From positions 32,001-96,000 of IMG/VR virus record IMGVR_UViG_3300031521_000011: DNA of 64,000 bases. One strand, written 5' to 3'. The translations under genes were made by a program, and so were the position numbers. Shown here in pieces: positions 1-64,000 of this stretch. The notes under the pieces are model-generated. The model ran no database searches. It saw only the letters and a list, made by a program, of their open reading frames with translations, and was not told the origin of the DNA. Positions within the stretch are counted from its first letter, which is position 1, and each line of letters starts with the position of its first letter. The stretch is from a virus.

Positions 1-224
1 GCTCGTTTGTCTGGATCAACAAGATCACGCACATTTTCCATCCCAATAATATCTCCGATAACCTTGGTGATGACGATGTATGGTGTATGACACCAACCTG
101 GCCACTCCCCAGTATCCATCTCAGACCGAGCCTTCGTTATTAAGCCCCAAAGGCCAGGAAACTTGTTGGTGTAGTATTGGATCATACGCCCCGGGGCGGT
201 GTCATTAATGCTCTGCTTCTTCAT
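1..224 (-). CDS. hypothetical protein, 5' part only (runs off the window start)
   Basis: ATG at 224 overlaps the stop of the upstream gene (ATGA); frame reads MKKQSINDTAPGRMIQYYTNKFPGLW... toward the edge. Confidence 0.6.
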   Translation of the reverse strand, partial: MKKQSINDTAPGRMIQYYTNKFPGLWGLITKARSEMDTGEWPGWCHTPYIVITKVIGDIIGMENVRDLVDPDKR

Positions 225-850
225 CTGTCTTCTCCCCATGTTCCCTTATATTCCTCTTTTAGTTCGTTTCTCAATTCTTTAAAGGAGTCAAGTTCCATTT
301 GGGCCCTGCGCTTCTCTGATAATGATAACTGCATGCCCATTGTGTATTCCGTCATCGAACCTGTGTCAAAAGCATTTCTAGGCCTATCAGTAACCGTGTA
401 TCCGTCAGAGGTGAAGCCCTTGTATAAAGGCGTTTCCTTTACTGAAAAATCCTCAGCTCGTAGCCTGTCATTTCTTGCCTTATTGGTGAAATACGGAGTG
501 TATGTTGACATTTTGTTCGTGCGCCATTTCCTCATAACATCATAGCGTTCGGACTTATTCATCACTACAAAATGATGAACCAAACACTCAATGACTTCAT
601 TTTTACTGAGATCTGAAATGGCTTCATTATTAAGTTGGGTGGCCTTGATTGCATCATCGAAGGCAGCTCCAAGATCAGGTGCAAGGTGAAGCACACACTC
701 AATGTCGTCAGGATGCAACTGACTCTTCATCATTCTGCTTCTTTCAATGGATCTCCTAAAAGCCATACGTCGAAGCAAATTATTGACAGGTATAATAATG
801 AGCCATCCGAAACCCCACGTAACCAGGATGATTATTATTGTCGGATCCAT
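221..850 (-). CDS. hypothetical protein with N-terminal membrane anchor
   Basis: ORF 221..943; likely start MDPTIIIILV at 850 after a GGGGAGGGG RBS; hydrophobic N-terminus. Confidence 0.7.
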   Translation of the reverse strand: MDPTIIIILVTWGFGWLIIIPVNNLLRRMAFRRSIERSRMMKSQLHPDDIECVLHLAPDLGAAFDDAIKATQLNNEAISDLSKNEVIECLVHHFVVMNKSERYDVMRKWRTNKMSTYTPYFTNKARNDRLRAEDFSVKETPLYKGFTSDGYTVTDRPRNAFDTGSMTEYTMGMQLSLSEKRRAQMELDSFKELRNELKEEYKGTWGEDR

Positions 851-877
851 TTCATTCCCCTCCCCTTTTTTGTCATA

Positions 878-912
878 CAAAAAGTAGGGTATAGGCATTG
901 TGCCTATACCCT
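878..912 (-). terminator. intrinsic terminator
   Basis: 12-bp stem AGGGTATAGGCA/TGCCTATACCCT followed by a T-run on the minus strand. Confidence 0.7.
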
Positions 913-918
913 TATCTC

Positions 919-1410
919 CTACATCATATTGAGCGCCGTCCATCTTTTCGATAAGTCCTCGTAAGAGATGTCATCTATGACATATGGCTTGAGCAGATCT
1001 ATCATGATATCCTTAACCTGCTCTGGCGTGTGCCAGTAATCGAATTTATTGCCTTTTTTCCTCACCAACCACATCAACCATTGATCGTGATCATCCTGAT
1101 CGATCACGAGCCTGCAGCCTTCAGGCAGGAGCTTATGGAAGGCCCTCAGCAGTTCATCATTACTGACAAAATGATCAGCCATCCACCACCCTATAAACTT
1201 ATAGGGCACATACTGATTATGCTTCACGAATGCATTGTTTAGTATAGGCTCAAGCTTCGCTGGGCTGAGAAGCCAATTCCCAGAAGGCTCATCATTGAGG
1301 TTAATTCCGAACCCCTTCCAATCCTGGTGTGGGTGCCGTGGTTCGATCTTAAAGACCTTGTTGAAGGTGTTCTTTACCCTCAATATGAAAAGCCTAATTG
1401 TTAGTTTCAT
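919..1410 (-). CDS. hypothetical protein
   Basis: 163-aa ORF with AAGGAAGGA RBS, packed in an operon. Confidence 0.7.
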   Translation of the reverse strand: MKLTIRLFILRVKNTFNKVFKIEPRHPHQDWKGFGINLNDEPSGNWLLSPAKLEPILNNAFVKHNQYVPYKFIGWWMADHFVSNDELLRAFHKLLPEGCRLVIDQDDHDQWLMWLVRKKGNKFDYWHTPEQVKDIMIDLLKPYVIDDISYEDLSKRWTALNMM

Positions 1411-1840
1411 GTTTATCCTTCCTTCCTTTTGAATATTGTTTATAGAGCTCCATTACCTTTATCATGGCCGGATGATCATCAGGTAGGTCAACGCTTTCCG
1501 CAACCTTGAAGAGAGCAATACTTGCCATGATGATCCTCACGCTCCAGAATATGACCATCAAGCTGGTGGGCTTGTAAATCATTCTGAACCATCCTCGAAC
1601 CATTGTGCACAAGTTGTTAAATATTACCCTCTGGATCTTTGGATCTTTAGAAGCCAATGACACTGCCATCATGCTCATAAGGAATTCCTGATTGAGCTTT
1701 ATTCTCCGAGCACCTTCTTTGCGCCCTTTTGATTCCAAATCAAGAGCGATCACTTTGATCGCATAGTCCAGGTCATCCAGGTGGCCTTGTTTCAAAAACC
1801 GAAGCTCTCTGTGGATTTCATAGTCTTCCAAGTCATTCAT
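1394..1840 (-). CDS. hypothetical protein
   Basis: 148-aa ORF with GGAGGGG RBS just downstream of the phage promoter motif. Confidence 0.75.
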   Translation of the reverse strand: MNDLEDYEIHRELRFLKQGHLDDLDYAIKVIALDLESKGRKEGARRIKLNQEFLMSMMAVSLASKDPKIQRVIFNNLCTMVRGWFRMIYKPTSLMVIFWSVRIIMASIALFKVAESVDLPDDHPAMIKVMELYKQYSKGRKDKHETNN

Positions 1841-1858
1841 GGTATCCCCTCCAGTGTG

Positions 1859-1873
1859 TTTTATTACTTATAC
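1859..1873 (-). promoter_or_regulatory. phage-specific (putative early) promoter GTATAAGTAATAAAA
   Basis: exact consensus copy between a terminator and an RBS; one of about 17 copies, all on the minus strand. Confidence 0.8.
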
Positions 1874-1876
1874 GGC

Positions 1877-1913
1877 AAAAAAAAGAAATAGGGAGTCGAT
1901 AATATCGACTCCC
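1877..1913 (-). terminator. intrinsic terminator
   Basis: GGGAGTCGAT/ATCGACTCCC stem plus T-tract. Confidence 0.75.
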
Positions 1914-1918
1914 TTCTG

Positions 1919-2428
1919 TCATAAATCGTCAGGGTGTTTGATGCCTAACATTTCACATGCTTTGCGCAGCGCCGGGCGGCCATACTGCGGATACAGTGAG
2001 TCGTCGTTGAGTACTTCCGCGACATCTGGCCTATCCAGGCATTTCATCCAAGCTGAGAGCTTGGAGATGCTTCTGCCGGCAGACAACCCTCGCTGGTCAA
2101 ATGCCTTCATCCAGGCAAATACCATATAATCCAAGAAATCTTGGACTGCCTCTTTGACATCTGTAACCTGTGTCCAGGTCTTCTTTCCAGCCAGAACTTC
2201 GGCAACGTAGTCGGCGTCAAGGTGTGGACTGGCGTCATCGAATGATACAAAATTAGCTGCGACCTCAAAACCAAACCCAAACACATCATGCGTGTCTTCC
2301 ATGCATGCCTTCGCGGCCTCAAGGTTGATTGAAAGTTTATTGTTGGCAATGAACTCATCATTTACCGGGATACGCGGCTCATCTCCGTCAGGGCACTTCC
2401 TCATGTATTCCACAGCATTATCCTCCAA
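1919..2428 (-). CDS. hypothetical protein
   Basis: 169-aa ORF in a minus-strand operon. Confidence 0.65.
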   Translation of the reverse strand: MEDNAVEYMRKCPDGDEPRIPVNDEFIANNKLSINLEAAKACMEDTHDVFGFGFEVAANFVSFDDASPHLDADYVAEVLAGKKTWTQVTDVKEAVQDFLDYMVFAWMKAFDQRGLSAGRSISKLSAWMKCLDRPDVAEVLNDDSLYPQYGRPALRKACEMLGIKHPDDL

Positions 2429-2436
2429 GATTTATT

Positions 2437-2622
2437 TTACCGAATTTCCTTCAGGAAGCCTTCCAGTTTATCCAGACTTTCTAGCACCTCTGGTAGCACC
2501 AGAAATATTCCGGCCGCCAGCATACCGATGCCCAGGCTACTGATTGCTAAAACCTCGCACCCCTTTCTGACAGGGGATACCCTCGTTATGGGTGCAATCT
2601 TCCGTTTGATCTTTAATGGCAT
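2437..2622 (-). CDS. small membrane protein
   Basis: 61 aa, GGAGGT RBS, one hydrophobic helix. Confidence 0.6.
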   Translation of the reverse strand: MPLKIKRKIAPITRVSPVRKGCEVLAISSLGIGMLAAGIFLVLPEVLESLDKLEGFLKEIR

Positions 2623-2638
2623 TTCGCTTACCTCCTGC

Positions 2639-2731
2639 TTATTTTCCCAACTTAATGGCGCCGGTTAATAATGACTGAGCCAGAACCAGAATGGCCACAA
2701 GGGCGATGTCCTTATTCTTACTATTGCTCAC
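2639..2731 (-). CDS. 30-aa hydrophobic peptide MSNSKNKDIALVAILVLAQSLLTGAIKLGK (not in the ORF track)
   Basis: GAGGAGGT RBS, GTG start, directly downstream of the promoter motif at 2755. Confidence 0.6.
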   Translation of the reverse strand: MSNSKNKDIALVAILVLAQSLLTGAIKLGK

Positions 2732-2754
2732 AGTTACTCACCTCCTCATTATTT

Positions 2755-2769
2755 TTTTATTGTTTATAC
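2755..2769 (-). promoter_or_regulatory. phage promoter motif variant GTATAAACAATAAAA
   Basis: near-consensus copy upstream of an RBS. Confidence 0.55.
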
Positions 2770-3060
2770 GGGCATATTGGCATTTTCCCACGATATAGAA
2801 AGTATCATCTTTCCTATATTGCCAAGAATTTTATTCTCAAGTGTATAACCCGCCTGTTCCAGGGTTCTTTGGACAGATTCCATAACCTCAGCAGGAGCAT
2901 CATTAAAGTCATGGCCCGTGGAAGTTTCACCATGCTCCGTTGCGTACCAAATCCTATTTCTGATTATCTCAAGATTTACTGAGATACTCTGCTCTTCTTT
3001 GGTGAGCGTGCGACCCTTATTTTTAAGGGATAACTCAAGTGCCGATTGCGCTGTTATCAT
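2764..3060 (-). CDS. hypothetical protein
   Basis: ORF 2764..3087; likely start MITAQ at 3060. Confidence 0.65.
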   Translation of the reverse strand: MITAQSALELSLKNKGRTLTKEEQSISVNLEIIRNRIWYATEHGETSTGHDFNDAPAEVMESVQRTLEQAGYTLENKILGNIGKMILSISWENANMPV

Positions 3061-3062
3061 GG

Positions 3063-3410
3063 CTATACCTGCGTGAGTGCGCGGCACCCGATGATATGCC
3101 CATCTGCATCCCGGACTACGTCATCCGGAACATACAAGTCTTCCGTGCGACCATTAAGCTTGGCGGCCTGGGCGCAGACGAGGCTCACAATGTAAGCTAC
3201 GCCCTCTTTGGGTTCGGGGAGGTCCTGCAATTCGCCGAAAACCGTGCTATTGACAGGCATTCCATTGACATACCCAACCAGTTCCCGGGTTACAGTAACC
3301 CGGGCCGTTGGAAGCACGGCCCGGATTGCGCAGATAAATTCGTTTCCGCGATCCAGGATATTGACCGGGTGAGGCGTGAGGTTGATAAGAGCGACGTCAC
3401 GATTGAACAT
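3063..3410 (-). CDS. conserved phage hypothetical protein (INLTPH...VRD..G.IIGC family)
   Basis: GGAGGAG RBS; motif pattern resembles a recurrent phage protein family of unknown function. Confidence 0.75.
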   Translation of the reverse strand: MFNRDVALINLTPHPVNILDRGNEFICAIRAVLPTARVTVTRELVGYVNGMPVNSTVFGELQDLPEPKEGVAYIVSLVCAQAAKLNGRTEDLYVPDDVVRDADGHIIGCRALTQV

Positions 3411-3430
3411 TTGATTCTCCTCCAGTGCAT

Positions 3431-3445
3431 TTTTATTACTTATAC
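3431..3445 (-). promoter_or_regulatory. phage promoter GTATAAGTAATAAAA
   Basis: exact consensus, downstream of the terminator at 3459-3483. Confidence 0.8.
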
Positions 3446-3481
3446 GGAGTATATAGTGAAAAAAAGAGGGGCATTTAGCCC

Positions 3482-3799
3482 CTAATAATCGTAGCGGGAT
3501 CTGCGAAGTGCCCGCGTAATCCCCATCAACTCAGAAACCGCCTCCGAGCCTTTGATGAGCTTCTTGATATCCTCATCACTCCGGCCGGATATCTTGAGCG
3601 TCTGCTCGTACTTTTCTTTCAGTACTTCCAGCTCTTGATTGAGCTTCACATTTTCCGCATTGGATACGGTAACTTCGCGTGACAATGCTTCAATGACATT
3701 CTGTTGAGACGCAGTCTTGTGATTGAACTCAGCGCGGAGCTTTTGCATGCGTTTTTCACATTCGGCGTTGATGTCTTTGTTCTTGATATCTTTTCCCAT
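3482..3799 (-). CDS. coiled-coil hypothetical protein
   Basis: start MGKDIK at 3799 after AAGGAGGG RBS and promoter motif; single-gene cassette. Confidence 0.75.
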   Translation of the reverse strand: MGKDIKNKDINAECEKRMQKLRAEFNHKTASQQNVIEALSREVTVSNAENVKLNQELEVLKEKYEQTLKISGRSDEDIKKLIKGSEAVSELMGITRALRRSRYDY

Positions 3800-3816
3800 A
3801 GCGCCCTCCTTGAATA

Positions 3817-3831
3817 TTTTATTACTTATAC
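3817..3831 (-). promoter_or_regulatory. phage promoter GTATAAGTAATAAAA
   Basis: exact consensus, downstream of the terminator at 3846-3870. Confidence 0.8.
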
Positions 3832-3881
3832 TGAATATATGGCTAAAAAAGGGGCGGCTCTGTGCCGCCCATGCGTTAGAA

Positions 3882-4250
3882 TTATTCGTACCCACTACCT
3901 GGCAACAACGGAACCTCATAGGATTCACTCACGAGAAATGTGCCATTTGCGAGCCCTCCCCTTGCATGAAGCTTTCTTGCACATATTTCCATGAACTCAG
4001 TTGGTGAGATGAGCATGACATCAAGAATGGCATCGATCACTGTAACGAGATCGCACAGCTCTATTACCTTCTTGCTGTCATCCTTTTCTCTGTAATATTC
4101 CAGCAGCTCTTCCATGAGTTTCTTGTCAAGCTGCTCCCGATAAGAGGCGTCGTCGAGCGTTATAAAGACACCGTCTCTTTTTTCATCCTTTAACACTTGA
4201 GGTAAATGATCACGGACGAGTTTTCCGTAAACCCTTGTTTTAATTGGCAT
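3882..4250 (-). CDS. MazG-like / phosphoribosyl-ATP pyrophosphohydrolase-family NTP pyrophosphatase
   Basis: KLVRD, KLMEELLEY and ELCDLVTV (EExxE...ExxD) motifs. Confidence 0.8.
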   Translation of the reverse strand: MPIKTRVYGKLVRDHLPQVLKDEKRDGVFITLDDASYREQLDKKLMEELLEYYREKDDSKKVIELCDLVTVIDAILDVMLISPTEFMEICARKLHARGGLANGTFLVSESYEVPLLPGSGYE

Positions 4251-4265
4251 TTTTAAATCCTCCTT

Positions 4266-4757
4266 TTATTTTATAAAGAACGCCAGCGCCAGCAGCGTCA
4301 GTTCATGGAGCCTGTGGTCGATGCCGATGTGCATGAACCAGAAGTGCGGATCTTCCTCAATCTGCTCTTTGGTCATGCCTTTTAGCTTCAGTATCCACTT
4401 CACAGGGATTCTGGTATCAATGAATGCATGTGTAACGAATAGATAGAGAAATATGAGGTAATAGTATGGAATCTGAATGATCAGCGTGTTCATAAGGAAC
4501 ATTGTAATAATGCTTGTAGCGCCGGCGTATATTAGGGAATGACTGACAAGGGCTAGAATACTATTCGATATAGATGGCATCTCCGTTTCAACTTTAAGGG
4601 CGCGGATCGGAAAACCAGGTCCTACCGGCCATTGAGTAATCTTCTTTCGAGGCCCCCAGAAACTCTTGTTGGCCGCCTGCCATTGATCCTGAAACACCCA
4701 ATCGACAAACGTGCCAATTATGAACGTGATGATGAAGAATTTGACATTGAGCTCCAT
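4266..4757 (-). CDS. DUF3307-like membrane protein
   Basis: DWVFQ..WQA.NK, HSLIY, THAFID and DHRLH motifs; several TM helices. Confidence 0.7.
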   Translation of the reverse strand: MELNVKFFIITFIIGTFVDWVFQDQWQAANKSFWGPRKKITQWPVGPGFPIRALKVETEMPSISNSILALVSHSLIYAGATSIITMFLMNTLIIQIPYYYLIFLYLFVTHAFIDTRIPVKWILKLKGMTKEQIEEDPHFWFMHIGIDHRLHELTLLALAFFIK

Positions 4758-5263
4758 TTAATCATTACCTCCAATACTTCATGTGTGACATAGTTTGCCA
4801 TGAAAGAGTGATCACGATGGGTGAATACTTCATTTGCCATCGTAGATGAAATCACTGGAAACCGTGACCTGATATACACTGTTTCCATGCTCGACCAGAG
4901 TTTCCGGTTTGCTTCAGCGAGGATTTCCTCCTGCATGAAGTCGTTGACATTGCGAATCCCGCGAACGAGGTAGTCAATGCGATCATCGTGAACGAGGCTA
5001 AAGTTGTGAGCGGCGTCAACAGTGAATTGCTTCGATTCTATGAAGATAATCCTATCTTCATAGTCATGGTGCAGAAACATATTCTTTGCGGCAGCCATCA
5101 TCTCGTGCATATTATACTTGCGCTGCTTGGTAGGATTGATGGCGAAAAGGACATACACCCTGTCGAACAGGTCCAGCGCCTGTTCGACAATATCTGTGTG
5201 TCCGTGGGTCCAGGGATCAAATGTGCCGGCGTAGATGGCATTACATATCCTTCTTTGGCTCAT
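4718..5263 (-). CDS. coaD: phosphopantetheine adenylyltransferase
   Basis: AIYAGTFDPWTHGH (HxGH), LVRGIRNVNDFMQE and ISST motifs; start at 5263 after GGAGG. Confidence 0.85.
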   Translation of the reverse strand: MSQRRICNAIYAGTFDPWTHGHTDIVEQALDLFDRVYVLFAINPTKQRKYNMHEMMAAAKNMFLHHDYEDRIIFIESKQFTVDAAHNFSLVHDDRIDYLVRGIRNVNDFMQEEILAEANRKLWSSMETVYIRSRFPVISSTMANEVFTHRDHSFMANYVTHEVLEVMIKWSSMSNSSSSRS

Positions 5264-5492
5264 TGGCATCCTCCGCCGGCGCTGCCGGCAACTCCTCATA
5301 CCTCTTCCCACATATCGGGCAGAAGGTGTGTAAGATGTGAAATGTCCTAGGCTTCTTCGCTCCGGGCATCGTAACACTTACATCTGAGAAGATCTTACCT
5401 GACAACAGCTCCATATTATCGAAGCTTACCTTTTCACAGCCAGGGAATTTCTCCCTGGTCTTACTGAGCATTTCCTTGATGCAGTTGCACAT
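5241..5492 (-). CDS. small Cys-rich (Zn-binding) protein
   Basis: MCNC...FCPICG. Confidence 0.65.
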   Translation of the reverse strand: MCNCIKEMLSKTREKFPGCEKVSFDNMELLSGKIFSDVSVTMPGAKKPRTFHILHTFCPICGKRYEELPAAPAEDANEPKKDM

Positions 5493-5742
5493 TGCTTTTC
5501 TCTCCCATTCTTTCAGATAAGTCCATGTAGTGCATGCCATTGATTCTCAACGGCGACAACAGATCCATGATGGCCTTTTCAAGATCTTTCTTAAGGTAAC
5601 CGACGCTTTCGTTAGTGTATTTTGTCGGGTCATTTAGCGTCTCAAGTAGCAACTGCAGTGCAAATGCATCGCAACTTGGTCCGCCATCCTTTTGAGTGAA
5701 AACGATATTTGCAACCCCGGCCGCAATCTCTTTATTTGTCAT
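5461..5742 (-). CDS. hypothetical protein
   Basis: start MTNKEIA after AAGGAGGG. Confidence 0.65.
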   Translation of the reverse strand: MTNKEIAAGVANIVFTQKDGGPSCDAFALQLLLETLNDPTKYTNESVGYLKKDLEKAIMDLLSPLRINGMHYMDLSERMGEKSNVQLHQGNAQ

Positions 5743-5872
5743 TGGTGCCCTCCTTACGCCGAATCTTGAATACGCAGCATGGCAGTGGGCAGATGTACAA
5801 CACTTGCTTTCCTTTGTCGTAGAACCAACCAACCCAGAAGTCATACCATGCGAAGAAAAAGGATACTCTCAT
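5732..5872 (-). CDS. 46-aa aromatic/Cys-rich peptide MRVSFFFAWYDFWVGWFYDKGKQVLYICPLPCCVFKIRRKEGTNDK (not in the ORF track)
   Basis: AAGGAG RBS; fills the gap between adjacent genes. Confidence 0.65.
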   Translation of the reverse strand: MRVSFFFAWYDFWVGWFYDKGKQVLYICPLPCCVFKIRRKEGTNDK

Positions 5873-5876
5873 GGCC

Positions 5877-6257
5877 TTACTCCTTCTTATTCTCGTCCTC
5901 GTATGCGGCGAACATCCTACGGACCATCTCTCCGCCGATGCTACCCTGTGTTGGTGATTGGCTTAGTTCGTAGCGGTAGGCTCCCTGACGGACCCTATCC
6001 TTTTGCGCCTGGATCAGTGTCGGATTACTGGTACCATACTCGCGCTCGTTTGCGATTTTAATGAGGCCAATCAGGTCGATTCCCTCAAGGATTTCATCCA
6101 GATCGTCGTCGCCGGTCTCCGCCTCATCTGGGTCCTGAGAATATGAACCATCTGGATTTCTCGTAACAGAGATTGTAAGGTCTGGATCCTGACCATCCCT
6201 TAAAGTCAGGATTGCTTTGTCCTCATCGACGTCGACAGTAACGTTGATCTTACTCAT
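5877..6257 (-). CDS. hypothetical acidic protein
   Basis: 126-aa ORF, GAGGAGG RBS, ATGA overlap. Confidence 0.7.
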   Translation of the reverse strand: MSKINVTVDVDEDKAILTLRDGQDPDLTISVTRNPDGSYSQDPDEAETGDDDLDEILEGIDLIGLIKIANEREYGTSNPTLIQAQKDRVRQGAYRYELSQSPTQGSIGGEMVRRMFAAYEDENKKE

Positions 6258-7072
6258 TGCATCATCCTCCTCATTGCTTGCAGTATTTCTTTTGCATTGG
6301 CGTCATCAATTTCGCGGAGGGTGCTTCTCATCTTCTCTAGAGTGGCGAGAGCAATGTCGGCAGGGCTCTCCTGTTGGTCCTCAGGGACTGCCAATGATTC
6401 AAGGACGATCTTTTCAACTTTTCCATCAGCATTGATGGCCACTGGGTCGCCCGGCTTTAAATCACAATCTACATTCACCTTAAGCACCCGCATGAAATCA
6501 TTTCCCTGATGCACCAGGGCAACTTGGGGTTGCTTAGTGCGCCAATCCCTGATCTTCTTTGCAATGTCGCAACCATCAAAGTCAGGACAATTACCGAAAT
6601 AATCATCATAGTGGTCATCCTTACATCTTTCGCAAGCAACATCACATGGCTTTGGATCGTCAAATAAACCATTCACGGGTATTGTATGGTGATACGCTGA
6701 CGGAGTTTTTCCCATCAGATGAGATATCATATGATCCCCCGGTCCCATATGGGATACCATAAATGGAATGCCAGGATCTCCAACTTTGGATGCTGATACC
6801 GCCGTATATAGGTTGGCATTCTTTGTTGGTTTGTCAAATTGCAGCACTGGCAACTTGAGTATCTCTGAGGTTGTAGTTGGTTCATCAGGCGTTATGGTAA
6901 CATTCCTGAGTTTGACCAGCATCTCCGCTATCGCCAAGGCTAAATCTTGCATGAACAAATCTAGATTATTCCCAGGCAGCGGAAGGGTGTACCAATGAAA
7001 ATCAGGGAGCCCTATGAGCTCCCTGATTTTATTAATATTCTCAAATGTATCCATACATATTTTACTATCCAA
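6254..7072 (-). CDS. hypothetical protein with Cys cluster
   Basis: 272 aa; CxxxCxxC...CxxxxxC. Confidence 0.7.
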   Translation of the reverse strand: MDSKICMDTFENINKIRELIGLPDFHWYTLPLPGNNLDLFMQDLALAIAEMLVKLRNVTITPDEPTTTSEILKLPVLQFDKPTKNANLYTAVSASKVGDPGIPFMVSHMGPGDHMISHLMGKTPSAYHHTIPVNGLFDDPKPCDVACERCKDDHYDDYFGNCPDFDGCDIAKKIRDWRTKQPQVALVHQGNDFMRVLKVNVDCDLKPGDPVAINADGKVEKIVLESLAVPEDQQESPADIALATLEKMRSTLREIDDANAKEILQAMRRMMQ

Positions 7073-7691
7073 TAATATCCTCCAATCCTTCCACTAGGGG
7101 TTTGACGTCAACATAGTAACCAATAGTTACTATGTTGAGTATGAGATCTTTGATCTCATCACCCATTTTTAATAGGTTATCCTGGTCGATAGTCTTTGCG
7201 GCGTAGTTGCGACTTATCGCATCCATCTTCCCTGAGAAGTCCATGAATTCCTGGTGGAAATTAGGATGCGATAGTACGCCATACACATGCAGTTCCATTA
7301 TTGGCATATCTGGGCTTACTGAGACGGTTATGTGAAATTCATCAGAACCACTGGAAAGGATATTATAAGCCTTCTTGGCCGCCGGGGTATCCTCATCTTC
7401 ATCTTCGTCATCGTCAGTCATGCGCAGTTTGCCGGGATCACGGTCTGCGAAGTACGCCATCAGGAGGTCATCCAGAGGGACAATCCACAGAATATGCCTA
7501 TGTATTGCGGATAAAAAATCGAAATCATCCGGATTCGATTTTGTGAACTGTTCGCAAGCAAGTCCGTCTGCCTGCAGCTTTATTCCGTACCGGAACCGCT
7601 GTTCTTTGTACGAACCCTCAATGACAGCCGTCTTCTTAAGCTCGTCAATCTGCACTTTAAATGCAAAATTGGTTGGGTTTTTTCTTCCCAT
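7065..7691 (-). CDS. hypothetical protein
   Basis: 208-aa ORF coupled to its neighbours. Confidence 0.7.
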   Translation of the reverse strand: MGRKNPTNFAFKVQIDELKKTAVIEGSYKEQRFRYGIKLQADGLACEQFTKSNPDDFDFLSAIHRHILWIVPLDDLLMAYFADRDPGKLRMTDDDEDEDEDTPAAKKAYNILSSGSDEFHITVSVSPDMPIMELHVYGVLSHPNFHQEFMDFSGKMDAISRNYAAKTIDQDNLLKMGDEIKDLILNIVTIGYYVDVKPLVEGLEDIIG

Positions 7692-8032
7692 TACTCATCT
7701 TCCTCCAGCATTTCGATTTCAATCTCCTGCTCTTCGACTTCATCCCCGAAGCGACGGCAGTTCCATCCATCGACCACATCATTATCATCGATGCTCTCGC
7801 AGATATCAATAAGGTCACCGATTTCCCTAAAGATGTCCTCCATCTTTTCGGCCTCTTCATCAGTTAGAAATTTCATATCATCAATATGTGTGCCGGTGCC
7901 GTACAAGGCAGGATGAATTTTGTCGCTAGGTGTGGATTTTCTCCATCCCCATTCTGTATCATTTCCTCTAATATTGGCCTTAACGACAACTTTTTCCTCA
8001 TCAGCCTCTATGGTCATTGTGATTTTAGCCAT
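7691..8032 (-). CDS. hypothetical acidic protein
   Basis: 113-aa ORF, AAGGAG RBS. Confidence 0.7.
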   Translation of the reverse strand: MAKITMTIEADEEKVVVKANIRGNDTEWGWRKSTPSDKIHPALYGTGTHIDDMKFLTDEEAEKMEDIFREIGDLIDICESIDDNDVVDGWNCRRFGDEVEEQEIEIEMLEEDE

Positions 8033-8508
8033 TTTGTTTCTCCTTCATACACCACTTCACCATTGTTGAATTTAACATCAAAGTCTGGCCAGAATTTATT
8101 GAGCGCTATGAGTGTAGGTGGAAAAATATTGCCATCGGTAGTTGTCATAATTTGTGTTGGCGTCATCCAGGTTAACCCACGCATTTCTTTGTCATGATCT
8201 GTGAGATATACCTTATCCGGGGATGCGCCGGCGTTATATTTAAAGATGACGGATCGAACTGGCTGCATTATGCCATGAATCCTAGCAATGCATAAAATTG
8301 CTCCACAGAGCTCCATATCTTTTTCATAGATAATGATTCCGAATTCCTCACGCGCCTCACGAACTGCTGTCTCAAGAAAGGTCTCACCCGGGTCAACCTT
8401 GCCTCCAGCAATAGCCCATCCCTGCCCATCGCTTCTTTCACCCATAAGAATTTTACCACCGGAATGAACAATGATACCGGTGCCGCCTGTGTAAATTTTC
8501 TGTCTCAC
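8014..8508 (-). CDS. Nudix hydrolase
   Basis: Nudix box GGKVDPGETFLETAVREAREEFG. Confidence 0.9.
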   Translation of the reverse strand: MRQKIYTGGTGIIVHSGGKILMGERSDGQGWAIAGGKVDPGETFLETAVREAREEFGIIIYEKDMELCGAILCIARIHGIMQPVRSVIFKYNAGASPDKVYLTDHDKEMRGLTWMTPTQIMTTTDGNIFPPTLIALNKFWPDFDVKFNNGEVVYEGETKWLKSQ

Positions 8509-8744
8509 TCTTCTGTCCCCTTCTTTAATATAGTTTTTTCGCGAAACCTGTTCACAGTAAGGTTTGCTGCCTGTGAGCTTCTATGATACTGAATCGTAGA
8601 TTTGCCGTTGGCTCTGTTGATAAGGGATACCCATGGTAGCACAGCTCCATTGTCCCTGAAGACAAACTTACCAGGTTCTTTGTTCTCAATAAGCTTTCTG
8701 CCAAGTTCAGTGGATATAATCTGAATCTTTTTCATATTGCTCAC
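8505..8744 (-). CDS. hypothetical protein
   Basis: first gene after the promoter motif at 8789. Confidence 0.6.
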   Translation of the reverse strand: MSNMKKIQIISTELGRKLIENKEPGKFVFRDNGAVLPWVSLINRANGKSTIQYHRSSQAANLTVNRFREKTILKKGTEE

Positions 8745-8788
8745 CTCTCGATAAAATTACACTATTATCATATCACAACCTTTCATTG

Positions 8789-8803
8789 TTTTATATCTTA
8801 TAC
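8789..8803 (-). promoter_or_regulatory. phage promoter GTATAAGATATAAAA
   Basis: consensus match heading a long minus-strand operon. Confidence 0.75.
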
Positions 8804-8818
8804 AAATCTTCCATTAAG

Positions 8819-8847
8819 TTGATATATTGGAAGATTTATCTTATAAT
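8819..8847 (+). promoter_or_regulatory. sigmaA/sigma70-type promoter
   Basis: TTGATA-17bp-TATAAT. Confidence 0.75.
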
Positions 8848-8870
8848 AAATAAAAAGGATGGTGAGTGTT

Positions 8871-9206
8871 ATGGAAAAGATATCTATGGAAAAAATAGCG
8901 CTCCAGGCCGGTATCAAATATAAAATTTCAGGTAAGGTTCCGAGAGATATTAGGGCCATGCAAACAATAAACTTAGTTAAGAGTAATCTTAAGAAGTATA
9001 TTGCCTTGGTAAACAAGACAAAAAAGGCTACTGGCCTATCGTATAAGTCGGGAGAATTTTCCAATGTTCAGAAGAATATTGAATCTGGAAATGAAACCAT
9101 CAGAATGCTGACAGATATGAGGAAAAATACATTCCCACTCATGATAAAAGCGCATGGTAATAGTAAAAAGACTGTGTTGAAAAAGATTCCGAAAGAGGTA
9201 TTTTAA
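8871..9206 (+). CDS. basic putative virion (internal head) protein
   Basis: MEKISMEKIA N-terminus with KxA motif; Lys-rich. Confidence 0.6.
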   Translation: MEKISMEKIALQAGIKYKISGKVPRDIRAMQTINLVKSNLKKYIALVNKTKKATGLSYKSGEFSNVQKNIESGNETIRMLTDMRKNTFPLMIKAHGNSKKTVLKKIPKEVF

Positions 9207-9207
9207 A

Positions 9208-9711
9208 ATGAATAAGCTTGCAATGTACAAAGAAGCCATCTACAAACGAGCAACACGTGTTGCCAATCCCTATATATTTAGGGGTCCAGCATCGAATGAG
9301 GACCCTGAATCCTACTCAGCCCGGCTGCAAGGCATGTACGATAAGGGTGAGAAAATAAAGAACACCGCCAACATCGCCAGCCTTGGTATTGGTGCTGGCG
9401 CATTGGCGACAAGTATCCTGTCCGGACGCGGTGCATCGAAGCGGCTTAAGCAACTCGCAGACTCTGGCAAACTTGATGCCCTGGCTCTCAAGATCAAGAA
9501 GTCCGTTCCTGAAACCAAGCAAATATTGAGCCGTGCTATTGGACGGCGCATTGGCCTCTCTGCCGGCGCCGGAATCGGTGGAGTACCGGCCATGATGCTT
9601 ACTGAGGGAATCGGTAGAACATTGGCCAACAAATCAACACTCAGATCCATGACACCTGATGAGCGTCAGCGCTATAATGATGTCACCAAAATCAGACACA
9701 ATGGAATATAG
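9208..9711 (+). CDS. putative internal head protein with conserved leader
   Basis: MNKLAMYKEAIYKRA leader; two Gly-zipper segments. Confidence 0.65.
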   Translation: MNKLAMYKEAIYKRATRVANPYIFRGPASNEDPESYSARLQGMYDKGEKIKNTANIASLGIGAGALATSILSGRGASKRLKQLADSGKLDALALKIKKSVPETKQILSRAIGRRIGLSAGAGIGGVPAMMLTEGIGRTLANKSTLRSMTPDERQRYNDVTKIRHNGI

Positions 9712-9723
9712 GAGGAAAAGACA

Positions 9724-10374
9724 ATGGACAAGGTAGCAGCATATAAAGAGGCCATCTACAAGGTGGCTGCAGAAGGAAAGAAAAATCCGAATTCATCTTT
9801 TCTGTTCCCCTTGAACCGTGATTACATCCGTGAGGAGGATTTTTCTCCCGCGTATGCAAAGGCGTCAAGGGAACAGGGCCATATCAATAAGGTTGTTGGC
9901 GGCGTTAGCCTGGGTGGTTTGGCACTTGGTGGAGGCAGCGTAATCGGCGGTTTTGCTCTTGGTGCGAAAACCGCAGACAAGGCACGAAGGCTTGCTAAGC
10001 CAGCTGCCAAGGCTACTCTAAATATCATCAAAAGAGATATTTACAATGGCAGAAGAGGAATGCAGGACCTCTTTAGCCCCGTTCATTCTGAGATAGCTGC
10101 TCACAACGTCCTCAACAAGTCTAAGATTTTTAACGACGTAACGAAGCGACTTCGTCGAAACAACAAAATCGCTGACGGCTTAGTCCTTGGCGGGTTACTC
10201 GTTCCCTCAGTCGCGATGGCAGCTGCCAGTGCTCCATTTATGAAGAAGCGTCAGGAAGTGGTCAAAAGCCTGATGAAGTCAGCGCCCCGCAATAGGAGTG
10301 AGGAGAATTTCAAGGCGGACATGCTAAATCTGCCGAAGAACATCTCTCCAAGGAAACGCCACGCCGATGAATGA
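9724..10374 (+). CDS. putative internal head protein with conserved leader
   Basis: MDKVAAYKEAIYKVA leader; Gly-zipper segment VVGGVSLGGLALGGGSVIGG. Confidence 0.65.
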   Translation: MDKVAAYKEAIYKVAAEGKKNPNSSFLFPLNRDYIREEDFSPAYAKASREQGHINKVVGGVSLGGLALGGGSVIGGFALGAKTADKARRLAKPAAKATLNIIKRDIYNGRRGMQDLFSPVHSEIAAHNVLNKSKIFNDVTKRLRRNNKIADGLVLGGLLVPSVAMAAASAPFMKKRQEVVKSLMKSAPRNRSEENFKADMLNLPKNISPRKRHADE

Positions 10375-10380
10375 TACCGG

Positions 10381-10409
10381 TTTACTTGCTCAGTAAGTAG
10401 TGGTATCAT
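10381..10409 (+). promoter_or_regulatory. sigmaA-type promoter with extended -10
   Basis: TTTACT-17bp-TATCAT with TG motif. Confidence 0.6.
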
Positions 10410-10433
10410 AGCAGTCGAAAGGAAGTGTTAATT

Positions 10434-11165
10434 ATGGCAACGGGTAAAAACCTTGTTGATATTCTTGTTCCGAAGATCGGAAGCGGTTATGTATATGGTG
10501 GGCAAGGCCAGATTTGCACGATGGCCATGATCAACACACTCATGGCCCGGTACGGACGCGATCACTATTACTTTAAGGGTTATAGTGCCGAGAAGTGGAT
10601 CGGCAAGCCCTCCTTTGACTGCTCCGGCTTTGTCAGCTGGGGGCGCTACATGCTCGGATTGAACCCAGGCCACAAGAGTTACAGCGCCAATGGCTATTAC
10701 ACCATGACAACTCGCATCTCCAAGCTGCAGCTCTTGGCTGGCGATCTCTGTTTCATCGTGAACAGCGATGGCCACGCTACCCATGTTGGTGTATATATGG
10801 GGAACGGTTACGTTGTTCAGGCTGCCAGCACAAAATCAGGCGTTATCAAAACGAAACTTGGTACCGGTTGGAGCGGCTACGGCAGACTGAAGGACCTAGT
10901 GCAGGTTGTCGTGAAACCAACCGTTGAGTATACCGAGATTAAGTTTGGAGCAAATGGCCCCGAGGTTTATCAGATGCAAAAGGCGCTGGCCCTCCTGAAC
11001 TACAACCCAGGTCCGCTCGACGGAGTCTTTGGGCCACTGACACTGACCGCAGTGAGGGCATTTCAAAAAGGAAACCAGCTGTACGTGGATGGCCGCCCTG
11101 GTCAGCAGACTCTCAGTGTACTTTATGGTACCGCAGATGTTGTTCCAAAGAAGGCTGCTGCCTAA
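10434..11165 (+). CDS. NlpC/P60 peptidoglycan endopeptidase with C-terminal PG-binding domain (endolysin or virion lysin)
   Basis: YVYGG, FDCSGFV and HVGVY motifs; PG_binding_1-type VYQMQKAL...DGVFGPLT..AVRAFQ...VDG..G..T. Confidence 0.9.
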   Translation: MATGKNLVDILVPKIGSGYVYGGQGQICTMAMINTLMARYGRDHYYFKGYSAEKWIGKPSFDCSGFVSWGRYMLGLNPGHKSYSANGYYTMTTRISKLQLLAGDLCFIVNSDGHATHVGVYMGNGYVVQAASTKSGVIKTKLGTGWSGYGRLKDLVQVVVKPTVEYTEIKFGANGPEVYQMQKALALLNYNPGPLDGVFGPLTLTAVRAFQKGNQLYVDGRPGQQTLSVLYGTADVVPKKAAA

Positions 11166-11175
11166 ACCGAAGTCC

Positions 11176-11216
11176 AAAAAAAAAGATAGAGCCCGGCCAT
11201 ATGGCCGGGCTGTTTT
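11176..11216. terminator. bidirectional intrinsic terminator
   Basis: AGCCCGGCCA/TGGCCGGGCT stem flanked by A- and T-runs between convergent genes. Confidence 0.8.
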
Positions 11217-11641
11217 TATGATAGGGATCCCATTTCTTTGAGCATGGACAGCTTTACCACCAGGGATACATCTCTTCTTTCCATGTATGGACAGATGATA
11301 TTCTGGAAGATATCATCCCTTCTAACAAGGGCGACGGCGCGTTGATTCCTGGTCATCACCAGGTAATTGTCCAGCGCAGCCACTAATATGTCATTGAGGG
11401 ATACGTCAAATCCCAGATCAGCAGTTTCCGAAACCAGTTTTGTCATCAAATCTTCAGGGATTCTGATCTGAAGATTAACGAACGGCTCTACTGCTGGAGG
11501 ACATTCGACCTTAACCTTCGTCGGCTCCACATAAGTGACGACAATTGGCTCCTTAGGTCTGCGCTTGAACCCAGGCTTTGGACCAGGCTTTTTCCTTTCG
11601 ATGACGTCATCGACATTAACACCTTTGTCGTTTTTATCCAT
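11216..11641 (-). CDS. ribbon-helix-helix (Arc/CopG-like) DNA-binding protein with basic AT-hook-like N-terminal segment
   Basis: RKKPGPKPG; VNLQIRIPEDLMTKL...SLNDILVAALDNYL. Confidence 0.65.
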   Translation of the reverse strand: MDKNDKGVNVDDVIERKKPGPKPGFKRRPKEPIVVTYVEPTKVKVECPPAVEPFVNLQIRIPEDLMTKLVSETADLGFDVSLNDILVAALDNYLVMTRNQRAVALVRRDDIFQNIICPYMERRDVSLVVKLSMLKEMGSLS

Positions 11642-11659
11642 GATAACCCCTCCATTGTG

Positions 11660-11674
11660 TTTTATTGCTTATAC
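11660..11674 (-). promoter_or_regulatory. phage promoter GTATAAGCAATAAAA
   Basis: consensus match upstream of a GGAGGGG RBS; overlaps the -35 of the divergent promoter. Confidence 0.75.
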
Positions 11675-11693
11675 TCCGTTTTTACCTTATAAT
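11665..11693 (+). promoter_or_regulatory. sigmaA-type promoter
   Basis: TTGCTT-17bp-TATAAT. Confidence 0.75.
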
Positions 11694-11715
11694 AAATCGA
11701 GTAGAGGTGAGTAAT

Positions 11716-12462
11716 ATGGAAAAGATATCTCTTGAAAAAGTCCATCCTGCCCTTAAAGAGATGCAGGATTCGTTTGAAGATCCGGTTTCAAAGAAAGTGG
11801 CTACGATGATTGCCACTTCTCATGAATATAAAACTCCCAACATAAAAGCCGGGCACCACTTTACGAGGAATTACAGATGGAGCAATGGCACGATGAAGAT
11901 CAGTGACCTTCAGGGTATCAACAAGCCGATCACGCAGGAAAAGGTTGATAGCCTTGTGAAAGCCATTGGTAAGTCTGGCAGGGTAGATCCTTTCGTTGTC
12001 GTGAACCAGTTAGATGCCATCCGCCCACAGACGCCCGGCAAAAAAGTATTGATCGACGGACATCACCGGCTGGAGGCCTGCAAGAAACTCGGCATCGATG
12101 AAGTCCCTGTATATCGCGGCGACTACACTGGCGATGCTCACAGGGATATTGAGGAATTAAAGAAGGCAGCCAGCTTTGCGTCTGTCTATAATTTTGTTTA
12201 CAATAATCCATACCTTGGTATGGGAAAGGAAGCCTCTCAAGATGGCATCTCGGAAGTCCGGCGGCTCACAAAAGATCGCCAATTTACCATTGACCCAATC
12301 GTTGCAGGTGAGTTGGGCGGGCTTGGCCTTATGGGAACCTCTCTTATCATCAAGAAGAGACTTCCGTCAAGGAGTACCTTGCTTCGCAACGCTGGTATCG
12401 GCATCGGTCTCGGCAGCGCCGCAATTGGCACGGCTCGCACGATCAGAAAGGGTGAAAAATAA
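11716..12462 (+). CDS. ParB/Sulfiredoxin N-terminal-domain protein, putative virion cargo
   Basis: LIDGHHRLEACKKLG motif; MEKISLEKV leader, KxA sites, C-terminal Gly-zippers. Confidence 0.75.
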   Translation: MEKISLEKVHPALKEMQDSFEDPVSKKVATMIATSHEYKTPNIKAGHHFTRNYRWSNGTMKISDLQGINKPITQEKVDSLVKAIGKSGRVDPFVVVNQLDAIRPQTPGKKVLIDGHHRLEACKKLGIDEVPVYRGDYTGDAHRDIEELKKAASFASVYNFVYNNPYLGMGKEASQDGISEVRRLTKDRQFTIDPIVAGELGGLGLMGTSLIIKKRLPSRSTLLRNAGIGIGLGSAAIGTARTIRKGEK

Positions 12463-13589
12463 TGGGAAAGACTTATATGGAAGAGATGTTCAAAAACGCA
12501 GCAAGCGAAGAGGATGATTTCGCCAACCTTATGGGAAGTCTTAAACATACCAATCGTGATGATTGGGAGAGCGCAGTGACGAAGCATAATCCAAACTGGA
12601 AATATGTCTATCCAGTATCGCCAGATGGTGGAGCTCCATATGTTCTTCAGGAGGGCAATAGATCCAGTGGACTGATCGCCATGCATCACAAGAATGGAAA
12701 AATATCCATTGCTCTCTCTTTTCATCCTGAAGGATTTGATCCAAATGAGCACGTGCGGTCCGTATTTGATGTTTCTGGATCAGGGCGCAGAAACGAAGGC
12801 TTTACACTTGATAATGCTGCATCTGCTAACTTTCATCCCAAGGGTTTTCATGGAGAAGATGCATACAGCGTTACAGATAAAGGGCAAGTTCGCCATGGGC
12901 GTGGTGAGCGCCAGGCGGTAGCTCCTAAAGCGAAACCTCAACCGAAATCCGAACCGAAGGCTGAACCAAAGCCAGAGCCGAAACAGGAACCAAAGACTCA
13001 ACCAAAGCCTGCTGAGTCACAGATGCAACAGGCGTTTTCGCAACCTCAACCAAAAGCAGCGCCACAGCCCCAGCCAGCGCCCCAGGCTGCACCGCAGCCA
13101 CAGGCACAGCAGCCCACCCCACAAGTACAGCCTCAATCCGCGTCGCAGCCACAGGCCCAGCCACAGCCTCAGCAGCAGGCTACACCTAAAGCTCAACCAC
13201 AACCGCAGGCAGCCCCGGCAGCAGCGCCAGTTCCTCCCGTTGCGGCTGCAGAGGGAGTTGAGCAGGCCGCAGCTAAGGAAGCACCACAAGCCGAAAAAGG
13301 CTTGCTTACAGCCATCAAAAAGCTTAAACTATCACCAGGATTAGCGAAGGCTGCACCATGGGTTGGTGGAGGCGTTGCCGGATTAGCGGCGGGCGCTGGC
13401 TTGATGGCGATGAGCAACAAAAAGAAACAGCAAAAGACTGCAGTATATAAAGAAGAAATTTATAAACTGGCTGGCCTGATGTCCGCTCCTAAAGCAGTGG
13501 CAGCAAAGGTACCATCCTTCAGTAAGCCGAAGATCGCAAAAGCGGTAAATCGTGCTCGTAGAGCATCATTCGTAAAATCAATTCATTAG
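12462..13589 (+). CDS. putative internal head protein with Pro/Gln/Ala-rich linker
   Basis: PQ/PKxEP low-complexity tract; Gly-zipper; internal QKTAVYKEEIYKLA motif. Confidence 0.7.
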   Translation: MGKTYMEEMFKNAASEEDDFANLMGSLKHTNRDDWESAVTKHNPNWKYVYPVSPDGGAPYVLQEGNRSSGLIAMHHKNGKISIALSFHPEGFDPNEHVRSVFDVSGSGRRNEGFTLDNAASANFHPKGFHGEDAYSVTDKGQVRHGRGERQAVAPKAKPQPKSEPKAEPKPEPKQEPKTQPKPAESQMQQAFSQPQPKAAPQPQPAPQAAPQPQAQQPTPQVQPQSASQPQAQPQPQQQATPKAQPQPQAAPAAAPVPPVAAAEGVEQAAAKEAPQAEKGLLTAIKKLKLSPGLAKAAPWVGGGVAGLAAGAGLMAMSNKKKQQKTAVYKEEIYKLAGLMSAPKAVAAKVPSFSKPKIAKAVNRARRASFVKSIH

Positions 13590-13598
13590 GAGGAAGTA

Positions 13599-14057
13599 AT
13601 GGATAAGGTTGCATTTTATAAGGAACAAATCTACAAAGTCGCCTATACTTCTGCTGGATATAATAGACTCTATATGACAAAGGACCTTAAAGGCAGAACA
13701 AACGTAAAGTATAAAACACCAAATCGGGTTCCTATGCGCTTTAAGAACGAGCGCGTAGATCCATCAATGTCGATGGTCCCGGCTGGTCCTGTGAAAACGC
13801 ACTCAAATCCCAGCAGACTCAGGCGACTGAGGAAAATAAACAATACTCGCCACGGTCTCAGTAGGGATACGAGAGAAGCAATCCGGCTTGGTGGAGCAGT
13901 TGATTCAAAGGCAGCTAAGGAAATTGCCGAAAAATCATTAGCCCGGGCCGCCAGTAAGGGCATGCCGCTATATGCCGGCGGGGGAATTGGACTTGCTGCA
14001 ATTGCGGCTGCCGCAATTGCAATGAGCAACAAAAAAAAGCACAAAGATGCTGAGTGA
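13599..14057 (+). CDS. putative internal head protein with conserved leader
   Basis: MDKVAFYKEQIYKVA; C-terminal GGGIGLAAIAAAAIAMSNKKK. Confidence 0.7.
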   Translation: MDKVAFYKEQIYKVAYTSAGYNRLYMTKDLKGRTNVKYKTPNRVPMRFKNERVDPSMSMVPAGPVKTHSNPSRLRRLRKINNTRHGLSRDTREAIRLGGAVDSKAAKEIAEKSLARAASKGMPLYAGGGIGLAAIAAAAIAMSNKKKHKDAE

Positions 14058-14068
14058 GGTGGATGGAT

Positions 14069-14770
14069 ATGGACAAAGTAGCTTTTTACAAGGAATATAT
14101 CTACAAGGTTGCCGACGCTTATGATGATATCATCAAGCGTAATGAGGCAAGTAGGCCCAGGATGTATACCGTGAAGCCAAACGGTGAAACAATTCTCGAC
14201 GGATTCATTGCCGACGAAAAATACTCTAAGCCAAATGTGGACCGTACTGTTTCTGGAGTCAAGGATCTGCTGAAAACCAAGGGTGGAAAGCTTAAGGTAT
14301 TGAAGCCATACCTTATTGGCGCTGCTGGCGGCGCTGCCTTGCTTGGGAGCGGCATGTCGCTCATGGAACAACGTCGGAAAAATATGCGTAAGCGCATGCA
14401 TAAATCAGCTTCATTTATTGACAAACTCCTTGGAAAAAAAAAGCCCAAACCCAAGTCTAAGGCCAGACTCCAGTATGATGCTCTGGTAGCAAGCGAAGAA
14501 GCGGCAGAGGCGCGGCGTCTTAAAAGAGAACAGGAAGCTGTTGCAGCCCGGGCAGAGAAATTCAGATCCCAAAGAGGACCTCTTCGACTGACCAGCGGGG
14601 CCTCACAAGCAGCTCCTGCGGCAAAGTCCACAATAATCGATGCAGCACCGACCATTGCAAGAAAGATTCCGAAACAGTTACTCAGGAAGGCCGGGCCGTG
14701 GGCGCTTGGCGGACTTGGTTTAGCCGGGGGTGGTGCGGCAATACTCAGTAGGAAAAAAGAAGACAAATAA
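14069..14770 (+). CDS. putative internal head protein with conserved leader
   Basis: MDKVAFYKEYIYKVA; two Gly-zippers; internal HKSAS. Confidence 0.7.
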   Translation: MDKVAFYKEYIYKVADAYDDIIKRNEASRPRMYTVKPNGETILDGFIADEKYSKPNVDRTVSGVKDLLKTKGGKLKVLKPYLIGAAGGAALLGSGMSLMEQRRKNMRKRMHKSASFIDKLLGKKKPKPKSKARLQYDALVASEEAAEARRLKREQEAVAARAEKFRSQRGPLRLTSGASQAAPAAKSTIIDAAPTIARKIPKQLLRKAGPWALGGLGLAGGGAAILSRKKEDK

Positions 14771-14806
14771 AAAAGATAGACCGGGTGGCGTTTGCCACCC
14801 GGTCTT
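14769..14806. terminator. intrinsic terminator between convergent genes
   Basis: AGACCGGGTGGC/GCCACCCGGTCT stem with upstream A-run. Confidence 0.75.
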
Positions 14807-14807
14807 G

Positions 14808-15125
14808 TTACTTTAGACTAATTGACCAATCAGTATTTATGCGGGAAACCCTTGTTTCTATAAGACCCTCCCGCAGGTCGATTGCCCTTTCGCGGGCAGA
14901 AAGCTCGCGCTCTTTGATATTCGCCTTACGCTCACGGCGGACGAGGAGTTCATTCATATCACTCTGCTCCTCAGAGACGCGAATGATTTCCTTTGCTGAA
15001 ATAGATTTGAGCTTTTTTCTGTCTCTCATTGAGATAAATACGGCGGCCATCGTAATAGCTCCCATTAAGAAACCGATGCTTGCCAGAATTAGGTCCCAAT
15101 AGATAGTGCCGTATAAATTACTCAT
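14808..15125 (-). CDS. membrane-anchored coiled-coil protein
   Basis: start MSNLYG after GAGGAGG; N-terminal TM helix. Confidence 0.7.
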   Translation of the reverse strand: MSNLYGTIYWDLILASIGFLMGAITMAAVFISMRDRKKLKSISAKEIIRVSEEQSDMNELLVRRERKANIKERELSARERAIDLREGLIETRVSRINTDWSISLK

Positions 15126-15382
15126 TACAGTATCCTCCTCAGTTGTTTTGGGTATTCCTCGCAAAGAGCTTGATCGATATAACACGTTCCACGGATTGCC
15201 TGGTTCCGGGCGATAGACATTGTTGCCCTTGCTAGCCCGGTAATGTTTCCGGTGAAGAATCTGAGCTGGTGCAACCGGCGCTGCTCCTCAACAGCTTGCT
15301 GTATTGCACCGTTGGTAGAATAGACCATTCTCTCGGACTCTTGTGGTATCTGCTGGCGGTCTAATTGGCACTTAAACGACAT
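15125..15382 (-). CDS. hypothetical protein
   Basis: start MSFKC after GGAGAGGG; follows the promoter motif at 15410. Confidence 0.6.
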   Translation of the reverse strand: MSFKCQLDRQQIPQESERMVYSTNGAIQQAVEEQRRLHQLRFFTGNITGLARATMSIARNQAIRGTCYIDQALCEEYPKQLRRIL

Positions 15383-15409
15383 AACTTTGTTTCCCTCTCC
15401 ATCTGTCAT

Positions 15410-15424
15410 TTTTATGTCTTATAC
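15410..15424 (-). promoter_or_regulatory. phage promoter GTATAAGACATAAAA
   Basis: consensus match following the terminator at 15440-15463. Confidence 0.75.
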
Positions 15425-15453
15425 CTAGGTTTGGAGCGCAAAAAAAGAGGGGG

Positions 15454-15783
15454 TTAGCCCTCCTTTTCCGTGCTTTCCTCGCTGGGTTCGGATGCTGCAT
15501 TCTGCATCATATACGCAACATCGCCTGGCACCGGAATATCCCAGGCAACCTGAACGACCCTATTTATGTCCTGAGGATCTTCCGTGGGATACTCGGTTGA
15601 GTTTCCGGCGATGACATCATATACATACCCAATCAGTTTGCCACCAAGGATACCGACACCTACATTGATTGCGGCATCGAGCGCTCCGGGAATTTGATTC
15701 TTCTTTAAAGCTTGAACGCCGGTGGCGGCCAAGGCGACTGTCATGCCTGCCAGGGCACCGACACGCCTTCCTATTGTTGACAT
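15454..15783 (-). CDS. two-helix Gly-zipper membrane protein
   Basis: VGALAGMTVALAATG and VGVGILGGKLIG; GGAGGT RBS. Confidence 0.7.
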   Translation of the reverse strand: MSTIGRRVGALAGMTVALAATGVQALKKNQIPGALDAAINVGVGILGGKLIGYVYDVIAGNSTEYPTEDPQDINRVVQVAWDIPVPGDVAYMMQNAASEPSEESTEKEG

Positions 15784-15821
15784 TAAAATACCTCCAAATC
15801 TGAGTTGTAAAAAGAGAGGGG

Positions 15822-16097
15822 CTATTGCCCCTCTGTGTTCGTGTTTACGATTGGTGATTCGATAGGTACGATGGGTGTAGCCGATTGTTCCTTATCGAAC
15901 ATTCCGCCGATTGCGCCGCCGATGACAGCTCCTCCTGTTGCGGAAAGAGCCAAGCCTCCGACATATTCAAGGCTTGGCTCTTCAAGCCTTTTTTGCCTGG
16001 CTTTCGCAGAAAAGAATGGAATACCCCATAACAGTACTCCTGCTAGAGCACCGAGCATGCCGCCCAATTCTTGATTGACGGTATTTTTATTTGACAT
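15822..16097 (-). CDS. two-helix Gly-zipper membrane protein
   Basis: LGGMLGALAGVLLWG and GGLALSATGGAVIGGAIGG; AAGGAGGT RBS. Confidence 0.7.
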   Translation of the reverse strand: MSNKNTVNQELGGMLGALAGVLLWGIPFFSAKARQKRLEEPSLEYVGGLALSATGGAVIGGAIGGMFDKEQSATPIVPIESPIVNTNTEGQ

Positions 16098-16120
16098 AAA
16101 TGAAACACCTCCTTTGCTAG

Positions 16121-16135
16121 TTTTATTACTTATAC
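16121..16135 (-). promoter_or_regulatory. phage promoter GTATAAGTAATAAAA
   Basis: exact consensus after the terminator at 16149-16172. Confidence 0.8.
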
Positions 16136-16186
16136 CAACAATGAGCGCAAAAAAGGGGCCCTTGCAGGCCCCCATACTGAATAAGA

Positions 16187-16603
16187 TCAGGTATTGGTTG
16201 TGCCGAGTACGCCGCGAGCAGCGCGGTCATCGGTACGCTTCCGAAGATACATGAGCGCTTCCTCAAGCTTCTGGATGACGATTTCATTCTCCTTGCATTT
16301 GAAGCGGCCTGCCTGAAATGCCTTCATGCGCTCCAGTACCATGGCGATAACATCGGGATCAAACACGCCATTGACGCCCACTTCGTTGACGGGGCCTTGC
16401 TGGAAGTTGATGACGGCAAGAACTTCAATATCATTCGTGTCGATATCACCTATTTCGATATCCTTCTGGTCTGTGGAGTATGTACTGCCGGCGCTGTCCA
16501 ACACTGCGAAGTGATGCGGCGCTCCGTAGTACATATCTTCGGGGTTTTCATGAAAAACGACGGTATGCTTGTTTGTATAGAGCGAGCCTACAACTTTTTT
16601 CAT
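16187..16603 (-). CDS. tad1: Tad1-family anti-defence nucleotide-signal sponge
   Basis: GAPHHF, INFQQGP..E.GVNGV, ERMKAFQAGRF.CKEN and KLEEALMYL.KR.DDR.ARGVLGT match the Tad1 pattern as recalled. Confidence 0.8.
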   Translation of the reverse strand: MKKVVGSLYTNKHTVVFHENPEDMYYGAPHHFAVLDSAGSTYSTDQKDIEIGDIDTNDIEVLAVINFQQGPVNEVGVNGVFDPDVIAMVLERMKAFQAGRFKCKENEIVIQKLEEALMYLRKRTDDRAARGVLGTTNT

Positions 16604-16797
16604 TTTCGTGCTCTCTTTCTTTTCCATTTACGATCAAGTTTCTTCCAATAATGTTCGCGGCTTACCTTGTCCCAGAATACAATCCAGTGCGCAACGAAAT
16701 TCCATACCGGATTGGCATATGATGCACACCATAATCGGATCCATCCGATTCCAGGAGGTCCCCACCACGCTGGGATGCTGCTCTTCCTCTTCTTCAT
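16600..16797 (-). CDS. small Trp-rich hypothetical protein
   Basis: 65 aa; stop overlaps the tad1 start (ATGA). Confidence 0.55.
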   Translation of the reverse strand: MKKRKSSIPAWWGPPGIGWIRLWCASYANPVWNFVAHWIVFWDKVSREHYWKKLDRKWKRKRARK

Positions 16798-16803
16798 TTT
16801 CAG

Positions 16804-17214
16804 TCAGTCCTTTTTTATAACATCGAGCTTGCCTCGTATGTCATTAGGAAGACCGCCCTTCCACTGGAAGCTGTTTTGCGTGATGTAATTATTGTATGAG
16901 CTGGCAGTACGGTTGGCTCTCATCATGGCTCCGGCAGCCCATTCTTTCTCATTGGCGTCTGTGCTGTCTTTATACTGCTCATAGGTGGCCTTATCAGCTT
17001 CGTAGCTGGATATCATGGCGCGAGCAGTATCCTCAACCTTTTTGAGTGTTTCGTAATTGGTTGCATCATCAGCCTTGTGCACGCTGAAGAACCAGCTATT
17101 CCATGCTGCCCTGCCGCCCGGGGTGGCGCCAAATATAATAAGGCCAATAATTAAAATTATGGCCACAACTAATCCAATGACCTTCCAGACGGTCCCGACT
17201 GAAGGTTCAAACAT
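16804..17214 (-). CDS. membrane-anchored protein
   Basis: N-terminal TM helix, GGAGGT RBS. Confidence 0.75.
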   Translation of the reverse strand: MFEPSVGTVWKVIGLVVAIILIIGLIIFGATPGGRAAWNSWFFSVHKADDATNYETLKKVEDTARAMISSYEADKATYEQYKDSTDANEKEWAAGAMMRANRTASSYNNYITQNSFQWKGGLPNDIRGKLDVIKKD

Positions 17215-17215
17215 G

Positions 17216-17809
17216 TCACTTTACCTCCGTAATAATGCTGGGCGTATTTATCTTAACAGGCTGGTCTGTGTATTCATAGTATCCTTTATATTCATGATAG
17301 ATGCCGTCGGGGGTGAAGTAAAATACTCCTTCGGAATTTGCTCCATAGGAGCCGTCAACATCTGCAAGCCATTTATTGCGGTAGAGGCCGGTGGAGCCAG
17401 TAGTAATTTCGTAAAATTCACTTTCAGGTGTTAGGTAACTATTTAGATCACTGAGCTTGCCCTCAACAACATCCATTCCCAGGATAGCTCCGCTTTGTGT
17501 GTACTTAATAATATAACCTAGGGGTGGATTTGAAATAGGGCACGGTAAACTGAGTGCTTTTTCGCGCTGGCCATTCACCCAATAAGCACGACGTATCAAA
17601 TTGAAGCGCTCCAAGGAATAGTTGATGTCTGTTGGTGTTGGCTGAGTTTCCTCAAGCGTCTTGGATACAGCGAGTTGATTTTGAGAATCAGAACTGCTGT
17701 TCGTGTCATACTCGCAGGTCTCAGCTGTCAGCATTACGAATGCAATCAGGACAACGAAAATCAACAAGGCTTTCAGAATAGGTCTTCTCTTCATTCTCTT
17801 TCTCCTCAA
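17216..17809 (-). CDS. secreted/lipoprotein-like protein
   Basis: basic N-terminus, hydrophobic helix, then Cys; SLERFNLIRRAYWVNG. Confidence 0.7.
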   Translation of the reverse strand: MRRKRMKRRPILKALLIFVVLIAFVMLTAETCEYDTNSSSDSQNQLAVSKTLEETQPTPTDINYSLERFNLIRRAYWVNGQREKALSLPCPISNPPLGYIIKYTQSGAILGMDVVEGKLSDLNSYLTPESEFYEITTGSTGLYRNKWLADVDGSYGANSEGVFYFTPDGIYHEYKGYYEYTDQPVKINTPSIITEVK

Positions 17810-18345
17810 ATTATATTTTCTGTGTCATCCGGAACCATTGCCGTTATTACGGATACGATGGCTGCGAGATACTTTCTCACTTCCACTCTGTCGCTCTCTT
17901 TTTCTTGCTCAGACAGATTGGTGTATGATGTGGATGCCTGCCGCTTCCACCTTTCGGCCGCCCATGTCGGAATGGTGACACTGCCGTCGTCATTTTCAGT
18001 ACATTTCGAGAATAGGTAATTCATCCAGCCCGACCAGGATTCATGCTCCACTATTCCGCAAGCTTCAATCATTGCGGGAGCATTGAAATAGAGTCTTTCT
18101 GCAAGATCCGATTCCATAATCTTTCTCCTTTCTAGTATTCTTACTGTTTCTCTGACATCTATCATCCGTGCCCCGGCCTCCACCGCCTGCTTCCTCTTGC
18201 GAGCCGTAGTAAGGTCAAAGTGTGGATGGTTCGACTTCTTATTTTGAAACCATTCGCGCCGTAAGTCAATAGCGAGAGCGAATTTTATTAACTCGCTCTC
18301 GCTAGAGTCGGAAACCATGTGACCCATCTGGTCTACGAAAATCAT
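17806..18345 (-). CDS. DUF4031-like domain fused to a RyR-repeat-like domain
   Basis: HMVSD..EL.FA..I.LRREWFQ..HPHFDL; EHESW...Y..LSEQEKESDR. Confidence 0.65.
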   Translation of the reverse strand: MIFVDQMGHMVSDSSESELIKFALAIDLRREWFQNKKSNHPHFDLTTARKRKQAVEAGARMIDVRETVRILERRKIMESDLAERLYFNAPAMIEACGIVEHESWSGWMNYLFSKCTENDDGSVTIPTWAAERWKRQASTSYTNLSEQEKESDRVEVRKYLAAIVSVITAMVPDDTENII

Positions 18346-18614
18346 TCTGACGGCTCCTCTTCGGGACCCTTGATAACCAGGTAGATACCTTCATTGTTTG
18401 CGAATGTCTGGATGAACTCCATATTCAGATTTACAGCAAGAGCCTTAAGCTCATCATTGTATGGGGTAAATCTGAAATACTCTTCACCTATCCTGTATTT
18501 TAGATAGTATCGGATATCATCTTTATTTTCCCTATTCTTATAGACAGTGTCCATGATAAGGTCTTCATATTTTTCCCAAGTAAGGTATATACCAACGCTT
18601 TTCTGTATATCCAT
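18342..18614 (-). CDS. hypothetical protein
   Basis: 90-aa ORF, GGAGG RBS. Confidence 0.65.
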   Translation of the reverse strand: MDIQKSVGIYLTWEKYEDLIMDTVYKNRENKDDIRYYLKYRIGEEYFRFTPYNDELKALAVNLNMEFIQTFANNEGIYLVIKGPEEEPSE

Positions 18615-18616
18615 AT

Positions 18617-19093
18617 CTACGCCTCCGCAGGTGTTGGGTCTCCGGCGATGTGCACATCAATCAGGATGTATTCCATAGGCTTTACGGGAGTGACTTGTCG
18701 ACTCACAATAAAGTACGCATCGCTCTTCCATTTGATTACATCGACGACGGACGTTCCGCCGTATATTTCATACCGGATGGTTATGACTGACGAGGAAAGC
18801 TCCTCGTCAGTCACCTCTGGCACTTGATCATTGTAAAAAAGTCGCAGGGCAACTCTTCTTGCATTGATATCGGGCATTGATTTTTTCCTCCATTGATCTG
18901 CAGTATATTCAACCAAAAGGGGTACACCGATCAGATCATCTATGTAGGTATGTGGGCAGAAGTCCTTCCATTTGATTCCTTCAGACTCCGCCCAGATTTT
19001 GAGTAACTCGAGAGCCTGGTCCGATTCGGCATCTTCGTGCGCAACCATGACGATACACAGTTGTCGAATCCAGAGTTTGAACAGTGGGTTCAT
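18617..19093 (-). CDS. hypothetical protein
   Basis: 158-aa ORF with ATGA overlap with the ligase stop. Confidence 0.65.
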   Translation of the reverse strand: MNPLFKLWIRQLCIVMVAHEDAESDQALELLKIWAESEGIKWKDFCPHTYIDDLIGVPLLVEYTADQWRKKSMPDINARRVALRLFYNDQVPEVTDEELSSSVITIRYEIYGGTSVVDVIKWKSDAYFIVSRQVTPVKPMEYILIDVHIAGDPTPAEA

Positions 19094-21102
19094 TTTATCA
19101 TCTCCAGGAAGTCTGCCTGAGAGATACAGGGGATTCCCAAAGAAACCGCCTTCTCCTGCTTGCTCCCGGCGTTTTCACCCACCAGCACAAACGACGTCTT
19201 CGCCGATACGCTGCCGGATACCTTACCACCATTCTTCTCAACCAGCTCTTCAGCCTCCTTGCGCCCAAGCGTCGGGAGCGTACCGGTCACAACAACAGTT
19301 TTACCTTTAAGAACGCCGTCAGCAACGAGTACTTCATCCTTCGGGCGCACGCCGGCGGCATACATCATGTTGAGCGCATCGATATTCGTCGGGTTATCGA
19401 AGAAGTCCCTGATGGACGTCGCTACGATGTCCCCGATATCCTGAATGCTCATCAGCTCATCATAGGTGGCCTTGAAGACATTGTCAAATGTGCCAAACCT
19501 CTTGGCAAGCCGTTTTGCAGTTCCCTCTCCGGAGTTGGGCATGCCCAGCGCATAAATGAAGTGCTTGAGGTCCGGATTTTTCGCAGCTTCGATTGCCGCC
19601 AGCAACTTCTCAACCTTCCGCACACCCACCCCTGCAAGCTGACACATTTCATCCTTGTAGGTATGCAGATAGAAGATCGAATCGATGCCCTTCAGCATGC
19701 CGGCATTGAACAACAATTTGATCGTTTGCTCACTGAGGCCGTCGATATCAAGGCAATCCTTGGATGCCAGGTGTGTCATCGCACCGACGATTTGCGGAGG
19801 ACAGCTCAGTGTATTGCTGCAGAATATATGCGCACCAAACTCAATAACTGCAGCTCCGCAGGCCGGGCAGACGACAGGAACAATTACATTCCTCTCAACA
19901 TTAGAATCGATGCCGGCATCATTCGGTGCGGAACCCATGATCTCGGGGATGACGTCGTTGCTACGGCGGATCCACACCCGTCCATTGATCTTTACTTGCT
20001 TTCTCTCAACGTCGCCAGCGTTGTTAAGCGTCGCCCGGCGGATGGTTGCGCCACCAATATCAATCGGGTCCACTTCGGCGACAGGTGTCAGCTTGCCTGT
20101 GTGGCCGACTTCCCATACAACATCGCGTATCGTGGTGATAAGCTCTTCAGCCTCGAACTTCCAAGCGATGGCCCACCGGGGATACCTGTTTGTCCACCCA
20201 AGAACATCGCGCGTGGGGAAGTCGATAACCTTGATAACGGCTCCGTCGATGAGATAATCCAGACCACTCCTCTGTTTTTGCAGTCCATCAATTTCCTCGA
20301 TGATTTGCTCGATGCTACCGGTGGCCTTTAGGAAGCGGTTGGTGGGGAATTTGTTCCAGCGCAGGAACTCCATCATGTCCATATGGCCGTTCATTACGCC
20401 GCCGGTTGGGCTCATGGCATTCGGGAGGTCAATGTAGTTGACGTTATAGAAGAACGCCCTGATCCCCCGGGCGGCCGTTTCTTTAGGGTTGAGATTGCGA
20501 ATCGCGCCGGCCACGGCGTTCCGTGCATTCTTCAATTGCGACTCTGACTTGGCGTTATATGCGGCCAGCGCTGACAATGGCATATACGCCTCTCCCTGAG
20601 CCTCTAGGAGCCCTTTGTACGGTATCGAAAGAGGAACCGTCTTAATGGTCTTGACCTGCTCCAGAACGCACTCTCCGGTCTCGCCGTCGCCCCTGGTGGT
20701 AGCCTGAATGAGATTGCCCTCATTGTATGTGAGATTGATTGTCAACCCATCGAACTTCATCTCAAGAGCATACTGAACCTTTGGAAGATTGTACTCCACT
20801 GCAGTGGCTTCAATCTTGGCAGCCCATGAGCGCAGGTCATCAATCGTCCGGACCTTATCAAGGCTATAGAGCGGTGCGAGATGTTTGTGCTGCTGGAACC
20901 CTGTCAGTGTAGCGCCGCCCACACGCTGGGTCGGTGAGTTCGGAAGGAAGTAGCCAAGTTCGGCTTCCATTTTCAGGAGGTCATCGAATTTCTTGTCATA
21001 CTCTGCATCCGACACTCTTGGCTCGTCGAGCACATAGTACCGATACGCCAGGTCATTGAGTTCATCGACGAGTAGTGCCATTGCCTCTGCCATTGGTTTC
21101 AT
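19090..21102 (-). CDS. ligA: NAD-dependent DNA ligase
   Basis: YYVLDEP.VSDAEYD, KFDG adenylation motif, TRGDG, PRWAIAWKF, Zn finger, HhH, C-terminal BRCT. Confidence 0.97.
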   Translation of the reverse strand: MKPMAEAMALLVDELNDLAYRYYVLDEPRVSDAEYDKKFDDLLKMEAELGYFLPNSPTQRVGGATLTGFQQHKHLAPLYSLDKVRTIDDLRSWAAKIEATAVEYNLPKVQYALEMKFDGLTINLTYNEGNLIQATTRGDGETGECVLEQVKTIKTVPLSIPYKGLLEAQGEAYMPLSALAAYNAKSESQLKNARNAVAGAIRNLNPKETAARGIRAFFYNVNYIDLPNAMSPTGGVMNGHMDMMEFLRWNKFPTNRFLKATGSIEQIIEEIDGLQKQRSGLDYLIDGAVIKVIDFPTRDVLGWTNRYPRWAIAWKFEAEELITTIRDVVWEVGHTGKLTPVAEVDPIDIGGATIRRATLNNAGDVERKQVKINGRVWIRRSNDVIPEIMGSAPNDAGIDSNVERNVIVPVVCPACGAAVIEFGAHIFCSNTLSCPPQIVGAMTHLASKDCLDIDGLSEQTIKLLFNAGMLKGIDSIFYLHTYKDEMCQLAGVGVRKVEKLLAAIEAAKNPDLKHFIYALGMPNSGEGTAKRLAKRFGTFDNVFKATYDELMSIQDIGDIVATSIRDFFDNPTNIDALNMMYAAGVRPKDEVLVADGVLKGKTVVVTGTLPTLGRKEAEELVEKNGGKVSGSVSAKTSFVLVGENAGSKQEKAVSLGIPCISQADFLEMIK

Positions 21103-21488
21103 TGTTGTTCCTCCTCAATTTTACATCCAGCAGCTTTCATAATGCGAAGCCACTTTTCTTCAGTAGTATGACCATCCCAGTTGGACTTTTCCATCTTGCG
21201 AAGATTTCCGAGATCAAAACTGTCCGGGATATGGAATGTTATCTCTCCGCCATTCAGACTTATAACCCTTAACCATCCGGCCCACGATGGATCATCGGCA
21301 TGGTCTTCATCGTAGTACCAACCTGGGCGCGCCGAGTCATCTGCTGGCCTGCAGCATTCATCCGCCCATAGGTTTGCTTCAACAGCCATTGCCAATGCCA
21401 ACATATTTCTTTCCCAATAAGCGAGGTCTAGGGCTTGTTTGGCGCTTAGATCCTTATTCCAGGTCGTTATTACTTTTGGAATTTTCAT
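21099..21488 (-). CDS. conserved phage hypothetical protein
   Basis: 129 aa; AAGGAGGG RBS abutting the promoter motif. Confidence 0.7.
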   Translation of the reverse strand: MKIPKVITTWNKDLSAKQALDLAYWERNMLALAMAVEANLWADECCRPADDSARPGWYYDEDHADDPSWAGWLRVISLNGGEITFHIPDSFDLGNLRKMEKSNWDGHTTEEKWLRIMKAAGCKIEEEQQ

Positions 21489-21499
21489 ATTCGCCCTCC

Positions 21500-21514
21500 T
21501 TTTATCTCTTATAC
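21500..21514 (-). promoter_or_regulatory. phage promoter GTATAAGAGATAAAA
   Basis: consensus match directly abutting the RBS. Confidence 0.75.
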
Positions 21515-21521
21515 TAAAGGT

Positions 21522-22076
21522 TTACTCTTTCTCGCTGTCAAGATATTCATTGCAGTCTTTTGGCAGCACGCAGATAGTGGCTTCAGGAGCATTTTCTTCA
21601 ATGAGTTTACGGACGATTTTCCAATCTCCTCCGGCCAGCCCGCAGCCAAGCCTGAAAGGTAAATAGAGAGGGAGGTCCAACTTGCGGGAAAGCTCCGCTA
21701 CAGTGCGAAGACATTTCGTCAATGCATCATAATCTGTCGCCACGCCAGACTGTGCGAATACACTCACTCCGGAATCCAGGTCAATTACTACATTGTCTTC
21801 GACCATCTTATTAAGAATTTTCTTAAAGTCAGTGATTCCATCCTGCGCTGCCATGTTGGCGATACAAAGATCGTTTTCAACAGCGACTGTGAGTACTACG
21901 CCGAGCTTTAAATCACCGCTCTCATAAAACTGATGATACTGCTCATATGCGTATGGGTACATTCTGCGGATCTGCAGCGCCAGGCCACCGCCCATGACGC
22001 CGATACAGTTAACCTGATGGCCAATGATTCCTCTTTTGTTGTCGAGGATGTTTCTTATTACAACATGGTTTTTCAT
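21522..22076 (-). CDS. macrodomain (ADP-ribose binding/hydrolase) protein
   Basis: IGHQVNCIGVMGGGLALQI, TDYDAL and PFRLGCGLAGGDW motifs. Confidence 0.9.
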   Translation of the reverse strand: MKNHVVIRNILDNKRGIIGHQVNCIGVMGGGLALQIRRMYPYAYEQYHQFYESGDLKLGVVLTVAVENDLCIANMAAQDGITDFKKILNKMVEDNVVIDLDSGVSVFAQSGVATDYDALTKCLRTVAELSRKLDLPLYLPFRLGCGLAGGDWKIVRKLIEENAPEATICVLPKDCNEYLDSEKE

Positions 22077-22126
22077 CTTTCCTCCTAAAAAATAAGGGCC
22101 CCTGGCGGGGCCCTGGAATGCAGGTG

Positions 22127-22741
22127 TTACAGTTGCTGTGTCTGCCGCTCAATGACATCCTTACGGATATCGTCGAACTGCTTGCAGTTGAGAGCGAAAT
22201 TATCTTCAGAGAGAATGACGTAATCCGACATGGATGGAGGAATAAACTCCTCATTCTCCACAGCATTGATGAGGCGTTCGATAGCCAGTCGATGCCTGAT
22301 ATGCTCACATGACATACTGCGAGACTTGTCTGCCAACATGTGCCTAAGACAAGTCTCGGCTGAAGCATAGAGGAATATTCTGACAATCATGCACTCTTTG
22401 GAATTGAATACTTGTTTCATTGCCGCTGCCCCTACCCGCTCCATCACGATGCAAATTTCGTCATGCTGCTGGAGTTTTTCTTCAACTTCATTTTTGGATG
22501 TGCCATACATGTAGTTGTTGTAAGGAGCTGTTTCTACAAAAAGTTCTTGTCTTTCCATGAGATCAAAAGCATAATTCCCCTTAACAAAATGATAGTTAAC
22601 CCCGTCAACTTCACCCAGGCGCATCGGGCGAGACGTATGACTGATCAGCTCGCCCATGCCATATGTAGGCTTGATATATTCATTTACCAGTGTGGTCTTG
22701 CCGGATCCAGATGGACCCACAATGATGTAGATTGTCTTCAT
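22127..22741 (-). CDS. gmk: guanylate kinase
   Basis: GPSGSGKTT, SHTSRPMRLGEVDGVNYHFV and YGT motifs. Confidence 0.9.
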   Translation of the reverse strand: MKTIYIIVGPSGSGKTTLVNEYIKPTYGMGELISHTSRPMRLGEVDGVNYHFVKGNYAFDLMERQELFVETAPYNNYMYGTSKNEVEEKLQQHDEICIVMERVGAAAMKQVFNSKECMIVRIFLYASAETCLRHMLADKSRSMSCEHIRHRLAIERLINAVENEEFIPPSMSDYVILSEDNFALNCKQFDDIRKDVIERQTQQL

Positions 22742-23172
22742 TTACTTACCCTCTCAAATATATTCCCACAGGTATAACACTCACAAAAATTTGGTTGATT
22801 AGCTACTGCTCCGCAAAGTTCCTCATTACAGACAGGGCATGGAGGAAAGTTTACTTTCCTTAGTTTACCCCGGCCGGCAGCCAGTTTAAACATTGCCGTT
22901 ACAGGTGGAGCATAATATGGAATGAAATGCCTTTTTTTGGTTCGCTTTTTGTCATATCGAGGTTCTGCTTTTTCATATCCCTCAACAAGATATCTGGCGC
23001 CCGGTGTTGGTTTAGGATTATACTTGTCTTGGTGTCTAAACCATGACAGGCCAAGCCTATCTATCACATCTTTGGGTTTTTCTCCAGGCTGGATAACGCA
23101 AATTACTTTGCCTTCCATTTTGGTTCTATGACTTCTAGATATCCATGTGACGGCTTGGCCTATAATATCCAT
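22738..23172 (-). CDS. hypothetical protein with C-terminal Zn ribbon
   Basis: CPVC...CYTC. Confidence 0.65.
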   Translation of the reverse strand: MDIIGQAVTWISRSHRTKMEGKVICVIQPGEKPKDVIDRLGLSWFRHQDKYNPKPTPGARYLVEGYEKAEPRYDKKRTKKRHFIPYYAPPVTAMFKLAAGRGKLRKVNFPPCPVCNEELCGAVANQPNFCECYTCGNIFERVSK

Positions 23173-23177
23173 GTATA

Positions 23178-23438
23178 TTACTCCTCTATCAGGAATCGTT
23201 CTCTGAAAACCGGATTCAATGTATCAATACATAAGTTGAGGACATTGATAAACTGTGCTTCATCCTTATCGATCAAGTTCCTCGTAATCGATGCAATGGC
23301 GTCATGGCCAGCCCAGTCGAGCTGAAGGGCCTTTTCTTCACTTAAGCCGAGAAGCAGATCAAGGGTAACAATAACGCATAGCCTGCCTTCTTCATTTTCC
23401 TTAAAAAGCCTCATTACCTCACTGAACAAACTATTCAT
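23178..23438 (-). CDS. hypothetical protein
   Basis: start MNSLF after GGAGG. Confidence 0.6.
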   Translation of the reverse strand: MNSLFSEVMRLFKENEEGRLCVIVTLDLLLGLSEEKALQLDWAGHDAIASITRNLIDKDEAQFINVLNLCIDTLNPVFRERFLIEE

Positions 23439-23439
23439 G

Positions 23440-23736
23440 TCAGTCCTCCGGCATGATAAGCATAATCGTTGATCCGTTATCAATTGCCTCAAAGGCCATA
23501 TCTCCATATATTACGCTTTGATGATAACAAGCTCCTTCTGGACTGTCAACCCGCTCTTGAATCAAGCTAACAATTTTAGTTACGAATGATACCATCGATT
23601 CTCCTTCCAGTAAAGGAGTCATCGTGTTGGTGAAATTGTCAGAGAGGGTAATTCCTGATTGATATCGAATAGGGTCAAAGTCTGCGGTTTTGCAGCCCCC
23701 TTCCTGTGGCTTTAGGCGTAGTTCAGGCATGGTCAA
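23440..23736 (-). CDS. hypothetical protein
   Basis: 98-aa ORF in an operon. Confidence 0.6.
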   Translation of the reverse strand: MTMPELRLKPQEGGCKTADFDPIRYQSGITLSDNFTNTMTPLLEGESMVSFVTKIVSLIQERVDSPEGACYHQSVIYGDMAFEAIDNGSTIMLIMPED

Positions 23737-24104
23737 TCCCTTTCTTCATATTGTAATTTTTCTCCGCATCTGATTGCTCCAAAGTGAGTGTTTAGGTATT
23801 TTGAGAGGAGATGCCTGTGGCAGAATTGTCCAGGTATACAATAACAGGCAAGATGATATGTTGCCTCTTTATCTGGAAAAACCTCTTCAAAGATACCCAT
23901 GGTGAGAGCCCTATTGAGAATGTCAAAATATCTTTTCTCATATTCATCTGCCGTAATTTTCCCCTTCTTTACCTTGTTCACCATGTCCCAGGTAGGGGAC
24001 AGTGTCCGTGCATGTCCAGATGCACTCGCTGCCGTGATATCAATTACATTAGGTAGATTCAAGATGTTGGCAACCGATATTTGGACCGTGTAAACTTTCA
24101 TCAT
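23733..24104 (-). CDS. DUF488-like protein
   Basis: LSPTWDM, YEKRY and LACYC..GQFCHRHLL motifs. Confidence 0.7.
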   Translation of the reverse strand: MMKVYTVQISVANILNLPNVIDITAASASGHARTLSPTWDMVNKVKKGKITADEYEKRYFDILNRALTMGIFEEVFPDKEATYHLACYCIPGQFCHRHLLSKYLNTHFGAIRCGEKLQYEERD

Positions 24105-24134
24105 TACTCCTTTCATGTCAAAAAATAACAATAA

Positions 24135-24161
24135 GTGCTGACAGCAAAAAGCTGTCAGCAC
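24135..24161 (-). terminator. hairpin/terminator after the PARP gene, lying just downstream of a phage promoter
   Basis: GTGCTGACAGC/GCTGTCAGCAC 11-bp stem with a T-rich tail. Confidence 0.65.
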
Positions 24162-24168
24162 TACATAC

Positions 24169-24183
24169 TTTTATTACTTATAC
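24169..24183 (-). promoter_or_regulatory. phage promoter GTATAAGTAATAAAA
   Basis: exact consensus. Confidence 0.75.
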
Positions 24184-24187
24184 CAGA

Positions 24188-25555
24188 TTATCTGTTGGTG
24201 GAGGCAAATTCGATGATATATCGAATAGCTTGCTGACCGCTATCATATACGATGAATTCATTGTGCAATAGACTGCTTCCTGCAACTCCCTTGACACTAT
24301 CAAATCCGGAAGGCGCCTTGAGATGGTAAACGGAGTTTCGCTCCTCTTTGATCCTTCCGCAGGCGACGTCGGCGACGAATAGGAAGGCAGTGGGATGGGC
24401 ATTTTGACGACCACCGAAGCGGCTGCACGCATACTGGGTAGATTTAGTCGATTGATCAGCGAAATAGATTCCAGGTCCAAACATTGCTCCAGTGATATAC
24501 ACCCCCGACAATTGTGTTGGGAGCTTAAGGAAAGAGGAGAGAATCCCGGGCAGGTTGGCCGTTCTTGAGCCATGAAAAAGTTCTTTGACATTACCAATTC
24601 CCTCCTTGAATGCCGGCGCACGCTTCTGCTTTACGCCGAACATATTGACAGCGCTTAGCTTGACGGAGTGATGGTTGCTCTGGGAGTTGATCATATAGTC
24701 CTCCAGATGCCGCCATAGACCTGAACCACGTGGAATCGCCCAAAGATCACTATACAAGGAATCGTAGCGTTTGTCGATATCGTCGCTGACGATGACATCC
24801 TCCATGCGCAGGGAGTCCTCATAAAATTTCAACAGATCAAGCTCCATGCTGATTTTGTCATCATTACCGATGAGGACATCTTCCAGACTTATTTTCCTGC
24901 TGCCGAACGAGCGGGGAATAATGCGGCGATACTGCTCCGATAAACTCTGAATCATTGGAGCATCATGTATCTTGATGGACTTCGCAATCTCCTCAAGCGC
25001 TGCCCGGCCCATGCCGATTTGTTTATTACTGAGCTTACCAAGCGGAGCTTTCTGGTCTAGTGTGGCCTGACCATTAATGAATGAAGAAAGGGCTGCTCCG
25101 CTTTCATCGAAGATGTGTTGCACGAACTTCCGGACCTCAGGCTCAAGATTGCTCCGGTTTTCTGCTTTAATGGTAGTTGGGGCAGCAATGACTTCATTGG
25201 CGTCAATCATCTTCTGGGCTTCGGCGCTGCCAGTGGAACTCTGTGCCAGCTCGATCTCCACGTATCCCTTCTTGGTCTTTTCATGGACGATTGCACTGAA
25301 TTCCGAGCGAGCCAGACTTGCAGAGATGCCAGAGTTGCCACGCACCTGTTTTGTGGACGTTACCCCAAGCCTTCCGTATTCAGAGAAAATCCTATAGACA
25401 CCATTAGCTCCCTCATGAAGTTCAATGGTGTAGTATTTGTTCGAGTTTACGCCCACCTCAAAGAAGTTTAAGGTCTTTTTATCCACGACCTTATAGGACG
25501 AGAATGGGCTCCCCACATCCAAGTGAGGAGCCCAGTTAAGTGCGCTTAGTCCCAT
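24188..25555 (-). CDS. PARP-family ADP-ribosyltransferase (WGR + regulatory + catalytic domains)
   Basis: WGR-like KYY.IEL...YGRLG...KTKKGY; PLGKLS regulatory motif; H-Y-E triad in LFHGSR / GAMFGPGIYFA..STKS.QY / HNEFIVYD. Confidence 0.92.
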   Translation of the reverse strand: MGLSALNWAPHLDVGSPFSSYKVVDKKTLNFFEVGVNSNKYYTIELHEGANGVYRIFSEYGRLGVTSTKQVRGNSGISASLARSEFSAIVHEKTKKGYVEIELAQSSTGSAEAQKMIDANEVIAAPTTIKAENRSNLEPEVRKFVQHIFDESGAALSSFINGQATLDQKAPLGKLSNKQIGMGRAALEEIAKSIKIHDAPMIQSLSEQYRRIIPRSFGSRKISLEDVLIGNDDKISMELDLLKFYEDSLRMEDVIVSDDIDKRYDSLYSDLWAIPRGSGLWRHLEDYMINSQSNHHSVKLSAVNMFGVKQKRAPAFKEGIGNVKELFHGSRTANLPGILSSFLKLPTQLSGVYITGAMFGPGIYFADQSTKSTQYACSRFGGRQNAHPTAFLFVADVACGRIKEERNSVYHLKAPSGFDSVKGVAGSSLLHNEFIVYDSGQQAIRYIIEFASTNR

Positions 25556-25556
25556 G

Positions 25557-26330
25557 TTAGCCTCCAAATCCATCCTTTACAGAGTGAGGGCCGTCGATGC
25601 CGAGGAAGGTTGCTTCGGTGATTGGGGTAAGTGGTGCCGCGCAGGTATCGATTTCTACTGCAGTGACAGAGGGCGCTGTAAGGGCGGGCACAGGGCAATC
25701 CACAATCTTCTTGTAGAGTACATTCTCCCGATAGCGCCGCGCTTCCTTCTGAAGTATCTTGTAGAACAAGATTTCCTTACCAAGCTCTACGTCCTGCACG
25801 TTGTTGGCTTGGCACCTTATCTTCCTGATATGGAGCTTGCCATCGAATCCGTAGTATTTTGCTACGGTAACAGGACCACTTGTGAAATATTCGACAATCG
25901 GAAGAGCAGCCATCAGTATTTGTACGTTCTGATATTTCTTCGGGATCTCAATCTGTGTGCCGCCCATTGGGACAACATGCTGAGCAGCCCTAAATTCCGG
26001 CTTGATGTCGGGTAATTCTTTTTCAATGATCTCGTATTGGGCAGGATTCTGATATCTTATGGAGCGGCTGCCGGCCTGACGAATGATGCCAATGTCGCCA
26101 GTTTCCTCAACTTGCGCGAGCAAGTACTCACAATCGGGCTCAAGGAGGTCGGCGCGTTCAACGCCCTTGCATCCCGTTATCTTGATAGAGTCGTCCTGGA
26201 AGTCTTTAGGGGACAGAATCAACACGGTTCTGTTTTTGAGCCATCTGTTGAGATCAAAGCCACCTGCGTCAATGACTTTGGCTTTGTCGCCGGGGACCAG
26301 CTTCTGAATGTCGAGTGTAGTGTCGCACAT
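25557..26330 (-). CDS. hypothetical protein
   Basis: 257-aa ORF, AAAGGAG RBS. Confidence 0.7.
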   Translation of the reverse strand: MCDTTLDIQKLVPGDKAKVIDAGGFDLNRWLKNRTVLILSPKDFQDDSIKITGCKGVERADLLEPDCEYLLAQVEETGDIGIIRQAGSRSIRYQNPAQYEIIEKELPDIKPEFRAAQHVVPMGGTQIEIPKKYQNVQILMAALPIVEYFTSGPVTVAKYYGFDGKLHIRKIRCQANNVQDVELGKEILFYKILQKEARRYRENVLYKKIVDCPVPALTAPSVTAVEIDTCAAPLTPITEATFLGIDGPHSVKDGFGG

Positions 26331-26474
26331 GGGTGAGAGTGCTCCTTTCTTTATTTTGGAAATTTTAGAAACGAAAAAAGCGGTTCTATTTGCGCTTCAT
26401 AGAAACCATCTGCCTTTCCTATTTTATATCTTGTGTCATAGCCATTTTCCTTTTTTTTCCATTTCCGTCTTTAA

Positions 26475-26503
26475 TTGCAGGTATGAGTCAAATCGATTAT
26501 AAT
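26475..26503 (+). promoter_or_regulatory. sigmaA-type promoter
   Basis: TTGCAG-17bp-TATAAT. Confidence 0.7.
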
Positions 26504-26557
26504 GAACTGAGTAAAAAGCATTATACCACAAAACAATCCACAGTTGGAGGAGTTAAA

Positions 26558-27250
26558 ATGAATCAAGTTAAATTCAAGCAAAAGACTGCCACAGAAATTA
26601 TTGAGTTCCTAAAAGAAGCAAGGGCTATGAGGCCAGATGAAAGCAAACATGATCCATATAAAACCACGAAGACTGTAGGAAAGGTAAATGCCATTGATAT
26701 GGGTCTTAATATAGGACAGGACCTGGTTGCGAATATGGCTGGAGCGCTTACTGTCGGATTGGCAGGCACTGCGCTTGGTGGACATTCCAAGTTGCATACT
26801 CCAGAAGATATAGCAAAATTGAAAGAGAGCCTGGAGAGTTATAATCATACGCCTGAAGCACACACCCGATTGCACAATGTTATTAATGAAATGCAGCGTG
26901 GTGGAGAGGCAAGTCTCGGCGATACAATGAAGAACATCGGGCATAGCTTCAGACGTGATGGCTATAAGAAGACTATGGATGGAATTAAGGCAGCCACAAA
27001 AACACCGGCCTTTAAAGATGCTCTTTCATCTTTCAAGAATTCACAAAAGATTCTGATCCCTGCAGGTTTAGGATTGACGGGCCTTTATACCTTAAATGCA
27101 TATAATCAAGATCGAAAAGATCTTCTTGCTCAGCAAAAGGAAATGAAGAAAACTGCAGCAGTCATTGAGCAGTCAATGCCGCATGCCCGGCCAGAAGATA
27201 TTCCAGGGACATACTGGTGGATTCGCTCGATGATGGCCAAAAAAAAGTAA
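26558..27250 (+). CDS. putative internal head protein
   Basis: GGAGGAG RBS; QKTAT, LKEAR and KKTAA motifs; Gly-zippers. Confidence 0.7.
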   Translation: MNQVKFKQKTATEIIEFLKEARAMRPDESKHDPYKTTKTVGKVNAIDMGLNIGQDLVANMAGALTVGLAGTALGGHSKLHTPEDIAKLKESLESYNHTPEAHTRLHNVINEMQRGGEASLGDTMKNIGHSFRRDGYKKTMDGIKAATKTPAFKDALSSFKNSQKILIPAGLGLTGLYTLNAYNQDRKDLLAQQKEMKKTAAVIEQSMPHARPEDIPGTYWWIRSMMAKKK

Positions 27251-27254
27251 AGTG

Positions 27255-27281
27255 AAAGGACCCCATTTTTGGGGTCCTTTT
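27255..27281. terminator. bidirectional terminator
   Basis: AAAGGACCCCA/TGGGGTCCTTT stem between the convergent CDS and tRNA. Confidence 0.8.
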
Positions 27282-27284
27282 GAT

Positions 27285-27362
27285 TGGTTGCGGGTGAAGG
27301 ATTTGAACCTCCGAACCTTCGGGTTATGAACCCGACGAGCTACCAGACTGCTCTAACCCGCG
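27285..27362 (-). tRNA. initiator tRNA-fMet (CAT)
   Basis: cloverleaf CGCGGGT...ACCCGCA-ACCA with C1:A72 mismatch, GGG/CCC anticodon stem, CAT anticodon, TTCAAAT T-loop, encoded CCA. Confidence 0.95.
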
Positions 27363-27367
27363 ATAAT

Positions 27368-27396
27368 GTTATACCATTTTTACGACTTGCTGTCAA
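27368..27396 (-). promoter_or_regulatory. sigmaA-type promoter of the tRNA
   Basis: TTGACA-17bp-TATAAC with extended TG. Confidence 0.8.
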
Positions 27397-27644
27397 CTCT
27401 TATAAACGATTCCGTCCTCAGAGTGTGATTGAAACTGGTGGAGAGCAGAAGCAACTTCAGCCACTCCGCCCGGTTTGGAAAGCACGTTGCGCTGAAGTGC
27501 GCGAACAAATGAGTCCATAATAAGATCGAGACCACTGCTGTTGAGTAAAATGCGAAATGAATTGTCTTTATAGGTACCTGAAACTTCAAGCCTATTGTTA
27601 CCTTTTTTTTCTTCTTTCGCCTCAATAAAAAGAACCGATGCCAT
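27393..27644 (-). CDS. hypothetical protein
   Basis: 83 aa; GAGGAGGT RBS after the phage promoter. Confidence 0.7.
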   Translation of the reverse strand: MASVLFIEAKEEKKGNNRLEVSGTYKDNSFRILLNSSGLDLIMDSFVRALQRNVLSKPGGVAEVASALHQFQSHSEDGIVYKS

Positions 27645-27662
27645 AACAGCACCTCCTCATTG

Positions 27663-27677
27663 TTTTATTACTTATAC
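27663..27677 (-). promoter_or_regulatory. phage promoter GTATAAGTAATAAAA
   Basis: exact consensus. Confidence 0.8.
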
Positions 27678-27702
27678 GGTTTTTCTGATTATGAAATGAA
27701 AA

Positions 27703-27731
27703 TTGCGCCTGTTTTGAGATTGTGGTATGAT
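27703..27731 (+). promoter_or_regulatory. sigmaA-type promoter with extended -10
   Basis: TTGCGC-17bp-TATGAT with TG. Confidence 0.7.
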
Positions 27732-27757
27732 AATCCAGAGAATATGCTGCGGAAGAG

Positions 27758-29236
27758 GTGCAAACAATGAATTACACATATAGAGACGCTTTGATGGATT
27801 TAGAGAAACTTGAGTCAACATTGCTTACTGAGGAATTTGAGAAATTCGCAGAAGAGATGATGGAAAAAGAAGCTCTGCCACTTGGCGCTATTTGGAGTGG
27901 CCTCAAGGCTTTTGGAACTGGCGCAGGTCAAATATTGCGCGGTGCCGGCAGATCTGTCGCTCCTGCATTGAAGGGTGTTGGTTCAGCACTTTCAAAAGGT
28001 GTAGGCGCAAAGACCCTTGCAGAAGGTGTTGATGGCGCCAAAGGTTTGAAGAGTTCGCTTGGCGAACTTGGTAAGACAGTAAAGGGCCAGGCCTCCGGCG
28101 TCGCAGATAAGATGAAGGACCTTGGAACTCAGACTAAGAAGTTCATGAATCCTCCAAAACCGGTTGCGCCAACTCCTCCAAGTACGGCGCTGGCTACTAT
28201 TCCGAAAGAGAAGGGATTTACTACCCCGGATGGAGTGAATACCCAATCCAACACGGCGGCGGGAAGAAATGCTGGAAAGCCCAAAACTGGTCTCGCTACA
28301 ACACCGAAACCAAATACAGACTTCACCACCCCAGGCGGAGTAAATACCCATTCTGATACAGCAGCCGGAAGACGGGCTGGTTCTGGACTTCCTGCGCAAA
28401 GACCAGAAAGTGAATGGCTCATGAATACAATGATACCTAAAGAGCAAGCTGCTGGTGCAGCCGGCGCTGTCAAGAAGAAGATGCCTGAATGGGTGGTCCC
28501 CGGTGCGGTTGGTGTCGGCGCGGGTGCATTGGGTATGCATGCATACGACAATAATCAGGCGGATAAGGCTGCAAGCGATGTTTCTTGCACAGACATGCTT
28601 GGTTATATGGATGTTTTGGCGGCCTCATTATCTGAAGAAGATTTTGAGAAAATTTCTCAGGAGATTATGGAAAAGAACGCCAATGTGCTTATCAATATGG
28701 GAAAAGCCATTGGTCGGAGTGCTGAATCAGCCGGTGCTCGCAAAGCAATAGGCGCAACCCTTAAACAGGACGTTAAAGCTGCAAAAGGAACTTTTAAGGC
28801 TGGCGTTAAAGACCTGAAAGATAAGGCCAAGCTGGATAAAGGCAATGTCGGAAAACCCGCCCCCGCAGCAGCCCCGGCAGCGGCAGCTACACCAACTCCC
28901 GCAGCGGCCCCGGCAGCAGCACCGGCAGCGGCTCCACAGTCTTTAGCGACTCCAGCCCCGGCGGCCGGCGCAACCGGCGCGGCCCCGGCAGCACCTGGAA
29001 AGAAGCCAAAGAAACCTGCCTCCTTTACCGACAAGGTAAAAGCATTCGGAACAGGTGCAGGCGTAGGCGCACTCGGCGTAGGTGTTGGATCGCAGTTTAT
29101 AGGGAAGAAGCCTGATGAGCAGCAATCGGTGTATGCATGTGCCGACATCCTTCATGATTTCGATAAGGTTTCTGTTGATTTAAGTGAAGAGGACGTAGAG
29201 ACTCTTGCAAAAGAAATCCTGCGTGATATCATGTAA
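27758..29236 (+). CDS. putative virion polyprotein (three acidic repeats alternating with cationic Gly/Ala-rich segments)
   Basis: repeats ..EEFEKFAEEMMEKEA, ..LSEEDFEKISQEIMEKNA and ..LSEEDVETLAKEIL. Confidence 0.7.
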   Translation: MQTMNYTYRDALMDLEKLESTLLTEEFEKFAEEMMEKEALPLGAIWSGLKAFGTGAGQILRGAGRSVAPALKGVGSALSKGVGAKTLAEGVDGAKGLKSSLGELGKTVKGQASGVADKMKDLGTQTKKFMNPPKPVAPTPPSTALATIPKEKGFTTPDGVNTQSNTAAGRNAGKPKTGLATTPKPNTDFTTPGGVNTHSDTAAGRRAGSGLPAQRPESEWLMNTMIPKEQAAGAAGAVKKKMPEWVVPGAVGVGAGALGMHAYDNNQADKAASDVSCTDMLGYMDVLAASLSEEDFEKISQEIMEKNANVLINMGKAIGRSAESAGARKAIGATLKQDVKAAKGTFKAGVKDLKDKAKLDKGNVGKPAPAAAPAAAATPTPAAAPAAAPAAAPQSLATPAPAAGATGAAPAAPGKKPKKPASFTDKVKAFGTGAGVGALGVGVGSQFIGKKPDEQQSVYACADILHDFDKVSVDLSEEDVETLAKEILRDIM

Positions 29237-29259
29237 GGACAACGGGAGGATGGTTGTCC

Positions 29260-30531
29260 ATGAGTACCAGAACGCATAAGGGGCCAAATCCAAAGAATCA
29301 AGACTCTCAAAAGGTTGCGGTAACCGTTCTTGATGGTCGTATACAGAACACCATCAACATCATTGATAGTAAGCCGCATGCCAAATATATTAGATATCTG
29401 CTTTCAAAGAGATACTCTCCGAGGCAGATAAAAAATGAACTACAGCGACTAGCTCTTTCAGCGCCTCATGAGAAGGCGCTGAAAGCTTATTATTTTGCCG
29501 TCATGGATCCTGTAATTAAGACGCTTGGACTCGGAAAACTTTATTCAGATTATAAGAATAAACTTCTCCGAACTGATAACATTAAAGGTGATTTTGTTAA
29601 TTACTTGTTGAAGTTCCGGCTAGAGCTCGATAGATCTCTGGAGGACCAGGTTTCTTTTTGCAAATTTGTTCAAGAGATGGATATTGAAGAATGCTGGTCT
29701 CATGAAGTTTTGGGGTTTTATGGTACGGTAGCCAACATCCCCGAAGATGAAAATGGCAATCGAATTATCAAGACACCGAATTTCAGGGGAACAGTTCCTG
29801 AAAAGATTCTAATGAGCGAGAAGCGCTACCTGATTGATAAGTTCGTTTTAGAGAACGTTCCAGATGCCAGAATCAGCGCTTACGCCAGAACAGAACTCAA
29901 AATACCGATTACTGATGGGGATGTTTCCTATTATAAGAAAGTATTCTTCAATCTGCGCACCAAAGGTTTCGATGAAAAGATACAAGCCCTAGAGTCCGAG
30001 AAGACATCCCTGGAAAGTTTCATTGAGGTCATCGCCAGCGATAATGAGATGGAGGCCAGCGAAAGGGCGCTCATAAGGCGACAGACTAACGATAGGATCA
30101 GGGAGCTTGAGGATAGCATCAAAACATTGAACATGTTGTTCAGTGAGTCTGTAAATGGACAACTCCGCACTGAGAATGAATCTATAGAACAAATATTCCT
30201 TGATGTACTGCATCGTACACACAACCGGTTCAAGCAACTTGATAGGAGTCAGGACCGCGACGTCGTGGAACCAATATTTAAGACAGTCAGGATTCTGGCT
30301 ATGGCAGCAGATAAGCTGGAGGCTCTCAAAAAGCATGACGACTCTGGCAATGAAGACAAGCATTCACAGACAGAACTCTTGCAGCTATATAAGGCTCGTG
30401 TGGATGAGGCTTATGACGAGCAAGATGTAAAGCTAGTCAATCCGCCCGGGGGCGATGAAGATGCTGAAGGAATCCTTGGATTGGATGAGATTGGTATGAT
30501 TCCTGGAGGAGAAGAAGAGACAGACGAATGA
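29260..30531 (+). CDS. hypothetical late protein (two HTH-like segments plus coiled coil; possible terminase small subunit)
   Basis: long helical ORF with acidic tail; the functional call is weak inference. Confidence 0.55.
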   Translation: MSTRTHKGPNPKNQDSQKVAVTVLDGRIQNTINIIDSKPHAKYIRYLLSKRYSPRQIKNELQRLALSAPHEKALKAYYFAVMDPVIKTLGLGKLYSDYKNKLLRTDNIKGDFVNYLLKFRLELDRSLEDQVSFCKFVQEMDIEECWSHEVLGFYGTVANIPEDENGNRIIKTPNFRGTVPEKILMSEKRYLIDKFVLENVPDARISAYARTELKIPITDGDVSYYKKVFFNLRTKGFDEKIQALESEKTSLESFIEVIASDNEMEASERALIRRQTNDRIRELEDSIKTLNMLFSESVNGQLRTENESIEQIFLDVLHRTHNRFKQLDRSQDRDVVEPIFKTVRILAMAADKLEALKKHDDSGNEDKHSQTELLQLYKARVDEAYDEQDVKLVNPPGGDEDAEGILGLDEIGMIPGGEEETDE

Positions 30532-30533
30532 AT

Positions 30534-30573
30534 AAAAAAGGAATAGGGACCCCCATCCGGGGTCCCTATTTTT
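30534..30573. terminator. bidirectional terminator
   Basis: AATAGGGACCCC/GGGGTCCCTATT stem with A- and T-tracts. Confidence 0.8.
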
Positions 30574-30799
30574 ATTCATCACCTAGTGACTTTACTTCAC
30601 GCGCAACTCTGATGTTGTCCACGGCCTTGGCCAACGATAGCGCTACGATGTCGATTGCTCCGCCCCTTATTTTAAGACGGGTAGTTCTTGACATAATTGA
30701 ACCATCGATAATTATGTCATTGTCCTCGCTGCGAGCCTCAAGATTAATGTCTATAAGCTTCGCATCTTCAGGCGTGATAATAACCTCACTGTCTTGCAT
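30572..30799 (-). CDS. hypothetical protein
   Basis: start MQDSEV after AAGGAGGG. Confidence 0.65.
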   Translation of the reverse strand: MQDSEVIITPEDAKLIDINLEARSEDNDIIIDGSIMSRTTRLKIRGGAIDIVALSLAKAVDNIRVAREVKSLGDE

Positions 30800-31616
30800 A
30801 TTGTCCCTCCTTTGCAGATTTATATGTTGCTCTCTCCGGAAGCTCCTCCCGGACATATGAATCAAGGAACTTAATAAAAGTGTCCCTGGTCCTTTCTTGA
30901 TTGGTGACATCCACGATGAATTTGTGGTCGTTGGTAGCCCAATCCACGAAGCACTCCAGAAGATTCATATTCATGGCCATATGGGCGATCAGCCATTCAG
31001 GCGGATCTTCTTTGCAAAGCCCATTGCCCGTATCATATTTTGCGAATTCTTCCACATTGAAACTTCCTTCGATGTCCTCAAAGAGATATATTATTTCATG
31101 CCTTAGGCCAATTTCATAAGCCATAGCATACACCTTTTCGGCAGAGTAGAACATTACATTATCCCACTTCCAGCGCCGCTGCTCTTCTGTAATTGCATCC
31201 CTAATCTTATCAACATCAAATTCCGAACTGGCAATTGTACTCTCAAGGTTGAGTGGCATTCCCTTTACATACTTGATTGCTTCTGGGCAATCAGAATCAA
31301 TTGCTCTACTACCGAGAATTTCGCGGCCATCTTTTAATTCCGAGCAAAGTGCAAGTAATTCAGAAGAATCCGCACTCATTGCAATCCGACGAGCTTCTTC
31401 CTCATTTGCAGCCTCCACCGGTACAACTATGCAGCATGATATATCCATCAGATATAATGGCTTTGGCTTCTCATCTGGACGCCCTTCAATTACAACAAGA
31501 GGAACCTCGTCAAAGTTGCCATCACTGAGTTCACCGATTCCAAGGGTGCCGAGAAGACGAGCCTGTGCCTCGGGAGTGAGGTCACGCGCCATGACTTTGA
31601 ATTGCATATTTTTCAT
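30786..31616 (-). CDS. hypothetical acidic protein
   Basis: 276-aa ORF, GGAGGGG RBS. Confidence 0.7.
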   Translation of the reverse strand: MKNMQFKVMARDLTPEAQARLLGTLGIGELSDGNFDEVPLVVIEGRPDEKPKPLYLMDISCCIVVPVEAANEEEARRIAMSADSSELLALCSELKDGREILGSRAIDSDCPEAIKYVKGMPLNLESTIASSEFDVDKIRDAITEEQRRWKWDNVMFYSAEKVYAMAYEIGLRHEIIYLFEDIEGSFNVEEFAKYDTGNGLCKEDPPEWLIAHMAMNMNLLECFVDWATNDHKFIVDVTNQERTRDTFIKFLDSYVREELPERATYKSAKEGQYARQ

Positions 31617-31658
31617 GCTTTCCCCTCCATAAAATTTAAGAGGAGCAATTTGCTCCTC

Positions 31659-31673
31659 TTTTATTCCTTATAC
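31659..31673 (-). promoter_or_regulatory. phage promoter variant GTATAAGGAATAAAA overlapping a gene end
   Basis: consensus match encoded in the last codons (RYKE-stop) of 31661..31993. Confidence 0.55.
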
Positions 31674-31993
31674 CGTTTTTTCTTCTTCTTTGGATAAAAC
31701 TTCTTATAGATTTCAAAATCCCCGTATAATACTTTGCTTAATCCTTGTTGTAATCGCCTTGGGTAATGGAATGGCCAACTATGTTCTCTGCCATTGACCA
31801 TTCTGGCGGCTCGTGTCGCAATCATCTTAGCTATTGAGAAGTCGTTATCACCAGGGATGTGACAATGATATATTTCTGGTGAAGGGGCATCTTCGGGTGG
31901 TTTAAGATTCACGACGGTCCAATAACAACCGCCGCTGTTTGGATTTCTTACAACAATGAAATCTCCTCTAGAGAATCTTATGTCTCTGGACAT
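31661..31993 (-). CDS. hypothetical basic protein
   Basis: 110-aa ORF, AAGAGG RBS. Confidence 0.65.
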   Translation of the reverse strand: MSRDIRFSRGDFIVVRNPNSGGCYWTVVNLKPPEDAPSPEIYHCHIPGDNDFSIAKMIATRAARMVNGREHSWPFHYPRRLQQGLSKVLYGDFEIYKKFYPKKKKKRYKE

Positions 31994-32021
31994 AAAACCT
32001 CTTTCCGCCGTTTAGTACAGC

Positions 32022-32501
32022 TTATAAGTGTTTCCAGCTCCCTGTGCTGTCAACTCTTATTATATCACCAAACCCCTCGGATTTCATAGGCGATTCCAAT
32101 GCGATATACATACTTCTTATTACATCTTGTGGAACTTGCCTTTCACGATTGTGCTGCCGGGCAAATGCTTCTTTGTAATCGATATCCATATAGACAGCAG
32201 TAATGGATGCACCGTATTCTTTTGCGATAGCAATCCACTCATAACGCTGTGACTTCGTAAGGTTGCAATTATCGAGGATAATGAACTTTTTATCCTCGAG
32301 TGCTTTCCTGTACCTATCCAGCGCTATGATCTTTACCTGAACTTCAAATTGCTTATCAAACTCAACTCCAAATACTTGCATGCGGATCTCATCACGATTA
32401 ATCCGCACTGTATCTTGTTCCATCATATCTGCCGCCCAGGTGGACTTTCCAGATCCCGGGATACCAATCATCATTGTTACGTCGGATGCCATAGATGCCA
32501 C
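32022..32501 (-). CDS. P-loop kinase (AAA_33 / polynucleotide-kinase-like)
   Basis: GIPGSGKSTWA, RINRDEIR, ILDNCN and RERQVP motifs. Confidence 0.85.
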   Translation of the reverse strand: MASMASDVTMMIGIPGSGKSTWAADMMEQDTVRINRDEIRMQVFGVEFDKQFEVQVKIIALDRYRKALEDKKFIILDNCNLTKSQRYEWIAIAKEYGASITAVYMDIDYKEAFARQHNRERQVPQDVIRSMYIALESPMKSEGFGDIIRVDSTGSWKHL

Positions 32502-32502
32502 C

Positions 32503-33012
32503 TCAGTTCAAAATTTCGATACCGGTAGGAATATCAATCTCTGGATAAACAGACACCTTTTTGCCATCCTCGTCAATAAAGAATGTGCTCACGACGGTGA
32601 CCTCTTCCGGCTGTCCCTGATCCCCGATCTTGATCATCGTAGTGGAGGACTGGCCATATGCGACTACTTTTTGAAGAATCCACACCTTGCTGTCACCCTG
32701 CGTGATGCGTACTGATTCTCCAAGTATGGATGTTGATGGTAGTTGGGTGTCTGTCTTTTTGGAAATATCTTCCATCCCAACAGAAGATATTTCCTTCATC
32801 AGGTTTTGAGACACTGACAGGATACGATCACGAGTTCTTGTTTCCGACTTCTCGATCTCATTCCGCAGCAAGAGACGCATGCGAGATTCAATACCCTTGT
32901 TGTTCCTATCGATAACCTTATCGACCTGCGACATTACAGTCGCTATGGCGTCATTGACATATTTTGTTATCTGAGCCATTAAAGTATACCTTGCGGTGGC
33001 AGTGAAAAACAT
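32503..33012 (-). CDS. hypothetical protein
   Basis: 169 aa, GAGGGG RBS; possible TTGACA-17-TACATT promoter at 33052-33080. Confidence 0.65.
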   Translation of the reverse strand: MFFTATARYTLMAQITKYVNDAIATVMSQVDKVIDRNNKGIESRMRLLLRNEIEKSETRTRDRILSVSQNLMKEISSVGMEDISKKTDTQLPSTSILGESVRITQGDSKVWILQKVVAYGQSSTTMIKIGDQGQPEEVTVVSTFFIDEDGKKVSVYPEIDIPTGIEILN

Positions 33013-33102
33013 ATCGTAACCCCCTCAATATGAGCAGTGTTTTACCAATCAAATGTATATCATTATGAAGCCAATGTCAATAATAGACTGAAGGATTACC
33101 CT

Positions 33103-33324
33103 TCAGTCTTGCACTCTTTTTAGTTTTGAAATTGCTGACGACAACAGATTCTCAGTAGTATAAAGAGGCAATCCAGCCTCATCTGATATTTTTTCGACAT
33201 CTGTGATTTTGTCACGATTGATTCCGAATACGATACAAATTACCTTTTTCTCTGCCTGTGTGAGCAAATCAAGATTTTTCATAACGGTTTCATATGGAAT
33301 ATCTATCTTGATTATCAACTGCAT
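33103..33324 (-). CDS. stand-alone sigma70 region-4-like HTH protein
   Basis: LDLLTQAEKKVI.IVFGI...EKISDEAGL...SAISKLK resembles the sigma4 pattern. Confidence 0.65.
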   Translation of the reverse strand: MQLIIKIDIPYETVMKNLDLLTQAEKKVICIVFGINRDKITDVEKISDEAGLPLYTTENLLSSAISKLKRVQD

Positions 33325-33331
33325 TACCTCC

Positions 33332-33346
33332 TTTTCTTACTTATAC
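33332..33346 (-). promoter_or_regulatory. phage promoter variant GTATAAGTAAGAAAA
   Basis: near-consensus, abuts an AAGGAGGT RBS. Confidence 0.7.
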
Positions 33347-33375
33347 TTGGATTGATTTTTACTTCATTGTATAAT
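33347..33375 (+). promoter_or_regulatory. sigmaA-type promoter of the terminase gene
   Basis: TTGGAT-17bp-TATAAT. Confidence 0.7.
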
Positions 33376-33388
33376 AAGTCTGGAAGAG

Positions 33389-35224
33389 GTGGCCTTCGTG
33401 AGTAAAAAAACCAAAGAATTCCTCGAAAAATACGCTGAAGAGGAATACCAGAGGATAAAAGAAGAAGAAGCTTTAAACCAGCAGGCGAATGAAGAAGCGC
33501 AAGCCATGGCTTCTAGTGCTGACGAGCAATACAGCGAATTGAAGTCAAAACGGGTCAATCAGAAATATGAAAACCAAAAGGACGGCAAGCCTCTTATGAG
33601 GAATGTTATCGTCCCTTCGATTTTTGCAGAAGCCACATATCTGCTGGACGGTAGGCCATTGCGGCTCAAAAATAGAAAATACTATCGCTTCATTCACGAT
33701 GCTGACATTACCAATGGCCTATTGAAGACGGCCCGCCAGGTTGAAAAGTCTACAACCTTTTCAGTTAAAATTGCAGACGATACGCTTCTCACGCCATTCG
33801 TTAGGAGTCTATATTATGCACCATTAAATGAACAGGTGAAGATGTTCTCCGAAGATAGACTCGGGCGCCTGTTTGTATATTCTCAGGCCGACGTTATCAA
33901 GAGAACATTCATCCGATCTGCAGACAAGCAGAATGTCTTCAATAAATCTTTCTCAAATGGATCATTGATATATCTTAGACACTGTTACGGCCTAGGCGAC
34001 AATATGCGTGGTCTTTCTGTCAACAACACATACGGAGATGAAATTCAGGATATTGATATCGATGCTATCCCTGTTGTCCAGGAGTGCCAGGCCCACGCAC
34101 ATGACCTAGGCCCCGGCATTATGTCCCGGTGGTTTGCCGGCACGCCAAAGACGTTCTCCAATACAATTCAGGAACTCTGGAATCGAAGCAATCAATGCGA
34201 GTGGATCATCCGCTGCCCGGCGTGTAACCGGGACCAGATTCTTGGATTAGAGAATATCACAGAGCATGCTTACCTATGCAGAAATTCAAAATGCAGAAAG
34301 CCGCTCACTGCTGAAATCATATCTGAGTTTGGACGTTGGTTCAAACTCAATGAATCTTCGGAGACATGGGGATTCCATATCAATCAGCTTATGTCTCCAG
34401 CCATGCCGGTGGAGGAAGTTTTTGCAAAGGTTAATACCTATGATAAGCAGAGGCTATTCAATGAGGTATTGGGTCTTAGTTATGAAAACGCAGAAAAGCC
34501 ATTCCCTCCGACATTACTTGCATATATTTCAGCAAATGATTTGAAAATGATGTCTCAGCCTCAAGGATATTTTAATAACGTTCCCATCTTTATGGGTGTT
34601 GACTGGGGCACTGGAGAGCGCTCCTACACAGTCGTTTATATTGGCGCATATAATAAGGAAGGGCAATGGCAACTTCTGTACACCCACAAGTATCACACTA
34701 AGGAAGAGAATGAGAGAGATTACCAGGTTCGCGACATTGCTCGCTTAATGACAATATTTCATGTCGGATATTGCATCGCTGACTATGGTCACGGCTTTCA
34801 GTCAAATCAGCAATTGAAGAATCTCTTTAAAGAGCGTTTTGATGCCATGTTCTATTCCAGTAGTCTTGGGCAACTCAGAATATATGATTCGCAGAAATCG
34901 CACTGGGTCGTCAACAGAACAAGAACCATTCATGAATACGTGACTGCCCATAAAGAAATGCGAGTTGTCTGGCCGGGTGCAAGCAAAGAGGAGATCGAAT
35001 TTCTTTATGAACACCATCTGGCTGAGCAGACGGAATATAAATCCATGCGTCCAAAAGCAGGACAAAATATCCTAATAACCAGAAGTGAAGAGATGTACTA
35101 CTCTCACCCTGCAAGTTCTCCGGATGATGGTATGCATGCTGGCGTGTATGCATATACGGCTTCTTTGATTAAGCCGGCCGGCGGCGCTTCACAATACGGT
35201 TTCGCCGGGGCCGTATCGAGGTAG
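33389..35224 (+). CDS. terL: terminase large subunit (GpA-like)
   Basis: KTARQVEKST Walker A-like, GDEIQD Walker B, GTPKT, CxxC..CxxxxC, nuclease motifs MGVDWG and DDGMHA. Confidence 0.88.
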   Translation: MAFVSKKTKEFLEKYAEEEYQRIKEEEALNQQANEEAQAMASSADEQYSELKSKRVNQKYENQKDGKPLMRNVIVPSIFAEATYLLDGRPLRLKNRKYYRFIHDADITNGLLKTARQVEKSTTFSVKIADDTLLTPFVRSLYYAPLNEQVKMFSEDRLGRLFVYSQADVIKRTFIRSADKQNVFNKSFSNGSLIYLRHCYGLGDNMRGLSVNNTYGDEIQDIDIDAIPVVQECQAHAHDLGPGIMSRWFAGTPKTFSNTIQELWNRSNQCEWIIRCPACNRDQILGLENITEHAYLCRNSKCRKPLTAEIISEFGRWFKLNESSETWGFHINQLMSPAMPVEEVFAKVNTYDKQRLFNEVLGLSYENAEKPFPPTLLAYISANDLKMMSQPQGYFNNVPIFMGVDWGTGERSYTVVYIGAYNKEGQWQLLYTHKYHTKEENERDYQVRDIARLMTIFHVGYCIADYGHGFQSNQQLKNLFKERFDAMFYSSSLGQLRIYDSQKSHWVVNRTRTIHEYVTAHKEMRVVWPGASKEEIEFLYEHHLAEQTEYKSMRPKAGQNILITRSEEMYYSHPASSPDDGMHAGVYAYTASLIKPAGGASQYGFAGAVSR

Positions 35225-35230
35225 GCGCTA

Positions 35231-35259
35231 TTGCCTTTGCGGATAATTGACAGTATAAT
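35231..35259 (+). promoter_or_regulatory. sigmaA-type promoter
   Basis: TTGCCT-17bp-TATAAT. Confidence 0.75.
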
Positions 35260-35268
35260 TGATGAGAG

Positions 35269-36318
35269 GTGAGCGAAATGCCATTATCTATGCTCGATGC
35301 TTTGAAAGATATGAAGGTACAGGATGTTTCTCCTGTCAGTGTTGACTCCCCCATGACTAAGTCAAAAATGAGGGGCGCTTTTGCTGCAAAGGTTGAGGCG
35401 TGGGCTAATCAGATTCTGAAGGATTATTTTGGTCACCAAATGGACCTCAATACATTAATTGCAAACATAGCTCAGAAGAACAATCTTTCATCCGAACAGA
35501 TCAGCCGTATCATTGAAGAAGTTAACAGCGAAGTTTACCTCACAGAATATGAGAAGTCAAAAGGCAAGCCGAATCGGGAGGTTAAGTTCGTTATCGCTGA
35601 ACTTCCCAAGATAAAAGACTTGATGGGCAACAACGCTAAAGCAAATCAGCAGCCGGTGAAGGAGCCTGACGTTGGAGGTGTAGAAACTAAAATGGACAAA
35701 AAAGCAAACATGTTTGAGGATGATGGTGACAAATTAAGCTTCCTCAATTACACGACACATGACACATCCGGACTCGCGGAAGACAAGAGAGTTCCACGGG
35801 AAGAGTATCTTCGCAGAACCCTCGCAGATAAAGTAGCGGCGGTTTACAGTGAATACGAAGCAGCTTTCCTTGAACATGGTTCAGACCTTGATTGCATGGC
35901 AGATGCCCTGATTGGGTATGAGAAGTTGGGCCATGATGCAGTTGAGATCTTCACAAAGATCTGCAACGATGCAGAGCTCCAGATCAAGTATCAGTACCCG
36001 ATTATCAAGGCCACCACTGAAAAGATCGCCAGCTTGGTTGAAGAGCGGCACCTGCATGAATCATTCTCCATTAACCTGCAGCCTGTGGATTTCTTGCAGC
36101 AAGAGAAGGGTCTTTCCCTTGGAAAACATTCACTTCTCAAGCAAGCGCGTGAGGATCAGAACAATTCCAACAAGGAACTACCGAATGTGAAGACGAACAA
36201 GAAGCTCATCAAGGGTTACAAGGATCTGGTTCAGATGGCGAAGAAAGTCCAGCAAAGTCAGAGCGCTGTAGAGGCGGCAACAGCGAAAAAAGAAAAGATT
36301 GCATCTATCCTTGAGTAG
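35269..36318 (+). CDS. putative head morphogenesis/core protein
   Basis: follows terL; MDKKAN, DKVAA and LKQAR KxA motifs. Confidence 0.6.
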   Translation: MSEMPLSMLDALKDMKVQDVSPVSVDSPMTKSKMRGAFAAKVEAWANQILKDYFGHQMDLNTLIANIAQKNNLSSEQISRIIEEVNSEVYLTEYEKSKGKPNREVKFVIAELPKIKDLMGNNAKANQQPVKEPDVGGVETKMDKKANMFEDDGDKLSFLNYTTHDTSGLAEDKRVPREEYLRRTLADKVAAVYSEYEAAFLEHGSDLDCMADALIGYEKLGHDAVEIFTKICNDAELQIKYQYPIIKATTEKIASLVEERHLHESFSINLQPVDFLQQEKGLSLGKHSLLKQAREDQNNSNKELPNVKTNKKLIKGYKDLVQMAKKVQQSQSAVEAATAKKEKIASILE

Positions 36319-36329
36319 TTCTTGAGCAG

Positions 36330-36358
36330 TTGCATTTTCCTTTTTTCTGTTGTATCAT
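36330..36358 (+). promoter_or_regulatory. sigmaA-type promoter
   Basis: TTGCAT-17bp-TATCAT. Confidence 0.65.
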
Positions 36359-36413
36359 TGATGAAGTAAAGCAATGTCAATAAAATACCAAAATATCGAG
36401 GAGGAATAAAATC

Positions 36414-37208
36414 ATGGCTGGCAAATATGATGAACTTATCGAAAAGGTAGCTGGCAACATTTTGGCCGAAGCTGCTGAGGAAGATGATCAGGAAGATGAA
36501 GTTGCCGACGAATCTGATGAAGGTGATGAGGGCGACGAAGGCGAATACGAAGACGGCGCTGACGAAGACGGCGACGAGGACGAAGACGGCGACGAAGACG
36601 GTGACGATGAAGACATCAGCGCCGAAGCTGCTGCCATCGACGAAATGGTTATGGAAAAAATCGCGGGCATGGGCGCCGCTGATCGTGCTGCTTTCGCAGC
36701 GAAATATACAGCGCAGGATGCCATGGGCAGGGCAAAGGGTGTTCCCGCATGGGTTCGTGGCGGCGGTGTTAAGAGGACTGCTGGAAAGTATAAGGATGCT
36801 CTTCTTGGCAAGACCAAGGATGACATGGGCCGCACACTCGGCGAATACAAGGCAATAGCCAAGCAGACCAAGGCTGACCATCTGGCGAAGGCCCGCCCCA
36901 GAGCTGCCAAAGAGTCCCAGAAGAAAATGAATGAAAACTTCATCAACCCCCTTCGCAAGAAGGTTTGGGGCGCTCGCGGAGCTACTGCTGCAGCCGCAGC
37001 CGGCATCGGTGGTGGCACATATGCCGCTATCGCTGGATCCAAGAAAAAGCACAACAAGACCGCCAGTGAAATAGTGGGCCGCCTTGAGCAGTACCTGGAA
37101 GAGTCTGAAATGATGAAGCAGGCTGCCGATGAAGTCATGAACGAAGCAGCTGTCATCGAAGATGCGGTCCTGAAGGTCGCCATGGACCTGGGTCTCTTTG
37201 ACGAATAA
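36414..37208 (+). CDS. putative internal head protein with acidic N/C segments and basic core
   Basis: D/E tract; EKVAG, EKIAG, NKTAS and MKQAA motifs; GAGGAGG RBS. Confidence 0.7.
   Translation: MAGKYDELIEKVAGNILAEAAEEDDQEDEVADESDEGDEGDEGEYEDGADEDGDEDEDGDEDGDDEDISAEAAAIDEMVMEKIAGMGAADRAAFAAKYTAQDAMGRAKGVPAWVRGGGVKRTAGKYKDALLGKTKDDMGRTLGEYKAIAKQTKADHLAKARPRAAKESQKKMNENFINPLRKKVWGARGATAAAAAGIGGGTYAAIAGSKKKHNKTASEIVGRLEQYLEESEMMKQAADEVMNEAAVIEDAVLKVAMDLGLFDE
36530..36612 (+). repeat. imperfect GACGAAGACGGC tandem repeats encoding a D/E/G tract
   Basis: repeated gacgaagacggc units. Confidence 0.6.
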
Positions 37209-37243
37209 TCCAGGCATATAGGTTATCAGCAGAATTCCTTTCT

Positions 37244-37277
37244 GAAAGGCGTTCCTTCTTAGGAGGGGACGCCTTTC
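37244..37277 (+). terminator. stem-loop after 36414..37208
   Basis: GAAAGGCGTTCCTTC/GAGGGGACGCCTTTC stem with G-U pairs. Confidence 0.55.
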
Positions 37278-37287
37278 TAGATAAAAT

Positions 37288-39096
37288 ATGGGGGAAGAAA
37301 TAATGACTCGAGAACTGTTGGATAAACTGAGGCAGGTAGAGAAAATATCTGCACCTGAGGAATATGAGGCGTACTGTGAGGAGATTCTAAAAGAAGCCGG
37401 AGTTGCTGGGAAACTTTTGAACGTCGCTATGTATGCTCCGGCTGGAATTGATGCAGCACAAACTGGTGTATCTAAGGCTAAGAGCATACTGAATAAGCCA
37501 ATCATGGTACCAAGTGTGAGACCAATCGAATCCATGAAGACACCCAATATTATAAAGCAAGCCGCATCTTTTTCTTCATATTCACGCGATAAAGACAAGG
37601 AGCGCGAAGAAAGAGAAAAGGATAAAGAGCTGGGTGTAATGAAGTACCTCCCATTTCTAGTTGGCGGAACAACACTTGGATTGGGCGCAAAAGCTGTGGC
37701 GAATAAAGGTTTTCGGCATGCAGGAAATGTTGCTTTCAAAGGTGCCGTGAAAGGCCTAACCCAAGTAGCCGGAAAACTTCCGCCTGTGAAATGGGCCCTT
37801 AATTCTCTTGAAAATGGTTTCAAGGGAAGCCTAAATCACTTTGAATCCAATATCCAGAAAGGCACCCTCTTGCCAACGAAGAAGTTAAACGATAGAGCCA
37901 GGCAAGCCCTTGCAAACGAAAATGATATTGCATTTAAGATTGCTAAGAAGTGGGGCGAGGATGTTAATAAATATTCCAATAAATACGAACAAAACTTCAA
38001 AGGCGCCTTCGACCAGTGGATGAAATATATTGGAAATGATATCAAAAAAACAAATCCAGAAGCATTCAACGCTAAAAGGGAAGATTTTGCGCGTAGATTT
38101 GCTAAAAACTATACTAAGGAAAATGTAATGCCCAAACCGCCAGATCGTGAAGAACTGCGCAAGGTATCTGAAAAGATGACTGAGGATTTAAAGAATCCAA
38201 AGCCAACTCCACAGAATGACTCCATCCACAATATTATCGGTGGTCTTGGTCAGGGACTTGCCTTCACAACAGGCGCATTTGGCATGCAATTGGCTGCCGA
38301 TGAATATTTCAGACGCAAGGATAATGACGAACTCAGACAAACATTGCGTAAATCCATGAACAAGGATAATTCAAACGATAGATCTGATGATAGGAACTAT
38401 ACTCCAAAGCAACTCGCAAATCGCATCGCTATCAAGCATATGGCCGATAATGACACCCATCGGCACGCAAGCGATGCCGATCTTGAGGCAGAGAAGCTTG
38501 CAAGGTCTCCATGGCATGAGCGCACCAAGATTCGCCAAGCTGTGACCAGATTCGTGAAAAGCCAAGAATTTCAGGATAATATCATTGGCTCTGCCAAACA
38601 GTCCATGATGAATGCAGCGATACCGGCTGGTATCGGTATCGCAATCAACAGGGACCTGAAGGGAGATCTCCATAAACTACGTGATCCGAACGGAAATGCA
38701 AAGCCAGGTCGCATTGTTATCGATATCCCAATTGAAGATAAGATGTCCAAGAGCGCTGCTCTCTCTGACAAAACAAGGGCGATCTTGGACAAGGATGGTC
38801 TGCAAGCCGCCATAAGAGCAGTGCGGGCACGGAAACCTAAAACTATGCCATCGAATCCAACCATCAACAAGTCCAGGGAAGCTCTGAAGGCGGAAGCTTG
38901 GAGAGCTGCAAAAGTTATTGCGTGGACACTCCCTCCGGCGGCCGTTGTTGCTTTAACTGGACGCAATGTACGTGGCAATTTCGAGAAGATGAACAAGCAG
39001 GATAAGCTGCAGCCAATAAAGCCAGGGATGGCCAGGGTGACTATCGAAACTGGTGACAAGCATTATAGCAATAACGATATGCAGCAGATGAGGTGA
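37288..39096 (+). CDS. putative virion polyprotein/internal protein
   Basis: acidic leader ending ILKEAG; IKQAAS, EKLAR and SKSAA motifs; internal duplicated C-terminal module. Confidence 0.65.
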   Translation: MGEEIMTRELLDKLRQVEKISAPEEYEAYCEEILKEAGVAGKLLNVAMYAPAGIDAAQTGVSKAKSILNKPIMVPSVRPIESMKTPNIIKQAASFSSYSRDKDKEREEREKDKELGVMKYLPFLVGGTTLGLGAKAVANKGFRHAGNVAFKGAVKGLTQVAGKLPPVKWALNSLENGFKGSLNHFESNIQKGTLLPTKKLNDRARQALANENDIAFKIAKKWGEDVNKYSNKYEQNFKGAFDQWMKYIGNDIKKTNPEAFNAKREDFARRFAKNYTKENVMPKPPDREELRKVSEKMTEDLKNPKPTPQNDSIHNIIGGLGQGLAFTTGAFGMQLAADEYFRRKDNDELRQTLRKSMNKDNSNDRSDDRNYTPKQLANRIAIKHMADNDTHRHASDADLEAEKLARSPWHERTKIRQAVTRFVKSQEFQDNIIGSAKQSMMNAAIPAGIGIAINRDLKGDLHKLRDPNGNAKPGRIVIDIPIEDKMSKSAALSDKTRAILDKDGLQAAIRAVRARKPKTMPSNPTINKSREALKAEAWRAAKVIAWTLPPAAVVALTGRNVRGNFEKMNKQDKLQPIKPGMARVTIETGDKHYSNNDMQQMR

Positions 39097-39100
39097 AAAC

Positions 39101-39361
39101 ATGGCCGGGACTCAAGCAAATAAAATTCTAGGGCCTATCCGCGAGGCGGCCCTATCCCAGAAGACAATCATACTCGAATACCGTGATGCCGATGGCAAGG
39201 TAACACAGCGGGAGGCGGAGCCTTACGAAATCAACGACAAGGGGCTCTATGCCTTTGCTTTGAATCGTGATGCGATTCGACTGTTCAAGATCGACAATAT
39301 TATCAGTGTTCGCAACACCGGACATCCTTTCATACCACGGTTCCCAATCAAAATCACATGA
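39101..39361 (+). CDS. stand-alone WYL-domain protein
   Basis: ILEYRDADGKVTQREAEPY...LYAF.L.RDAIRLFKIDNI. Confidence 0.8.
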   Translation: MAGTQANKILGPIREAALSQKTIILEYRDADGKVTQREAEPYEINDKGLYAFALNRDAIRLFKIDNIISVRNTGHPFIPRFPIKIT

Positions 39362-39367
39362 GTTAGT

Positions 39368-39395
39368 TTGCAGTATACAATACTTATGTTATAAT
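39368..39395 (+). promoter_or_regulatory. sigmaA-type promoter with extended -10
   Basis: TTGCAG-16bp-TATAAT with TG. Confidence 0.7.
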
Positions 39396-39417
39396 CGAAG
39401 CGATGGAGGTGGAAATT

Positions 39418-39576
39418 ATGAGTTTACCAAAAGGTGCCGAAGGTCATCCCGGATTCATAGCGTGGAAAGGCAAGACTGCTACCAAGGCTGAGTCAAGCCC
39501 TGAACCTGAAAAGAAAACCGAACCCGATAAGCAGGTGGAAGCCAAAAAGGATCCGCCAGCCGATGAAAAGAAATAA
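39418..39576 (+). CDS. 52-aa charged peptide MSLPKGAEGHPGFIAWKGK... (not in the ORF track)
   Basis: GGAGGT RBS right after the promoter. Confidence 0.65.
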   Translation: MSLPKGAEGHPGFIAWKGKTATKAESSPEPEKKTEPDKQVEAKKDPPADEKK

Positions 39577-39645
39577 CGGATCATCACGCCAAGGAATTGA
39601 ATCCAAGGGGGTGTAGGGCAGGGCTCATGGCCCTGCCCAATTCGC

Positions 39646-41493
39646 ATGAAGCATAGTATTAAAGACGAGGACATCATCAAGAAGTCCGTAGATGAACTCG
39701 AAACCGAATTCGGTTACAGGAACGCTGTTATCGATAAATATGCATTCGATATCACTATCAACCCAGCTACCATAATCGGTAATACGCTGGGTGGTTTAGT
39801 TGGTTCCTCAATTTCAGGCAAAATAAGGGCGAAGAATCAACTTCGCCAAAGTCTGGAAGAGAGTGGACCAGTAATAAGTATGGGGCGTGATCACGTTGAA
39901 GAGGTACAAAATATCTCAAACAACATTGAGATCATTTTTACCCCCATGAGTACACTGTATATGGTGAAACTGGGTACCAGGACTGTAACCCTGGACACCA
40001 TCAATACAGAAGAAATGGACGATGAAATGTACGACGCCTGGAGAAGGCGCGATGCGCAGTATTATAAAAATCTCATGCTGAACAAGATGATGTCTGAGAT
40101 GCAGCTTGTTGAGCAGATGTATGCCCGGCGCTTATTGCAAAAAAAGATGGATCTTGAGAATGCAATCAAGAAAAAGGCATCTGATGATTTTGAACCAGAA
40201 GAAACTGATTCAGAACTTGGAATCAACGAATTTTTCTCAGGCATCGTCTCTCTTAAGGAGGCTTGCGAGAAGAACAGCAAGATCACCGAGTTCTTGATGA
40301 AGGATGCTGATAACGAAGACGAAATGCTTCTCTCATGGGGATTGGATCGCCCGATTGCAAAGTACGCCGGTGCATTATCTGGTGCAATGCATTTCTTTGG
40401 AATGGATACATCCGCGCAAAAAATAAAGGATATCCAGAGCAAGTTTCTGAATCAGGACTATCTCTCAAAACATCTCAAAATTGTTTTCATGCCTGACCGG
40501 GTCATGTTTGTGGTCGATGATATAACGATGACCCAGATTTCCTCCTTAGATATGAACGAGGAGGGAATTAAGAATTTTAGGGAACAGAACCAGACGTATT
40601 TCCGCGCGATGTTCATGCAGCAAGCTAAAAAGGGCATTGCTGAACTAAAGCCCAAAATGGTCATCAGGAAAAAGGCATCACTCTCCGGTGACATATCCGA
40701 GATATTCAAAACCACCGAAGTTCACCCAATGATATATGCGAAGGTGCTTGATAAGAAATACAAGAACTGGACCAGTTACGATCCAGAGGTTCTTATCAGT
40801 GAAATCGAAAGAGACTTCGCCATTGAGGACACAGGCGTCAATGATCTCGTGCTGAACAAGATACTGACCATTCAGGCGCTGCGCAAAAGTGCAATGATGT
40901 TCAGCGATCCCTTATATTTTGAGAAATGTGTGCGCTCATTGACCGACAAGCCGGTTGATTTCGAGAGATGGCAGCCAGACAATACTGGTGAAGAAATCAT
41001 GTGGACACTCCAGATGATGGATTCGCTCACCCCGGGGCAGGATATCTTCGACAATCTCTCAGAAGATGTTGAGGATTATATCATCATGTGCCTGGTCAAC
41101 CAGGAATATCGGACGATGCTGGTAAAGCAGTCAATCATAAATTCAGAATACGAGCGCCAGTTCTTTGAAACTTTAAATGATGATCTTCTTTTAGAGTGGA
41201 ACAAGATGGGGTGCGAAAAAGCCATCAGCGACGCAGAAGTGGATGCCGTCACAGGCACGAATGAAAGCGTTATCGAAGTATCTAAAAAGGTGCTGCAGAT
41301 CATCCGTCAGAACAGCAAGATTGACTTCGCTGACGTTGGCTACATTGTGCAGCAGGCCGGGGACAAGGCGGGCCTGACCCAGATTATCATCAATGCCGTG
41401 AAAAAGAATGTACGGCTGAATCTCGGAGTCGATATGATGATCGATATGAATGATTCCGAGCTTCACGAGCAGACACAGTTATATAACCTGTAA
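39646..41493 (+). CDS. putative head/portal-associated structural protein
   Basis: 615 aa upstream of the portal; DKYAF, KKAS (twice) and AKYAG motifs; internal repeat IIFTP/IVFMP. Confidence 0.65.
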   Translation: MKHSIKDEDIIKKSVDELETEFGYRNAVIDKYAFDITINPATIIGNTLGGLVGSSISGKIRAKNQLRQSLEESGPVISMGRDHVEEVQNISNNIEIIFTPMSTLYMVKLGTRTVTLDTINTEEMDDEMYDAWRRRDAQYYKNLMLNKMMSEMQLVEQMYARRLLQKKMDLENAIKKKASDDFEPEETDSELGINEFFSGIVSLKEACEKNSKITEFLMKDADNEDEMLLSWGLDRPIAKYAGALSGAMHFFGMDTSAQKIKDIQSKFLNQDYLSKHLKIVFMPDRVMFVVDDITMTQISSLDMNEEGIKNFREQNQTYFRAMFMQQAKKGIAELKPKMVIRKKASLSGDISEIFKTTEVHPMIYAKVLDKKYKNWTSYDPEVLISEIERDFAIEDTGVNDLVLNKILTIQALRKSAMMFSDPLYFEKCVRSLTDKPVDFERWQPDNTGEEIMWTLQMMDSLTPGQDIFDNLSEDVEDYIIMCLVNQEYRTMLVKQSIINSEYERQFFETLNDDLLLEWNKMGCEKAISDAEVDAVTGTNESVIEVSKKVLQIIRQNSKIDFADVGYIVQQAGDKAGLTQIIINAVKKNVRLNLGVDMMIDMNDSELHEQTQLYNL

Positions 41494-41507
41494 AGGGGTG
41501 ATTCCTG

Positions 41508-43829
41508 ATGGATGTTAAGGAACCAACATTTAGAGCAATGAGCATGAGGGAATTCTCAGCAATCGATCCTCAAGCAAAATCGATTGTGGATTCTTATGGT
41601 GTGGCTGTACCTAAGTCTGCCGCCAGAGAAGAAGAAGGCATGAGCAAGTTTGCCTCATTCCGTCAGAACCTGGTACAGGACCCATACCCATCGCCATTCC
41701 TAAATCTTTCCGATACTAAAATTCCGAACAAGATGTCAGAGTTGTTTGAGCTCTGCCGTTATTTCTATATGTTCGACCCACTCATCGCCGGCGCCATCAA
41801 TTCTTTGGCGACGTTCCCGGTGACAAACCTATATCTCGATGAGAGCAAGATGGCCGACAAGGCCAAGGTGGGCGCTGATGGAAAGAAGACTGGCGTTAAG
41901 GACGATAGTCCGCAGCTTAAAACATATAAAAAGACGCTGTTTGAAAACATCAACCTCAACAAGTTGCTGATTGAGATCGGCATAGATTATTGGTTGTATG
42001 GCAACTGCTTCATTTTCGGCGAGTTCTGGACCAACCCAGATACCAAACAGAAGGAATGGCGGCATGTCGTGAGACTCGATCCGAGTCGCATGATTATCGA
42101 CCATAACGAAGCCACCCGTGAAATCAAGTATAAATGGATGATCCCTGAGAAAATCAGGCGCATCGTTACAATGAAGAAACCCATGAGCGAGTATGAAAAG
42201 ATACCCGATCTGGTAAAGCGTGCTGTCACAAAGAACGAAGCGCTGGTTATCAACCCAAACAATATTTTCCATTTTAGCCGTCCGACGGACAGTATGGGAG
42301 ATACGGTTTGGGGTACGCCGGTAATTGCTAATGTCATGAAACTTCTGATGTACAGAAACGTCATGAGGCAGGCCCAAGAGGCTATCGCTCGGGAGCATAT
42401 CGTTCCTTTCCGCATATATTACTTCGAGAGAAACGCTCAATCCGATCCGATGGTCAACTGGGGCGGCGTCACAGCTGATTTTGCAGCCGAGTTGAACAAA
42501 TCCTCAAAAGACCCAAATTACAAGGTCATCTCCCCTCTGCCGGTTAATGTATTGAACTTGGGCGGCAATGGCCGGGCGCTGATGCTTACACCGGAAATCG
42601 AGCAGGTCCAGGGTGAGATTCTGGCCGGCATGAACGTACCTAGAGAATTTATCTTTGGTGGAGTTACATGGTCGGGCAGCAGCATCTCCCTGAAGATTCT
42701 CGAAAATCAATTTATAACCTATAGGTTATTAATACAGGGATTCTTGAATTTCCTTGTCAAGAATATGGCCAAGGTACGGAATGAATGGCATTCAGAGGAA
42801 GACAACGATGCAATTCCGTCTATCCATATGCAAGATTTGAAAATGCAGGATGACGTTCAGCAGAAGCAGCTCATCGTTCAGATGAACCAAGCTAACAAAC
42901 TTCCTGATGAGCAGCTCTATAAGGCTATGGACATGGATCCTGAAAAAATTGTCGCAGGTCTTGAGGCTGAGGCAATAAAGAGGATAGAGACAGATAAGAA
43001 AATGCAGATCCTCAGGATTGATGCAAATGAGGAAGTGCAGGAAGCAGATATTACCGCGCAAGTAAAACTAGCTCTCTTCAAGGAGAGATTGAGAATTAAG
43101 ATGTCTCAATCTACAGATGAGGTGGAGCGAAACGTTGCAATGCAGATGTTCGGTATGGGGGCAACTCCACAGCCACAAGTTGACGCAATGGGCAATCCGA
43201 TACCCGGACCGGTAGGGCCCGGGGGAGCGCCGGGAGCGCCGCCGGCAGGCCCGGGTGGAGCTCCGGGTACAGACCCAACAGCGCCGCCCGCCGGCCCTGG
43301 ACAACCAATGGCTCCTACGGTAGCAATGGCAGACGCCGGTGATGTTCAAGACCCTGCCGCTGGAAAAGATAAGGCAAATGTGCCGGACCAAATAGATTCT
43401 GTGAATGTCGGCGACACCAAAGATATTGATGCTGAGATTCAAAGAATCTCAGCCATGCCAGATAAGCAAAGAGCTGCAGCTTTAACTCAACTTCCAGCCG
43501 CGCAACAAAAGGCAATTGCAATGAGGATGGAAGCCATGAAAAGCCGCGAGAATTATGGCAAGGGATATGCAGATGCCCAAGCCCTCGCAGAGCGCATCGT
43601 AGCAATGCCTGAGCGTCAACAGGAGGCTGCGCTGAACACTATCCCTGTACAGATGAGGGATCGTGTCATGGTCTTTGTAGAGCAGCTACAGATGCAACAG
43701 CAGGATGACCAAAAGGCACAGCAAGTACAGCAAGGCCAGGCACAGCAAGGCCAGGGCCCGGCGACAGTTGATATGCGTCCAATGCCTGAACAAAAACCAC
43801 CTCGAAGGAAGAGTTTGAACGGAGGTTGA
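41508..43829 (+). CDS. portal protein with Pro/Gln-rich C-terminal extension
   Basis: FDPLIAGAIN, DYWLYGNCFIF, RLDPSRM, IFHF...VWGTP and EILAGMNVP.EFI.G portal-like motifs. Confidence 0.8.
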   Translation: MDVKEPTFRAMSMREFSAIDPQAKSIVDSYGVAVPKSAAREEEGMSKFASFRQNLVQDPYPSPFLNLSDTKIPNKMSELFELCRYFYMFDPLIAGAINSLATFPVTNLYLDESKMADKAKVGADGKKTGVKDDSPQLKTYKKTLFENINLNKLLIEIGIDYWLYGNCFIFGEFWTNPDTKQKEWRHVVRLDPSRMIIDHNEATREIKYKWMIPEKIRRIVTMKKPMSEYEKIPDLVKRAVTKNEALVINPNNIFHFSRPTDSMGDTVWGTPVIANVMKLLMYRNVMRQAQEAIAREHIVPFRIYYFERNAQSDPMVNWGGVTADFAAELNKSSKDPNYKVISPLPVNVLNLGGNGRALMLTPEIEQVQGEILAGMNVPREFIFGGVTWSGSSISLKILENQFITYRLLIQGFLNFLVKNMAKVRNEWHSEEDNDAIPSIHMQDLKMQDDVQQKQLIVQMNQANKLPDEQLYKAMDMDPEKIVAGLEAEAIKRIETDKKMQILRIDANEEVQEADITAQVKLALFKERLRIKMSQSTDEVERNVAMQMFGMGATPQPQVDAMGNPIPGPVGPGGAPGAPPAGPGGAPGTDPTAPPAGPGQPMAPTVAMADAGDVQDPAAGKDKANVPDQIDSVNVGDTKDIDAEIQRISAMPDKQRAAALTQLPAAQQKAIAMRMEAMKSRENYGKGYADAQALAERIVAMPERQQEAALNTIPVQMRDRVMVFVEQLQMQQQDDQKAQQVQQGQAQQGQGPATVDMRPMPEQKPPRRKSLNGG

Positions 43830-43836
43830 GGCTATT

Positions 43837-44232
43837 ATGGCCAGCCGCTTCCCAAAAAAGAATATAGCGTCCTTCCTATTGCCGGGTGAGGCCGCAAATG
43901 CTGAAGCAATATTGAATAGTGGTAACTGCATAGTTACCACTATTCGTCCGTATGCGAGTTGTCCAGACACATCGGTTATGCTCTATATCGAGTATGACCA
44001 ACTGGTGGAAAATATCACAGAAAATGACCTTCAAATGAATGACAAAAAAAGAAGGGTTCAGTGTTTTAACCTTAACTGGGGTAATAACCTTGGGAATGTA
44101 GATAGAATACTGAACGATCCAGAATGTAACATCATTCATAAGAAGGAGTTTCCTTGTGCAAAGGGCTCGTTTATATTATTATATATGTATTGGGAAGAAC
44201 CCTTTGCAACAGATGATGTAGAACCTTTTTAG
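43837..44232 (+). CDS. small two-repeat protein between the portal and RNAP genes
   Basis: ILN...C.I......C...S...LY..(Y/W) occurs twice. Confidence 0.65.
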   Translation: MASRFPKKNIASFLLPGEAANAEAILNSGNCIVTTIRPYASCPDTSVMLYIEYDQLVENITENDLQMNDKKRRVQCFNLNWGNNLGNVDRILNDPECNIIHKKEFPCAKGSFILLYMYWEEPFATDDVEPF

Positions 44233-44253
44233 TAAGTCGGGAGGAATAGCTTC

Positions 44254-47200
44254 ATGAATGAACAAGACAGAATAAGGCTGGACCGCGAAGCTTCTGAGAT
44301 GGAGTCCAAGGTCTTGGCGCTCGTCAAATCGAAGTTTCCAATGAAGCTTCAGGGCGGAATTCTGAATGTATCCGACCTGAAGATTGAGCGCCCGGCTGGT
44401 CTGTTTAATCTCACAGCTCAACATAATCTCAAGATGGACGACGGAAGCCTATACGGTGCTCTCCGTGGTCGCTTCAACTTGAGCAATGACAAGGGAAAAG
44501 TGATAAAGCAGACAAATGTGCAAGATATCATCAGCACAATTCCATACAAAACAGTCCGTGGCAGTTACATTGCCGGTGGAAATGAGCGCACAATCTCAGC
44601 TCAGATGCGCCAGGCACCCGGTATTTACACAGAGCGCAATGGAACTGAGGTCATAACCAAGATACGGTTTAATGCAACGAGTGAGTTATGGACCTCACCG
44701 ATCATGATGCATTATGATCAGTCGAAGTCCAAGTTCTTTCTGCGCTTTAAAATCGGAAATAAAACGCTCGATCTGAGCGGCATAACTTTCCTTACTGACA
44801 TCGCTGGCGCATCTATCGGTGAGGTCAAGAAAGCGCTTGGCTCCGAGGCGGTCTATATCGATGTTATGCAGAAGCATCCAACATTCAACGCTACGCTGGC
44901 TGATGTTTATGCCTTATATTTCAAGGATGAGAAGTATGACGGAACAGCCGAGCAGGTTGTGAAACTGCGCGACAGGATCATGGAGCAACCCAACTTTGGC
45001 AACTCTGGCGAAAAAAGAGTCGGAGCTACAGTCGGTGTTGCCTCCAATAAACTTGATAAAAATGTTGTATTGGCTTCAATCACTAAGCTATTTGCCGTAG
45101 CAAGAAATGATGCAGAAGAAGATTCTATCGACGATCTTCGCTTCAAGATCGTACTCAATGACCAGGACTTCATCCTGGGAGAACTGAGCGAAGGCATCGA
45201 CGAGTTTAAGAACAAGGTAAACTTCAGGAGCGGCGCAGACAACGAATTGAAGTTCATCGTTGCTTCTCCGCTTGATAATCTGGACAAGAAGATTGACAGG
45301 TTCATCAAAGCCGATACTAGAAATGCCCCTCAGTCCACCGGTATCGTGGAGGCCCCGGAGACAACAAACCCATTGAATCTGATTTCCTCCACGAAAAAGA
45401 TCACACAAAAGGGCGAGGGTGGCATCTCTGACGAGGCAGCCCGGAACGCTGACAGCGCCAGAAACCTTCAGCCCACTGCCATTACCCGCATCGACCCAGT
45501 TGAATCTCCTGAATCTCAGAAGATTGGATTGGTCCGCCAGCTCGCGCGAAACGCACGGGCTACGAATGGCACAATCGTATCGAAATTCTTTCCAGTAAAA
45601 AAGGGAACTGCCAACATTGATGAAGAGAATATTGTAGAGCTTGATCCGTTTGAGGAATATGACCATCATGTGGCTTTCTATACGCCATCTGAGATCACCA
45701 AGATCAATAACATGATTGCGTTTAAGAAGCCTCTGGTGACAGGCCGATTCAATGGAAAAGTTATGCAAATTCCGAGGGAAGAGATTGAGTATATCGATAC
45801 TTCCCCGAGTGACATCTTTGGCATCTCTGCTGCCCTGGTTCCGTTCGGTGACCACAACGACGGTAACCGTATGTTGATGGCCACAAATCAGCAAAAGCAA
45901 TCTCTGCTGCTGAAGAGCTCAGTGCGCCAGGCTCCCTATGTCCAGGTAGCCATAGATCAAGACAAGAAACAAACATTTGAAGGCCAAATTGGCGAAAACT
46001 CAAACGTTGTGCGTTCTCCTGAGAACGGCGTCGTTGAGTCAGTCGATGGCGGCCATATTGTAATTAAGGGCGAAAGCGGCAAAAGACATTCGCTTGATTA
46101 CTATGACCACTTTCCGATGAACCAGGATAATTTCGCTCATAACGAAGTTCTAGTGAAGCGCGGGGACGAGGTAAAGGCCGGCCAAATGGTGGCTGAAGGA
46201 TGGCACACTAAGGATGGCAAGCTTGCCCTTGGTCTCAATGCCCGTATCGCATATCTACCATATAAGGGTTGGAACTATGAAGACGGCGTGGTTATAAGCC
46301 GCGAATTCGCCGACAGGGTTCAGACTGATGAAATGGAATCCCGCGACATCATAGTATACAAGGATTTCATTGGCGGCCCAGGGAGCGGAGTCAGGGATAA
46401 ATTCATAGAAACTACAGCACAAAGCGCCGGCATGCAGAAGTTGGATAAGGATGGAATCATTATGCCTGGGCAAGAAGTTGGCCCCGGAGACATCCTTGTT
46501 GCCATGCTGAAGCCTAAGGCTCCGGACTATGACGCAATGCGTTCATTCTCCAAGATGATCATGAAGGGCGACGAAACCGAGTTTGAGGATGCCGCACAAA
46601 AAATCGGTGATGGCGAGTACATGCAGGGTAAAGTACTCGATGTACATGTGCTGCCCGGCGGCGGAGATCCCGATGTAAGAAATATAATCCGCATCCGTGT
46701 GAAAATGTCAAAGACACTCAAAATCGGAGATAAAATTTCTGGCCGTCACGGAAACAAAGGAACTATTACCAAAATACTTGGAACGAAGGAAATGCCTCAC
46801 ACTGAAGACGGGCGCTCAATTGACGTCCTGTTTTCTCCGCTGGTTGTTCCTTCTCGTAAAAATGTTGGCCAGCTTCTGGAAGTCAATGCTGGCTTAATTG
46901 CTGAGAAGACAGGTAAGCCATACACTGTTTACAATTTCGATCCAAAAGAAGTGGACAATGTCAAAAACGGGCTTATCAAAATCGGAGTACCAGACGGCAA
47001 AATGGCAGTAATCGATCCTAAAACTGGCAAGGCCTACGAGAACAAAGTCACTGTCGGAAATATGTATATACTGAAACTAAAGCACAAGGTTGATGAAAAA
47101 TTACAATCTCGCTCTTTTGAAGAAGGCGGATTCAACCAGAAATACCTGTCTCCAGAGAAATCCACCGGAGAGGCTGCAGGTGAAAAGGCCAACCCACAGC

Positions 47201-50200
47201 GCCTTGGTGAGATGGAGATGAGGGTGCTGCAGGCCAATCAGGTACCATTCAATATCCTTGAAACCACCACCCTTAAAGGTGATGGCGCTGGCTTTGCAAA
47301 GGATCGCCTTGATATCTTCAGGGCTATGATCAACGGCAGTCCAGAGCATCTCAATAAACTGCGGGACAAGTCCGGCGTACCGGAGTCCTTACGCATCCTG
47401 AAGGACAAGATGTTCGTTATGGGTATGGACGTTAAACCTCTCAATAGGGGCAAAACGGTTCATTCATTGAACGATACATTTAGTGAGCTGATGGTCCTTC
47501 CAACAAGGGATGAAGACATCCTGCGTACAATCGGAAAGAGCAAACGCGTTTATAGTTCAGAGACCTTCCAGTCCACAGACAGGCGGCACGAGAAGTCTGA
47601 TAAGGCTGTACCTGGCGGACTGTATGATCCGGACATCTTCGGAAAAGATGAAGACACGAAGAATGGCCAGGTTGCACGTGAAGCCAGGAGTAAATGGGGC
47701 TACATCGAGCTGGCTACCTATATGCCAAATCCTGTATTGATAGAACAGGCTCAGTATAATCCATATGCATCACTTCTCGGGATGGGTAAGGATAAACTCT
47801 TAAGCCTGATGTCAAAAGACTATGTACTCATCACAAACCCCGGCGATAGCGGTCTTGGTGCAAACACAATCGTTTCTTCAAAGTTAGCTACAGACCTTAT
47901 GATGAATGAGGACAAGCACTTTGAATACAAGGCTGGCGGAGAAGCCTTGATGTATCTTCTGTCAAAGATCAATGTGAACAAGGAACTTGTGGCTACCGAG
48001 GCTGCATTGAAAGCCGCGAAGCTCGACAAAAAAGATGCACTCTTTAAGAAATATTCAGTGCTCAAGATGCTGCAAAAGAACAACATGCAGCCCGGCGACC
48101 TGATGACAAAGATTGTTCCTGTCACACCAAAATACCTGCGCCCGCGCAATGCTCAGGGGCAACAGGTTATAGAGAATGGTCTGACTAAGGTCTACAGTAA
48201 CCTGGTTGATGTAAATGAAAACTCGCGCCTAGCCTTTGAGTCTGGTACGCCAGATATCAAGGCAGAACAAAGCAATGGCCTCTATCGTTCCATGAAATAT
48301 CTCTATGGCGGATTTAAAAATGATCGCTATGTTGATAAAAAGAAAAAGGAAGAATTGGGCGGCATCCTTGATCTCATCGGAAACAAAGAGGGCTTGGTTC
48401 GCGATAAGATGCTGGGCAAGCGCGTTGACTACTCTGGCCGCGCCGTAATCGGTGTCGATCCCACATTGAAGATCGATGAGATTGGTATCCCGGCTGACAT
48501 CGCAAAGACCACTTACAAGCCATTTATCATTAAAGAACTAATCCATCGCGGATATGTTCCAATGGGCGCTGATGGAGAGCGTATGGCGAGGGAAAAGATT
48601 CTTCGATTTGATGACGATGTCAAAAAAGTTCTCGATGACATTGTCAAAGATCGCCCAATCCTCGTAAACCGTGCGCCATCACTTCATAAGTTCGGCATAC
48701 AGGCTATGCGTCCGGTCATTCGCACGACGCAGGATGGACAAGTCGTCAGGAATATCCAACTTAACCCCATGGTCGTAACCGGCTTTGGCGCTGACTTTGA
48801 TGGAGACCAGATGGGTGTGCACGTTCCGCTGAGCGACAAGGCCGTCGAAGAAGCCAGAAACATGATGATGCCCAGCGATAATCTTATTAATCCAACCAAC
48901 GGCAAGATGATCCTTGAAATCCGTCATGAGATGACATTGGGTATATACTACCTGACAATGAATCCAGAACAGACAACTGGAAAGAACATCACCTACTCTA
49001 CATATAAACAGCTTCGCGCAGACTACGAATCCGGCAAGATCAAAACCCGTCAGGCTGTTACCCTTAATGGCAAAATGACCACGGCCGGTCAATGGCTGTT
49101 CTTTGGAATACCAGGGCTCCAGGCAAAGTATCGTAACAAGTATTTCGGACAGACAATGAGCGACAAGTCCCTGAAGGACATGCTACGCGAGATCTATGAC
49201 GACATTACATTTGGCCGCAATGAGACGATGGGCACAATTGATCTATCAAATCTGATGGATAACATCAAGGACCTTGGATTCATGGCATCTACTCGCTCCG
49301 GTCTTAGCATCGGAATCAAAGATCTGGAGTTCCCAGAGAAGTATCAGGATGATATTTTTGAAAGGGCTAGAAAGATCGATGAGCGCCTGAAGGGCGATGA
49401 GGCGGGACTCATTGGCGCATACCAAACACTGGAAGGTGAAGTTGAGAGCGAGCTCAAGGCTGGTGCCATGGGTAAGGATAATCCCGTTACTGCCATGCTG
49501 CAGTCTGGTGCCAGGGGCGACGCCGGCCAGATTCGCCGTATGGGTGGCCTTGTTGGTGTTGGCCGTGATATTGAAAATCATGCAGTCACACCAATTAGAT
49601 CTTCGCATATGACCGGCCTCTCTCCGGGTGAGTACTGGTTGCACAGCTACGACTCCCTGAAGGGCATGGCTGACCGCGCACTGAATACAGAAGCACCAGG
49701 CACGCTTACCAGGGAGCTCTGGTCCGCATATCAAGACAAGGTTATCTCAGAACCGGACTGTCATACAACAAAAGGAATCCTCATCAACAAGGAAGGCAAA
49801 ATTGTCGGACGCTATGCATCAAAAGACATTACAAGCGCCGATGGATCCATAACATACGTGAAGGCTGGACAACCAATCACACAGATAACGCAAACCGCTA
49901 TCGGCAGAGACAAGACCATCAAGTTTATCCAGATCCGCTCACCAGCCACCTGCGCAACCGTCAATGGTCTGTGCCAGAAGTGCTATGGCTGGGAGACCGG
50001 AAGGCCACAACCCCCGAAGCTTGGATACCCAGCCGGCGTTATTGCATCTCAGGCCATCGGCGAGCCGGTGACGCAGATGACGATGAAGACATTCCATGGC
50101 GGCGGCACGTCGTCCAACGTTACGCTTGGCCTGCCCAGAATCCTTGAGATGCTGCACCCTGAGTCATCCAACCTCAACAATATAGCGGTTCTGTCAAAGA

Positions 50201-51144
50201 ATACCGGCAGAGTTGAAGAGATTAAGGATACCGTCAGCGGCACTGATGTTGTTATTGGCAAAAAGAAATACCATATTCCGTTCGATGAGAACGGCAACCG
50301 TAAGCCATTAAGGGTAGTGGTTGGAGATAGTGTTGTTCAGGGTCAGTTCCTTACTGTAGGAAATCTTGATGACCTTGACGCTGCTCGTAAGGACAAGACA
50401 ATGACATCCATTACCAGCGCCCGCCCGGTAGAGATTATGAACTTCGCACCTGATAAGGAAGAAGGACTCAATCAGGCGCAGAATTACATGATTGGCGGCA
50501 TGCAGTACGCAATCGATACCTCCCTGAATAAACAGGACGCTGTTGACCGCCGCCACATCGAGCTGACAGTCGGAAAGCTCACAGAGAATGTCAAAATTAG
50601 CGACTCTGGCGACTCTCCATACATGGATGGCCAAGAAGTCAAACGCAACGTAGCTGACCGTTGGAATGCTGATAATGTGACAATGTCCATCGCCAAACTC
50701 ACGCCAACAGCCAGCATGGATAAGCTTCTTGGAGCTATTGCAGGTGAAACCGTCAAAGATAGAAGCGGACAGATACTTGTAAAGCAAGGTCAGAAGATTA
50801 CCAGAGATATGCTCGGCCCAATCATGCTGGCGACCAGAAACATCAAAGTTACGCCGAGGCCGATCATTTATGTGGCCGAGATGGATTCTCCACAGACGGC
50901 AGCCGATAAGGGCCATGATAACTGGTTCAGCAACCTTGGCCACCAAAACATCGGTAAGCAGCTCTCCAGGGGCGTATCATTCGGTCAAGTGGATAAGCTC
51001 GAAGACCCGCGTGCCCGCATGATGGCCGGCAAGCTCAGTAATATTGGTCAAGAGGGCCATAACTGGTGGGAGAAGTTCAAGAACGGCACAAGCGATTTCG
51101 CAAACACAATCAGTAACAGTCTTCTGGGAATGTTTCAGAAGTAG
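44254..51144 (+). CDS. rpoBC: single-chain DNA-directed RNA polymerase, beta + beta' fusion
   Basis: beta motifs: DGNRMLMATNQQKQ, GWNYEDG, GDKISGRHGNKG, MYILKLKH, QRLGEME; beta' motifs: LGKRVDYSGRAVI, NRAPSLH, GADFDGD, SGARG, CQKCYG, QAIGEPVTQMTMKTFH; one uninterrupted 2296-aa ORF. Confidence 0.96.
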   Translation: MNEQDRIRLDREASEMESKVLALVKSKFPMKLQGGILNVSDLKIERPAGLFNLTAQHNLKMDDGSLYGALRGRFNLSNDKGKVIKQTNVQDIISTIPYKTVRGSYIAGGNERTISAQMRQAPGIYTERNGTEVITKIRFNATSELWTSPIMMHYDQSKSKFFLRFKIGNKTLDLSGITFLTDIAGASIGEVKKALGSEAVYIDVMQKHPTFNATLADVYALYFKDEKYDGTAEQVVKLRDRIMEQPNFGNSGEKRVGATVGVASNKLDKNVVLASITKLFAVARNDAEEDSIDDLRFKIVLNDQDFILGELSEGIDEFKNKVNFRSGADNELKFIVASPLDNLDKKIDRFIKADTRNAPQSTGIVEAPETTNPLNLISSTKKITQKGEGGISDEAARNADSARNLQPTAITRIDPVESPESQKIGLVRQLARNARATNGTIVSKFFPVKKGTANIDEENIVELDPFEEYDHHVAFYTPSEITKINNMIAFKKPLVTGRFNGKVMQIPREEIEYIDTSPSDIFGISAALVPFGDHNDGNRMLMATNQQKQSLLLKSSVRQAPYVQVAIDQDKKQTFEGQIGENSNVVRSPENGVVESVDGGHIVIKGESGKRHSLDYYDHFPMNQDNFAHNEVLVKRGDEVKAGQMVAEGWHTKDGKLALGLNARIAYLPYKGWNYEDGVVISREFADRVQTDEMESRDIIVYKDFIGGPGSGVRDKFIETTAQSAGMQKLDKDGIIMPGQEVGPGDILVAMLKPKAPDYDAMRSFSKMIMKGDETEFEDAAQKIGDGEYMQGKVLDVHVLPGGGDPDVRNIIRIRVKMSKTLKIGDKISGRHGNKGTITKILGTKEMPHTEDGRSIDVLFSPLVVPSRKNVGQLLEVNAGLIAEKTGKPYTVYNFDPKEVDNVKNGLIKIGVPDGKMAVIDPKTGKAYENKVTVGNMYILKLKHKVDEKLQSRSFEEGGFNQKYLSPEKSTGEAAGEKANPQRLGEMEMRVLQANQVPFNILETTTLKGDGAGFAKDRLDIFRAMINGSPEHLNKLRDKSGVPESLRILKDKMFVMGMDVKPLNRGKTVHSLNDTFSELMVLPTRDEDILRTIGKSKRVYSSETFQSTDRRHEKSDKAVPGGLYDPDIFGKDEDTKNGQVAREARSKWGYIELATYMPNPVLIEQAQYNPYASLLGMGKDKLLSLMSKDYVLITNPGDSGLGANTIVSSKLATDLMMNEDKHFEYKAGGEALMYLLSKINVNKELVATEAALKAAKLDKKDALFKKYSVLKMLQKNNMQPGDLMTKIVPVTPKYLRPRNAQGQQVIENGLTKVYSNLVDVNENSRLAFESGTPDIKAEQSNGLYRSMKYLYGGFKNDRYVDKKKKEELGGILDLIGNKEGLVRDKMLGKRVDYSGRAVIGVDPTLKIDEIGIPADIAKTTYKPFIIKELIHRGYVPMGADGERMAREKILRFDDDVKKVLDDIVKDRPILVNRAPSLHKFGIQAMRPVIRTTQDGQVVRNIQLNPMVVTGFGADFDGDQMGVHVPLSDKAVEEARNMMMPSDNLINPTNGKMILEIRHEMTLGIYYLTMNPEQTTGKNITYSTYKQLRADYESGKIKTRQAVTLNGKMTTAGQWLFFGIPGLQAKYRNKYFGQTMSDKSLKDMLREIYDDITFGRNETMGTIDLSNLMDNIKDLGFMASTRSGLSIGIKDLEFPEKYQDDIFERARKIDERLKGDEAGLIGAYQTLEGEVESELKAGAMGKDNPVTAMLQSGARGDAGQIRRMGGLVGVGRDIENHAVTPIRSSHMTGLSPGEYWLHSYDSLKGMADRALNTEAPGTLTRELWSAYQDKVISEPDCHTTKGILINKEGKIVGRYASKDITSADGSITYVKAGQPITQITQTAIGRDKTIKFIQIRSPATCATVNGLCQKCYGWETGRPQPPKLGYPAGVIASQAIGEPVTQMTMKTFHGGGTSSNVTLGLPRILEMLHPESSNLNNIAVLSKNTGRVEEIKDTVSGTDVVIGKKKYHIPFDENGNRKPLRVVVGDSVVQGQFLTVGNLDDLDAARKDKTMTSITSARPVEIMNFAPDKEEGLNQAQNYMIGGMQYAIDTSLNKQDAVDRRHIELTVGKLTENVKISDSGDSPYMDGQEVKRNVADRWNADNVTMSIAKLTPTASMDKLLGAIAGETVKDRSGQILVKQGQKITRDMLGPIMLATRNIKVTPRPIIYVAEMDSPQTAADKGHDNWFSNLGHQNIGKQLSRGVSFGQVDKLEDPRARMMAGKLSNIGQEGHNWWEKFKNGTSDFANTISNSLLGMFQK

Positions 51145-51149
51145 AATCA

Positions 51150-51186
51150 ATGCTGTGGCCAAATAGATTGACTTTGGCCACAGCAT
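51150..51186. repeat. 14-bp perfect inverted repeat (terminator of the RNAP operon and/or operator over a -35)
   Basis: ATGCTGTGGCCAAA/TTTGGCCACAGCAT. Confidence 0.7.
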
Positions 51187-51196
51187 CTTGTATTAT
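51168..51196 (+). promoter_or_regulatory. sigmaA-type promoter
   Basis: TTGACT-17bp-TATTAT. Confidence 0.7.
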
Positions 51197-51229
51197 AATA
51201 ACAAATGTATCAGGGTATGAGTCAAGTTT

Positions 51230-51343
51230 GCGCTGCTGTGACAATCCAGACGTTCCTTAAGAAAGCGCTGGGCATTGCCCGACAAGGAACCTGCTCCTAA
51301 TGCGGCCGCTAGGGATCATAGCTAGAGGGTGTCGCAGCAGCGC
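51230..51343 (+). ncRNA. candidate structured RNA (multibranch) in the HU leader
   Basis: 14-bp closing stem GCGCTGCTGTGACA/TGTCGCAGCAGCGC; inner stems GTTCCTT/AAGGAAC and GGGC/GCCC. Confidence 0.45.
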
Positions 51344-51374
51344 CTTATATTTTACGAAACGGTGAGGGCGGTAT

Positions 51375-51671
51375 ATGGACAAGGTGGTAAACAATAAGAA
51401 CGATCTTATCCGAGAGGTGGCCGCCTCTACAGGGATCTCCATCCGCCAGGCGGAAGAGATCATCAATACGTTTCTTGGTATGATGCAACAGAAGGTCTTA
51501 GCTGGACAGGCGATTTCAATCAAAGGTTTCTTTGGCATGAGGTATCTCCGGGCAAGATCCAAAGCTGTTCGTGACTTCGAGAATGGAATTCAGAAGCAAT
51601 CAGGAGATCATCTCCGCCCAAAATGTAAATTCAGTGAAAGTTTTGTGCAAAAAATAAAGGAAAAAGGGTGA
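51375..51671 (+). CDS. HU/IHF-family DNA-binding protein
   Basis: NKNDLIREVA, ISIKGF and RPKCKFS motifs. Confidence 0.85.
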   Translation: MDKVVNNKNDLIREVAASTGISIRQAEEIINTFLGMMQQKVLAGQAISIKGFFGMRYLRARSKAVRDFENGIQKQSGDHLRPKCKFSESFVQKIKEKG

Positions 51672-51691
51672 CGCAAAAGCGTCACCCTTTT
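51662..51691. terminator. bidirectional terminator
   Basis: AAAAGGGTGACGC/GCGTCACCCTTTT. Confidence 0.8.
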
Positions 51692-51978
51692 GTTTTACGT
51701 GAAACATTCAAATGAAGAACTATTTGCTCATTGAATCTCTTAAGCACATTCTCAAGAGTCACATTCCATACATAATGGTTAATTAACTCCTGCTTGTCGT
51801 CCTGCATTTTGAATAACAAGTAGGCGTCACATGTAGTGTCATGGGATTCCTTTTTTGCAACATCCATCATATCATCCCACTTTAAAAATGCATTATCTTC
51901 ATCCAGCATTTCGATTCTGGTCATGATTAATGGGGCATTGTATCTACGATAATGATACAGGATGTAATTATTTTCCAT
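51682..51978 (-). CDS. hypothetical protein
   Basis: start MENNY after AAGGAGGAG. Confidence 0.65.
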   Translation of the reverse strand: MENNYILYHYRRYNAPLIMTRIEMLDEDNAFLKWDDMMDVAKKESHDTTCDAYLLFKMQDDKQELINHYVWNVTLENVLKRFNEQIVLHLNVSRKTKG

Positions 51979-51991
51979 AGGCATCTCCTCC

Positions 51992-54097
51992 TTAAAATGG
52001 CATATCATCTTCTCTTCCGAGAAACTTTTCCACCACGCTCAGGCTCCTTGTTATTGTCTTTTCGTAATTGAAGCTGTTCATGATGCGCGACGCATACTTC
52101 GCCGACTTGATTCTCCCATCACCGAATGCTATTACGCATTTATCGGTGGTGGTTCTGACGCCACGCCCCACAGCCTGCTTGAGAGCGATTATCATGCTTG
52201 GTATGGAATATTTCCAGAAAGCCCCGGCCTCTTGTGCAAGAACCTTGGCCACCGGGTCCTCTGGGCTGGCGAAGGGTAGTTTATCGAGGAATACACAGCG
52301 TAGACTATCACCGGCAACGTCTACACCCTCAAATAGGGATCTTGTGCCAATTAAGACAGAGTTTGTGTCGTGGGCAAAATCCTTCAGGAGTTTATCCTGT
52401 GGAGCGTCGCCCTGCATAAACACCGTCAGATTCGTTGATTGCCTCAGGCGCACTGCTGCTGCTTTCATATTGTAGACGCTGGTGAATAGACCAAGGACAC
52501 CACCCCCACAGGATCGCACGAGGTCCAGAAAGTTGGAAAGCATGTTGGGCAGGAAGTTTGGCGCATTGCCGTCCAGCGCCCCTTCTGGAAGATACCAAAG
52601 CTGTTGATACTCCAGGTCAAACGGTGAATCAGCAATCATCTCTCTGGCAAAATCCACACCCAACTCAGTCTTGATGTAATTGAATGATTGGCCGGCGGCC
52701 AGAGTAGCTGATGTAAGAATTGTGGTCAGATCTCCATGCTTATCATCCGTTTTAGCATTGCGCATAAAGAAATTCTGACGCATGTAATCATCGACCTTAA
52801 CCGGTTTCGCTCGCAAGGAAATCATGTTGTTGTTTTCCATCTGAACATAGAATGCTGAATTTTTACCTGTCTGAGTACAGATGGCTCTAATATTGCTTAC
52901 GGCCTCAATACCTCGCATAAGGACGCCATTAAGAATTGCACCGACAGCACGCTCGTCGGAATGACTATCCGCAGGCTCACCAAACTCTTCATCATCATCA
53001 GTGAAAAATTCTGGAGAAATCTCATTCTTCATCTCATTGATCTCATTCACAAATACTCTTAATTCATAGAGGAAGTATTCATGCTCCAAAGGAATCGAGA
53101 GGGTTACGGTTCTGGTCGTTGCGGATAATTGAGTATTATTTTGCATGTAATCTGTGAGGTTTAGGAAGAAGGCCTCTGATTTCTTTACCAGATTCCGAAT
53201 TCCCGTCCTATCAACCTTGAAAATATTGGGGTACTTGTTTTCCGCTGCAGACAGCCGGCGCATGAAATTCAGGAACAGATAGTGAGATACTTTCTTTTCT
53301 TGGAAATTTCGGCTTATCTCGGCGATGTTGTGCGCCTCATCACATATCAGCAAATCATAAGGCGGAAGAATTTTTCCTTCTGTCTCAATGTCGGCGAAGA
53401 GGAGATGGTAGTTCGTGATGATAACGTCTGCACCCCGGCATACTCTTTTGGCTCTGGTGTGAAAGCATTCGTTCTGGAATTCACATGACCGGCCGAGGCA
53501 TTCTTCACTATCCGAGCAAGAGAAATTATTCCAGATATCAAAGTTCGGCTTGAAGCTAAGTTCTGCCATGTCTCCGGTTTTGGTATCGATGGCCCATTTC
53601 ACGATGAGGGACATTTCCACCTTATTTTCCGTAAATGACATTTGAACACCGTCAAAGTTGTTTGCGACGGTATCCTGGAGTCTGTGTTTGCATAGGTAGT
53701 TTTGTTTTCCTTTCATATATGCAACACGGACAGGCGCATCTATAACCTTCTCTATGATTTGCGCAATCAACGGCGCGTCTTTGTGGTAGAGCTGTCCCTG
53801 GAGTGCGATTCCGTTGGTAGAGATGACGGCTGTGCGCCCGTGGGTCTTAGCAAAATACATGACAGAGAAAAGATACACGAACGTTTTTCCGAATCCACAA
53901 GGACCTTCAAGCAAGAAGGGTTCACCGTCCTGCAGAGCTTCCATTGCCTTCCTAACCCCTACTATTTGCTCAGGGCGTTCCTTATAATCCATTTTATATT
54001 CGTAGATAATGCCCTCATGCCCAAATACCTTGTCGACAATTGTATCTATGTCATCCGCGTCGCTGACGACTCTCACGTCGTCTGGAAGTACTTCCAT
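51992..54097 (-). CDS. dinG: DinG/XPD-family Fe-S helicase
   Basis: RPEQ, EGPCGFGKT, KGKQNYLC, Fe-S cysteines, DEAH, TSATL, EGVDV.G and KQAVGRGVR motifs. Confidence 0.92.
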   Translation of the reverse strand: MEVLPDDVRVVSDADDIDTIVDKVFGHEGIIYEYKMDYKERPEQIVGVRKAMEALQDGEPFLLEGPCGFGKTFVYLFSVMYFAKTHGRTAVISTNGIALQGQLYHKDAPLIAQIIEKVIDAPVRVAYMKGKQNYLCKHRLQDTVANNFDGVQMSFTENKVEMSLIVKWAIDTKTGDMAELSFKPNFDIWNNFSCSDSEECLGRSCEFQNECFHTRAKRVCRGADVIITNYHLLFADIETEGKILPPYDLLICDEAHNIAEISRNFQEKKVSHYLFLNFMRRLSAAENKYPNIFKVDRTGIRNLVKKSEAFFLNLTDYMQNNTQLSATTRTVTLSIPLEHEYFLYELRVFVNEINEMKNEISPEFFTDDDEEFGEPADSHSDERAVGAILNGVLMRGIEAVSNIRAICTQTGKNSAFYVQMENNNMISLRAKPVKVDDYMRQNFFMRNAKTDDKHGDLTTILTSATLAAGQSFNYIKTELGVDFAREMIADSPFDLEYQQLWYLPEGALDGNAPNFLPNMLSNFLDLVRSCGGGVLGLFTSVYNMKAAAVRLRQSTNLTVFMQGDAPQDKLLKDFAHDTNSVLIGTRSLFEGVDVAGDSLRCVFLDKLPFASPEDPVAKVLAQEAGAFWKYSIPSMIIALKQAVGRGVRTTTDKCVIAFGDGRIKSAKYASRIMNSFNYEKTITRSLSVVEKFLGREDDMPF

Positions 54098-54797
54098 TAT
54101 TAACCCTCCCTGGTTCATTCCTTTTTTTGTAGATTTGTTCAAACCAATAGTCAAATACGACGCACGAATCTCCTTCGTCGTCTGTTTGTGGAGCGAAACC
54201 ATACGCTCCATACTTCGCTACCATCTTTTCCCTAAGAGCTGCTTTAGCTACATCTGGGAGCGCCCTTAATTCACTCTCGGTATGGCGTGAGGCATATTCC
54301 ATCACCAACCGGCTGGTATTGTGAGGCGCCCGGGCCACCTGAACATCATATTTCAAAACAGGTATCCCATATGTGCCAGCGACTCCCTCAAGGATCCCCA
54401 TGATTTCACCAAGCAACACAGATGTGAGTATCCCATGAAATATCTTATTCTTTTCTGCGATAACCAATTCAGGCACAACGTTTTGAATAAAAGAAGATAT
54501 CTGCCTGCTTATATCATCTTTTATGAAATTGTTCCTGGCTGTCCGGACCTCAACATCGCGTCTTTCCTTTTCAGACTTTGAGATGCTGGTCTCGCCCTCC
54601 ATCCAATAAGTATTTAACAGTGTACCATCACGGCCTGCAGGTAAATACTTCTGGGAGTGCATATATCCAAGCTCTGTTGGTGAATAGTTTGGCGGCATAA
54701 TAGGAGCACTTAAAACTCTAATAATAGTTTCTCCATCAATTTCAGAAACCGTTACGCCTATACACGCCGAAGATAAGTCAAAAGATATGATTTTCAT
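54051..54797 (-). CDS. RuvC-like Holliday junction resolvase
   Basis: IISFDLS..CIG, VIAE and DDEGD RNase H-fold acidic motifs. Confidence 0.7.
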   Translation of the reverse strand: MKIISFDLSSACIGVTVSEIDGETIIRVLSAPIMPPNYSPTELGYMHSQKYLPAGRDGTLLNTYWMEGETSISKSEKERRDVEVRTARNNFIKDDISRQISSFIQNVVPELVIAEKNKIFHGILTSVLLGEIMGILEGVAGTYGIPVLKYDVQVARAPHNTSRLVMEYASRHTESELRALPDVAKAALREKMVAKYGAYGFAPQTDDEGDSCVVFDYWFEQIYKKRNEPGRVNNGSTSRRRESRQRRG

Positions 54798-54833
54798 AAG
54801 AATCCCCCGTCATGTAGTAAAATAAAAAATGGA

Positions 54834-54862
54834 ATGAGGATGGACATAATGTCCATCCTCAT
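54834..54862. terminator. stem-loop terminator
   Basis: ATGAGGATGGACA/TGTCCATCCTCAT. Confidence 0.65.
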
Positions 54863-54879
54863 AAAACAAATGATTCGGT

Positions 54880-55788
54880 TTAGAACAAGCCTTTGGCCTT
54901 TGTACCATCCGGGTTCGCGGCAGCGGCGTTGTCGGGATCGACTTCGCCAGCAGCCTCTTCGTCCTCGTGAGCCATCTCGTTCATGATATCCTGCTCCATC
55001 GCGCGGCTGAACAGTGCGCTGACGGATGAAGTGAGCGCTTCACGACGAAGAGCTTCCTCGGTGCTGCAGGTGCCGTAATCGCCTTCCATGACGTCATAAT
55101 CCAAAACGAAGTAACTGCCGGAGGCATTGGCTTCGGGTTTGGCTTTCAGCTCAAGGTTGAAGCAGAATTGGGGGATGCCCTCCACGAGGCATTTGTAGAT
55201 GAAGCCTTTGGTCGGCCTGACGGATTTGCCGGAGACGATGAAGCGGAACAACTGCTGTTCGCCGCTCTCAGACAAAACCAAGCCCAGCCAGCTATAGCCC
55301 ATATTGCAATCAGGTTTATTTTTACCTTCAGCCTTCGCCTTGTCCCAATTCTGGTAGGGGCATGTGGCGCAGTTGATTTTGCGGCCATTGGTGTCCGTGC
55401 CAGTTTTGCCATCGATGGACCAGCACAGGGGCATGTCGCCACGCTTGAACTTTTCGGGCCAGCGGGTTCTGCGTTTGCCGAGAGCAAGCAGTGTGCATTT
55501 CAGAGAGTCTTCACTCTTCTCTGTCACTGAGTTATAGAACTGGCCTGGCTTTGATTTCTGTCCAGCAACTTCAGCTGATGTATACTGAACCATCTTGATT
55601 TTGGGCAGTTGAATATCAGTCTGATCAACGACTTCCATTCCGGTGAAGTGGCCATCTTCATGTTTGAACTGTGCCCGGAGAGCAGCGGAACGTTCTGCGG
55701 CGCGGAGAGCAACTTCTTTACTATCCTCTGCAGTGGTGGCGGTGGCGGCGGTGGTATCGGCGGTAGCTGCGGGTTTTTTGTCTGCCAT
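54880..55788 (-). CDS. putative ssDNA-binding protein with Cys cluster
   Basis: LPKIKMVQ..S, GQFYNS, C...CxxC...C; acidic tail ending in Phe; lies in the replication cluster. Confidence 0.6.
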   Translation of the reverse strand: MADKKPAATADTTAATATTAEDSKEVALRAAERSAALRAQFKHEDGHFTGMEVVDQTDIQLPKIKMVQYTSAEVAGQKSKPGQFYNSVTEKSEDSLKCTLLALGKRRTRWPEKFKRGDMPLCWSIDGKTGTDTNGRKINCATCPYQNWDKAKAEGKNKPDCNMGYSWLGLVLSESGEQQLFRFIVSGKSVRPTKGFIYKCLVEGIPQFCFNLELKAKPEANASGSYFVLDYDVMEGDYGTCSTEEALRREALTSSVSALFSRAMEQDIMNEMAHEDEEAAGEVDPDNAAAANPDGTKAKGLF

Positions 55789-55842
55789 TTTTCGGAGGCC
55801 TCCTAAGTTTATTTGGGTCTTCATTATACCACGATTTTGTTG

Positions 55843-56124
55843 TTATTTCAGCAAATCTTTAAAAGGTTTGCTGGGTTTGAATGCCGGCGATTGATGAGCG
55901 GGGACGTTGATTTTTTCTCCAGTATGAGGGTTCCGGCTGTCACGCGCTTTTCTTTCGGCGCCTCTGAATGTGCCCAACCCGGCCAAGGTTACAATGTCGC
56001 CTGACTTAACATGACTCTGTATTGCATCATCGGTTGCCTTGAATACATCTTTGACACAAGCTTGAGAAAATCCTGTCTTGTCAGCAACCTCCTTCGCAAG
56101 GTCTGCGCTGCTGATCTTTTCCAT
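55843..56124 (-). CDS. hup: HU-family DNA-binding protein
   Basis: VTLAGLGTF, ERKAR.SRNPHTGEKI.VPA and PAFKPSK motifs. Confidence 0.9.
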   Translation of the reverse strand: MEKISSADLAKEVADKTGFSQACVKDVFKATDDAIQSHVKSGDIVTLAGLGTFRGAERKARDSRNPHTGEKINVPAHQSPAFKPSKPFKDLLK

Positions 56125-56165
56125 ATACTCACCTCCTTTACTAAATATAAATGCTTCCGGAAGCA

Positions 56166-56180
56166 TTTTATTTCTTATAC
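56166..56180 (-). promoter_or_regulatory. phage promoter GTATAAGAAATAAAA
   Basis: consensus match upstream of HU. Confidence 0.75.
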
Positions 56181-56232
56181 GAAATGTGAAAAAAACTCCA
56201 TATTTTCCTATTTTAAACAACACATATGTCAA

Positions 56233-56652
56233 TCAAAAATTTTCTTTGATGTGGTCGATACAGTTTTCACACACCTTGTTGTTTTGGACAGGATGGAGTT
56301 CTGTATCATTTCGACCACATAGGCAGCACTTGAGCTGGAGTACACGAAGCCCTATTGCAATCTCACCATTAAAGATGAGAATGTCCATTTGGCTACCCTC
56401 TCTGATGTTCATACGGGTTCGTATTGCTGAAGGTAGAACAAAACGATTTAAAGAATCAACTTTGTGAATGTACTGAATTTCCTGCATGAACTTTTGCAGT
56501 GATGTATTTACAACCTTGAGTTTGACAATTTCCTCATCTTCATAGAAGGTGATACTGACTTCTTCGCGACGAAAATCTCGCACACCCAGAGGAATAGCAA
56601 TCCGTCCAAGATTATCAATTCCCTTGGAAACCCCTATTGATCTATAATCCAT
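56233..56652 (-). CDS. tandem AbrB/SpoVT-type regulator with C-terminal Zn ribbon
   Basis: IDNLGRIAIP and VDSLNRFVLP repeats; CCLCG...VCENC. Confidence 0.8.
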   Translation of the reverse strand: MDYRSIGVSKGIDNLGRIAIPLGVRDFRREEVSITFYEDEEIVKLKVVNTSLQKFMQEIQYIHKVDSLNRFVLPSAIRTRMNIREGSQMDILIFNGEIAIGLRVLQLKCCLCGRNDTELHPVQNNKVCENCIDHIKENF

Positions 56653-56667
56653 ACTCCACCCCCGTAA

Positions 56668-56682
56668 TTTTATTACTTATAC
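56668..56682 (-). promoter_or_regulatory. phage promoter GTATAAGTAATAAAA
   Basis: exact consensus after the terminator at 56690-56718. Confidence 0.8.
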
Positions 56683-56724
56683 GAAGTGCAAAAAAAGAGG
56701 GGGATCCCCCTCTTTTTTAAAATT

Positions 56725-57342
56725 CTATTCCCCAACGTGCTTCATCTTTGACGTAGCACACTTTGGACAATACATGTCGTTATTCTCATTATAATACATA
56801 TCCGGTATGTCATTTTTGGCAATCTCGGAATGCTTACAGTTGACGCACGTATAGCGTATATTTGTATTTAATGGTCCTTTTGTTAAGAGATTTGATGGAG
56901 ACTCAGCGAATACAGCCAAAAGATTCTCATTTGTATAATACCAAATGAAGCATGCTTCATTGATAAGTTTCTTGAATCCATTTGTGTATTCCACTGCCAG
57001 CTTATCCATCTCTGATTCTTGGCCAGATATCAGAGACTCGAAATAATCCTTTTTTTCATGTGACAATATAGGATTCTGAAGCATAGATTCATATGTAATC
57101 CTAAGAGTTATTTGCTCTACTACCTCACATGGAACTGCAATCAAAGTGAAATCAAACGGTAAATTAATATAATTGTGATTACTGATAAATGTCCATTTAA
57201 GTGCGTCTGGTATTCTCGGAAGAATACTTGATTCTTTTTCTTTCTTCTCAAGATCGATAGACGCTTCTGTCCAGAACATACTTTGAAGTATATCCATCTT
57301 GTCATAGTATAGCATCCCTTGTTGTATTATCATATTCCTCAC
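56725..57342 (-). CDS. hypothetical protein with C-terminal Zn ribbon
   Basis: CVNC...CPKC. Confidence 0.7.
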   Translation of the reverse strand: MRNMIIQQGMLYYDKMDILQSMFWTEASIDLEKKEKESSILPRIPDALKWTFISNHNYINLPFDFTLIAVPCEVVEQITLRITYESMLQNPILSHEKKDYFESLISGQESEMDKLAVEYTNGFKKLINEACFIWYYTNENLLAVFAESPSNLLTKGPLNTNIRYTCVNCKHSEIAKNDIPDMYYNENNDMYCPKCATSKMKHVGE

Positions 57343-57348
57343 TTCCTC

Positions 57349-57374
57349 AAAAAAGAGGAGTCTTGCGACTCCTC
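57349..57374 (-). terminator. intrinsic terminator immediately downstream of a phage promoter
   Basis: GAGGAGTC-GCAA-GACTCCTC followed by TTTTTT. Confidence 0.7.
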
Positions 57375-57379
57375 CATTA

Positions 57380-57394
57380 TTTTATCACTTATAC
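57380..57394 (-). promoter_or_regulatory. phage promoter GTATAAGTGATAAAA
   Basis: consensus match. Confidence 0.75.
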
Positions 57395-57398
57395 CATC

Positions 57399-58163
57399 CT
57401 AGGCCATTGGCGGCATTTTTGGAACGGGTTTGAGATACAGATCCCTGTCCTCCTTCAGCATTAAGAATGTCCAAACCATTTTCATAGCCTCTGGGCGATT
57501 CTCTTCCATGACGGCGGCATACTGCGACCAGAACTTATCCATATCATACTTTGGAAGGCAATCCTTGCAGAGAGCAACGTTAGATTCGTACACTCCGAAT
57601 TCGTTGTTGCATGACGGGCAGCGCAGGATGTGCATCCTATCTGTCAAGAATGAGCGGACCTGCTTTGTGGACCACCAGTCCATTGCATCAATAAATTTAT
57701 TTATTCCGATGCGCTCGATTTCGTCCTGACCAAATCCGCTCATCTTCTCAAACTTGATAAGGCCCCGGCGAAGGAAAGCCTTCCATATGACGTCATATTG
57801 CTGACTTGATCGATGATGGAGCTTTACGACATCGGACTTTATGAGTCCGTCGAGCGGACCACCCTCAAGCCCTGTTGGCTCCTTTGGCGACTCTGGCAGC
57901 GTGCTGATATTGGCCATCTTTTTATTGGCTTCAGCCAGATCAGATCTTTTGATATTATACCTGGGTATATGATCCTCAGGCCGCTTGATCCTATGGACAT
58001 TCTTGGCATCAATTTCAGATATGCCTTCTACGAGGTCTGCAGCTTCAGTGCCAATAAATGAAAGATCATCTTCCACTATAACCTTACTGTCACTAGGAGC
58101 GCTATATGCTTGAACATCAGGAGATTCTTCACCGGCGTCCTTCATAAGTTCATCTGTTTCCAT
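57399..58163 (-). CDS. hypothetical protein with Zn finger
   Basis: CPSC...CKDC; GAGGAGG RBS. Confidence 0.7.
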   Translation of the reverse strand: METDELMKDAGEESPDVQAYSAPSDSKVIVEDDLSFIGTEAADLVEGISEIDAKNVHRIKRPEDHIPRYNIKRSDLAEANKKMANISTLPESPKEPTGLEGGPLDGLIKSDVVKLHHRSSQQYDVIWKAFLRRGLIKFEKMSGFGQDEIERIGINKFIDAMDWWSTKQVRSFLTDRMHILRCPSCNNEFGVYESNVALCKDCLPKYDMDKFWSQYAAVMEENRPEAMKMVWTFLMLKEDRDLYLKPVPKMPPMA

Positions 58164-58247
58164 TCTCAAACCCTCCTCATTACGTGGTGTTTACAGTTTA
58201 CCATAATTCAAAAAAAAGACAAGGGGCGCTTTCGCGCCCCAGTTGTT

Positions 58248-58721
58248 TTATTTGTCCGCCGGCACATTCCCGAGGTTCTGATCAATCTCATTCAATGCAG
58301 CTTCAGTTTCAGCTGCGATTGCCTTGTCTTCCTCGAGGACAGATACCTGGGCGGGTTTACGACGACCACCCTTGGGAGCGGCGGGAGCGGCGGGAGCTAC
58401 CGGAACTTCAACCACAGGAACTGTGGCGGGAGCAGCGGCTGGAGCTTCAACAACTGTAGCTGTAACAGGAACCGCAGCGGGAGCTACAGGGGTAGCGGGA
58501 GCTGCTACCGGAGCGGGAGCTGCTTTAGCAGCGACCTTTGCAGCATCCGCTGCCTTCTTGGCTTTGTATGCGTCGAGTCTGCTCTGGAGACCCTTGGAGA
58601 TTCCGCCATTCCGGACAATCTTGCCTTCAGCATAGGCATTCCCTGAAACACAACCGAGACCGAAACCGACCAGAGCGGATCCACCAGCAATGAGACCGAC
58701 AACCAACTTAGGATTCAACAT
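58248..58721 (-). CDS. membrane-anchored Ala/Pro-rich protein
   Basis: N-terminal Gly-rich TM helix; AP-rich linker; AAGGAGG RBS. Confidence 0.75.
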   Translation of the reverse strand: MLNPKLVVGLIAGGSALVGFGLGCVSGNAYAEGKIVRNGGISKGLQSRLDAYKAKKAADAAKVAAKAAPAPVAAPATPVAPAAVPVTATVVEAPAAAPATVPVVEVPVAPAAPAAPKGGRRKPAQVSVLEEDKAIAAETEAALNEIDQNLGNVPADK

Positions 58722-58745
58722 GACAAAGACCCTCCTTAGATAATT

Positions 58746-58760
58746 TTTTATATCTTATAC
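58746..58760 (-). promoter_or_regulatory. phage promoter GTATAAGATATAAAA
   Basis: consensus match next to the origin-like locus. Confidence 0.75.
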
Positions 58761-58786
58761 CTGCAATATAAGCCTTTTGAAAATGG

Positions 58787-59210
58787 TCTCTTGGCACGAT
58801 ACCCCCCTCTCTTGGCAGCAAAAGTGCCTCTCTTGGCAGCAAAAGTGCCTCTCTTGGCAGACTCTTGGCAGACAAATAATTTTGAAACTTTTAAAGCAAA
58901 AGGCTGTACGTGCCATTAGGACTAGCTTCTATATATATATAATATAATATAATAATAATATATAGTATACTATAGAGTGTTTCTGCCAACAGTTTTACCG
59001 GAAAAGGTATGGGGGGGTATATTTTTATTTTTTTTAATATTTTTTTTCATTTCAAAAAAAAAATATTTATCCCCCCGGTACCTTTTCTGAGAATTTCGTG
59101 TCTCTTGGCAGAGAAATACCCTCAAACCCGCATGAATCCTCACTTTACCAGTTTTTGCCTGTGCCAAGAGAGGGGGGTATCGTGCCAAGAGAGGGGCATG
59201 TCGTGCCAAC
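58787..59210. repeat. iteron array + AT-rich core + 31-bp inverted repeat (putative replication origin)
   Basis: TCTCTTGGCA at 58787, 58808, 58829 and 58850 (21-bp period), variant at 58861, copy at 59101; inverted copies at 59162, 59183 and partial 59204; AT-rich tract about 58929-58975. Confidence 0.75.
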
Positions 59211-59234
59211 AGTTACTATTGATACTCCTGAAGA

Positions 59235-59263
59235 TTGTCATAGCACCTTATTGGTGGTATACT
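59235..59263 (+). promoter_or_regulatory. sigmaA-type promoter with extended -10
   Basis: TTGTCA-17bp-TATACT with TG. Confidence 0.75.
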
Positions 59264-59290
59264 TTTTTAAGAAGGAGCGTGACTTAAGCT

Positions 59291-61939
59291 ATGCTCGAAA
59301 AGATGACTACATTCAGAATTAAATTTTCTGACATCGAGATAATCGACGGCGAGTTTATAAAACAGGCGTCGGACAATTTCCTGCCCGAAGGGCATATGTA
59401 TGACCCTGATTTCCTTTACATGAAAGTTCGTGCTGTGTCGGCTGGTGAGTACTGGGGCCCGAATAAGAATGCTGACTTCTTCCCTGAAGCAGAACTTGTC
59501 AAATTCTACAAGACGTTCCTTGATGCTCATGCATTTAAGAACCATGAGAATAAAGATGTCGCCAATGCAATTGGTGATGTTATTTCCGCAATCTGGAATG
59601 ACGAGATGAAGTACGTCGAGCTGTTAATCCGGATTGAGCGCTCTCTGGCTCCGACGATTGTACGTGGCTTTGAAAAAGGCTTCATGACAGATGTGAGTAT
59701 GGGATGCAAAATTTCACATAGCATCTGCTCGAAGTGCGGCAATATTGCAAAGATTCCTTCGCAATATTGCGATCATATAAAGTATCAGAAGCACCATGTT
59801 TCTGACGATGGTGTGCGTATTTACGAAATCAACATCGGTCCTAAGTTCCATGATATCAGCGCCGTGCTGAGTGGAGCCGATAGAACAGCGAAGATGACGG
59901 GGTTGTATATTATGGGAGATAAAGTTGCCTTCACCGAATGGTCAGAGATGTCAAAGACGGCATCCATGGTAGACTCGTTTGCTTCGGAAGAATTTGGCCC
60001 CGGCAATCCTTTCTACAAGGTCGCCTCCGCCAAAGAGATCGAAAACTTCAGCATCAATGCTATTGAGTTCAAAATGGGTGATGATACCTTTAGTAAGGTC
60101 GCCGGCACGAAGCAAGGCCTTATGGACAAGGTTGCTGAGATCAAGAAAGAGATCCAGGCAAAGATCATGTCTGTTGCTCGCGGCGATGCAATGAAAACTG
60201 AAGGGCTCGATGAAGTCATTGATCTTTTTAAGATGTTTTACACAGAATTCCTTACACGCGAACAGTGTGTTGAGATTGGGAAGAAAATCAGCAGCATCGC
60301 CCGCAGGGAACAGATGCCGACTTCGGATGTTTTCAATACCCTGATAGGCATGCTGGAAGTGGCCGGCATAGAATTATCTTCTCTTGAGTTTGATCGCATC
60401 ACAAGCCAGTTTATGGATGGCGATGGTGACAGTGATTGCTGCTCTGGCGCTGATGGCTTCCGTCCTGAAAATTACAATGGGATCAAGCAAGAATCAGATG
60501 ACGCCATATCTGAATTTGGTATGGACGGCGGGCTACCGGCGGCGCTTAAATTACTGAGCATCATCCGTAATGCCCAACATAGAGGTCAGCCTATTCCTTT
60601 AAGTGAAAATCAGAACATGGGCACAAATATGCGCGTTATTATTTCACGCATCAACGCTCCGCAGCCGCCAATACATAATCCTTTGCTGGGCGACGAGATG
60701 ATGGATATGATTCGGCCAATGATTCCAGGCCGCAGTATGTATCGCCAGCATCTCATTCCTCGTGTGCTTCGTATTTCAAAAATGGCATCAACTCCAAACA
60801 TACGCAACCTGGAACATTTCATTGGACCGCGCATTCTGAAGACAGCTGCACAGAAAGATCTCAGCTATGACGCTGCCGGCGCAGCCTCGATGTATGCATA
60901 TGCCCAGTATCAGAAACTTCGCGAGAAGCTTGCGTTCAGCAATTGGCTGGATGATGAGTTTGCAAAATATGCTCACGAATTTGGTGCTGAGGGCATCGTG
61001 AATGAAATCGACAGCCTCGGCTCAATGGAGAAGGTAGCCCTTCTTGGTAAGGGATATACTGTTCGCAAAGCCATGCTGATCGGTGCGCCGCTGACATTCG
61101 GATATTCCGCCGCCCAGCGTGCACGCATGAGAAATGGTGAGAATGTTTCTGGCTTTAACCGCTATATTGCAGAGAATCCGGCAAATGCATTTATGATCCA
61201 GGCTCTTATGGGTCCTGCAGCATGGAAGGGCGGAAAAGCCTTAGCCGCCAAGCTTGGTGGGAAAGCAGCTGTTGCTGGTAAAAATGTTGGTGCATCTCCG
61301 GCAGTACATAATACCAAGAATGTTTGGCGCAATAGTAAGCTACTGGCTGACATCAAGGCTGACCCAACCCTCCAGAGGTGGCACGACTTCTTCACGAAGT
61401 ATTCTGAGGATAGCTCTTATATTCTAACCAAAGAAGCGAGTGAAGCTTTCGAGCACTATGACTCCACTGAAGGTGTGGATATATTCAAGAACGAACAGAT
61501 TGACAAAACTGCCATGGAGAAATTTTCATTGACACAGGTACAGGTGGATTCCATTAAGATGTCGATGATCATGGAATGCATGGAGAAGAGTGCAGCCAGC
61601 TCTGGAATTCTGAGGCAAAATTCTCTCACGAGAAATGATGTCTCAAATTTCATTAAGGTTTGTGCTGAATATCTCTCAGGTGAGGTCACAAAAGAAGCTG
61701 GCGATCTTAAAGATGTGATGATGAACACGGGAAGCGAAATGCTGTTTGCGAATCACAATCTGTCAATGCTACCGATTATGCCTGGAGCAGTTATTGACAA
61801 CGTTATATTCCAGGGGATTTTCAAGGCTTTGGAGAAGGCGGGAGCTAAAGGCAAAAGCAAAGGCGAGGTGGCTACGAACCTCGGGCAGAGCGCAATAAAG
61901 CAAATTCAGCAACCGGCAATTCCACCTATAAAGCCATAA
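59291..61939 (+). CDS. prohead maturation protease with long KxA-rich C-terminal extension
   Basis: N.N.D.F, FKNH.N, DVSMGC (putative catalytic Ser), CSKC..C.H and DISAV motifs; first gene of the head module. Confidence 0.75.
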   Translation: MLEKMTTFRIKFSDIEIIDGEFIKQASDNFLPEGHMYDPDFLYMKVRAVSAGEYWGPNKNADFFPEAELVKFYKTFLDAHAFKNHENKDVANAIGDVISAIWNDEMKYVELLIRIERSLAPTIVRGFEKGFMTDVSMGCKISHSICSKCGNIAKIPSQYCDHIKYQKHHVSDDGVRIYEINIGPKFHDISAVLSGADRTAKMTGLYIMGDKVAFTEWSEMSKTASMVDSFASEEFGPGNPFYKVASAKEIENFSINAIEFKMGDDTFSKVAGTKQGLMDKVAEIKKEIQAKIMSVARGDAMKTEGLDEVIDLFKMFYTEFLTREQCVEIGKKISSIARREQMPTSDVFNTLIGMLEVAGIELSSLEFDRITSQFMDGDGDSDCCSGADGFRPENYNGIKQESDDAISEFGMDGGLPAALKLLSIIRNAQHRGQPIPLSENQNMGTNMRVIISRINAPQPPIHNPLLGDEMMDMIRPMIPGRSMYRQHLIPRVLRISKMASTPNIRNLEHFIGPRILKTAAQKDLSYDAAGAASMYAYAQYQKLREKLAFSNWLDDEFAKYAHEFGAEGIVNEIDSLGSMEKVALLGKGYTVRKAMLIGAPLTFGYSAAQRARMRNGENVSGFNRYIAENPANAFMIQALMGPAAWKGGKALAAKLGGKAAVAGKNVGASPAVHNTKNVWRNSKLLADIKADPTLQRWHDFFTKYSEDSSYILTKEASEAFEHYDSTEGVDIFKNEQIDKTAMEKFSLTQVQVDSIKMSMIMECMEKSAASSGILRQNSLTRNDVSNFIKVCAEYLSGEVTKEAGDLKDVMMNTGSEMLFANHNLSMLPIMPGAVIDNVIFQGIFKALEKAGAKGKSKGEVATNLGQSAIKQIQQPAIPPIKP

Positions 61940-61955
61940 TCTTTACCCGAATACT

Positions 61956-61984
61956 TTGCCAAACGTAATTGGATGTAGTATTAT
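61956..61984 (+). promoter_or_regulatory. sigmaA-type promoter
   Basis: TTGCCA-17bp-TATTAT. Confidence 0.7.
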
Positions 61985-62020
61985 TATAAAGAGCTTTACT
62001 CTAAAAGGAGGCAGAATATA

Positions 62021-62611
62021 ATGCAAGGTTTTTATGATGCATGCAAGGACAATGGTTTCTTTAACGGCAAAACAAAGATTGCCAGCAATGAAGACGCCAA
62101 AAATGCCCTTAACGGTCTGGATCAAGAGCAAATCGACACTCTGGCACAGGCTTTGGGTGTATTTGGCAAGCAGGCTTCCGACGCAGCCGAGGAAAAGTCT
62201 GTCGAGGATAAAGTGACAGATGCCGCAAAGGCCAAGGCTGAAAAAACAGATAAGCCTGATGACAAAAAGGGCCAGGACAAGAAGGACGCCAAGGCTGACG
62301 AAGAGAAGGCCGACCCCGCCACCAGCGAAACTTCTGAGAAAAAGGCATCAGAAGTGCTGCGTGAAATTCTGACTGAGGGTGCAGAGATGGAAGCACAGAT
62401 TGAAAAAGATGCTTTCGAGCGCGCTGGTGAGATGCTTAAGCAGGCCGGGTACAGCGTGGCCCAGTATGTTTACGGCTTTATTGAAGACGAGAAGATCGCC
62501 ACTGTGATCGCCGATGAGGCTGAGAAGATCGCTTCCGAGGAAGACATGCCGGTCCTGCAGGTCGCACGTGATATCGTTACGGAAATCCTTAGCTCCATTA
62601 CTTCCGAATAA
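62021..62611 (+). CDS. acidic scaffold-like head protein
   Basis: at least seven KxA motifs; highly charged; follows the protease. Confidence 0.6.
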   Translation: MQGFYDACKDNGFFNGKTKIASNEDAKNALNGLDQEQIDTLAQALGVFGKQASDAAEEKSVEDKVTDAAKAKAEKTDKPDDKKGQDKKDAKADEEKADPATSETSEKKASEVLREILTEGAEMEAQIEKDAFERAGEMLKQAGYSVAQYVYGFIEDEKIATVIADEAEKIASEEDMPVLQVARDIVTEILSSITSE

Positions 62612-62628
62612 TATTCGGAGGTAATGAG

Positions 62629-63675
62629 ATGAGGCGTATGGAGAAGACAGCGGCTTTAAGGGCAAGAAGCATTTCGCAGCTTGCTGATTTCTTGCGCCGT
62701 GACGCCCGGGGTGTTGAAGGTGGCGATGTCGCCAAGGCAATACGGGGTATGTATAGCAAGGAAGGTGAGACTGGGTCTCTCTTCGTAGACGGAGCGAAAT
62801 GGCTTCTGAACAAAACACCCGGAGTTAAGAAACTGAAGCTTGGGCAGAAAATAGACGATGCCACGAGCCGGTACAAAGATTTTGTTATCAAGCATGATCT
62901 TAAGACCGGAAACTACATGGCAGACAAGCTGAAGAATACCAAACTCAAAAATGTATTTGTCGACAAGCGCCAAGTCAAGATGAATTCAGCGCCAAATGAA
63001 CCGGTTGTAAATTATGAGGTTGAAACGCCAAGTCTCCTCTCTCCGGTCCATAAGGCTAAGAAAGCTATTCTACCATTTGCTGGCGCAATGGCAATTTCAG
63101 ATCTTGGGTACAAAGCTATGAACAAAGAGAAGAGCGGTGAGAACATGCCAGGTGATAATGTGAAAAGTGCCAGCCTCATTAATCGGATTGTGGAAGTCGC
63201 AATGGATAAGACGGCTGACGACGCAGGATCCGTATCTAAGCAGGGCGTGGATTCAGACACGTTGCGCGAATTTGCAAAACTCGCTTTTGAGGCTAGTGAG
63301 ATGCTTAAGCAGGCTTCTGCACAGATCAATGCACAAAAGGTGGAGATCAGCAAGTTGGCCCATGAAAGCGGCATGATGGAACTAGCTTTAATTGCAAAAA
63401 CACGCTCCGGCAGGTCTATCGAGCTGGCTGATGATATGCTCGATAAAGGAATCATTAAGGTCGCCGATTATGAGGACAAAATCGACGATATCATGGAGAT
63501 GGATGACAACGCTTTTGGTGTCCTCAATCAAACAGTAGCCTGTATTAAAAAAGAATCTTCTGACAATTACGGCGTTACTGATTTGACTTTTCTCGAAAGA
63601 GATGATACCATAATTACAGAGAAACCAACGATGCAAGAGAGCATCTCTCAGGAAGCTCGTAAAATCAACAGGTGA
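62629..63675 (+). CDS. scaffold-like head protein
   Basis: MEKTAA, VKSAS, MDKTAD and LKQAS motifs; helical C-terminal half. Confidence 0.6.
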   Translation: MRRMEKTAALRARSISQLADFLRRDARGVEGGDVAKAIRGMYSKEGETGSLFVDGAKWLLNKTPGVKKLKLGQKIDDATSRYKDFVIKHDLKTGNYMADKLKNTKLKNVFVDKRQVKMNSAPNEPVVNYEVETPSLLSPVHKAKKAILPFAGAMAISDLGYKAMNKEKSGENMPGDNVKSASLINRIVEVAMDKTADDAGSVSKQGVDSDTLREFAKLAFEASEMLKQASAQINAQKVEISKLAHESGMMELALIAKTRSGRSIELADDMLDKGIIKVADYEDKIDDIMEMDDNAFGVLNQTVACIKKESSDNYGVTDLTFLERDDTIITEKPTMQESISQEARKINR

Positions 63676-63697
63676 ATATAAAGAGGAGGGTTCAACA

Positions 63698-64000
63698 ATG
63701 GCTATCAGAAATTCGGCTCGTTTCGACGAATACGCATATCGTATCGCCAACGCCAGCCTTGCTGCGGCAGTAGTAACGTCTGGAATCGAGGAAGGCCAGT
63801 GGGTCACATATGATACCGATGGCAACCTTGTAGTCGCAGGCGCTGCATCCGTAAAGGCCTTCATCGCAATCGGTTCCAAGCGTACCGGTCGCGACCAGGT
63901 TTCCGGTAAGGCAATTTCAAAAATCGCATACCTGCACGGTGCTTTCGTGCTGGAGACAAGCAAGTATGACACCAACGGCACATACACCGCTGCCATGACT
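63698..64000 (+). CDS. probable head decoration/cement protein (partial, runs off the window end)
   Basis: GAGGAGG RBS; MAIRNSARF...IEEGQWVTYDTDGNLVVA, beta-rich; position expected just before a major capsid gene. Confidence 0.55.
   Translation, partial: MAIRNSARFDEYAYRIANASLAAAVVTSGIEEGQWVTYDTDGNLVVAGAASVKAFIAIGSKRTGRDQVSGKAISKIAYLHGAFVLETSKYDTNGTYTAAMT

What the first reader, a model, noticed from the sequence alone, without database searches (positions are those of the whole stretch)
21522..25555. Phage PARP (WGR-regulatory-catalytic, H-Y-E) linked to a macrodomain: an ADP-ribosylation write/erase circuit
Seen: a PARP1/2-like domain order with an intact H-Y-E triad, a DUF488-like gene next to it, a macrodomain about 2 kb downstream, an NAD-dependent ligase after that, and a Nudix gene at 8014. 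Established: WGR domains sense DNA breaks and relieve the autoinhibitory helical domain; macrodomains remove ADP-ribose; characterised phage ARTs (T4 Alt, ModA, ModB) are R-S-E mono-ARTs, not PARPs. Inference: DNA-end-activated ADP-ribosylation for repair, shielding of phage DNA ends or host takeover, with a cognate eraser. The macrodomain may also counter DarT-type defence.
Basis: partly seen in the sequence, partly recalled or inferred. Interest (0 to 1): 0.75.

Follow-up and report, generated by a model that had tools for sequence, protein, structure and literature searches.

The report
Phage PARP with macrodomain and ligase
A 168-kb phage carries a complete PARP1-like, DNA-break-sensing ADP-ribosyl transferase in the same gene string as an ADP-ribose-removing macrodomain and a DNA ligase, a trio that recurs in other phages and in bacteria and points to an untested DNA-nick handling circuit.

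Summary
Window 24188-25555(-) encodes a WGR / helical-regulatory / catalytic PARP. H334, Y370 and E439 are invariant in 51 homologues. The model has pLDDT 89 and matches DNA-bound PARP1 at TM 0.74. Downstream on the same strand lie a DUF488-N3a gene, guanylate kinase, a macrodomain of the SCO6735/DarG/TARG1 (ALC1-like) class, and NAD-dependent LigA. Nudix is at 8014.

It is not a new kind of thing. Phage PARPs are annotated in GenBank (15 records) and discussed in surveys from 2014 to 2024, one of which proposes phage PARP plus LigA repair. I found no experimental work on a phage PARP.

On a tree of 155 PARPs, an ADP-ribose hydrolase lies within 10 kb in 71 rows: this macro type, a MacroD-like macro, or ARH. 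A DNA ligase, NAD- or ATP-dependent, lies within 10 kb in 46 rows. Both traits arose many times. Examples include ARH-LigA fusions and a second, PARP-linked LigA in 5 of 5 cellular genomes.

The link is not obligatory. 69 of the 80 closest viral macros lack a nearby PARP, and 5 of 10 complete PARP phages without an adjacent macro lack this macro altogether.

Best reading (about 0.5): break-activated ADP-ribosylation, reversed by the macro and coupled to ligation. An anti-DarT role for the macro remains open.

The parts
26520..26528 (-). Extended -10-like element (TGGTATAAT) upstream of the first gene of the leftward gene string
   Evidence: Read directly from the sequence. The consensus scan did not list it because no good -35 is present. 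Low weight.
25557..26330 (-). 257-aa protein of no known family. It is the first gene of the string and ends 1-2 bases before the PARP start.
   Evidence: ORF list. No Pfam, PHROG, PADLOC or NCBIfam match. Not found next to other PARPs.
24188..25555 (-). PARP: WGR domain, helical regulatory domain and ART catalytic domain with H334, Y370 and E439
24134..24162 (-). Perfect 12-bp hairpin followed by a T-rich tail, between the PARP stop codon and the DUF488 ribosome-binding site. Terminator- or attenuator-like.
   Evidence: There is no room for a promoter after it, so downstream genes need read-through (inference).
23733..24101 (-). DUF488-N3a protein (122 aa) of the rhodanese-phosphatase-like superfamily
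   Evidence: One Atlas cluster fuses this domain to NADAR.
22738..23736 (-). Three small ORFs (98, 109 and 144 aa) of no known family. The 144-aa ORF ends in a CxxC...CxxC motif.
   Evidence: It is not shown that they are real genes.
22127..22741 (-). Guanylate kinase-like P-loop kinase
   Evidence: Pfam Guanylate_kin E 4.9e-21; phrog_1815 E 4.1e-35.
22095..22114 (-). GC-rich 8-bp hairpin plus TATTTTTT, directly before the macro ribosome-binding site. Terminator- or attenuator-like.
21522..22076 (-). Macrodomain of the ALC1-like class (BT1257/SCO6735/DarG/TARG1). It has Gln78 at the position of SCO6735 Gln85, followed by an insertion of about 26 residues.
   Evidence: It is the only macro match in the 168-kb genome.
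21099..21488 (-). 129-aa phage protein (phrog_16023; weak WDGH-domain match). Its stop overlaps the LigA start.
19090..21102 (-). NAD-dependent DNA ligase LigA with OB, zinc-finger, HhH and BRCT domains
8014..8508 (-). Nudix hydrolase
4718..5377 (-). Cytidylyltransferase-like nucleotidyltransferase. The best match is CoaD; the NMNAT match is weaker.
   Evidence: Pfam CTP_transf_like E 2.6e-14. NCBIfam CoaD 110.5 bits against a cut-off of 103.3, with NMNAT models far below their cut-offs. phrog_3462 NMNAT E 9.3e-7.

Best explanation
The gene at 24188-25555(-) is a genuine PARP1/2/3-type enzyme. A WGR domain recognises DNA nicks or ends. This releases the autoinhibitory helical domain, and the H-Y-E catalytic domain then transfers ADP-ribose from NAD+.

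The gene sits in a leftward string of DNA-metabolism genes of a 168-kb phage. The phage's affinities are with Bacillota: its terminase relatives are mostly Bacillus phages, and its closest PARP relatives are in Bacillales.

My reading is that it works on the phage's own replicating or damaged DNA. It binds a break and modifies itself, a partner or the DNA end. The ALC1-like macrodomain downstream strips the ADP-ribose, and LigA seals the nick. The phage's own NAD+ supply genes, NAMPT and possibly a nucleotidyltransferase and Nudix, pay for both NAD+-consuming steps.

Shown here: the domain architecture, catalytic residues, folds, gene order, and the recurrence of PARP with a hydrolase and a ligase in other genomes.

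Inferred: DNA-dependent activation, the substrate (protein or DNA end), mono- versus poly-ADP-ribosylation, reversal by this macro, and any coupling to ligation.
For: Identity. In the alignment the query's TKS and TQY lie on PARP1's SKS and ANY, and K377, S378 and Y381 are invariant. G67 and R68 of the WGR motif (YGR in this protein) are also invariant. Bacterial enzymes with the same three domains (C. difficile, H. aurantiacus) show DNA-dependent automodification (PMC5966428, passages).

Context in this phage:
- The genes from 26330 down to 19090 are tightly packed on one strand.
- The macro is the only recognisable ADP-ribose hydrolase in the genome. There is one macro match, no ARH and no PARG match (but its control did not ring).

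Recurrence of hydrolases:
- Of 72 viral PARP loci, 29 have this macro type within 10 kb.
- Of 80 macro-anchored viral loci, 11 have a PARP, forming two further lineages. These include an adjacent ATP-ligase, macro, PARP string (L193).
- A Planctomycetota genome has LigA-PARP-x-PARP-Macro (L119).
- A MacroD-like macro directly follows PARP in 16 rows of a Myxococcota/Planctomycetota clade, and ARH lies nearby in 21 rows.
- Overall, 71 of 155 PARP rows have a hydrolase and 46 of 155 have a ligase within 10 kb. These patterns need at least 18 and 16 changes on the PARP tree.

Recurrence of ligases:
- Four Myxococcota-type genomes carry an ARH-LigA fusion about 7 kb from PARP.
- The PARP-linked LigA is a second copy in 5 of 5 cellular genomes tested.
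- An archaeal MAG has only the PARP-linked LigA.
- PARP-linked LigAs are not one clade, needing at least 4 changes, so the pairing arose repeatedly.
- None of the 80 macro-anchored viral loci, 69 of them without a PARP, has a LigA within 10 kb.

Cultured examples: Klebsiella phage vB_KpM_FBKp34 has this macro 2.4 kb upstream of its PARP. Cellulophaga phage phi4:1 has PARP, one ORF, then an ATP-dependent ligase.
Against: - No activity was measured.
- The link is not obligatory. Of the 80 closest viral macros, 69 have no PARP within 10 kb. Of 26 PARP viral records without an adjacent macro, 11 have the macro tens of kb away and 15 have none. Among those at least 90% complete the split is 5 and 5.
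- The two closest PARP relatives (Aneurinibacillus plasmid and Bacillus sp., 52-53% identity) have neither a macro nor a ligase within 10 kb.
- About 29 of the viral loci that carry PARP, macro and LigA belong to one syntenic clade and count as one event.
- Across the PARP tree, presence of a ligase does not follow presence of a hydrolase. The independent-pairs test gives a median p of 0.625, with too few informative pairs.
- Two terminator-like hairpins separate PARP from the macro.
- The phage LigA is its only ligase seen and may simply be the replicative ligase. It groups with Bacillota LigAs, not with other PARP-linked ones.
- In the large phage clade the macro sits next to NADAR, which fits DNA-base de-ADP-ribosylation as counter-defence equally well.
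- ORFs were called crudely (stop-to-stop), and hydrolases of other families were not searched.
Confidence: 0.5

Rival explanations
1. The macrodomain is a stand-alone counter-defence enzyme that removes host-made ADP-ribose from phage DNA (DarT-type toxins) or degrades ADP-ribose-derived signals. PARP has an unrelated job. They lie close because phages gather NAD+/ADP-ribose genes in early-gene islands.
For: - SCO6735, the closest characterised relative, cleaves thymidine-linked ADP-ribose on DNA and rescues cells from DarT. Its essential Gln85 (PMC9411070, passages) corresponds to the invariant Gln78 here.
- The macro's N-terminal part matches DarG models: PADLOC E 1.4e-15 and NCBIfam E 3.9e-14.
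- The family occurs in 414 GenBank phage records against 15 with PARP. 69 of the 80 closest viral relatives lack a nearby PARP.
- In the large phage clade the macro is followed by NADAR. DUF488-N3a is fused to NADAR in one Atlas cluster.
- The genome also carries a Tad2-like anti-Thoeris gene and NAMPT, so it invests in NAD-centred counter-defence.
- Terminator-like hairpins separate the macro from PARP.
Against: - PARP-hydrolase adjacency recurs with three unrelated hydrolase types, and in cellular genomes where anti-phage-defence logic does not apply.
- ARH fused to LigA next to PARP is hard to explain by counter-defence.
- Both roles could hold at once, since SCO6735 also acts on proteins.
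Confidence: 0.25
2. PARP is a host-takeover effector. Like T4 Alt/ModA/ModB, but with PARP chemistry, it modifies host proteins (RNA polymerase, nucleoid or repair proteins) early in infection. The macro limits collateral modification of phage proteins.
For: - Surveys of phage ARTs propose this for phage PARPs (PMC7824862 passages; PMC9503650 section 27 read in full).
- The gene lies in a non-structural, probably early or middle gene string headed by a sigma-A-like -10 element.
Against: - The WGR and helical regulatory domains are retained and conserved. That argues for DNA-break control rather than constitutive effector activity.
- The recurrent ligase neighbours, second LigA copies and ARH-LigA fusions point to DNA ends.
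- The same architecture is chromosomal in many bacteria.
- It is not in a head-packaging context.
Confidence: 0.15
3. The proximity of PARP, macro and ligase in this phage is coincidental gene order among DNA-metabolism genes and has no functional coupling.
For: - Five unrelated genes and two hairpins lie between PARP and the macro.
- The closest PARP relatives lack both neighbours.
- LigA is a common gene of large phages (PMC9503650 passages).
- The independent-pairs test is not significant.
Against: Repeated independent associations, with non-orthologous replacement of both hydrolase and ligase, occur across phages, bacteria and an archaeal MAG.
Confidence: 0.1

Closest known systems
Human PARP1/PARP2/PARP3 (clade 1 PARPs), C-terminal WGR-HD-ART module
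   Same: - Same three domains in the same order.
- Same H-Y-E triad and the TKS/TQY motifs on PARP1's SKS/ANY.
- The model superposes on DNA-bound PARP1 and PARP2 at TM 0.70-0.74.
   Different: - About 25% identity.
- No zinc fingers and no BRCT domain; only about 30 residues precede the WGR domain.
- The WGR motif reads YGR.
- About 27 residues of PARP1 between the strand ending in KG and the strand carrying the catalytic Glu are absent (alignment).
- His replaces the Tyr just before the catalytic Glu (HNEF versus YNEY).
- Phage-encoded. Partners such as HPF1 and XRCC1 are not expected.
Bacterial PARPs (Clostridioides difficile CdPARP, Herpetosiphon aurantiacus HaPARP)
   Same: Stand-alone WGR-PARP_reg-PARP_cat proteins of about 420-470 aa. 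Tyr at the first WGR position is typical of bacterial forms. DNA-dependent auto-poly-ADP-ribosylation has been shown for both (PMC5966428 passages).
   Different: Those sequences were not aligned to this protein here. The closest named relatives found are Aneurinibacillus (53%) and Bacillus sp. M6-12 (52%) proteins. Their biological role is also unknown.
Annotated phage PARPs (Klebsiella phage vB_KpM_FBKp34, Xanthomonas phages XacN1 and Xoo-sp13, Stenotrophomonas phages, Cellulophaga phage phi4:1)
   Same: Phage-encoded PARPs, most covering 90% or more of this protein. FBKp34 has the same macro family 2.4 kb upstream. phi4:1 has a ligase two genes downstream.
   Different: Only 24-27% identity over the full-length matches (the short catalytic-domain matches reach 31-44%). 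The hosts differ, and the ligase in phi4:1 is ATP-dependent. None was found to be experimentally characterised in my searches.
SCO6735 / BT1257 subclass of ALC1-like macrodomains (with DarG and TARG1)
   Same: - Best sequence and fold matches.
- The conserved Gln lies at the position of SCO6735 Gln85.
- C-terminal GCGLAGGDW motif.
   Different: - An insertion of about 26 residues follows the Gln, where SCO6735 has its DNA-clamping mobile loop.
- No C-terminal DarT-binding domain.
- No DarT was found in the genome (but its control did not ring).
- The Pfam Macro score is just under the cut-off.
T4 Alt / ModA / ModB
   Same: Phage-encoded NAD+-dependent ADP-ribosyl transferases.
   Different: Those belong to the R-S-E clade, are mono-ARTs, and have no WGR or helical domain (family knowledge; PMC9503650 section 27). 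This protein is H-Y-E.

Membership tests
Clade-1 PARP (PARP1/2/3-like) | WGR domain N-terminal to the catalytic region | tested here: met
   Pfam WGR E 5e-12, 46.2 bits against 22. G67 and R68 are invariant. The fold matches the PARP1 WGR on DNA.
Clade-1 PARP (PARP1/2/3-like) | Helical regulatory (PARP_reg/HD) domain | tested here: met
   Pfam PARP_reg E 1.5e-13, 51.4 bits against 26.8. Helices at 145-272 in the model.
Clade-1 PARP (PARP1/2/3-like) | ART fold with the H-Y-E triad | tested here: met
   Pfam PARP E 3.1e-24. H334, Y370 and E439 align to the PARP1 motifs and are invariant in 51 sequences.
Clade-1 PARP (PARP1/2/3-like) | DNA-break-dependent activation, and poly- versus mono-ADP-ribosylation | not testable with these tools
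   Needs enzyme assays. It has been shown only for bacterial relatives (PMC5966428).
ALC1-like macrodomain hydrolase (TARG1/DarG/SCO6735) | Macro fold closest to this class | tested here: met
   Foldseek top hits are 2fg1, 2afc, 5m3i, 5m3e, 5e3b and 4j5q. phmmer gives E 8.5e-16 to 2fg1. Pfam Macro scores 21.3 bits against a cut-off of 22, so that cut-off is not met.
ALC1-like macrodomain hydrolase (TARG1/DarG/SCO6735) | Residue at the catalytic position (Lys in TARG1 and DarG, Gln85 in SCO6735) | tested here: met
   Gln78 aligns with the SCO6735 Gln and is invariant in A2 and A3. This is the SCO6735 type, not the Lys type. The equivalence to the Lys comes from PMC9411070.
DarG antitoxin (DarTG system) | C-terminal DarT-binding domain and an adjacent DarT gene | tested here: not met
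   The protein has 184 aa. The NCBIfam DarG equivalog scores 52.7 bits against a cut-off of 250 and covers only model positions 7-64. No DarT match was found in the genome, but the control genomes did not ring either.
DUF488-N3a (Pfam PF22751) | Score above the curated cut-off | tested here: met
   31.6 bits against 27. Atlas structure neighbours have TM 0.70-0.83 by query.
NAD-dependent DNA ligase LigA | Full LigA domain set and an equivalog score | tested here: met
   NF005932 scores 696 bits against 369. Pfam finds the adenylation, OB, zinc-finger (below cut-off), HhH and BRCT domains.
Phage NAD+ salvage pathway (NAMPT plus NMNAT/Nudix type; name recalled, from no call) | NAMPT plus an NMN adenylyltransferase | tested here: inconclusive
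   NAMPT is clear: G000 235-1761, NF006629, 537.7 bits against 405; Pfam NAPRTase plus NAMPT_N. The nucleotidyltransferase at window 4718-5377 scores as CoaD, not NMNAT.

The most novel reading that the evidence does not exclude
PARP, an ADP-ribose hydrolase and a DNA ligase form an old, mobile three-part nick-handling cassette shared by phages, bacteria and some archaea. PARP marks a break, either by modifying itself or by capping the DNA end with ADP-ribose. The hydrolase (macro or ARH, sometimes fused to the ligase) licenses the end, and the dedicated ligase seals it. This would be the prokaryotic and viral counterpart, perhaps the source, of eukaryotic PARP-dependent single-strand-break repair. 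In phages it would double as end protection against host nucleases.
Probability: 0.3. Interest if true: 0.8.

Novelty: new member of a known kind. Interest (0 to 1): 0.55.

Why it matters
The role of PARPs outside eukaryotes is an open question. Bacterial enzymes have been shown to be active in vitro, but no function is known, and I found no experiment on any phage PARP.

This locus adds a well-preserved phage example. More usefully, the comparison around it gives a concrete and testable hypothesis: writer, eraser and ligase work on the same DNA breaks. It also names cultured systems in which to test it, namely Cellulophaga phage phi4:1 and Klebsiella phage vB_KpM_FBKp34.

If the macro instead proves to be an anti-DarT enzyme, that would be a new phage counter-defence.

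Tried and rejected
- Nucleotide search of the locus against GenBank phages: no match.
- Single-protein locus searches found only 2 viral and 16 metagenome relatives. An alignment query was needed.
- Homologue search for the DUF488 protein returned only itself. Its PDB sequence search gave nothing meaningful.
- The conserved ~180-aa PARP neighbour of other phages (cluster c1) was sought in the window and is absent; the best hit has E 0.088.
- Neither c1 nor the macro HMM matched the ORF between PARP and the ligase in phi4:1.
- The idea that PARP-linked ligases form one family was rejected by the LigA tree, which needs at least 4 changes.
- The test for correlated presence of ligase and hydrolase along the PARP tree was not significant.
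- 'NMNAT' for window 4718-5377 was downgraded to a CoaD-like nucleotidyltransferase.
- The DarT and PARG family searches of the genome found nothing, but their controls did not ring, so they are uninformative.
- One literature query failed on syntax, and one paper (PMC6126934) is not held.
- Searches for a paper defining DUF488-N3 found none.
- No complex prediction or read mapping was run. I claim no protein-protein binding.

Full report
**What the window is.** The window is bases 32001-96000 of a 168,244-bp virus record that CheckV rates as complete. It carries a large terminase subunit, a portal protein, a helicase and a 2296-aa RNA-polymerase-like protein. The rest of the genome has a PolIII-alpha polymerase, tail and baseplate genes, an amidase endolysin, NAMPT and a Tad2-like gene. 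Terminase relatives are mostly Bacillus phages at about 25% identity. The closest PARP relatives are in Aneurinibacillus and Bacillus. A Bacillota host is therefore likely, by inference.

**The observation.** The minus strand from 26330 to about 17800 is a tight string of genes:
- a 257-aa unknown protein
- PARP
- DUF488-N3a
- three small unknown ORFs
- guanylate kinase
- the macrodomain
- a phrog_16023 protein
- LigA
- two unknown ORFs
- DUF4031

*PARP.* The protein has WGR, PARP_reg and PARP catalytic domains, all above Pfam's cut-offs. It matches human PARP1 WGR-HD-ART at E 2.8e-36. The alignment places H334, Y370 and E439 on the PARP1 triad motifs. K377, S378 and Y381 fall on PARP1's SKS...Y motif (PARP1 residue numbers are recalled, not from a call). 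All of these residues, together with G67 and R68 of the WGR motif, are invariant in 51 homologues. The AlphaFold model (pLDDT 89.4) superposes on DNA-bound PARP1 and PARP2. Compared with PARP1, the protein lacks about 27 residues before the strand that carries the catalytic Glu.

*Macrodomain.* It is just under Pfam's cut-off but is clearly a macrodomain by sequence and fold. Its nearest neighbours are BT1257, SCO6735, DarG, Poa1p and TARG1.

*Other genes.* DUF488-N3a, LigA and Nudix are confirmed.

**What is already known.** Phage PARPs are not new as sequences.
- tblastn finds 15 GenBank phage records, several annotated as poly(ADP-ribose) polymerase.
- Perina et al. 2014 list PARPs in Aeromonas phage Aeh1 and Cellulophaga phage phi4:1 (PMC4245714, passages).
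- Iyer et al. 2021 and 2022 note PARP/PART among the commonest viral ARTs (PMC7824862 passages; PMC9503650 section 27 read in full, other passages).
- A 2024 paper on gut jumbo phages draws PARP and LigA together as phage DNA repair (PMC11662467 passages).
- Bacterial three-domain PARPs show DNA-dependent automodification (PMC5966428 passages).

My searches turned up no experiment on a phage PARP. In the passages I read, I did not see a description of a PARP-hydrolase-ligase neighbourhood. Supplements were not opened.

**Is the macro linked to PARP?** I fetched four sets of loci: 70 distinct viral PARP loci, 16 metagenome loci, 77 genome loci and 80 viral loci anchored on the macro.

*Evidence for a link.*
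- Of 72 viral loci held (two contigs were fetched twice), 29 have this macro type and 28 have LigA within 10 kb.
- About 29 of these belong to one syntenic phage clade, so they count as one event. Its gene order is LigA, metallophosphatase, Dam methylase, PARP, sometimes a DenV-like glycosylase, macro, NADAR, and further on a SLOG domain.
- Other lineages also pair the two genes: L020, L011, L073, L095 (Armatimonadota), the L193 group (adjacent ATP-dependent ligase, macro, PARP) and the L208 group.
- On a FastTree tree of 155 PARPs, this macro is present in 40 rows and needs at least 8 changes. From 175 loci with a PARP hit, 17 hits under 330 aa and 3 duplicates were dropped before the tree was built.
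- Searching for other hydrolases added a MacroD-like macro directly after PARP in 16 rows and ARH near PARP in 21 rows. Any hydrolase is present in 71 of 155 rows, needing at least 18 changes.

*Evidence against an obligatory link.*
- Of the 80 closest viral macros, 69 have no PARP nearby.
- The macro family occurs in 414 GenBank phage records.
- Of 29 PARP viral records searched whole, 14 have the macro.
- Of the 26 records without an adjacent macro, 11 carry it tens of kb away and 15 lack it. Those at least 90% complete split 5 and 5.

**The ligase.** LigA or an ATP-dependent ligase lies within 10 kb of PARP in 46 of 155 rows, needing at least 16 changes. Ten of the 77 cellular loci have LigA nearby. 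They include:
- an archaeal MAG whose only LigA is the PARP-linked one
- Kofleriaceae, with LigA divergently adjacent to PARP
- Syntrophomonas, with LigA, BRCT, FEN and thymidine kinase upstream of PARP in what looks like a mobile element
- four Myxococcota-type genomes with a 1056-1069-aa ARH-LigA fusion

In 5 of 5 cellular genomes tested, the PARP-linked LigA is a second copy. On a LigA tree the PARP-linked ligases fall in at least four places. The Kofleriaceae ligases group with the large phage clade, as their PARPs do, and the ARH-LigA fusions sit beside Myxococcota housekeeping LigA. The pairing was therefore assembled repeatedly.

As a rough control, none of the 80 macro-anchored viral loci, 69 of which lack a PARP, has a LigA within 10 kb. 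The independent-pairs test for ligase tracking hydrolase is not significant.

The window's own LigA groups with Bacillota ligases. It is the only ligase I saw in the phage, so it may be the replicative ligase as well.

**Transcription.** A perfect 12-bp hairpin with a T-rich tail follows the PARP stop codon. A GC-rich hairpin plus TATTTTTT precedes the macro. Each is followed at once by a ribosome-binding site, which leaves no room for a promoter. The downstream genes therefore probably depend on read-through, meaning attenuation rather than separate units. This is an inference.

**What the macro may do.** Its closest characterised relative, SCO6735, removes DarT-made thymidine-ADP-ribose from DNA and also acts on proteins. 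It needs Gln85 for this (PMC9411070 passages). The phage macro has the matching, invariant Gln78, followed by an insertion of about 26 residues where SCO6735 has its DNA-clamping loop.

It is not a DarG equivalog, and no DarT was found, although that search had a weak control. It is the only ADP-ribose hydrolase recognised in the genome.

The macro could therefore erase the PARP product, undo host DNA ADP-ribosylation, or do both. From memory, not from a call: PARP2 and PARP3 can ADP-ribosylate DNA end phosphates, and TARG1-type macros reverse this. That would fit a writer-eraser-ligase order.

**Verdict.** The enzyme identification is secure. The functional reading is break-activated ADP-ribosylation, reversed by the macro and feeding into ligation. 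It is the best supported at about 0.5. The rivals are a counter-defence role for the macro (0.25), host takeover (0.15) and coincidental gene order (0.1). The locus is a new member of a known kind. The recurring three-part neighbourhood is the part worth following up.

Noticed in passing
window 44254-51144 (+): A single 2296-aa ORF matches several phage RNA-polymerase beta/beta'-like PHROGs (phrog_25354 E 2e-122, phrog_24349 E 6.7e-97). It sits right after the portal gene and may be a giant fused, possibly virion-associated, RNA polymerase.
   Followed up: no
G000 235-1761 (-) and G000 164997-165335 (-), outside the window: The phage encodes a NAMPT-type phosphoribosyltransferase (537.7 bits against a cut-off of 405) and a Tad2-like anti-Thoeris protein (Pfam E 1.9e-11). 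It therefore both makes NAD+ and counters NAD-based defence.
   Followed up: partly
L009:11283-11906, L030:13605-14138 and 40 other viral loci: An unannotated ~180-aa protein (cluster c1; at most a weak MazE/AbrB-like match) follows PARP in 42 of 72 viral loci across several lineages. It is the most frequent PARP neighbour in phages, yet it is absent from this window.
   Followed up: partly
L163:18183-21350; also L148, L155, L164: ADP-ribosylglycohydrolase (ARH) is fused to a full NAD-dependent DNA ligase (1056-1069 aa) about 7 kb from a PARP-macro pair in Myxococcota-type genomes. Each genome tested also has a normal LigA.
   Followed up: partly
L013-L071 (about 29 viral loci): One clade of large phages keeps an ADP-ribose gene island: LigA, metallophosphatase, Dam methylase, PARP, DenV-like glycosylase, macro, NADAR, c1, metallophosphatase, SLOG (YpsA) and GNAT.
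   Followed up: partly
L089 and L143 (Aneurinibacillus sp. plasmid, 721 kb): The megaplasmid carries two different PARPs (53% and 33% identical to the phage one) and a second LigA copy about 400 kb from the nearer PARP. A UvrD helicase lies upstream of the closer PARP homologue.
   Followed up: no
window 27758-29236 (+): A 492-aa Ala/Pro/Gly-rich low-complexity protein with internally repeated segments and no family match lies between the PARP gene string and the terminase region.
   Followed up: no
G000 128230-130572 (+): A radical-SAM-like protein is interrupted by an intein with a LAGLIDADG domain.
   Followed up: no
window 23733-24101 (-): The DUF488-N3a protein matches a PADLOC candidate-defence model (PDC-M45C, E 1.2e-8). 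The PARP WGR domain matches the PADLOC model 'WGR_XIII' (E 9.2e-9).
   Followed up: no

Follow-up and report, generated by a model that had tools for sequence, protein, structure and literature searches.

Related RNA polymerases in phages and bacteria

The closest described relatives of the system reported here belong to Salmonella phage Arash (gp206, gp216 and sigma factor gp10; OQ632216; PMC10585845) and the Vibrio phages D69, D148 and D181, whose hosts are Gammaproteobacteria. Like the phage analyzed here, they have the gene order portal, small ORF, RNA polymerase (RNAP), a beta subunit fused to beta', a single RNAP set, a place on the same phage side of the tree, and a sigma-70-family gene 3' of a large cell-wall-hydrolase virion protein. 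They differ in that beta' is split after the catalytic domain, with a separate gene of ~606 aa, whereas the chain described here is unbroken. The Arash group forms a sister clade with only ~26-28% RNAP identity, and D148 and D181 carry homing-endonuclease insertions in their RNAP genes. Arash has virion proteomics, while the present family is known here from sequence alone. YerA41 (PMC7354516) also encodes beta and beta' homologues and a sigma factor, both of which are particle-associated, but its RNAP is distributed over several genes, its DNA is hypermodified and RNA-seq places its RNAP genes in the early class; it is a distant match, with 25-26% identity across roughly half the query.

The multisubunit-RNAP-encoding Caudovirales (mReC), described from IMG/VR phage contigs (Weinheimer & Aylward 2020, PMC7481178), resemble the present phage in having beta and beta' subunits that are recognizable with cellular COG models and branch outside Bacteria. 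The main text of that study mentions no beta-beta' fusion, sigma factor, portal linkage or promoters for mReC, and mReC capsid proteins match PF07068 (T4 gp23), which the 332-aa capsid protein of the present genome does not. Arash, YerA41 and Vibrio D69 have annotated homologues in split form. The lineage is thus known in part, through the mReC clade (PMC7481178) and the proteomes of Arash and YerA41, and the system is less new than the preliminary description of this DNA had supposed.

Other systems are comparable in part. The phiKZ/AR9-type RNAPs (PMC7598289) are likewise of multisubunit type and lack alpha and omega, and one of their sets is packaged in the virion for early genes; however, they are divided among 4-5 polypeptides and occur as two paralogous sets, no sigma homologue accompanies them, and their divergence from bacterial enzymes is far greater. 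The present phage has a single set made up of one chain, together with a sigma-70-family factor. The crAss-like gp66 and the tape-measure-fused RNAPs of Thermus phage P23-45 (10.1101/2020.03.07.982082; PMC10770324) are single-polypeptide, two-barrel enzymes carried in the virion for early genes, but they are barely recognizable by sequence and have no sigma-70 partner, while the present enzyme matches bacterial rpoB and rpoC models. Finally, the cellular rpoBC fusions of Helicobacter and Wolbachia also join beta head-to-tail with beta' in one chain. These are 2840-2890 aa long and nested in the bacterial clade, retain the Zn-binding domain, function together with alpha2, omega and host sigma factors, and are 27-29% identical to the protein described below.

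A single-chain RNAP next to the portal gene

The DNA derives from an uncultured 168-kb tailed phage from peat (IMGVR_UViG_3300031521_000011), of which a stretch of 64,000 nt, here called the window, was analyzed. The following features make up the locus.

33389-35224, plus strand: terminase large subunit (phrog_675, E 1.5e-53), head of the packaging/portal/RNAP block
39646-41493, plus strand: conserved 615-aa ORF 5' of the portal gene, with no assigned function
41508-43829, plus strand: portal protein, 773 aa (phrog_16240, E 9e-11)
43837-44232, plus strand: 131-aa ORF between portal and RNAP genes
44254-51144, plus strand: fused beta-beta' RNAP ORF (P0001), 2296 aa, an open frame
44254-47448, plus strand: beta-like half, aa 1-1065 (alignment to Salmonella rpoB)
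47449-51144, plus strand: beta'-like half, aa 1066-2296 (alignment to Salmonella rpoC and PDB sequence matches)
48787-48807, plus strand: catalytic motif GADFDGD (translation of the window)
51375-51671, plus strand: 98-aa ORF 3' of the RNAP gene, with its own sigmaA-like box at 51168-51196
51662-51691, no strand: bidirectional intrinsic terminator with a 13-bp stem, where plus- and minus-strand units converge

The preliminary description had read P0001 as a single-chain, bacteria-like enzyme with beta motifs followed by beta' motifs in one frame, and the domain order agrees. Pfam places Rpb2_3 and Rpb2_6 at aa 369-954 (E 3.9e-67) and Rpb1_1 to Rpb1_5 C-terminal to these, at aa 1111-2121, while the NCBIfam models rpoB and rpoC cover aa 201-1061 and 1145-2160, respectively (E 1e-117 to 1e-167). 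Alignment with Salmonella beta and beta' sets the boundary at aa 1065/1066, i.e. ~nt 47449, within the range of about 47375-47570 first given for the junction. The catalytic GADFDGD was also correctly located, and the bridge helix and trigger loop are present. In the beta-like half, the Salmonella alignments revealed the DPBB motif GDKISGRHGNKG, the active-site motif GDKxSGRHGNKG and an altered, remodelled Rif-pocket cluster I, but none of the E. coli lineage inserts bi4, bi9 and bi11. The beta'-like half, which in a PDB sequence search matched bacterial beta' (best E 1.3e-119), retains the clamp helices, bridge helix, trigger loop and second Zn site and is missing the N-terminal Zn-binding domain and SI3; the first position of its catalytic motif is G, where at least 90% of the family has N. 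With all catalytic elements present, and only lineage inserts and the beta' N-terminal Zn domain missing compared to the E. coli type, P0001 is, as judged by sequence, the whole catalytic core of a bacterial-type multisubunit RNAP in one polypeptide.

The gene order TerL ... 615-aa ORF, portal, small ORF, RNAP is kept in relatives. The terminase is syntenic in two relative loci (L008 and L009), and the 615-aa ORF has same-position homologues in L007-L009 (E 6e-111 to 1e-47). The portal assignment holds: besides its phrog_16240 match, the protein is homologous to Arash gp204, annotated as 'portal protein' (E 1e-38), to the gene 5' of the RNAP in L007-L009 and to the D69 gene in the portal position. 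A search for homologues beside portal genes, suggested in the preliminary description, found the portal-then-RNAP order in five relatives (32-42% RNAP identity), in D69 and as far as Arash, mostly with a small ORF in between. This gap is filled by ORFs of 61-106 aa in most relatives examined, and likewise by Arash gp205; the 131-aa ORF itself had no sequence match among the searches made, its conservation being positional only. Contrary to the first description, the RNAP gene is not quite the last plus-strand gene, since the 98-aa ORF follows before the terminator.

Two classes of promoters

1859-58760, minus strand: GTATAAG-NN-ATAAAA, 17 copies in the window
39367-39395, plus strand: sigmaA-like promoter candidate TTTGCA-17-TATAAT with upstream TG (extended -10), heading the 615-aa ORF-portal-RNAP unit (consensus scan)

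All 17 copies of the 15-nt motif in the window, compared to 0.09 expected, are on the minus strand, as the genome-wide count of 32 out of 32 copies on one strand would have it; those nearest the RNAP gene are at 33332-33346 and 56166-56180. In the printed contexts most copies have a GGAGG-type ribosome-binding site within a few bases on their 3' side, sometimes abutting. Across the 32 copies there is no conserved -35 element, and the motif has G at -7, where sigmaA needs T. It recurs in relatives with forward/reverse counts of 40/0 (G001), 25/1 as ...ATTAAA (G002) and 20/1 as GYATAAG (G005), but was not found in the deeper subclade G003/G004. Such lineage-specific variants fit recognition by a phage-encoded factor. 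A scan of the window and of five relative loci found no copy 5' of the portal-RNAP genes; in L012, one reverse-strand copy is situated between portal and RNAP. Strand separation is no rule, since in G005 the motif and the RNAP gene are on the same strand.

Sigma-A-like boxes head not only the portal-RNAP unit but also the terminase, portal, capsid and tail genes, i.e. plus-strand structural genes; matches in the region did not exceed shuffles overall, making the candidate at 39367-39395 weak evidence. The RNAP operon's good sigmaA-like promoter could be read by host RNAP right after injection. The cassettes behind the 15-nt motif are small, as is typical for genes of early takeover. The proposed dichotomy, a phage-specific motif versus host-like boxes before structural genes, is supported, and we infer that the two classes would be read by different polymerases.

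A phage sigma factor, and no alpha or omega

114137-114979 of the genome, outside the window: sigma-70-family protein, 280 aa, in the tail/baseplate module
33103-33324, minus strand: 73-aa ORF with a weak sigma region-4-like HTH, directly 3' of a motif copy

The 280-aa protein matches Arash sigma gp10 (E 1.3e-8), and every PDB hit of its family profile is a sigma-70 factor (best E 6.7e-16, regions 2-4). All 50 Foldseek matches listed for its AF2 model (pLDDT 85.9) are complexes or models of RNA polymerase, and by title 48 are sigma-factor chains. The gene follows that of a 1410-aa hydrolase-bearing protein and precedes a baseplate wedge gene, cf. Arash gp8-gp9-gp10. The hits of the 73-aa ORF are weak (PF04545, E 0.002; NCBIfam sigma models, E ~0.007).

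Neither alpha (PF01000, PF01193) nor omega (PF01192) was found in the six complete genomes, with controls detected in 14/14 genomes, and a search of the genome yielded no second multisubunit RNAP gene. Of the suggestion that the enzyme acts possibly without alpha or sigma, the first part agrees with the lack of an alpha gene, while the second does not hold, as a sigma-70-family gene is present, also in 5/5 complete relatives and there likewise in the tail/baseplate module, and its product is predicted to dock on the clamp helices. To assemble or to be active, the fused enzyme could still need alpha from the host, and perhaps omega too, like the cellular rpoBC fusions, rather than being a self-sufficient two-protein holoenzyme. 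Alpha is retained with the Helicobacter and Wolbachia fusions, and the bacterial beta and beta' framework is wholly kept here, bar lineage inserts and the Zn domain. Yet an injected enzyme would have to bring host alpha from the previous cell, no gene for alpha or omega was found in the six complete genomes, and jumbo-phage multisubunit RNAPs work without either (PMC7598289). We consider a need for host alpha possible but rather unlikely; the fused enzyme may instead be independent of it.

Probable virion packaging

Packaging of the fused RNAP and its injection are suggested by gene position and by the proteomics of distant isolates (PMC10585845, PMC7354516). In virion mass spectrometry of Arash, no protein gave more spectra than gp206 (beta and the N-terminal portion of beta'), and gp216 and sigma gp10 were likewise detected (PMC10585845). 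The RNAP subunits of YerA41 and a sigma factor are associated with its particle (PMC7354516). These precedents are ~27% identical, in a sister clade and with split beta', compared to 31-70% identity within the own family. An N-terminal tag, EK[ILVTF][AS] within the first 45 aa, occurs in 13 proteins versus 4.3 expected, including the major capsid protein and sigma.

Alternatively, as in T7, host sigmaA holoenzyme might make RNAP and sigma soon after injection, the new phage holoenzyme then reading the 15-nt promoters without ever being packaged. The sigmaA-like promoter with extended -10 at the head of the portal-RNAP unit would allow this, the YerA41 RNAP genes are early by RNA-seq, the EKxA tag is absent from the RNAP N-terminus, and the Arash list of 116 'virion' proteins is over-inclusive, as it contains ribonucleotide reductases and carry-over is likely (PMC10585845). 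However, with host-like boxes also on the structural genes, host RNAP would make structural proteins first, while the motif-bearing cassettes are of the early takeover type; moreover, portal-RNAP adjacency is kept across two deep clades, and gp206 has the highest spectral count in the Arash particle preparation. On this evidence a non-virion enzyme seems unlikely.

Proposed pairing of sigma with the fused core

Phage-encoded sigma factors classically redirect the host core enzyme. The present one might accordingly serve host core RNAP at one promoter class, as SPO1 gp28 and T4 gp55 do, with the fused polymerase using another factor or none; non-sigma factors do serve phiKZ- and AR9-type phage RNAPs (PMC7598289). 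Co-occurrence speaks against it: sigma is present in one copy in each of the six complete genomes (this genome and 5/5 complete relatives), one-to-one with the fused RNAP, and both have homologues that accompany the particles of Arash and YerA41. In complex predictions, RNAP aa 1140-1560 with sigma scored 0.79, versus 0.00 for the best of three controls (contact agreement between runs at least 32%, partner pLDDT at least 65); of 80 solved complexes 58 reached that mark, and of 110 mismatched pairs 2 did. The predicted interface joins RNAP 1316-1346, aligned to the beta' clamp helices, and sigma 36-77 in region 2. Since sigma-beta' complexes have already been solved, the high score may reflect these known structures; it indicates that the canonical interface is retained and does not establish binding of this pair. 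The clamp helices, although retained, differ strongly from those of bacteria, as would be expected if their partner were private. Service to the host core is hence quite improbable, and sigma would pair with the fused core.

An old phage lineage

The architecture of P0001 recurs in about 75 homologue clusters of 2215-2339 aa, which align over near full length with 31-70% identity, while identity to bacterial sequences is at most ~30%. In the RNAP tree, all phage sequences, including the 13 of the window's family, lie on one side of a long branch with full support (SH-aLRT 100%), opposite nine cellular sequences. The fused RNAP thus appears, from these sequences, to be a member of an old, phage-specific lineage. 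Three independent peat metagenome runs have Logan contigs across the junction.

46154-47997: junction-bridging contig, run X2
47018-47860: junction-bridging contig, run X3
47241-47716: junction-bridging contig, run X4

Although rpoB and rpoC are neighbors in bacteria and a one-base error could join them, an assembly or frameshift artefact, which the preliminary description had named as refuting its reading, or a recent capture of host rpoB-rpoC, is already refuted by these contigs, which show no indel or joint, by the shared length and architecture, and by the long branch.

A proposed transcription programme

In phage N4, an injected RNAP transcribes the early genes and host sigma-70 RNAP the late genes; the N4 virion RNAP is a T7-like single-subunit enzyme recognizing DNA hairpins, and a second phage RNAP serves the middle genes. 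The same logic, as a functional analogue, underlies the six-step mechanism that we hold to be somewhat probable for the present phage. The RNAP gene would be expressed late, with the portal and morphogenesis genes, from sigmaA-like promoters, and the 258-kDa product would enter the capsid, as would the single sigma-70-family factor, whose N-terminal EK(I/L)A tag also occurs on the major capsid protein. Both would be ejected into the next host. There the holoenzyme of beta-beta' and sigma, for which the phage supplies neither alpha nor omega and which is predicted to be insensitive to rifampicin, would initiate at the -10-like, -35-less GTATAAG-NN-ATAAAA, starting in the A-run of the promoter, and transcribe ~32 small early gene cassettes, each with terminator, promoter and ribosome-binding site in that order. 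Late genes would afterwards be read from host-like promoters, as in N4.

The fused RNA polymerase and its family

The reading frame at 44254-51144 (plus strand) is open throughout and encodes one chain of 2296 aa, as had been proposed, in a record of 168,244 bp that CheckV rates complete and of which the window is bases 32001-96000. Beta was said to precede beta', and Pfam domains fall in that order, with Rpb2 domains 3 and 6 (aa 369-954) ahead of Rpb1 domains 1-5 (aa 1111-2121). The NCBIfam models of bacterial rpoB and rpoC matched aa 201-1061 (E 3e-127) and aa 1145-2160 (E 2.6e-167), respectively, and the nearest solved chains in a PDB sequence search were bacterial beta' subunits (best E 1.3e-119). 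When the chain is aligned with the two large Salmonella subunits, the boundary comes to lie at aa 1065/1066, approximately nt 47449, within the junction range that the preliminary description proposed.

By searching 5.8 billion proteins, we found about 75 clusters of homologues, 2215-2339 aa long, which align over nearly their full length at 31-70% identity and lie on contigs of up to 180 kb, two of them from Priestia megaterium assemblies. The beta-beta' chain is unbroken in the window protein and in these approximately 75 relatives. The sequence is also present in many public peat-metagenome runs, the contigs compared all being DNA, and in three runs independently assembled contigs span the junction without any indel, joint or loose end. 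An assembly artefact, which had been named as a danger to the fusion, was consequently rejected on the bridging in three runs and the like length of the roughly 75 clusters. The Helicobacter and Wolbachia fusions share 27-29% identity with the window protein, in local alignments over some 45-50% of it, and recent capture from a host was rejected on the homologue search together with the tree (see below). No match to the gene was found by megablast among 50,697 phage records, no cultured member of its own family was found in the phage collection, and a tblastn search with the large terminase subunit (TerL) gave no cultured close relative (best identity about 25%). Three family members (P0028, P0077 and P0120) reach 2500-2870 aa through inserts with homing-endonuclease/LAGLIDADG domains, which are probably inteins. 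A homing endonuclease gene was likewise seen within the split RNAP locus of Vibrio phages D148 and D181.

Conserved and missing elements

The DxDGD Mg-binding triad of the beta' double-psi beta-barrel is present as GADFDGD at aa 1512-1518 (PF00623, E 5.3e-33), and translation of 48787-48807 returned exactly this catalytic motif, as claimed. The first residue of the family motif NADFDGD (aa 1512, 48787-48789) is G here, S in the closest relative, P0003 (70% identical), and N in at least 90% of the family; in E. coli this Asn aids recognition of the NTP ribose. The two active-site lysines of GRHGNKG lie in GDKISGRHGNKG (aa 825-836) of the beta barrel (PF00562, E 3.9e-67), a stretch that is invariant across 27 members of the family. 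The bridge helix and trigger loop noted in the preliminary description were recovered by alignment at aa 1787-1832 and 1922-1972, and both are kept together with the second Zn site, the clamp helices and the beta GRHGNKG element.

Apart from the Zn-binding domain, the only long segments that E. coli-type subunits have and this chain lacks are the lineage-specific inserts bi4, bi9, bi11 and beta' SI3. SI3, which the window beta' lacks, is missing in many bacteria too. The N-terminal Zn-binding domain of beta' (four Cys) is deleted: aa 1066-1156 contain no Cys, and all the aligned phage sequences share this deletion. Rifampicin cluster I contains an 8-aa insert, and contact positions are changed (E. 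coli numbering: Q513E, F514A, D516E, H526S, R529K, S531T, L533K); judged from these sequence differences, the enzyme is likely rifampicin-insensitive.

Phylogeny

A tree without outgroup was computed from 29 sequences (2055 columns, LG+G4). Its cellular set was narrow, i.e. nine sequences from Salmonella beta plus beta', the Helicobacter and Wolbachia fusions, CPR fusions and an alpha-beta-beta' fusion, without Bacillota or Archaea. A phylogeny against cellular and phage enzymes had been called for, and in it every phage sequence is set apart from the nine cellular ones by a branch with 100% SH-aLRT support. The 13 sequences of the window family form one group (100% support), and the Helicobacter and Wolbachia fusions cluster with the Salmonella and CPR sequences, apart from the window protein. 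The sister group unites the Salmonella phage Arash and Vibrio phage D69 with a second family of fused chains, about 2020-2150 aa long. The members of this second family (P0092, P0093, P0096, P0109 and P0111) come from contigs as long as about 200 kb. They cluster with Arash and D69, whose enzymes are split, and the fusion state thus varies inside the sister clade. On the cellular side, P0106 (2236 aa, from a 22-kb metagenome contig) has alpha N-terminal domains (PF01000, PF01193) ahead of beta-beta' and is the earliest branch of the cellular clade in this outgroup-free tree; it may be an alpha-beta-beta' triple fusion.

Gene neighborhood

The RNAP gene lies in the following arrangement.

Features of the window around the RNAP gene, and its tRNA gene
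27285-27362, minus strand: one tRNA-Met (CAT) gene
33389-35224: TerL, upstream of the RNAP, followed by three ORFs
Between these three ORFs and the portal: conserved 615-aa ORF
41508-43829: portal, upstream of the RNAP
Between portal and RNAP: 131-aa ORF
Downstream of the RNAP, plus strand: 98-aa ORF
51662-51691: strong bidirectional terminator with a perfect 13-bp stem, where the RNAP unit and the helicase unit converge
Converging unit, minus strand: first gene an XPD-like helicase

The suggested search for homologues next to portal genes was positive: in three relatives with RNAPs 33-41% identical, one of which is a P. megaterium assembly contig, tblastn recovered the same gene order for the 615-aa ORF, the portal, the RNAP and two genes of the converging minus-strand unit. 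The XPD-like helicase was matched in two of the three, and five further IMG/VR relatives have the same ORF layout. Portal and RNAP are also adjacent in Arash (gp204, gp205, gp206) and Vibrio D69, both members of the sister RNAP clade; with the adjacency in both clades, the linkage is older than their split.

Partner subunits and a sigma factor

Neither alpha (PF01000, PF01193) nor omega (PF01192) was found in the phage genome, while the positive controls were recovered in 14 of 14 reference genomes, and PF01193 was also absent from the five complete relatives. Six-frame searches of the genome, run with profiles for both barrels and for the bridge helix with trigger loop, gave no second RNAP gene. 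PF00940 (T7-like RNAP) had no match in the genome, and none in its controls either. Host alpha might be recruited, which would be compatible with the model that we favor below; this is possible, if on the unlikely side.

The earlier suggestion that the enzyme might work without sigma was not supported, as a 280-aa ORF of the sigma-70 family is situated at genome 114137-114979 (plus strand; L006:9137-9979 in the stretch beyond the window), 18 kb past the window end. It matches Arash gp10 (E 1.3e-8) and the sigma-70 NCBIfam models (E 7e-7); Pfam gave no match to the ORF by itself, and its identification comes from NCBIfam, the family profile and the fold. An exhaustive HMMER search collected a family of 51 clusters, compared with just two proteins in a word-indexed homologue search. 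In the PDB, the family profile matched sigma-70 factors and nothing else, over regions 2-4 (best E 6.7e-16). Of the 50 Foldseek matches listed for the AF2 model (pLDDT 85.9), every one is an RNA-polymerase complex or model, and 48 are titled as sigma-factor chains. Exactly one copy is found in this genome and in each of the five complete relatives. Within the tail/baseplate module, the gene follows that of a 1410-aa hydrolase-bearing protein and precedes a baseplate wedge gene, mirroring Arash gp8-gp9-gp10.

Docking of RNAP aa 1140-1560 with the sigma protein gave a predicted complex scoring 0.79, against 0.00 for the best of three controls. Of 80 solved complexes 58 attain this mark, as do 2 of 110 mismatched pairs, and the high score may stem from solved complexes already known to the predictor. 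Between runs, 32% or more of the contacts agree, the partner has a pLDDT of 65 or higher, and the predicted interface joins RNAP 1316-1346, aligned to the beta' clamp helices, with sigma 36-77. Since complexes of sigma with beta' have already been solved, the docking speaks for retention of the canonical interface, not for binding of this particular pair.

Two promoter classes

The 15-nt motif GTATAAG-NN-ATAAAA, a putative early promoter, occurs 17 times in the window (0.09 expected) and 32 times in the genome, always on the minus strand, usually after a terminator-like T-run and shortly upstream of a GGAGG ribosome-binding site. Its information is limited to these 15 nt, with no -35 element. 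Because some copies abut the ribosome-binding site, transcription must start within the A-run, which puts TATAAG at the place of the -10 box with a G at the T position of sigma-70/sigmaA. Both of these factors need T there.

Among the relatives, G001 has 40 forward and 0 reverse copies, G002 has 25 and 1 (as GTATAAGAYATTAAA) and G005 has 20 and 1, many as GCATAAG, while none were found in G003 and G004, two members of a deeper Priestia-type subclade. A motif that changes along with the phage lineage fits better as the target of a factor encoded by the phage than of the host housekeeping sigma. Upstream of the portal-RNAP genes, no copy turned up in the window or in the five relative loci scanned; one relative locus (L012) has a single reverse-strand copy between portal and RNAP. 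In G005 (L024, 13116-13425) the motif lies just downstream of the RNAP, on its strand and ahead of small ORFs, so strict strand separation is not universal. The 73-aa ORF at 33103-33324 (minus strand) has only a weak sigma region-4-like HTH and is situated directly under a motif copy, divergent from the terminase promoter; it could encode a small transcription switch factor.

The plus-strand morphogenesis genes are preceded by TTGnnn-17-TATAAT-like boxes, and one with an extended -10 (39367-39395) heads the unit of 615-aa ORF, portal and RNAP. Sigma-70-type matches in 33000-52500 number 38, not above the 29.1 (sd 5.9) in shuffled sequence, and the host-like class hence rests on position before genes, not on counts.

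Indirect evidence on packaging

A virion RNAP would be present in purified virions and act before phage proteins are made. Indirect evidence that the window RNAP is of this kind comes from the conserved position of its gene in the morphogenesis operon and from the proteomes of distant isolates. In Arash, gp206 (beta and the N-terminal part of beta', 1525 aa) has the most spectra in the virion proteome, in which gp216 (the C-terminal part of beta') and the sigma gp10 are also found, in a preparation of 116 proteins that includes metabolic enzymes (PMC10585845). In Yersinia phage YerA41, RNAP subunits and a sigma are particle-associated, and the RNAP genes belong to the early class by RNA-seq (PMC7354516). 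Particle association and early expression both bear on the main rival reading, a T7-like order in which the enzyme would first be made by host RNAP, and which we regard as rather unlikely.

A short tag, EK[ILVTF][AS] within the first 45 residues, occurs in 13 proteins genome-wide (4.3 expected), nearly all encoded on the plus strand. It takes the form (M)EK(I/L/T)(A/S), is often doubled (MEKISMEKIA), and is carried by e.g. the major capsid protein and the sigma, which starts MHYKEYEIEKLA (IEKLA at 8-12). The RNAP lacks it.

Examples of tag-bearing genes
Genome 96243-97241: capsid gene
Window 8859-9206: tag-bearing gene
Window 11665-12462: tag-bearing gene

The tag may serve as a cleavage site for the prohead protease or as a signal that directs proteins to the capsid, in which case its presence would support packaging of the sigma.

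Comparison with known systems

To our knowledge, the phage multisubunit RNAPs studied so far fall into two kinds, those that are fragmented and sigma-less (phiKZ, AR9) and those with hardly any likeness to cellular enzymes (crAss gp66, P23-45), whereas the window family aligns with bacterial beta and beta' over almost its whole length. The phiKZ/AR9 type has 4-5 polypeptides in two paralogous sets and no sigma; here there is one chain, one set and a sigma. Cellular rpoBC fusions nest within the bacterial RNAP clade, unlike the window protein. The phage resembles the Arash/YerA41 type in that its RNAP gene adjoins the portal and its tail module includes a sigma homologue, but those phages have a separate gene for the C-terminal part of beta', which is fully fused here. 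The metagenomic mReC clade of Caudovirales is described as a phage RNAP clade outside Bacteria, and the main text of that paper mentions neither fusion nor sigma for it (PMC7481178). The window RNAP likewise branches with phage sequences outside Bacteria, as judged against nine cellular sequences without Bacillota or Archaea. A difference lies in the capsid criterion of mReC, the T4 gp23 type (PF07068 / VOG11186), as the 332-aa capsid protein here matches phrog_2522 and no Pfam family; PF07068 had no match in the genome, nor in its controls.

The literature already covers phage multisubunit RNAPs and virion RNAPs, as well as the metagenomic mReC clade and the proteomes of Arash and YerA41. A literature search for a phage rpoBC fusion returned unrelated papers only, and we found no account in the literature searched of a fully fused chain combined with a dedicated sigma-70-type factor, no alpha or omega, portal linkage and a co-varying 15-nt promoter.

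Proposed transcription program

The reading that we favor, with moderate confidence, is an N4-like program run by a bacterial-type enzyme. The fused core and the sigma would be made along with the virion proteins, packaged and then injected; once inside, they would read the 15-nt early promoters, and the late, host-like promoters would be read by host RNAP. That the sigma instead serves the host core, set beside its single copy per genome and the interface predicted with the phage chain, seems improbable. More tentatively, the N4-like reading may extend to a self-sufficient minimal holoenzyme, i.e. the beta-beta' chain and one sigma-70-family protein, without alpha, omega or the beta' Zn finger, which would be packaged and injected to read the -35-less 15-nt promoter, with host RNAP making the late genes.

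With about 75 full-length clusters in metagenomes and contigs of 175-180 kb in Priestia megaterium assemblies (P0053, P0058), a culturable member of this large family may be within reach. If the proposal is true, this would be the first sigma-dependent virion RNAP and, with two polypeptides, the simplest bacterial-type holoenzyme known. It would provide a natural test of alpha dispensability for a bacterial-type core, and a tractable system in which to study the need for alpha and omega. The compact 15-nt promoter and its sigma, a pair co-varying between lineages, would be useful for orthogonal transcription. Lastly, the window RNAP family bears on the proposed ancient origin of phage RNAPs.
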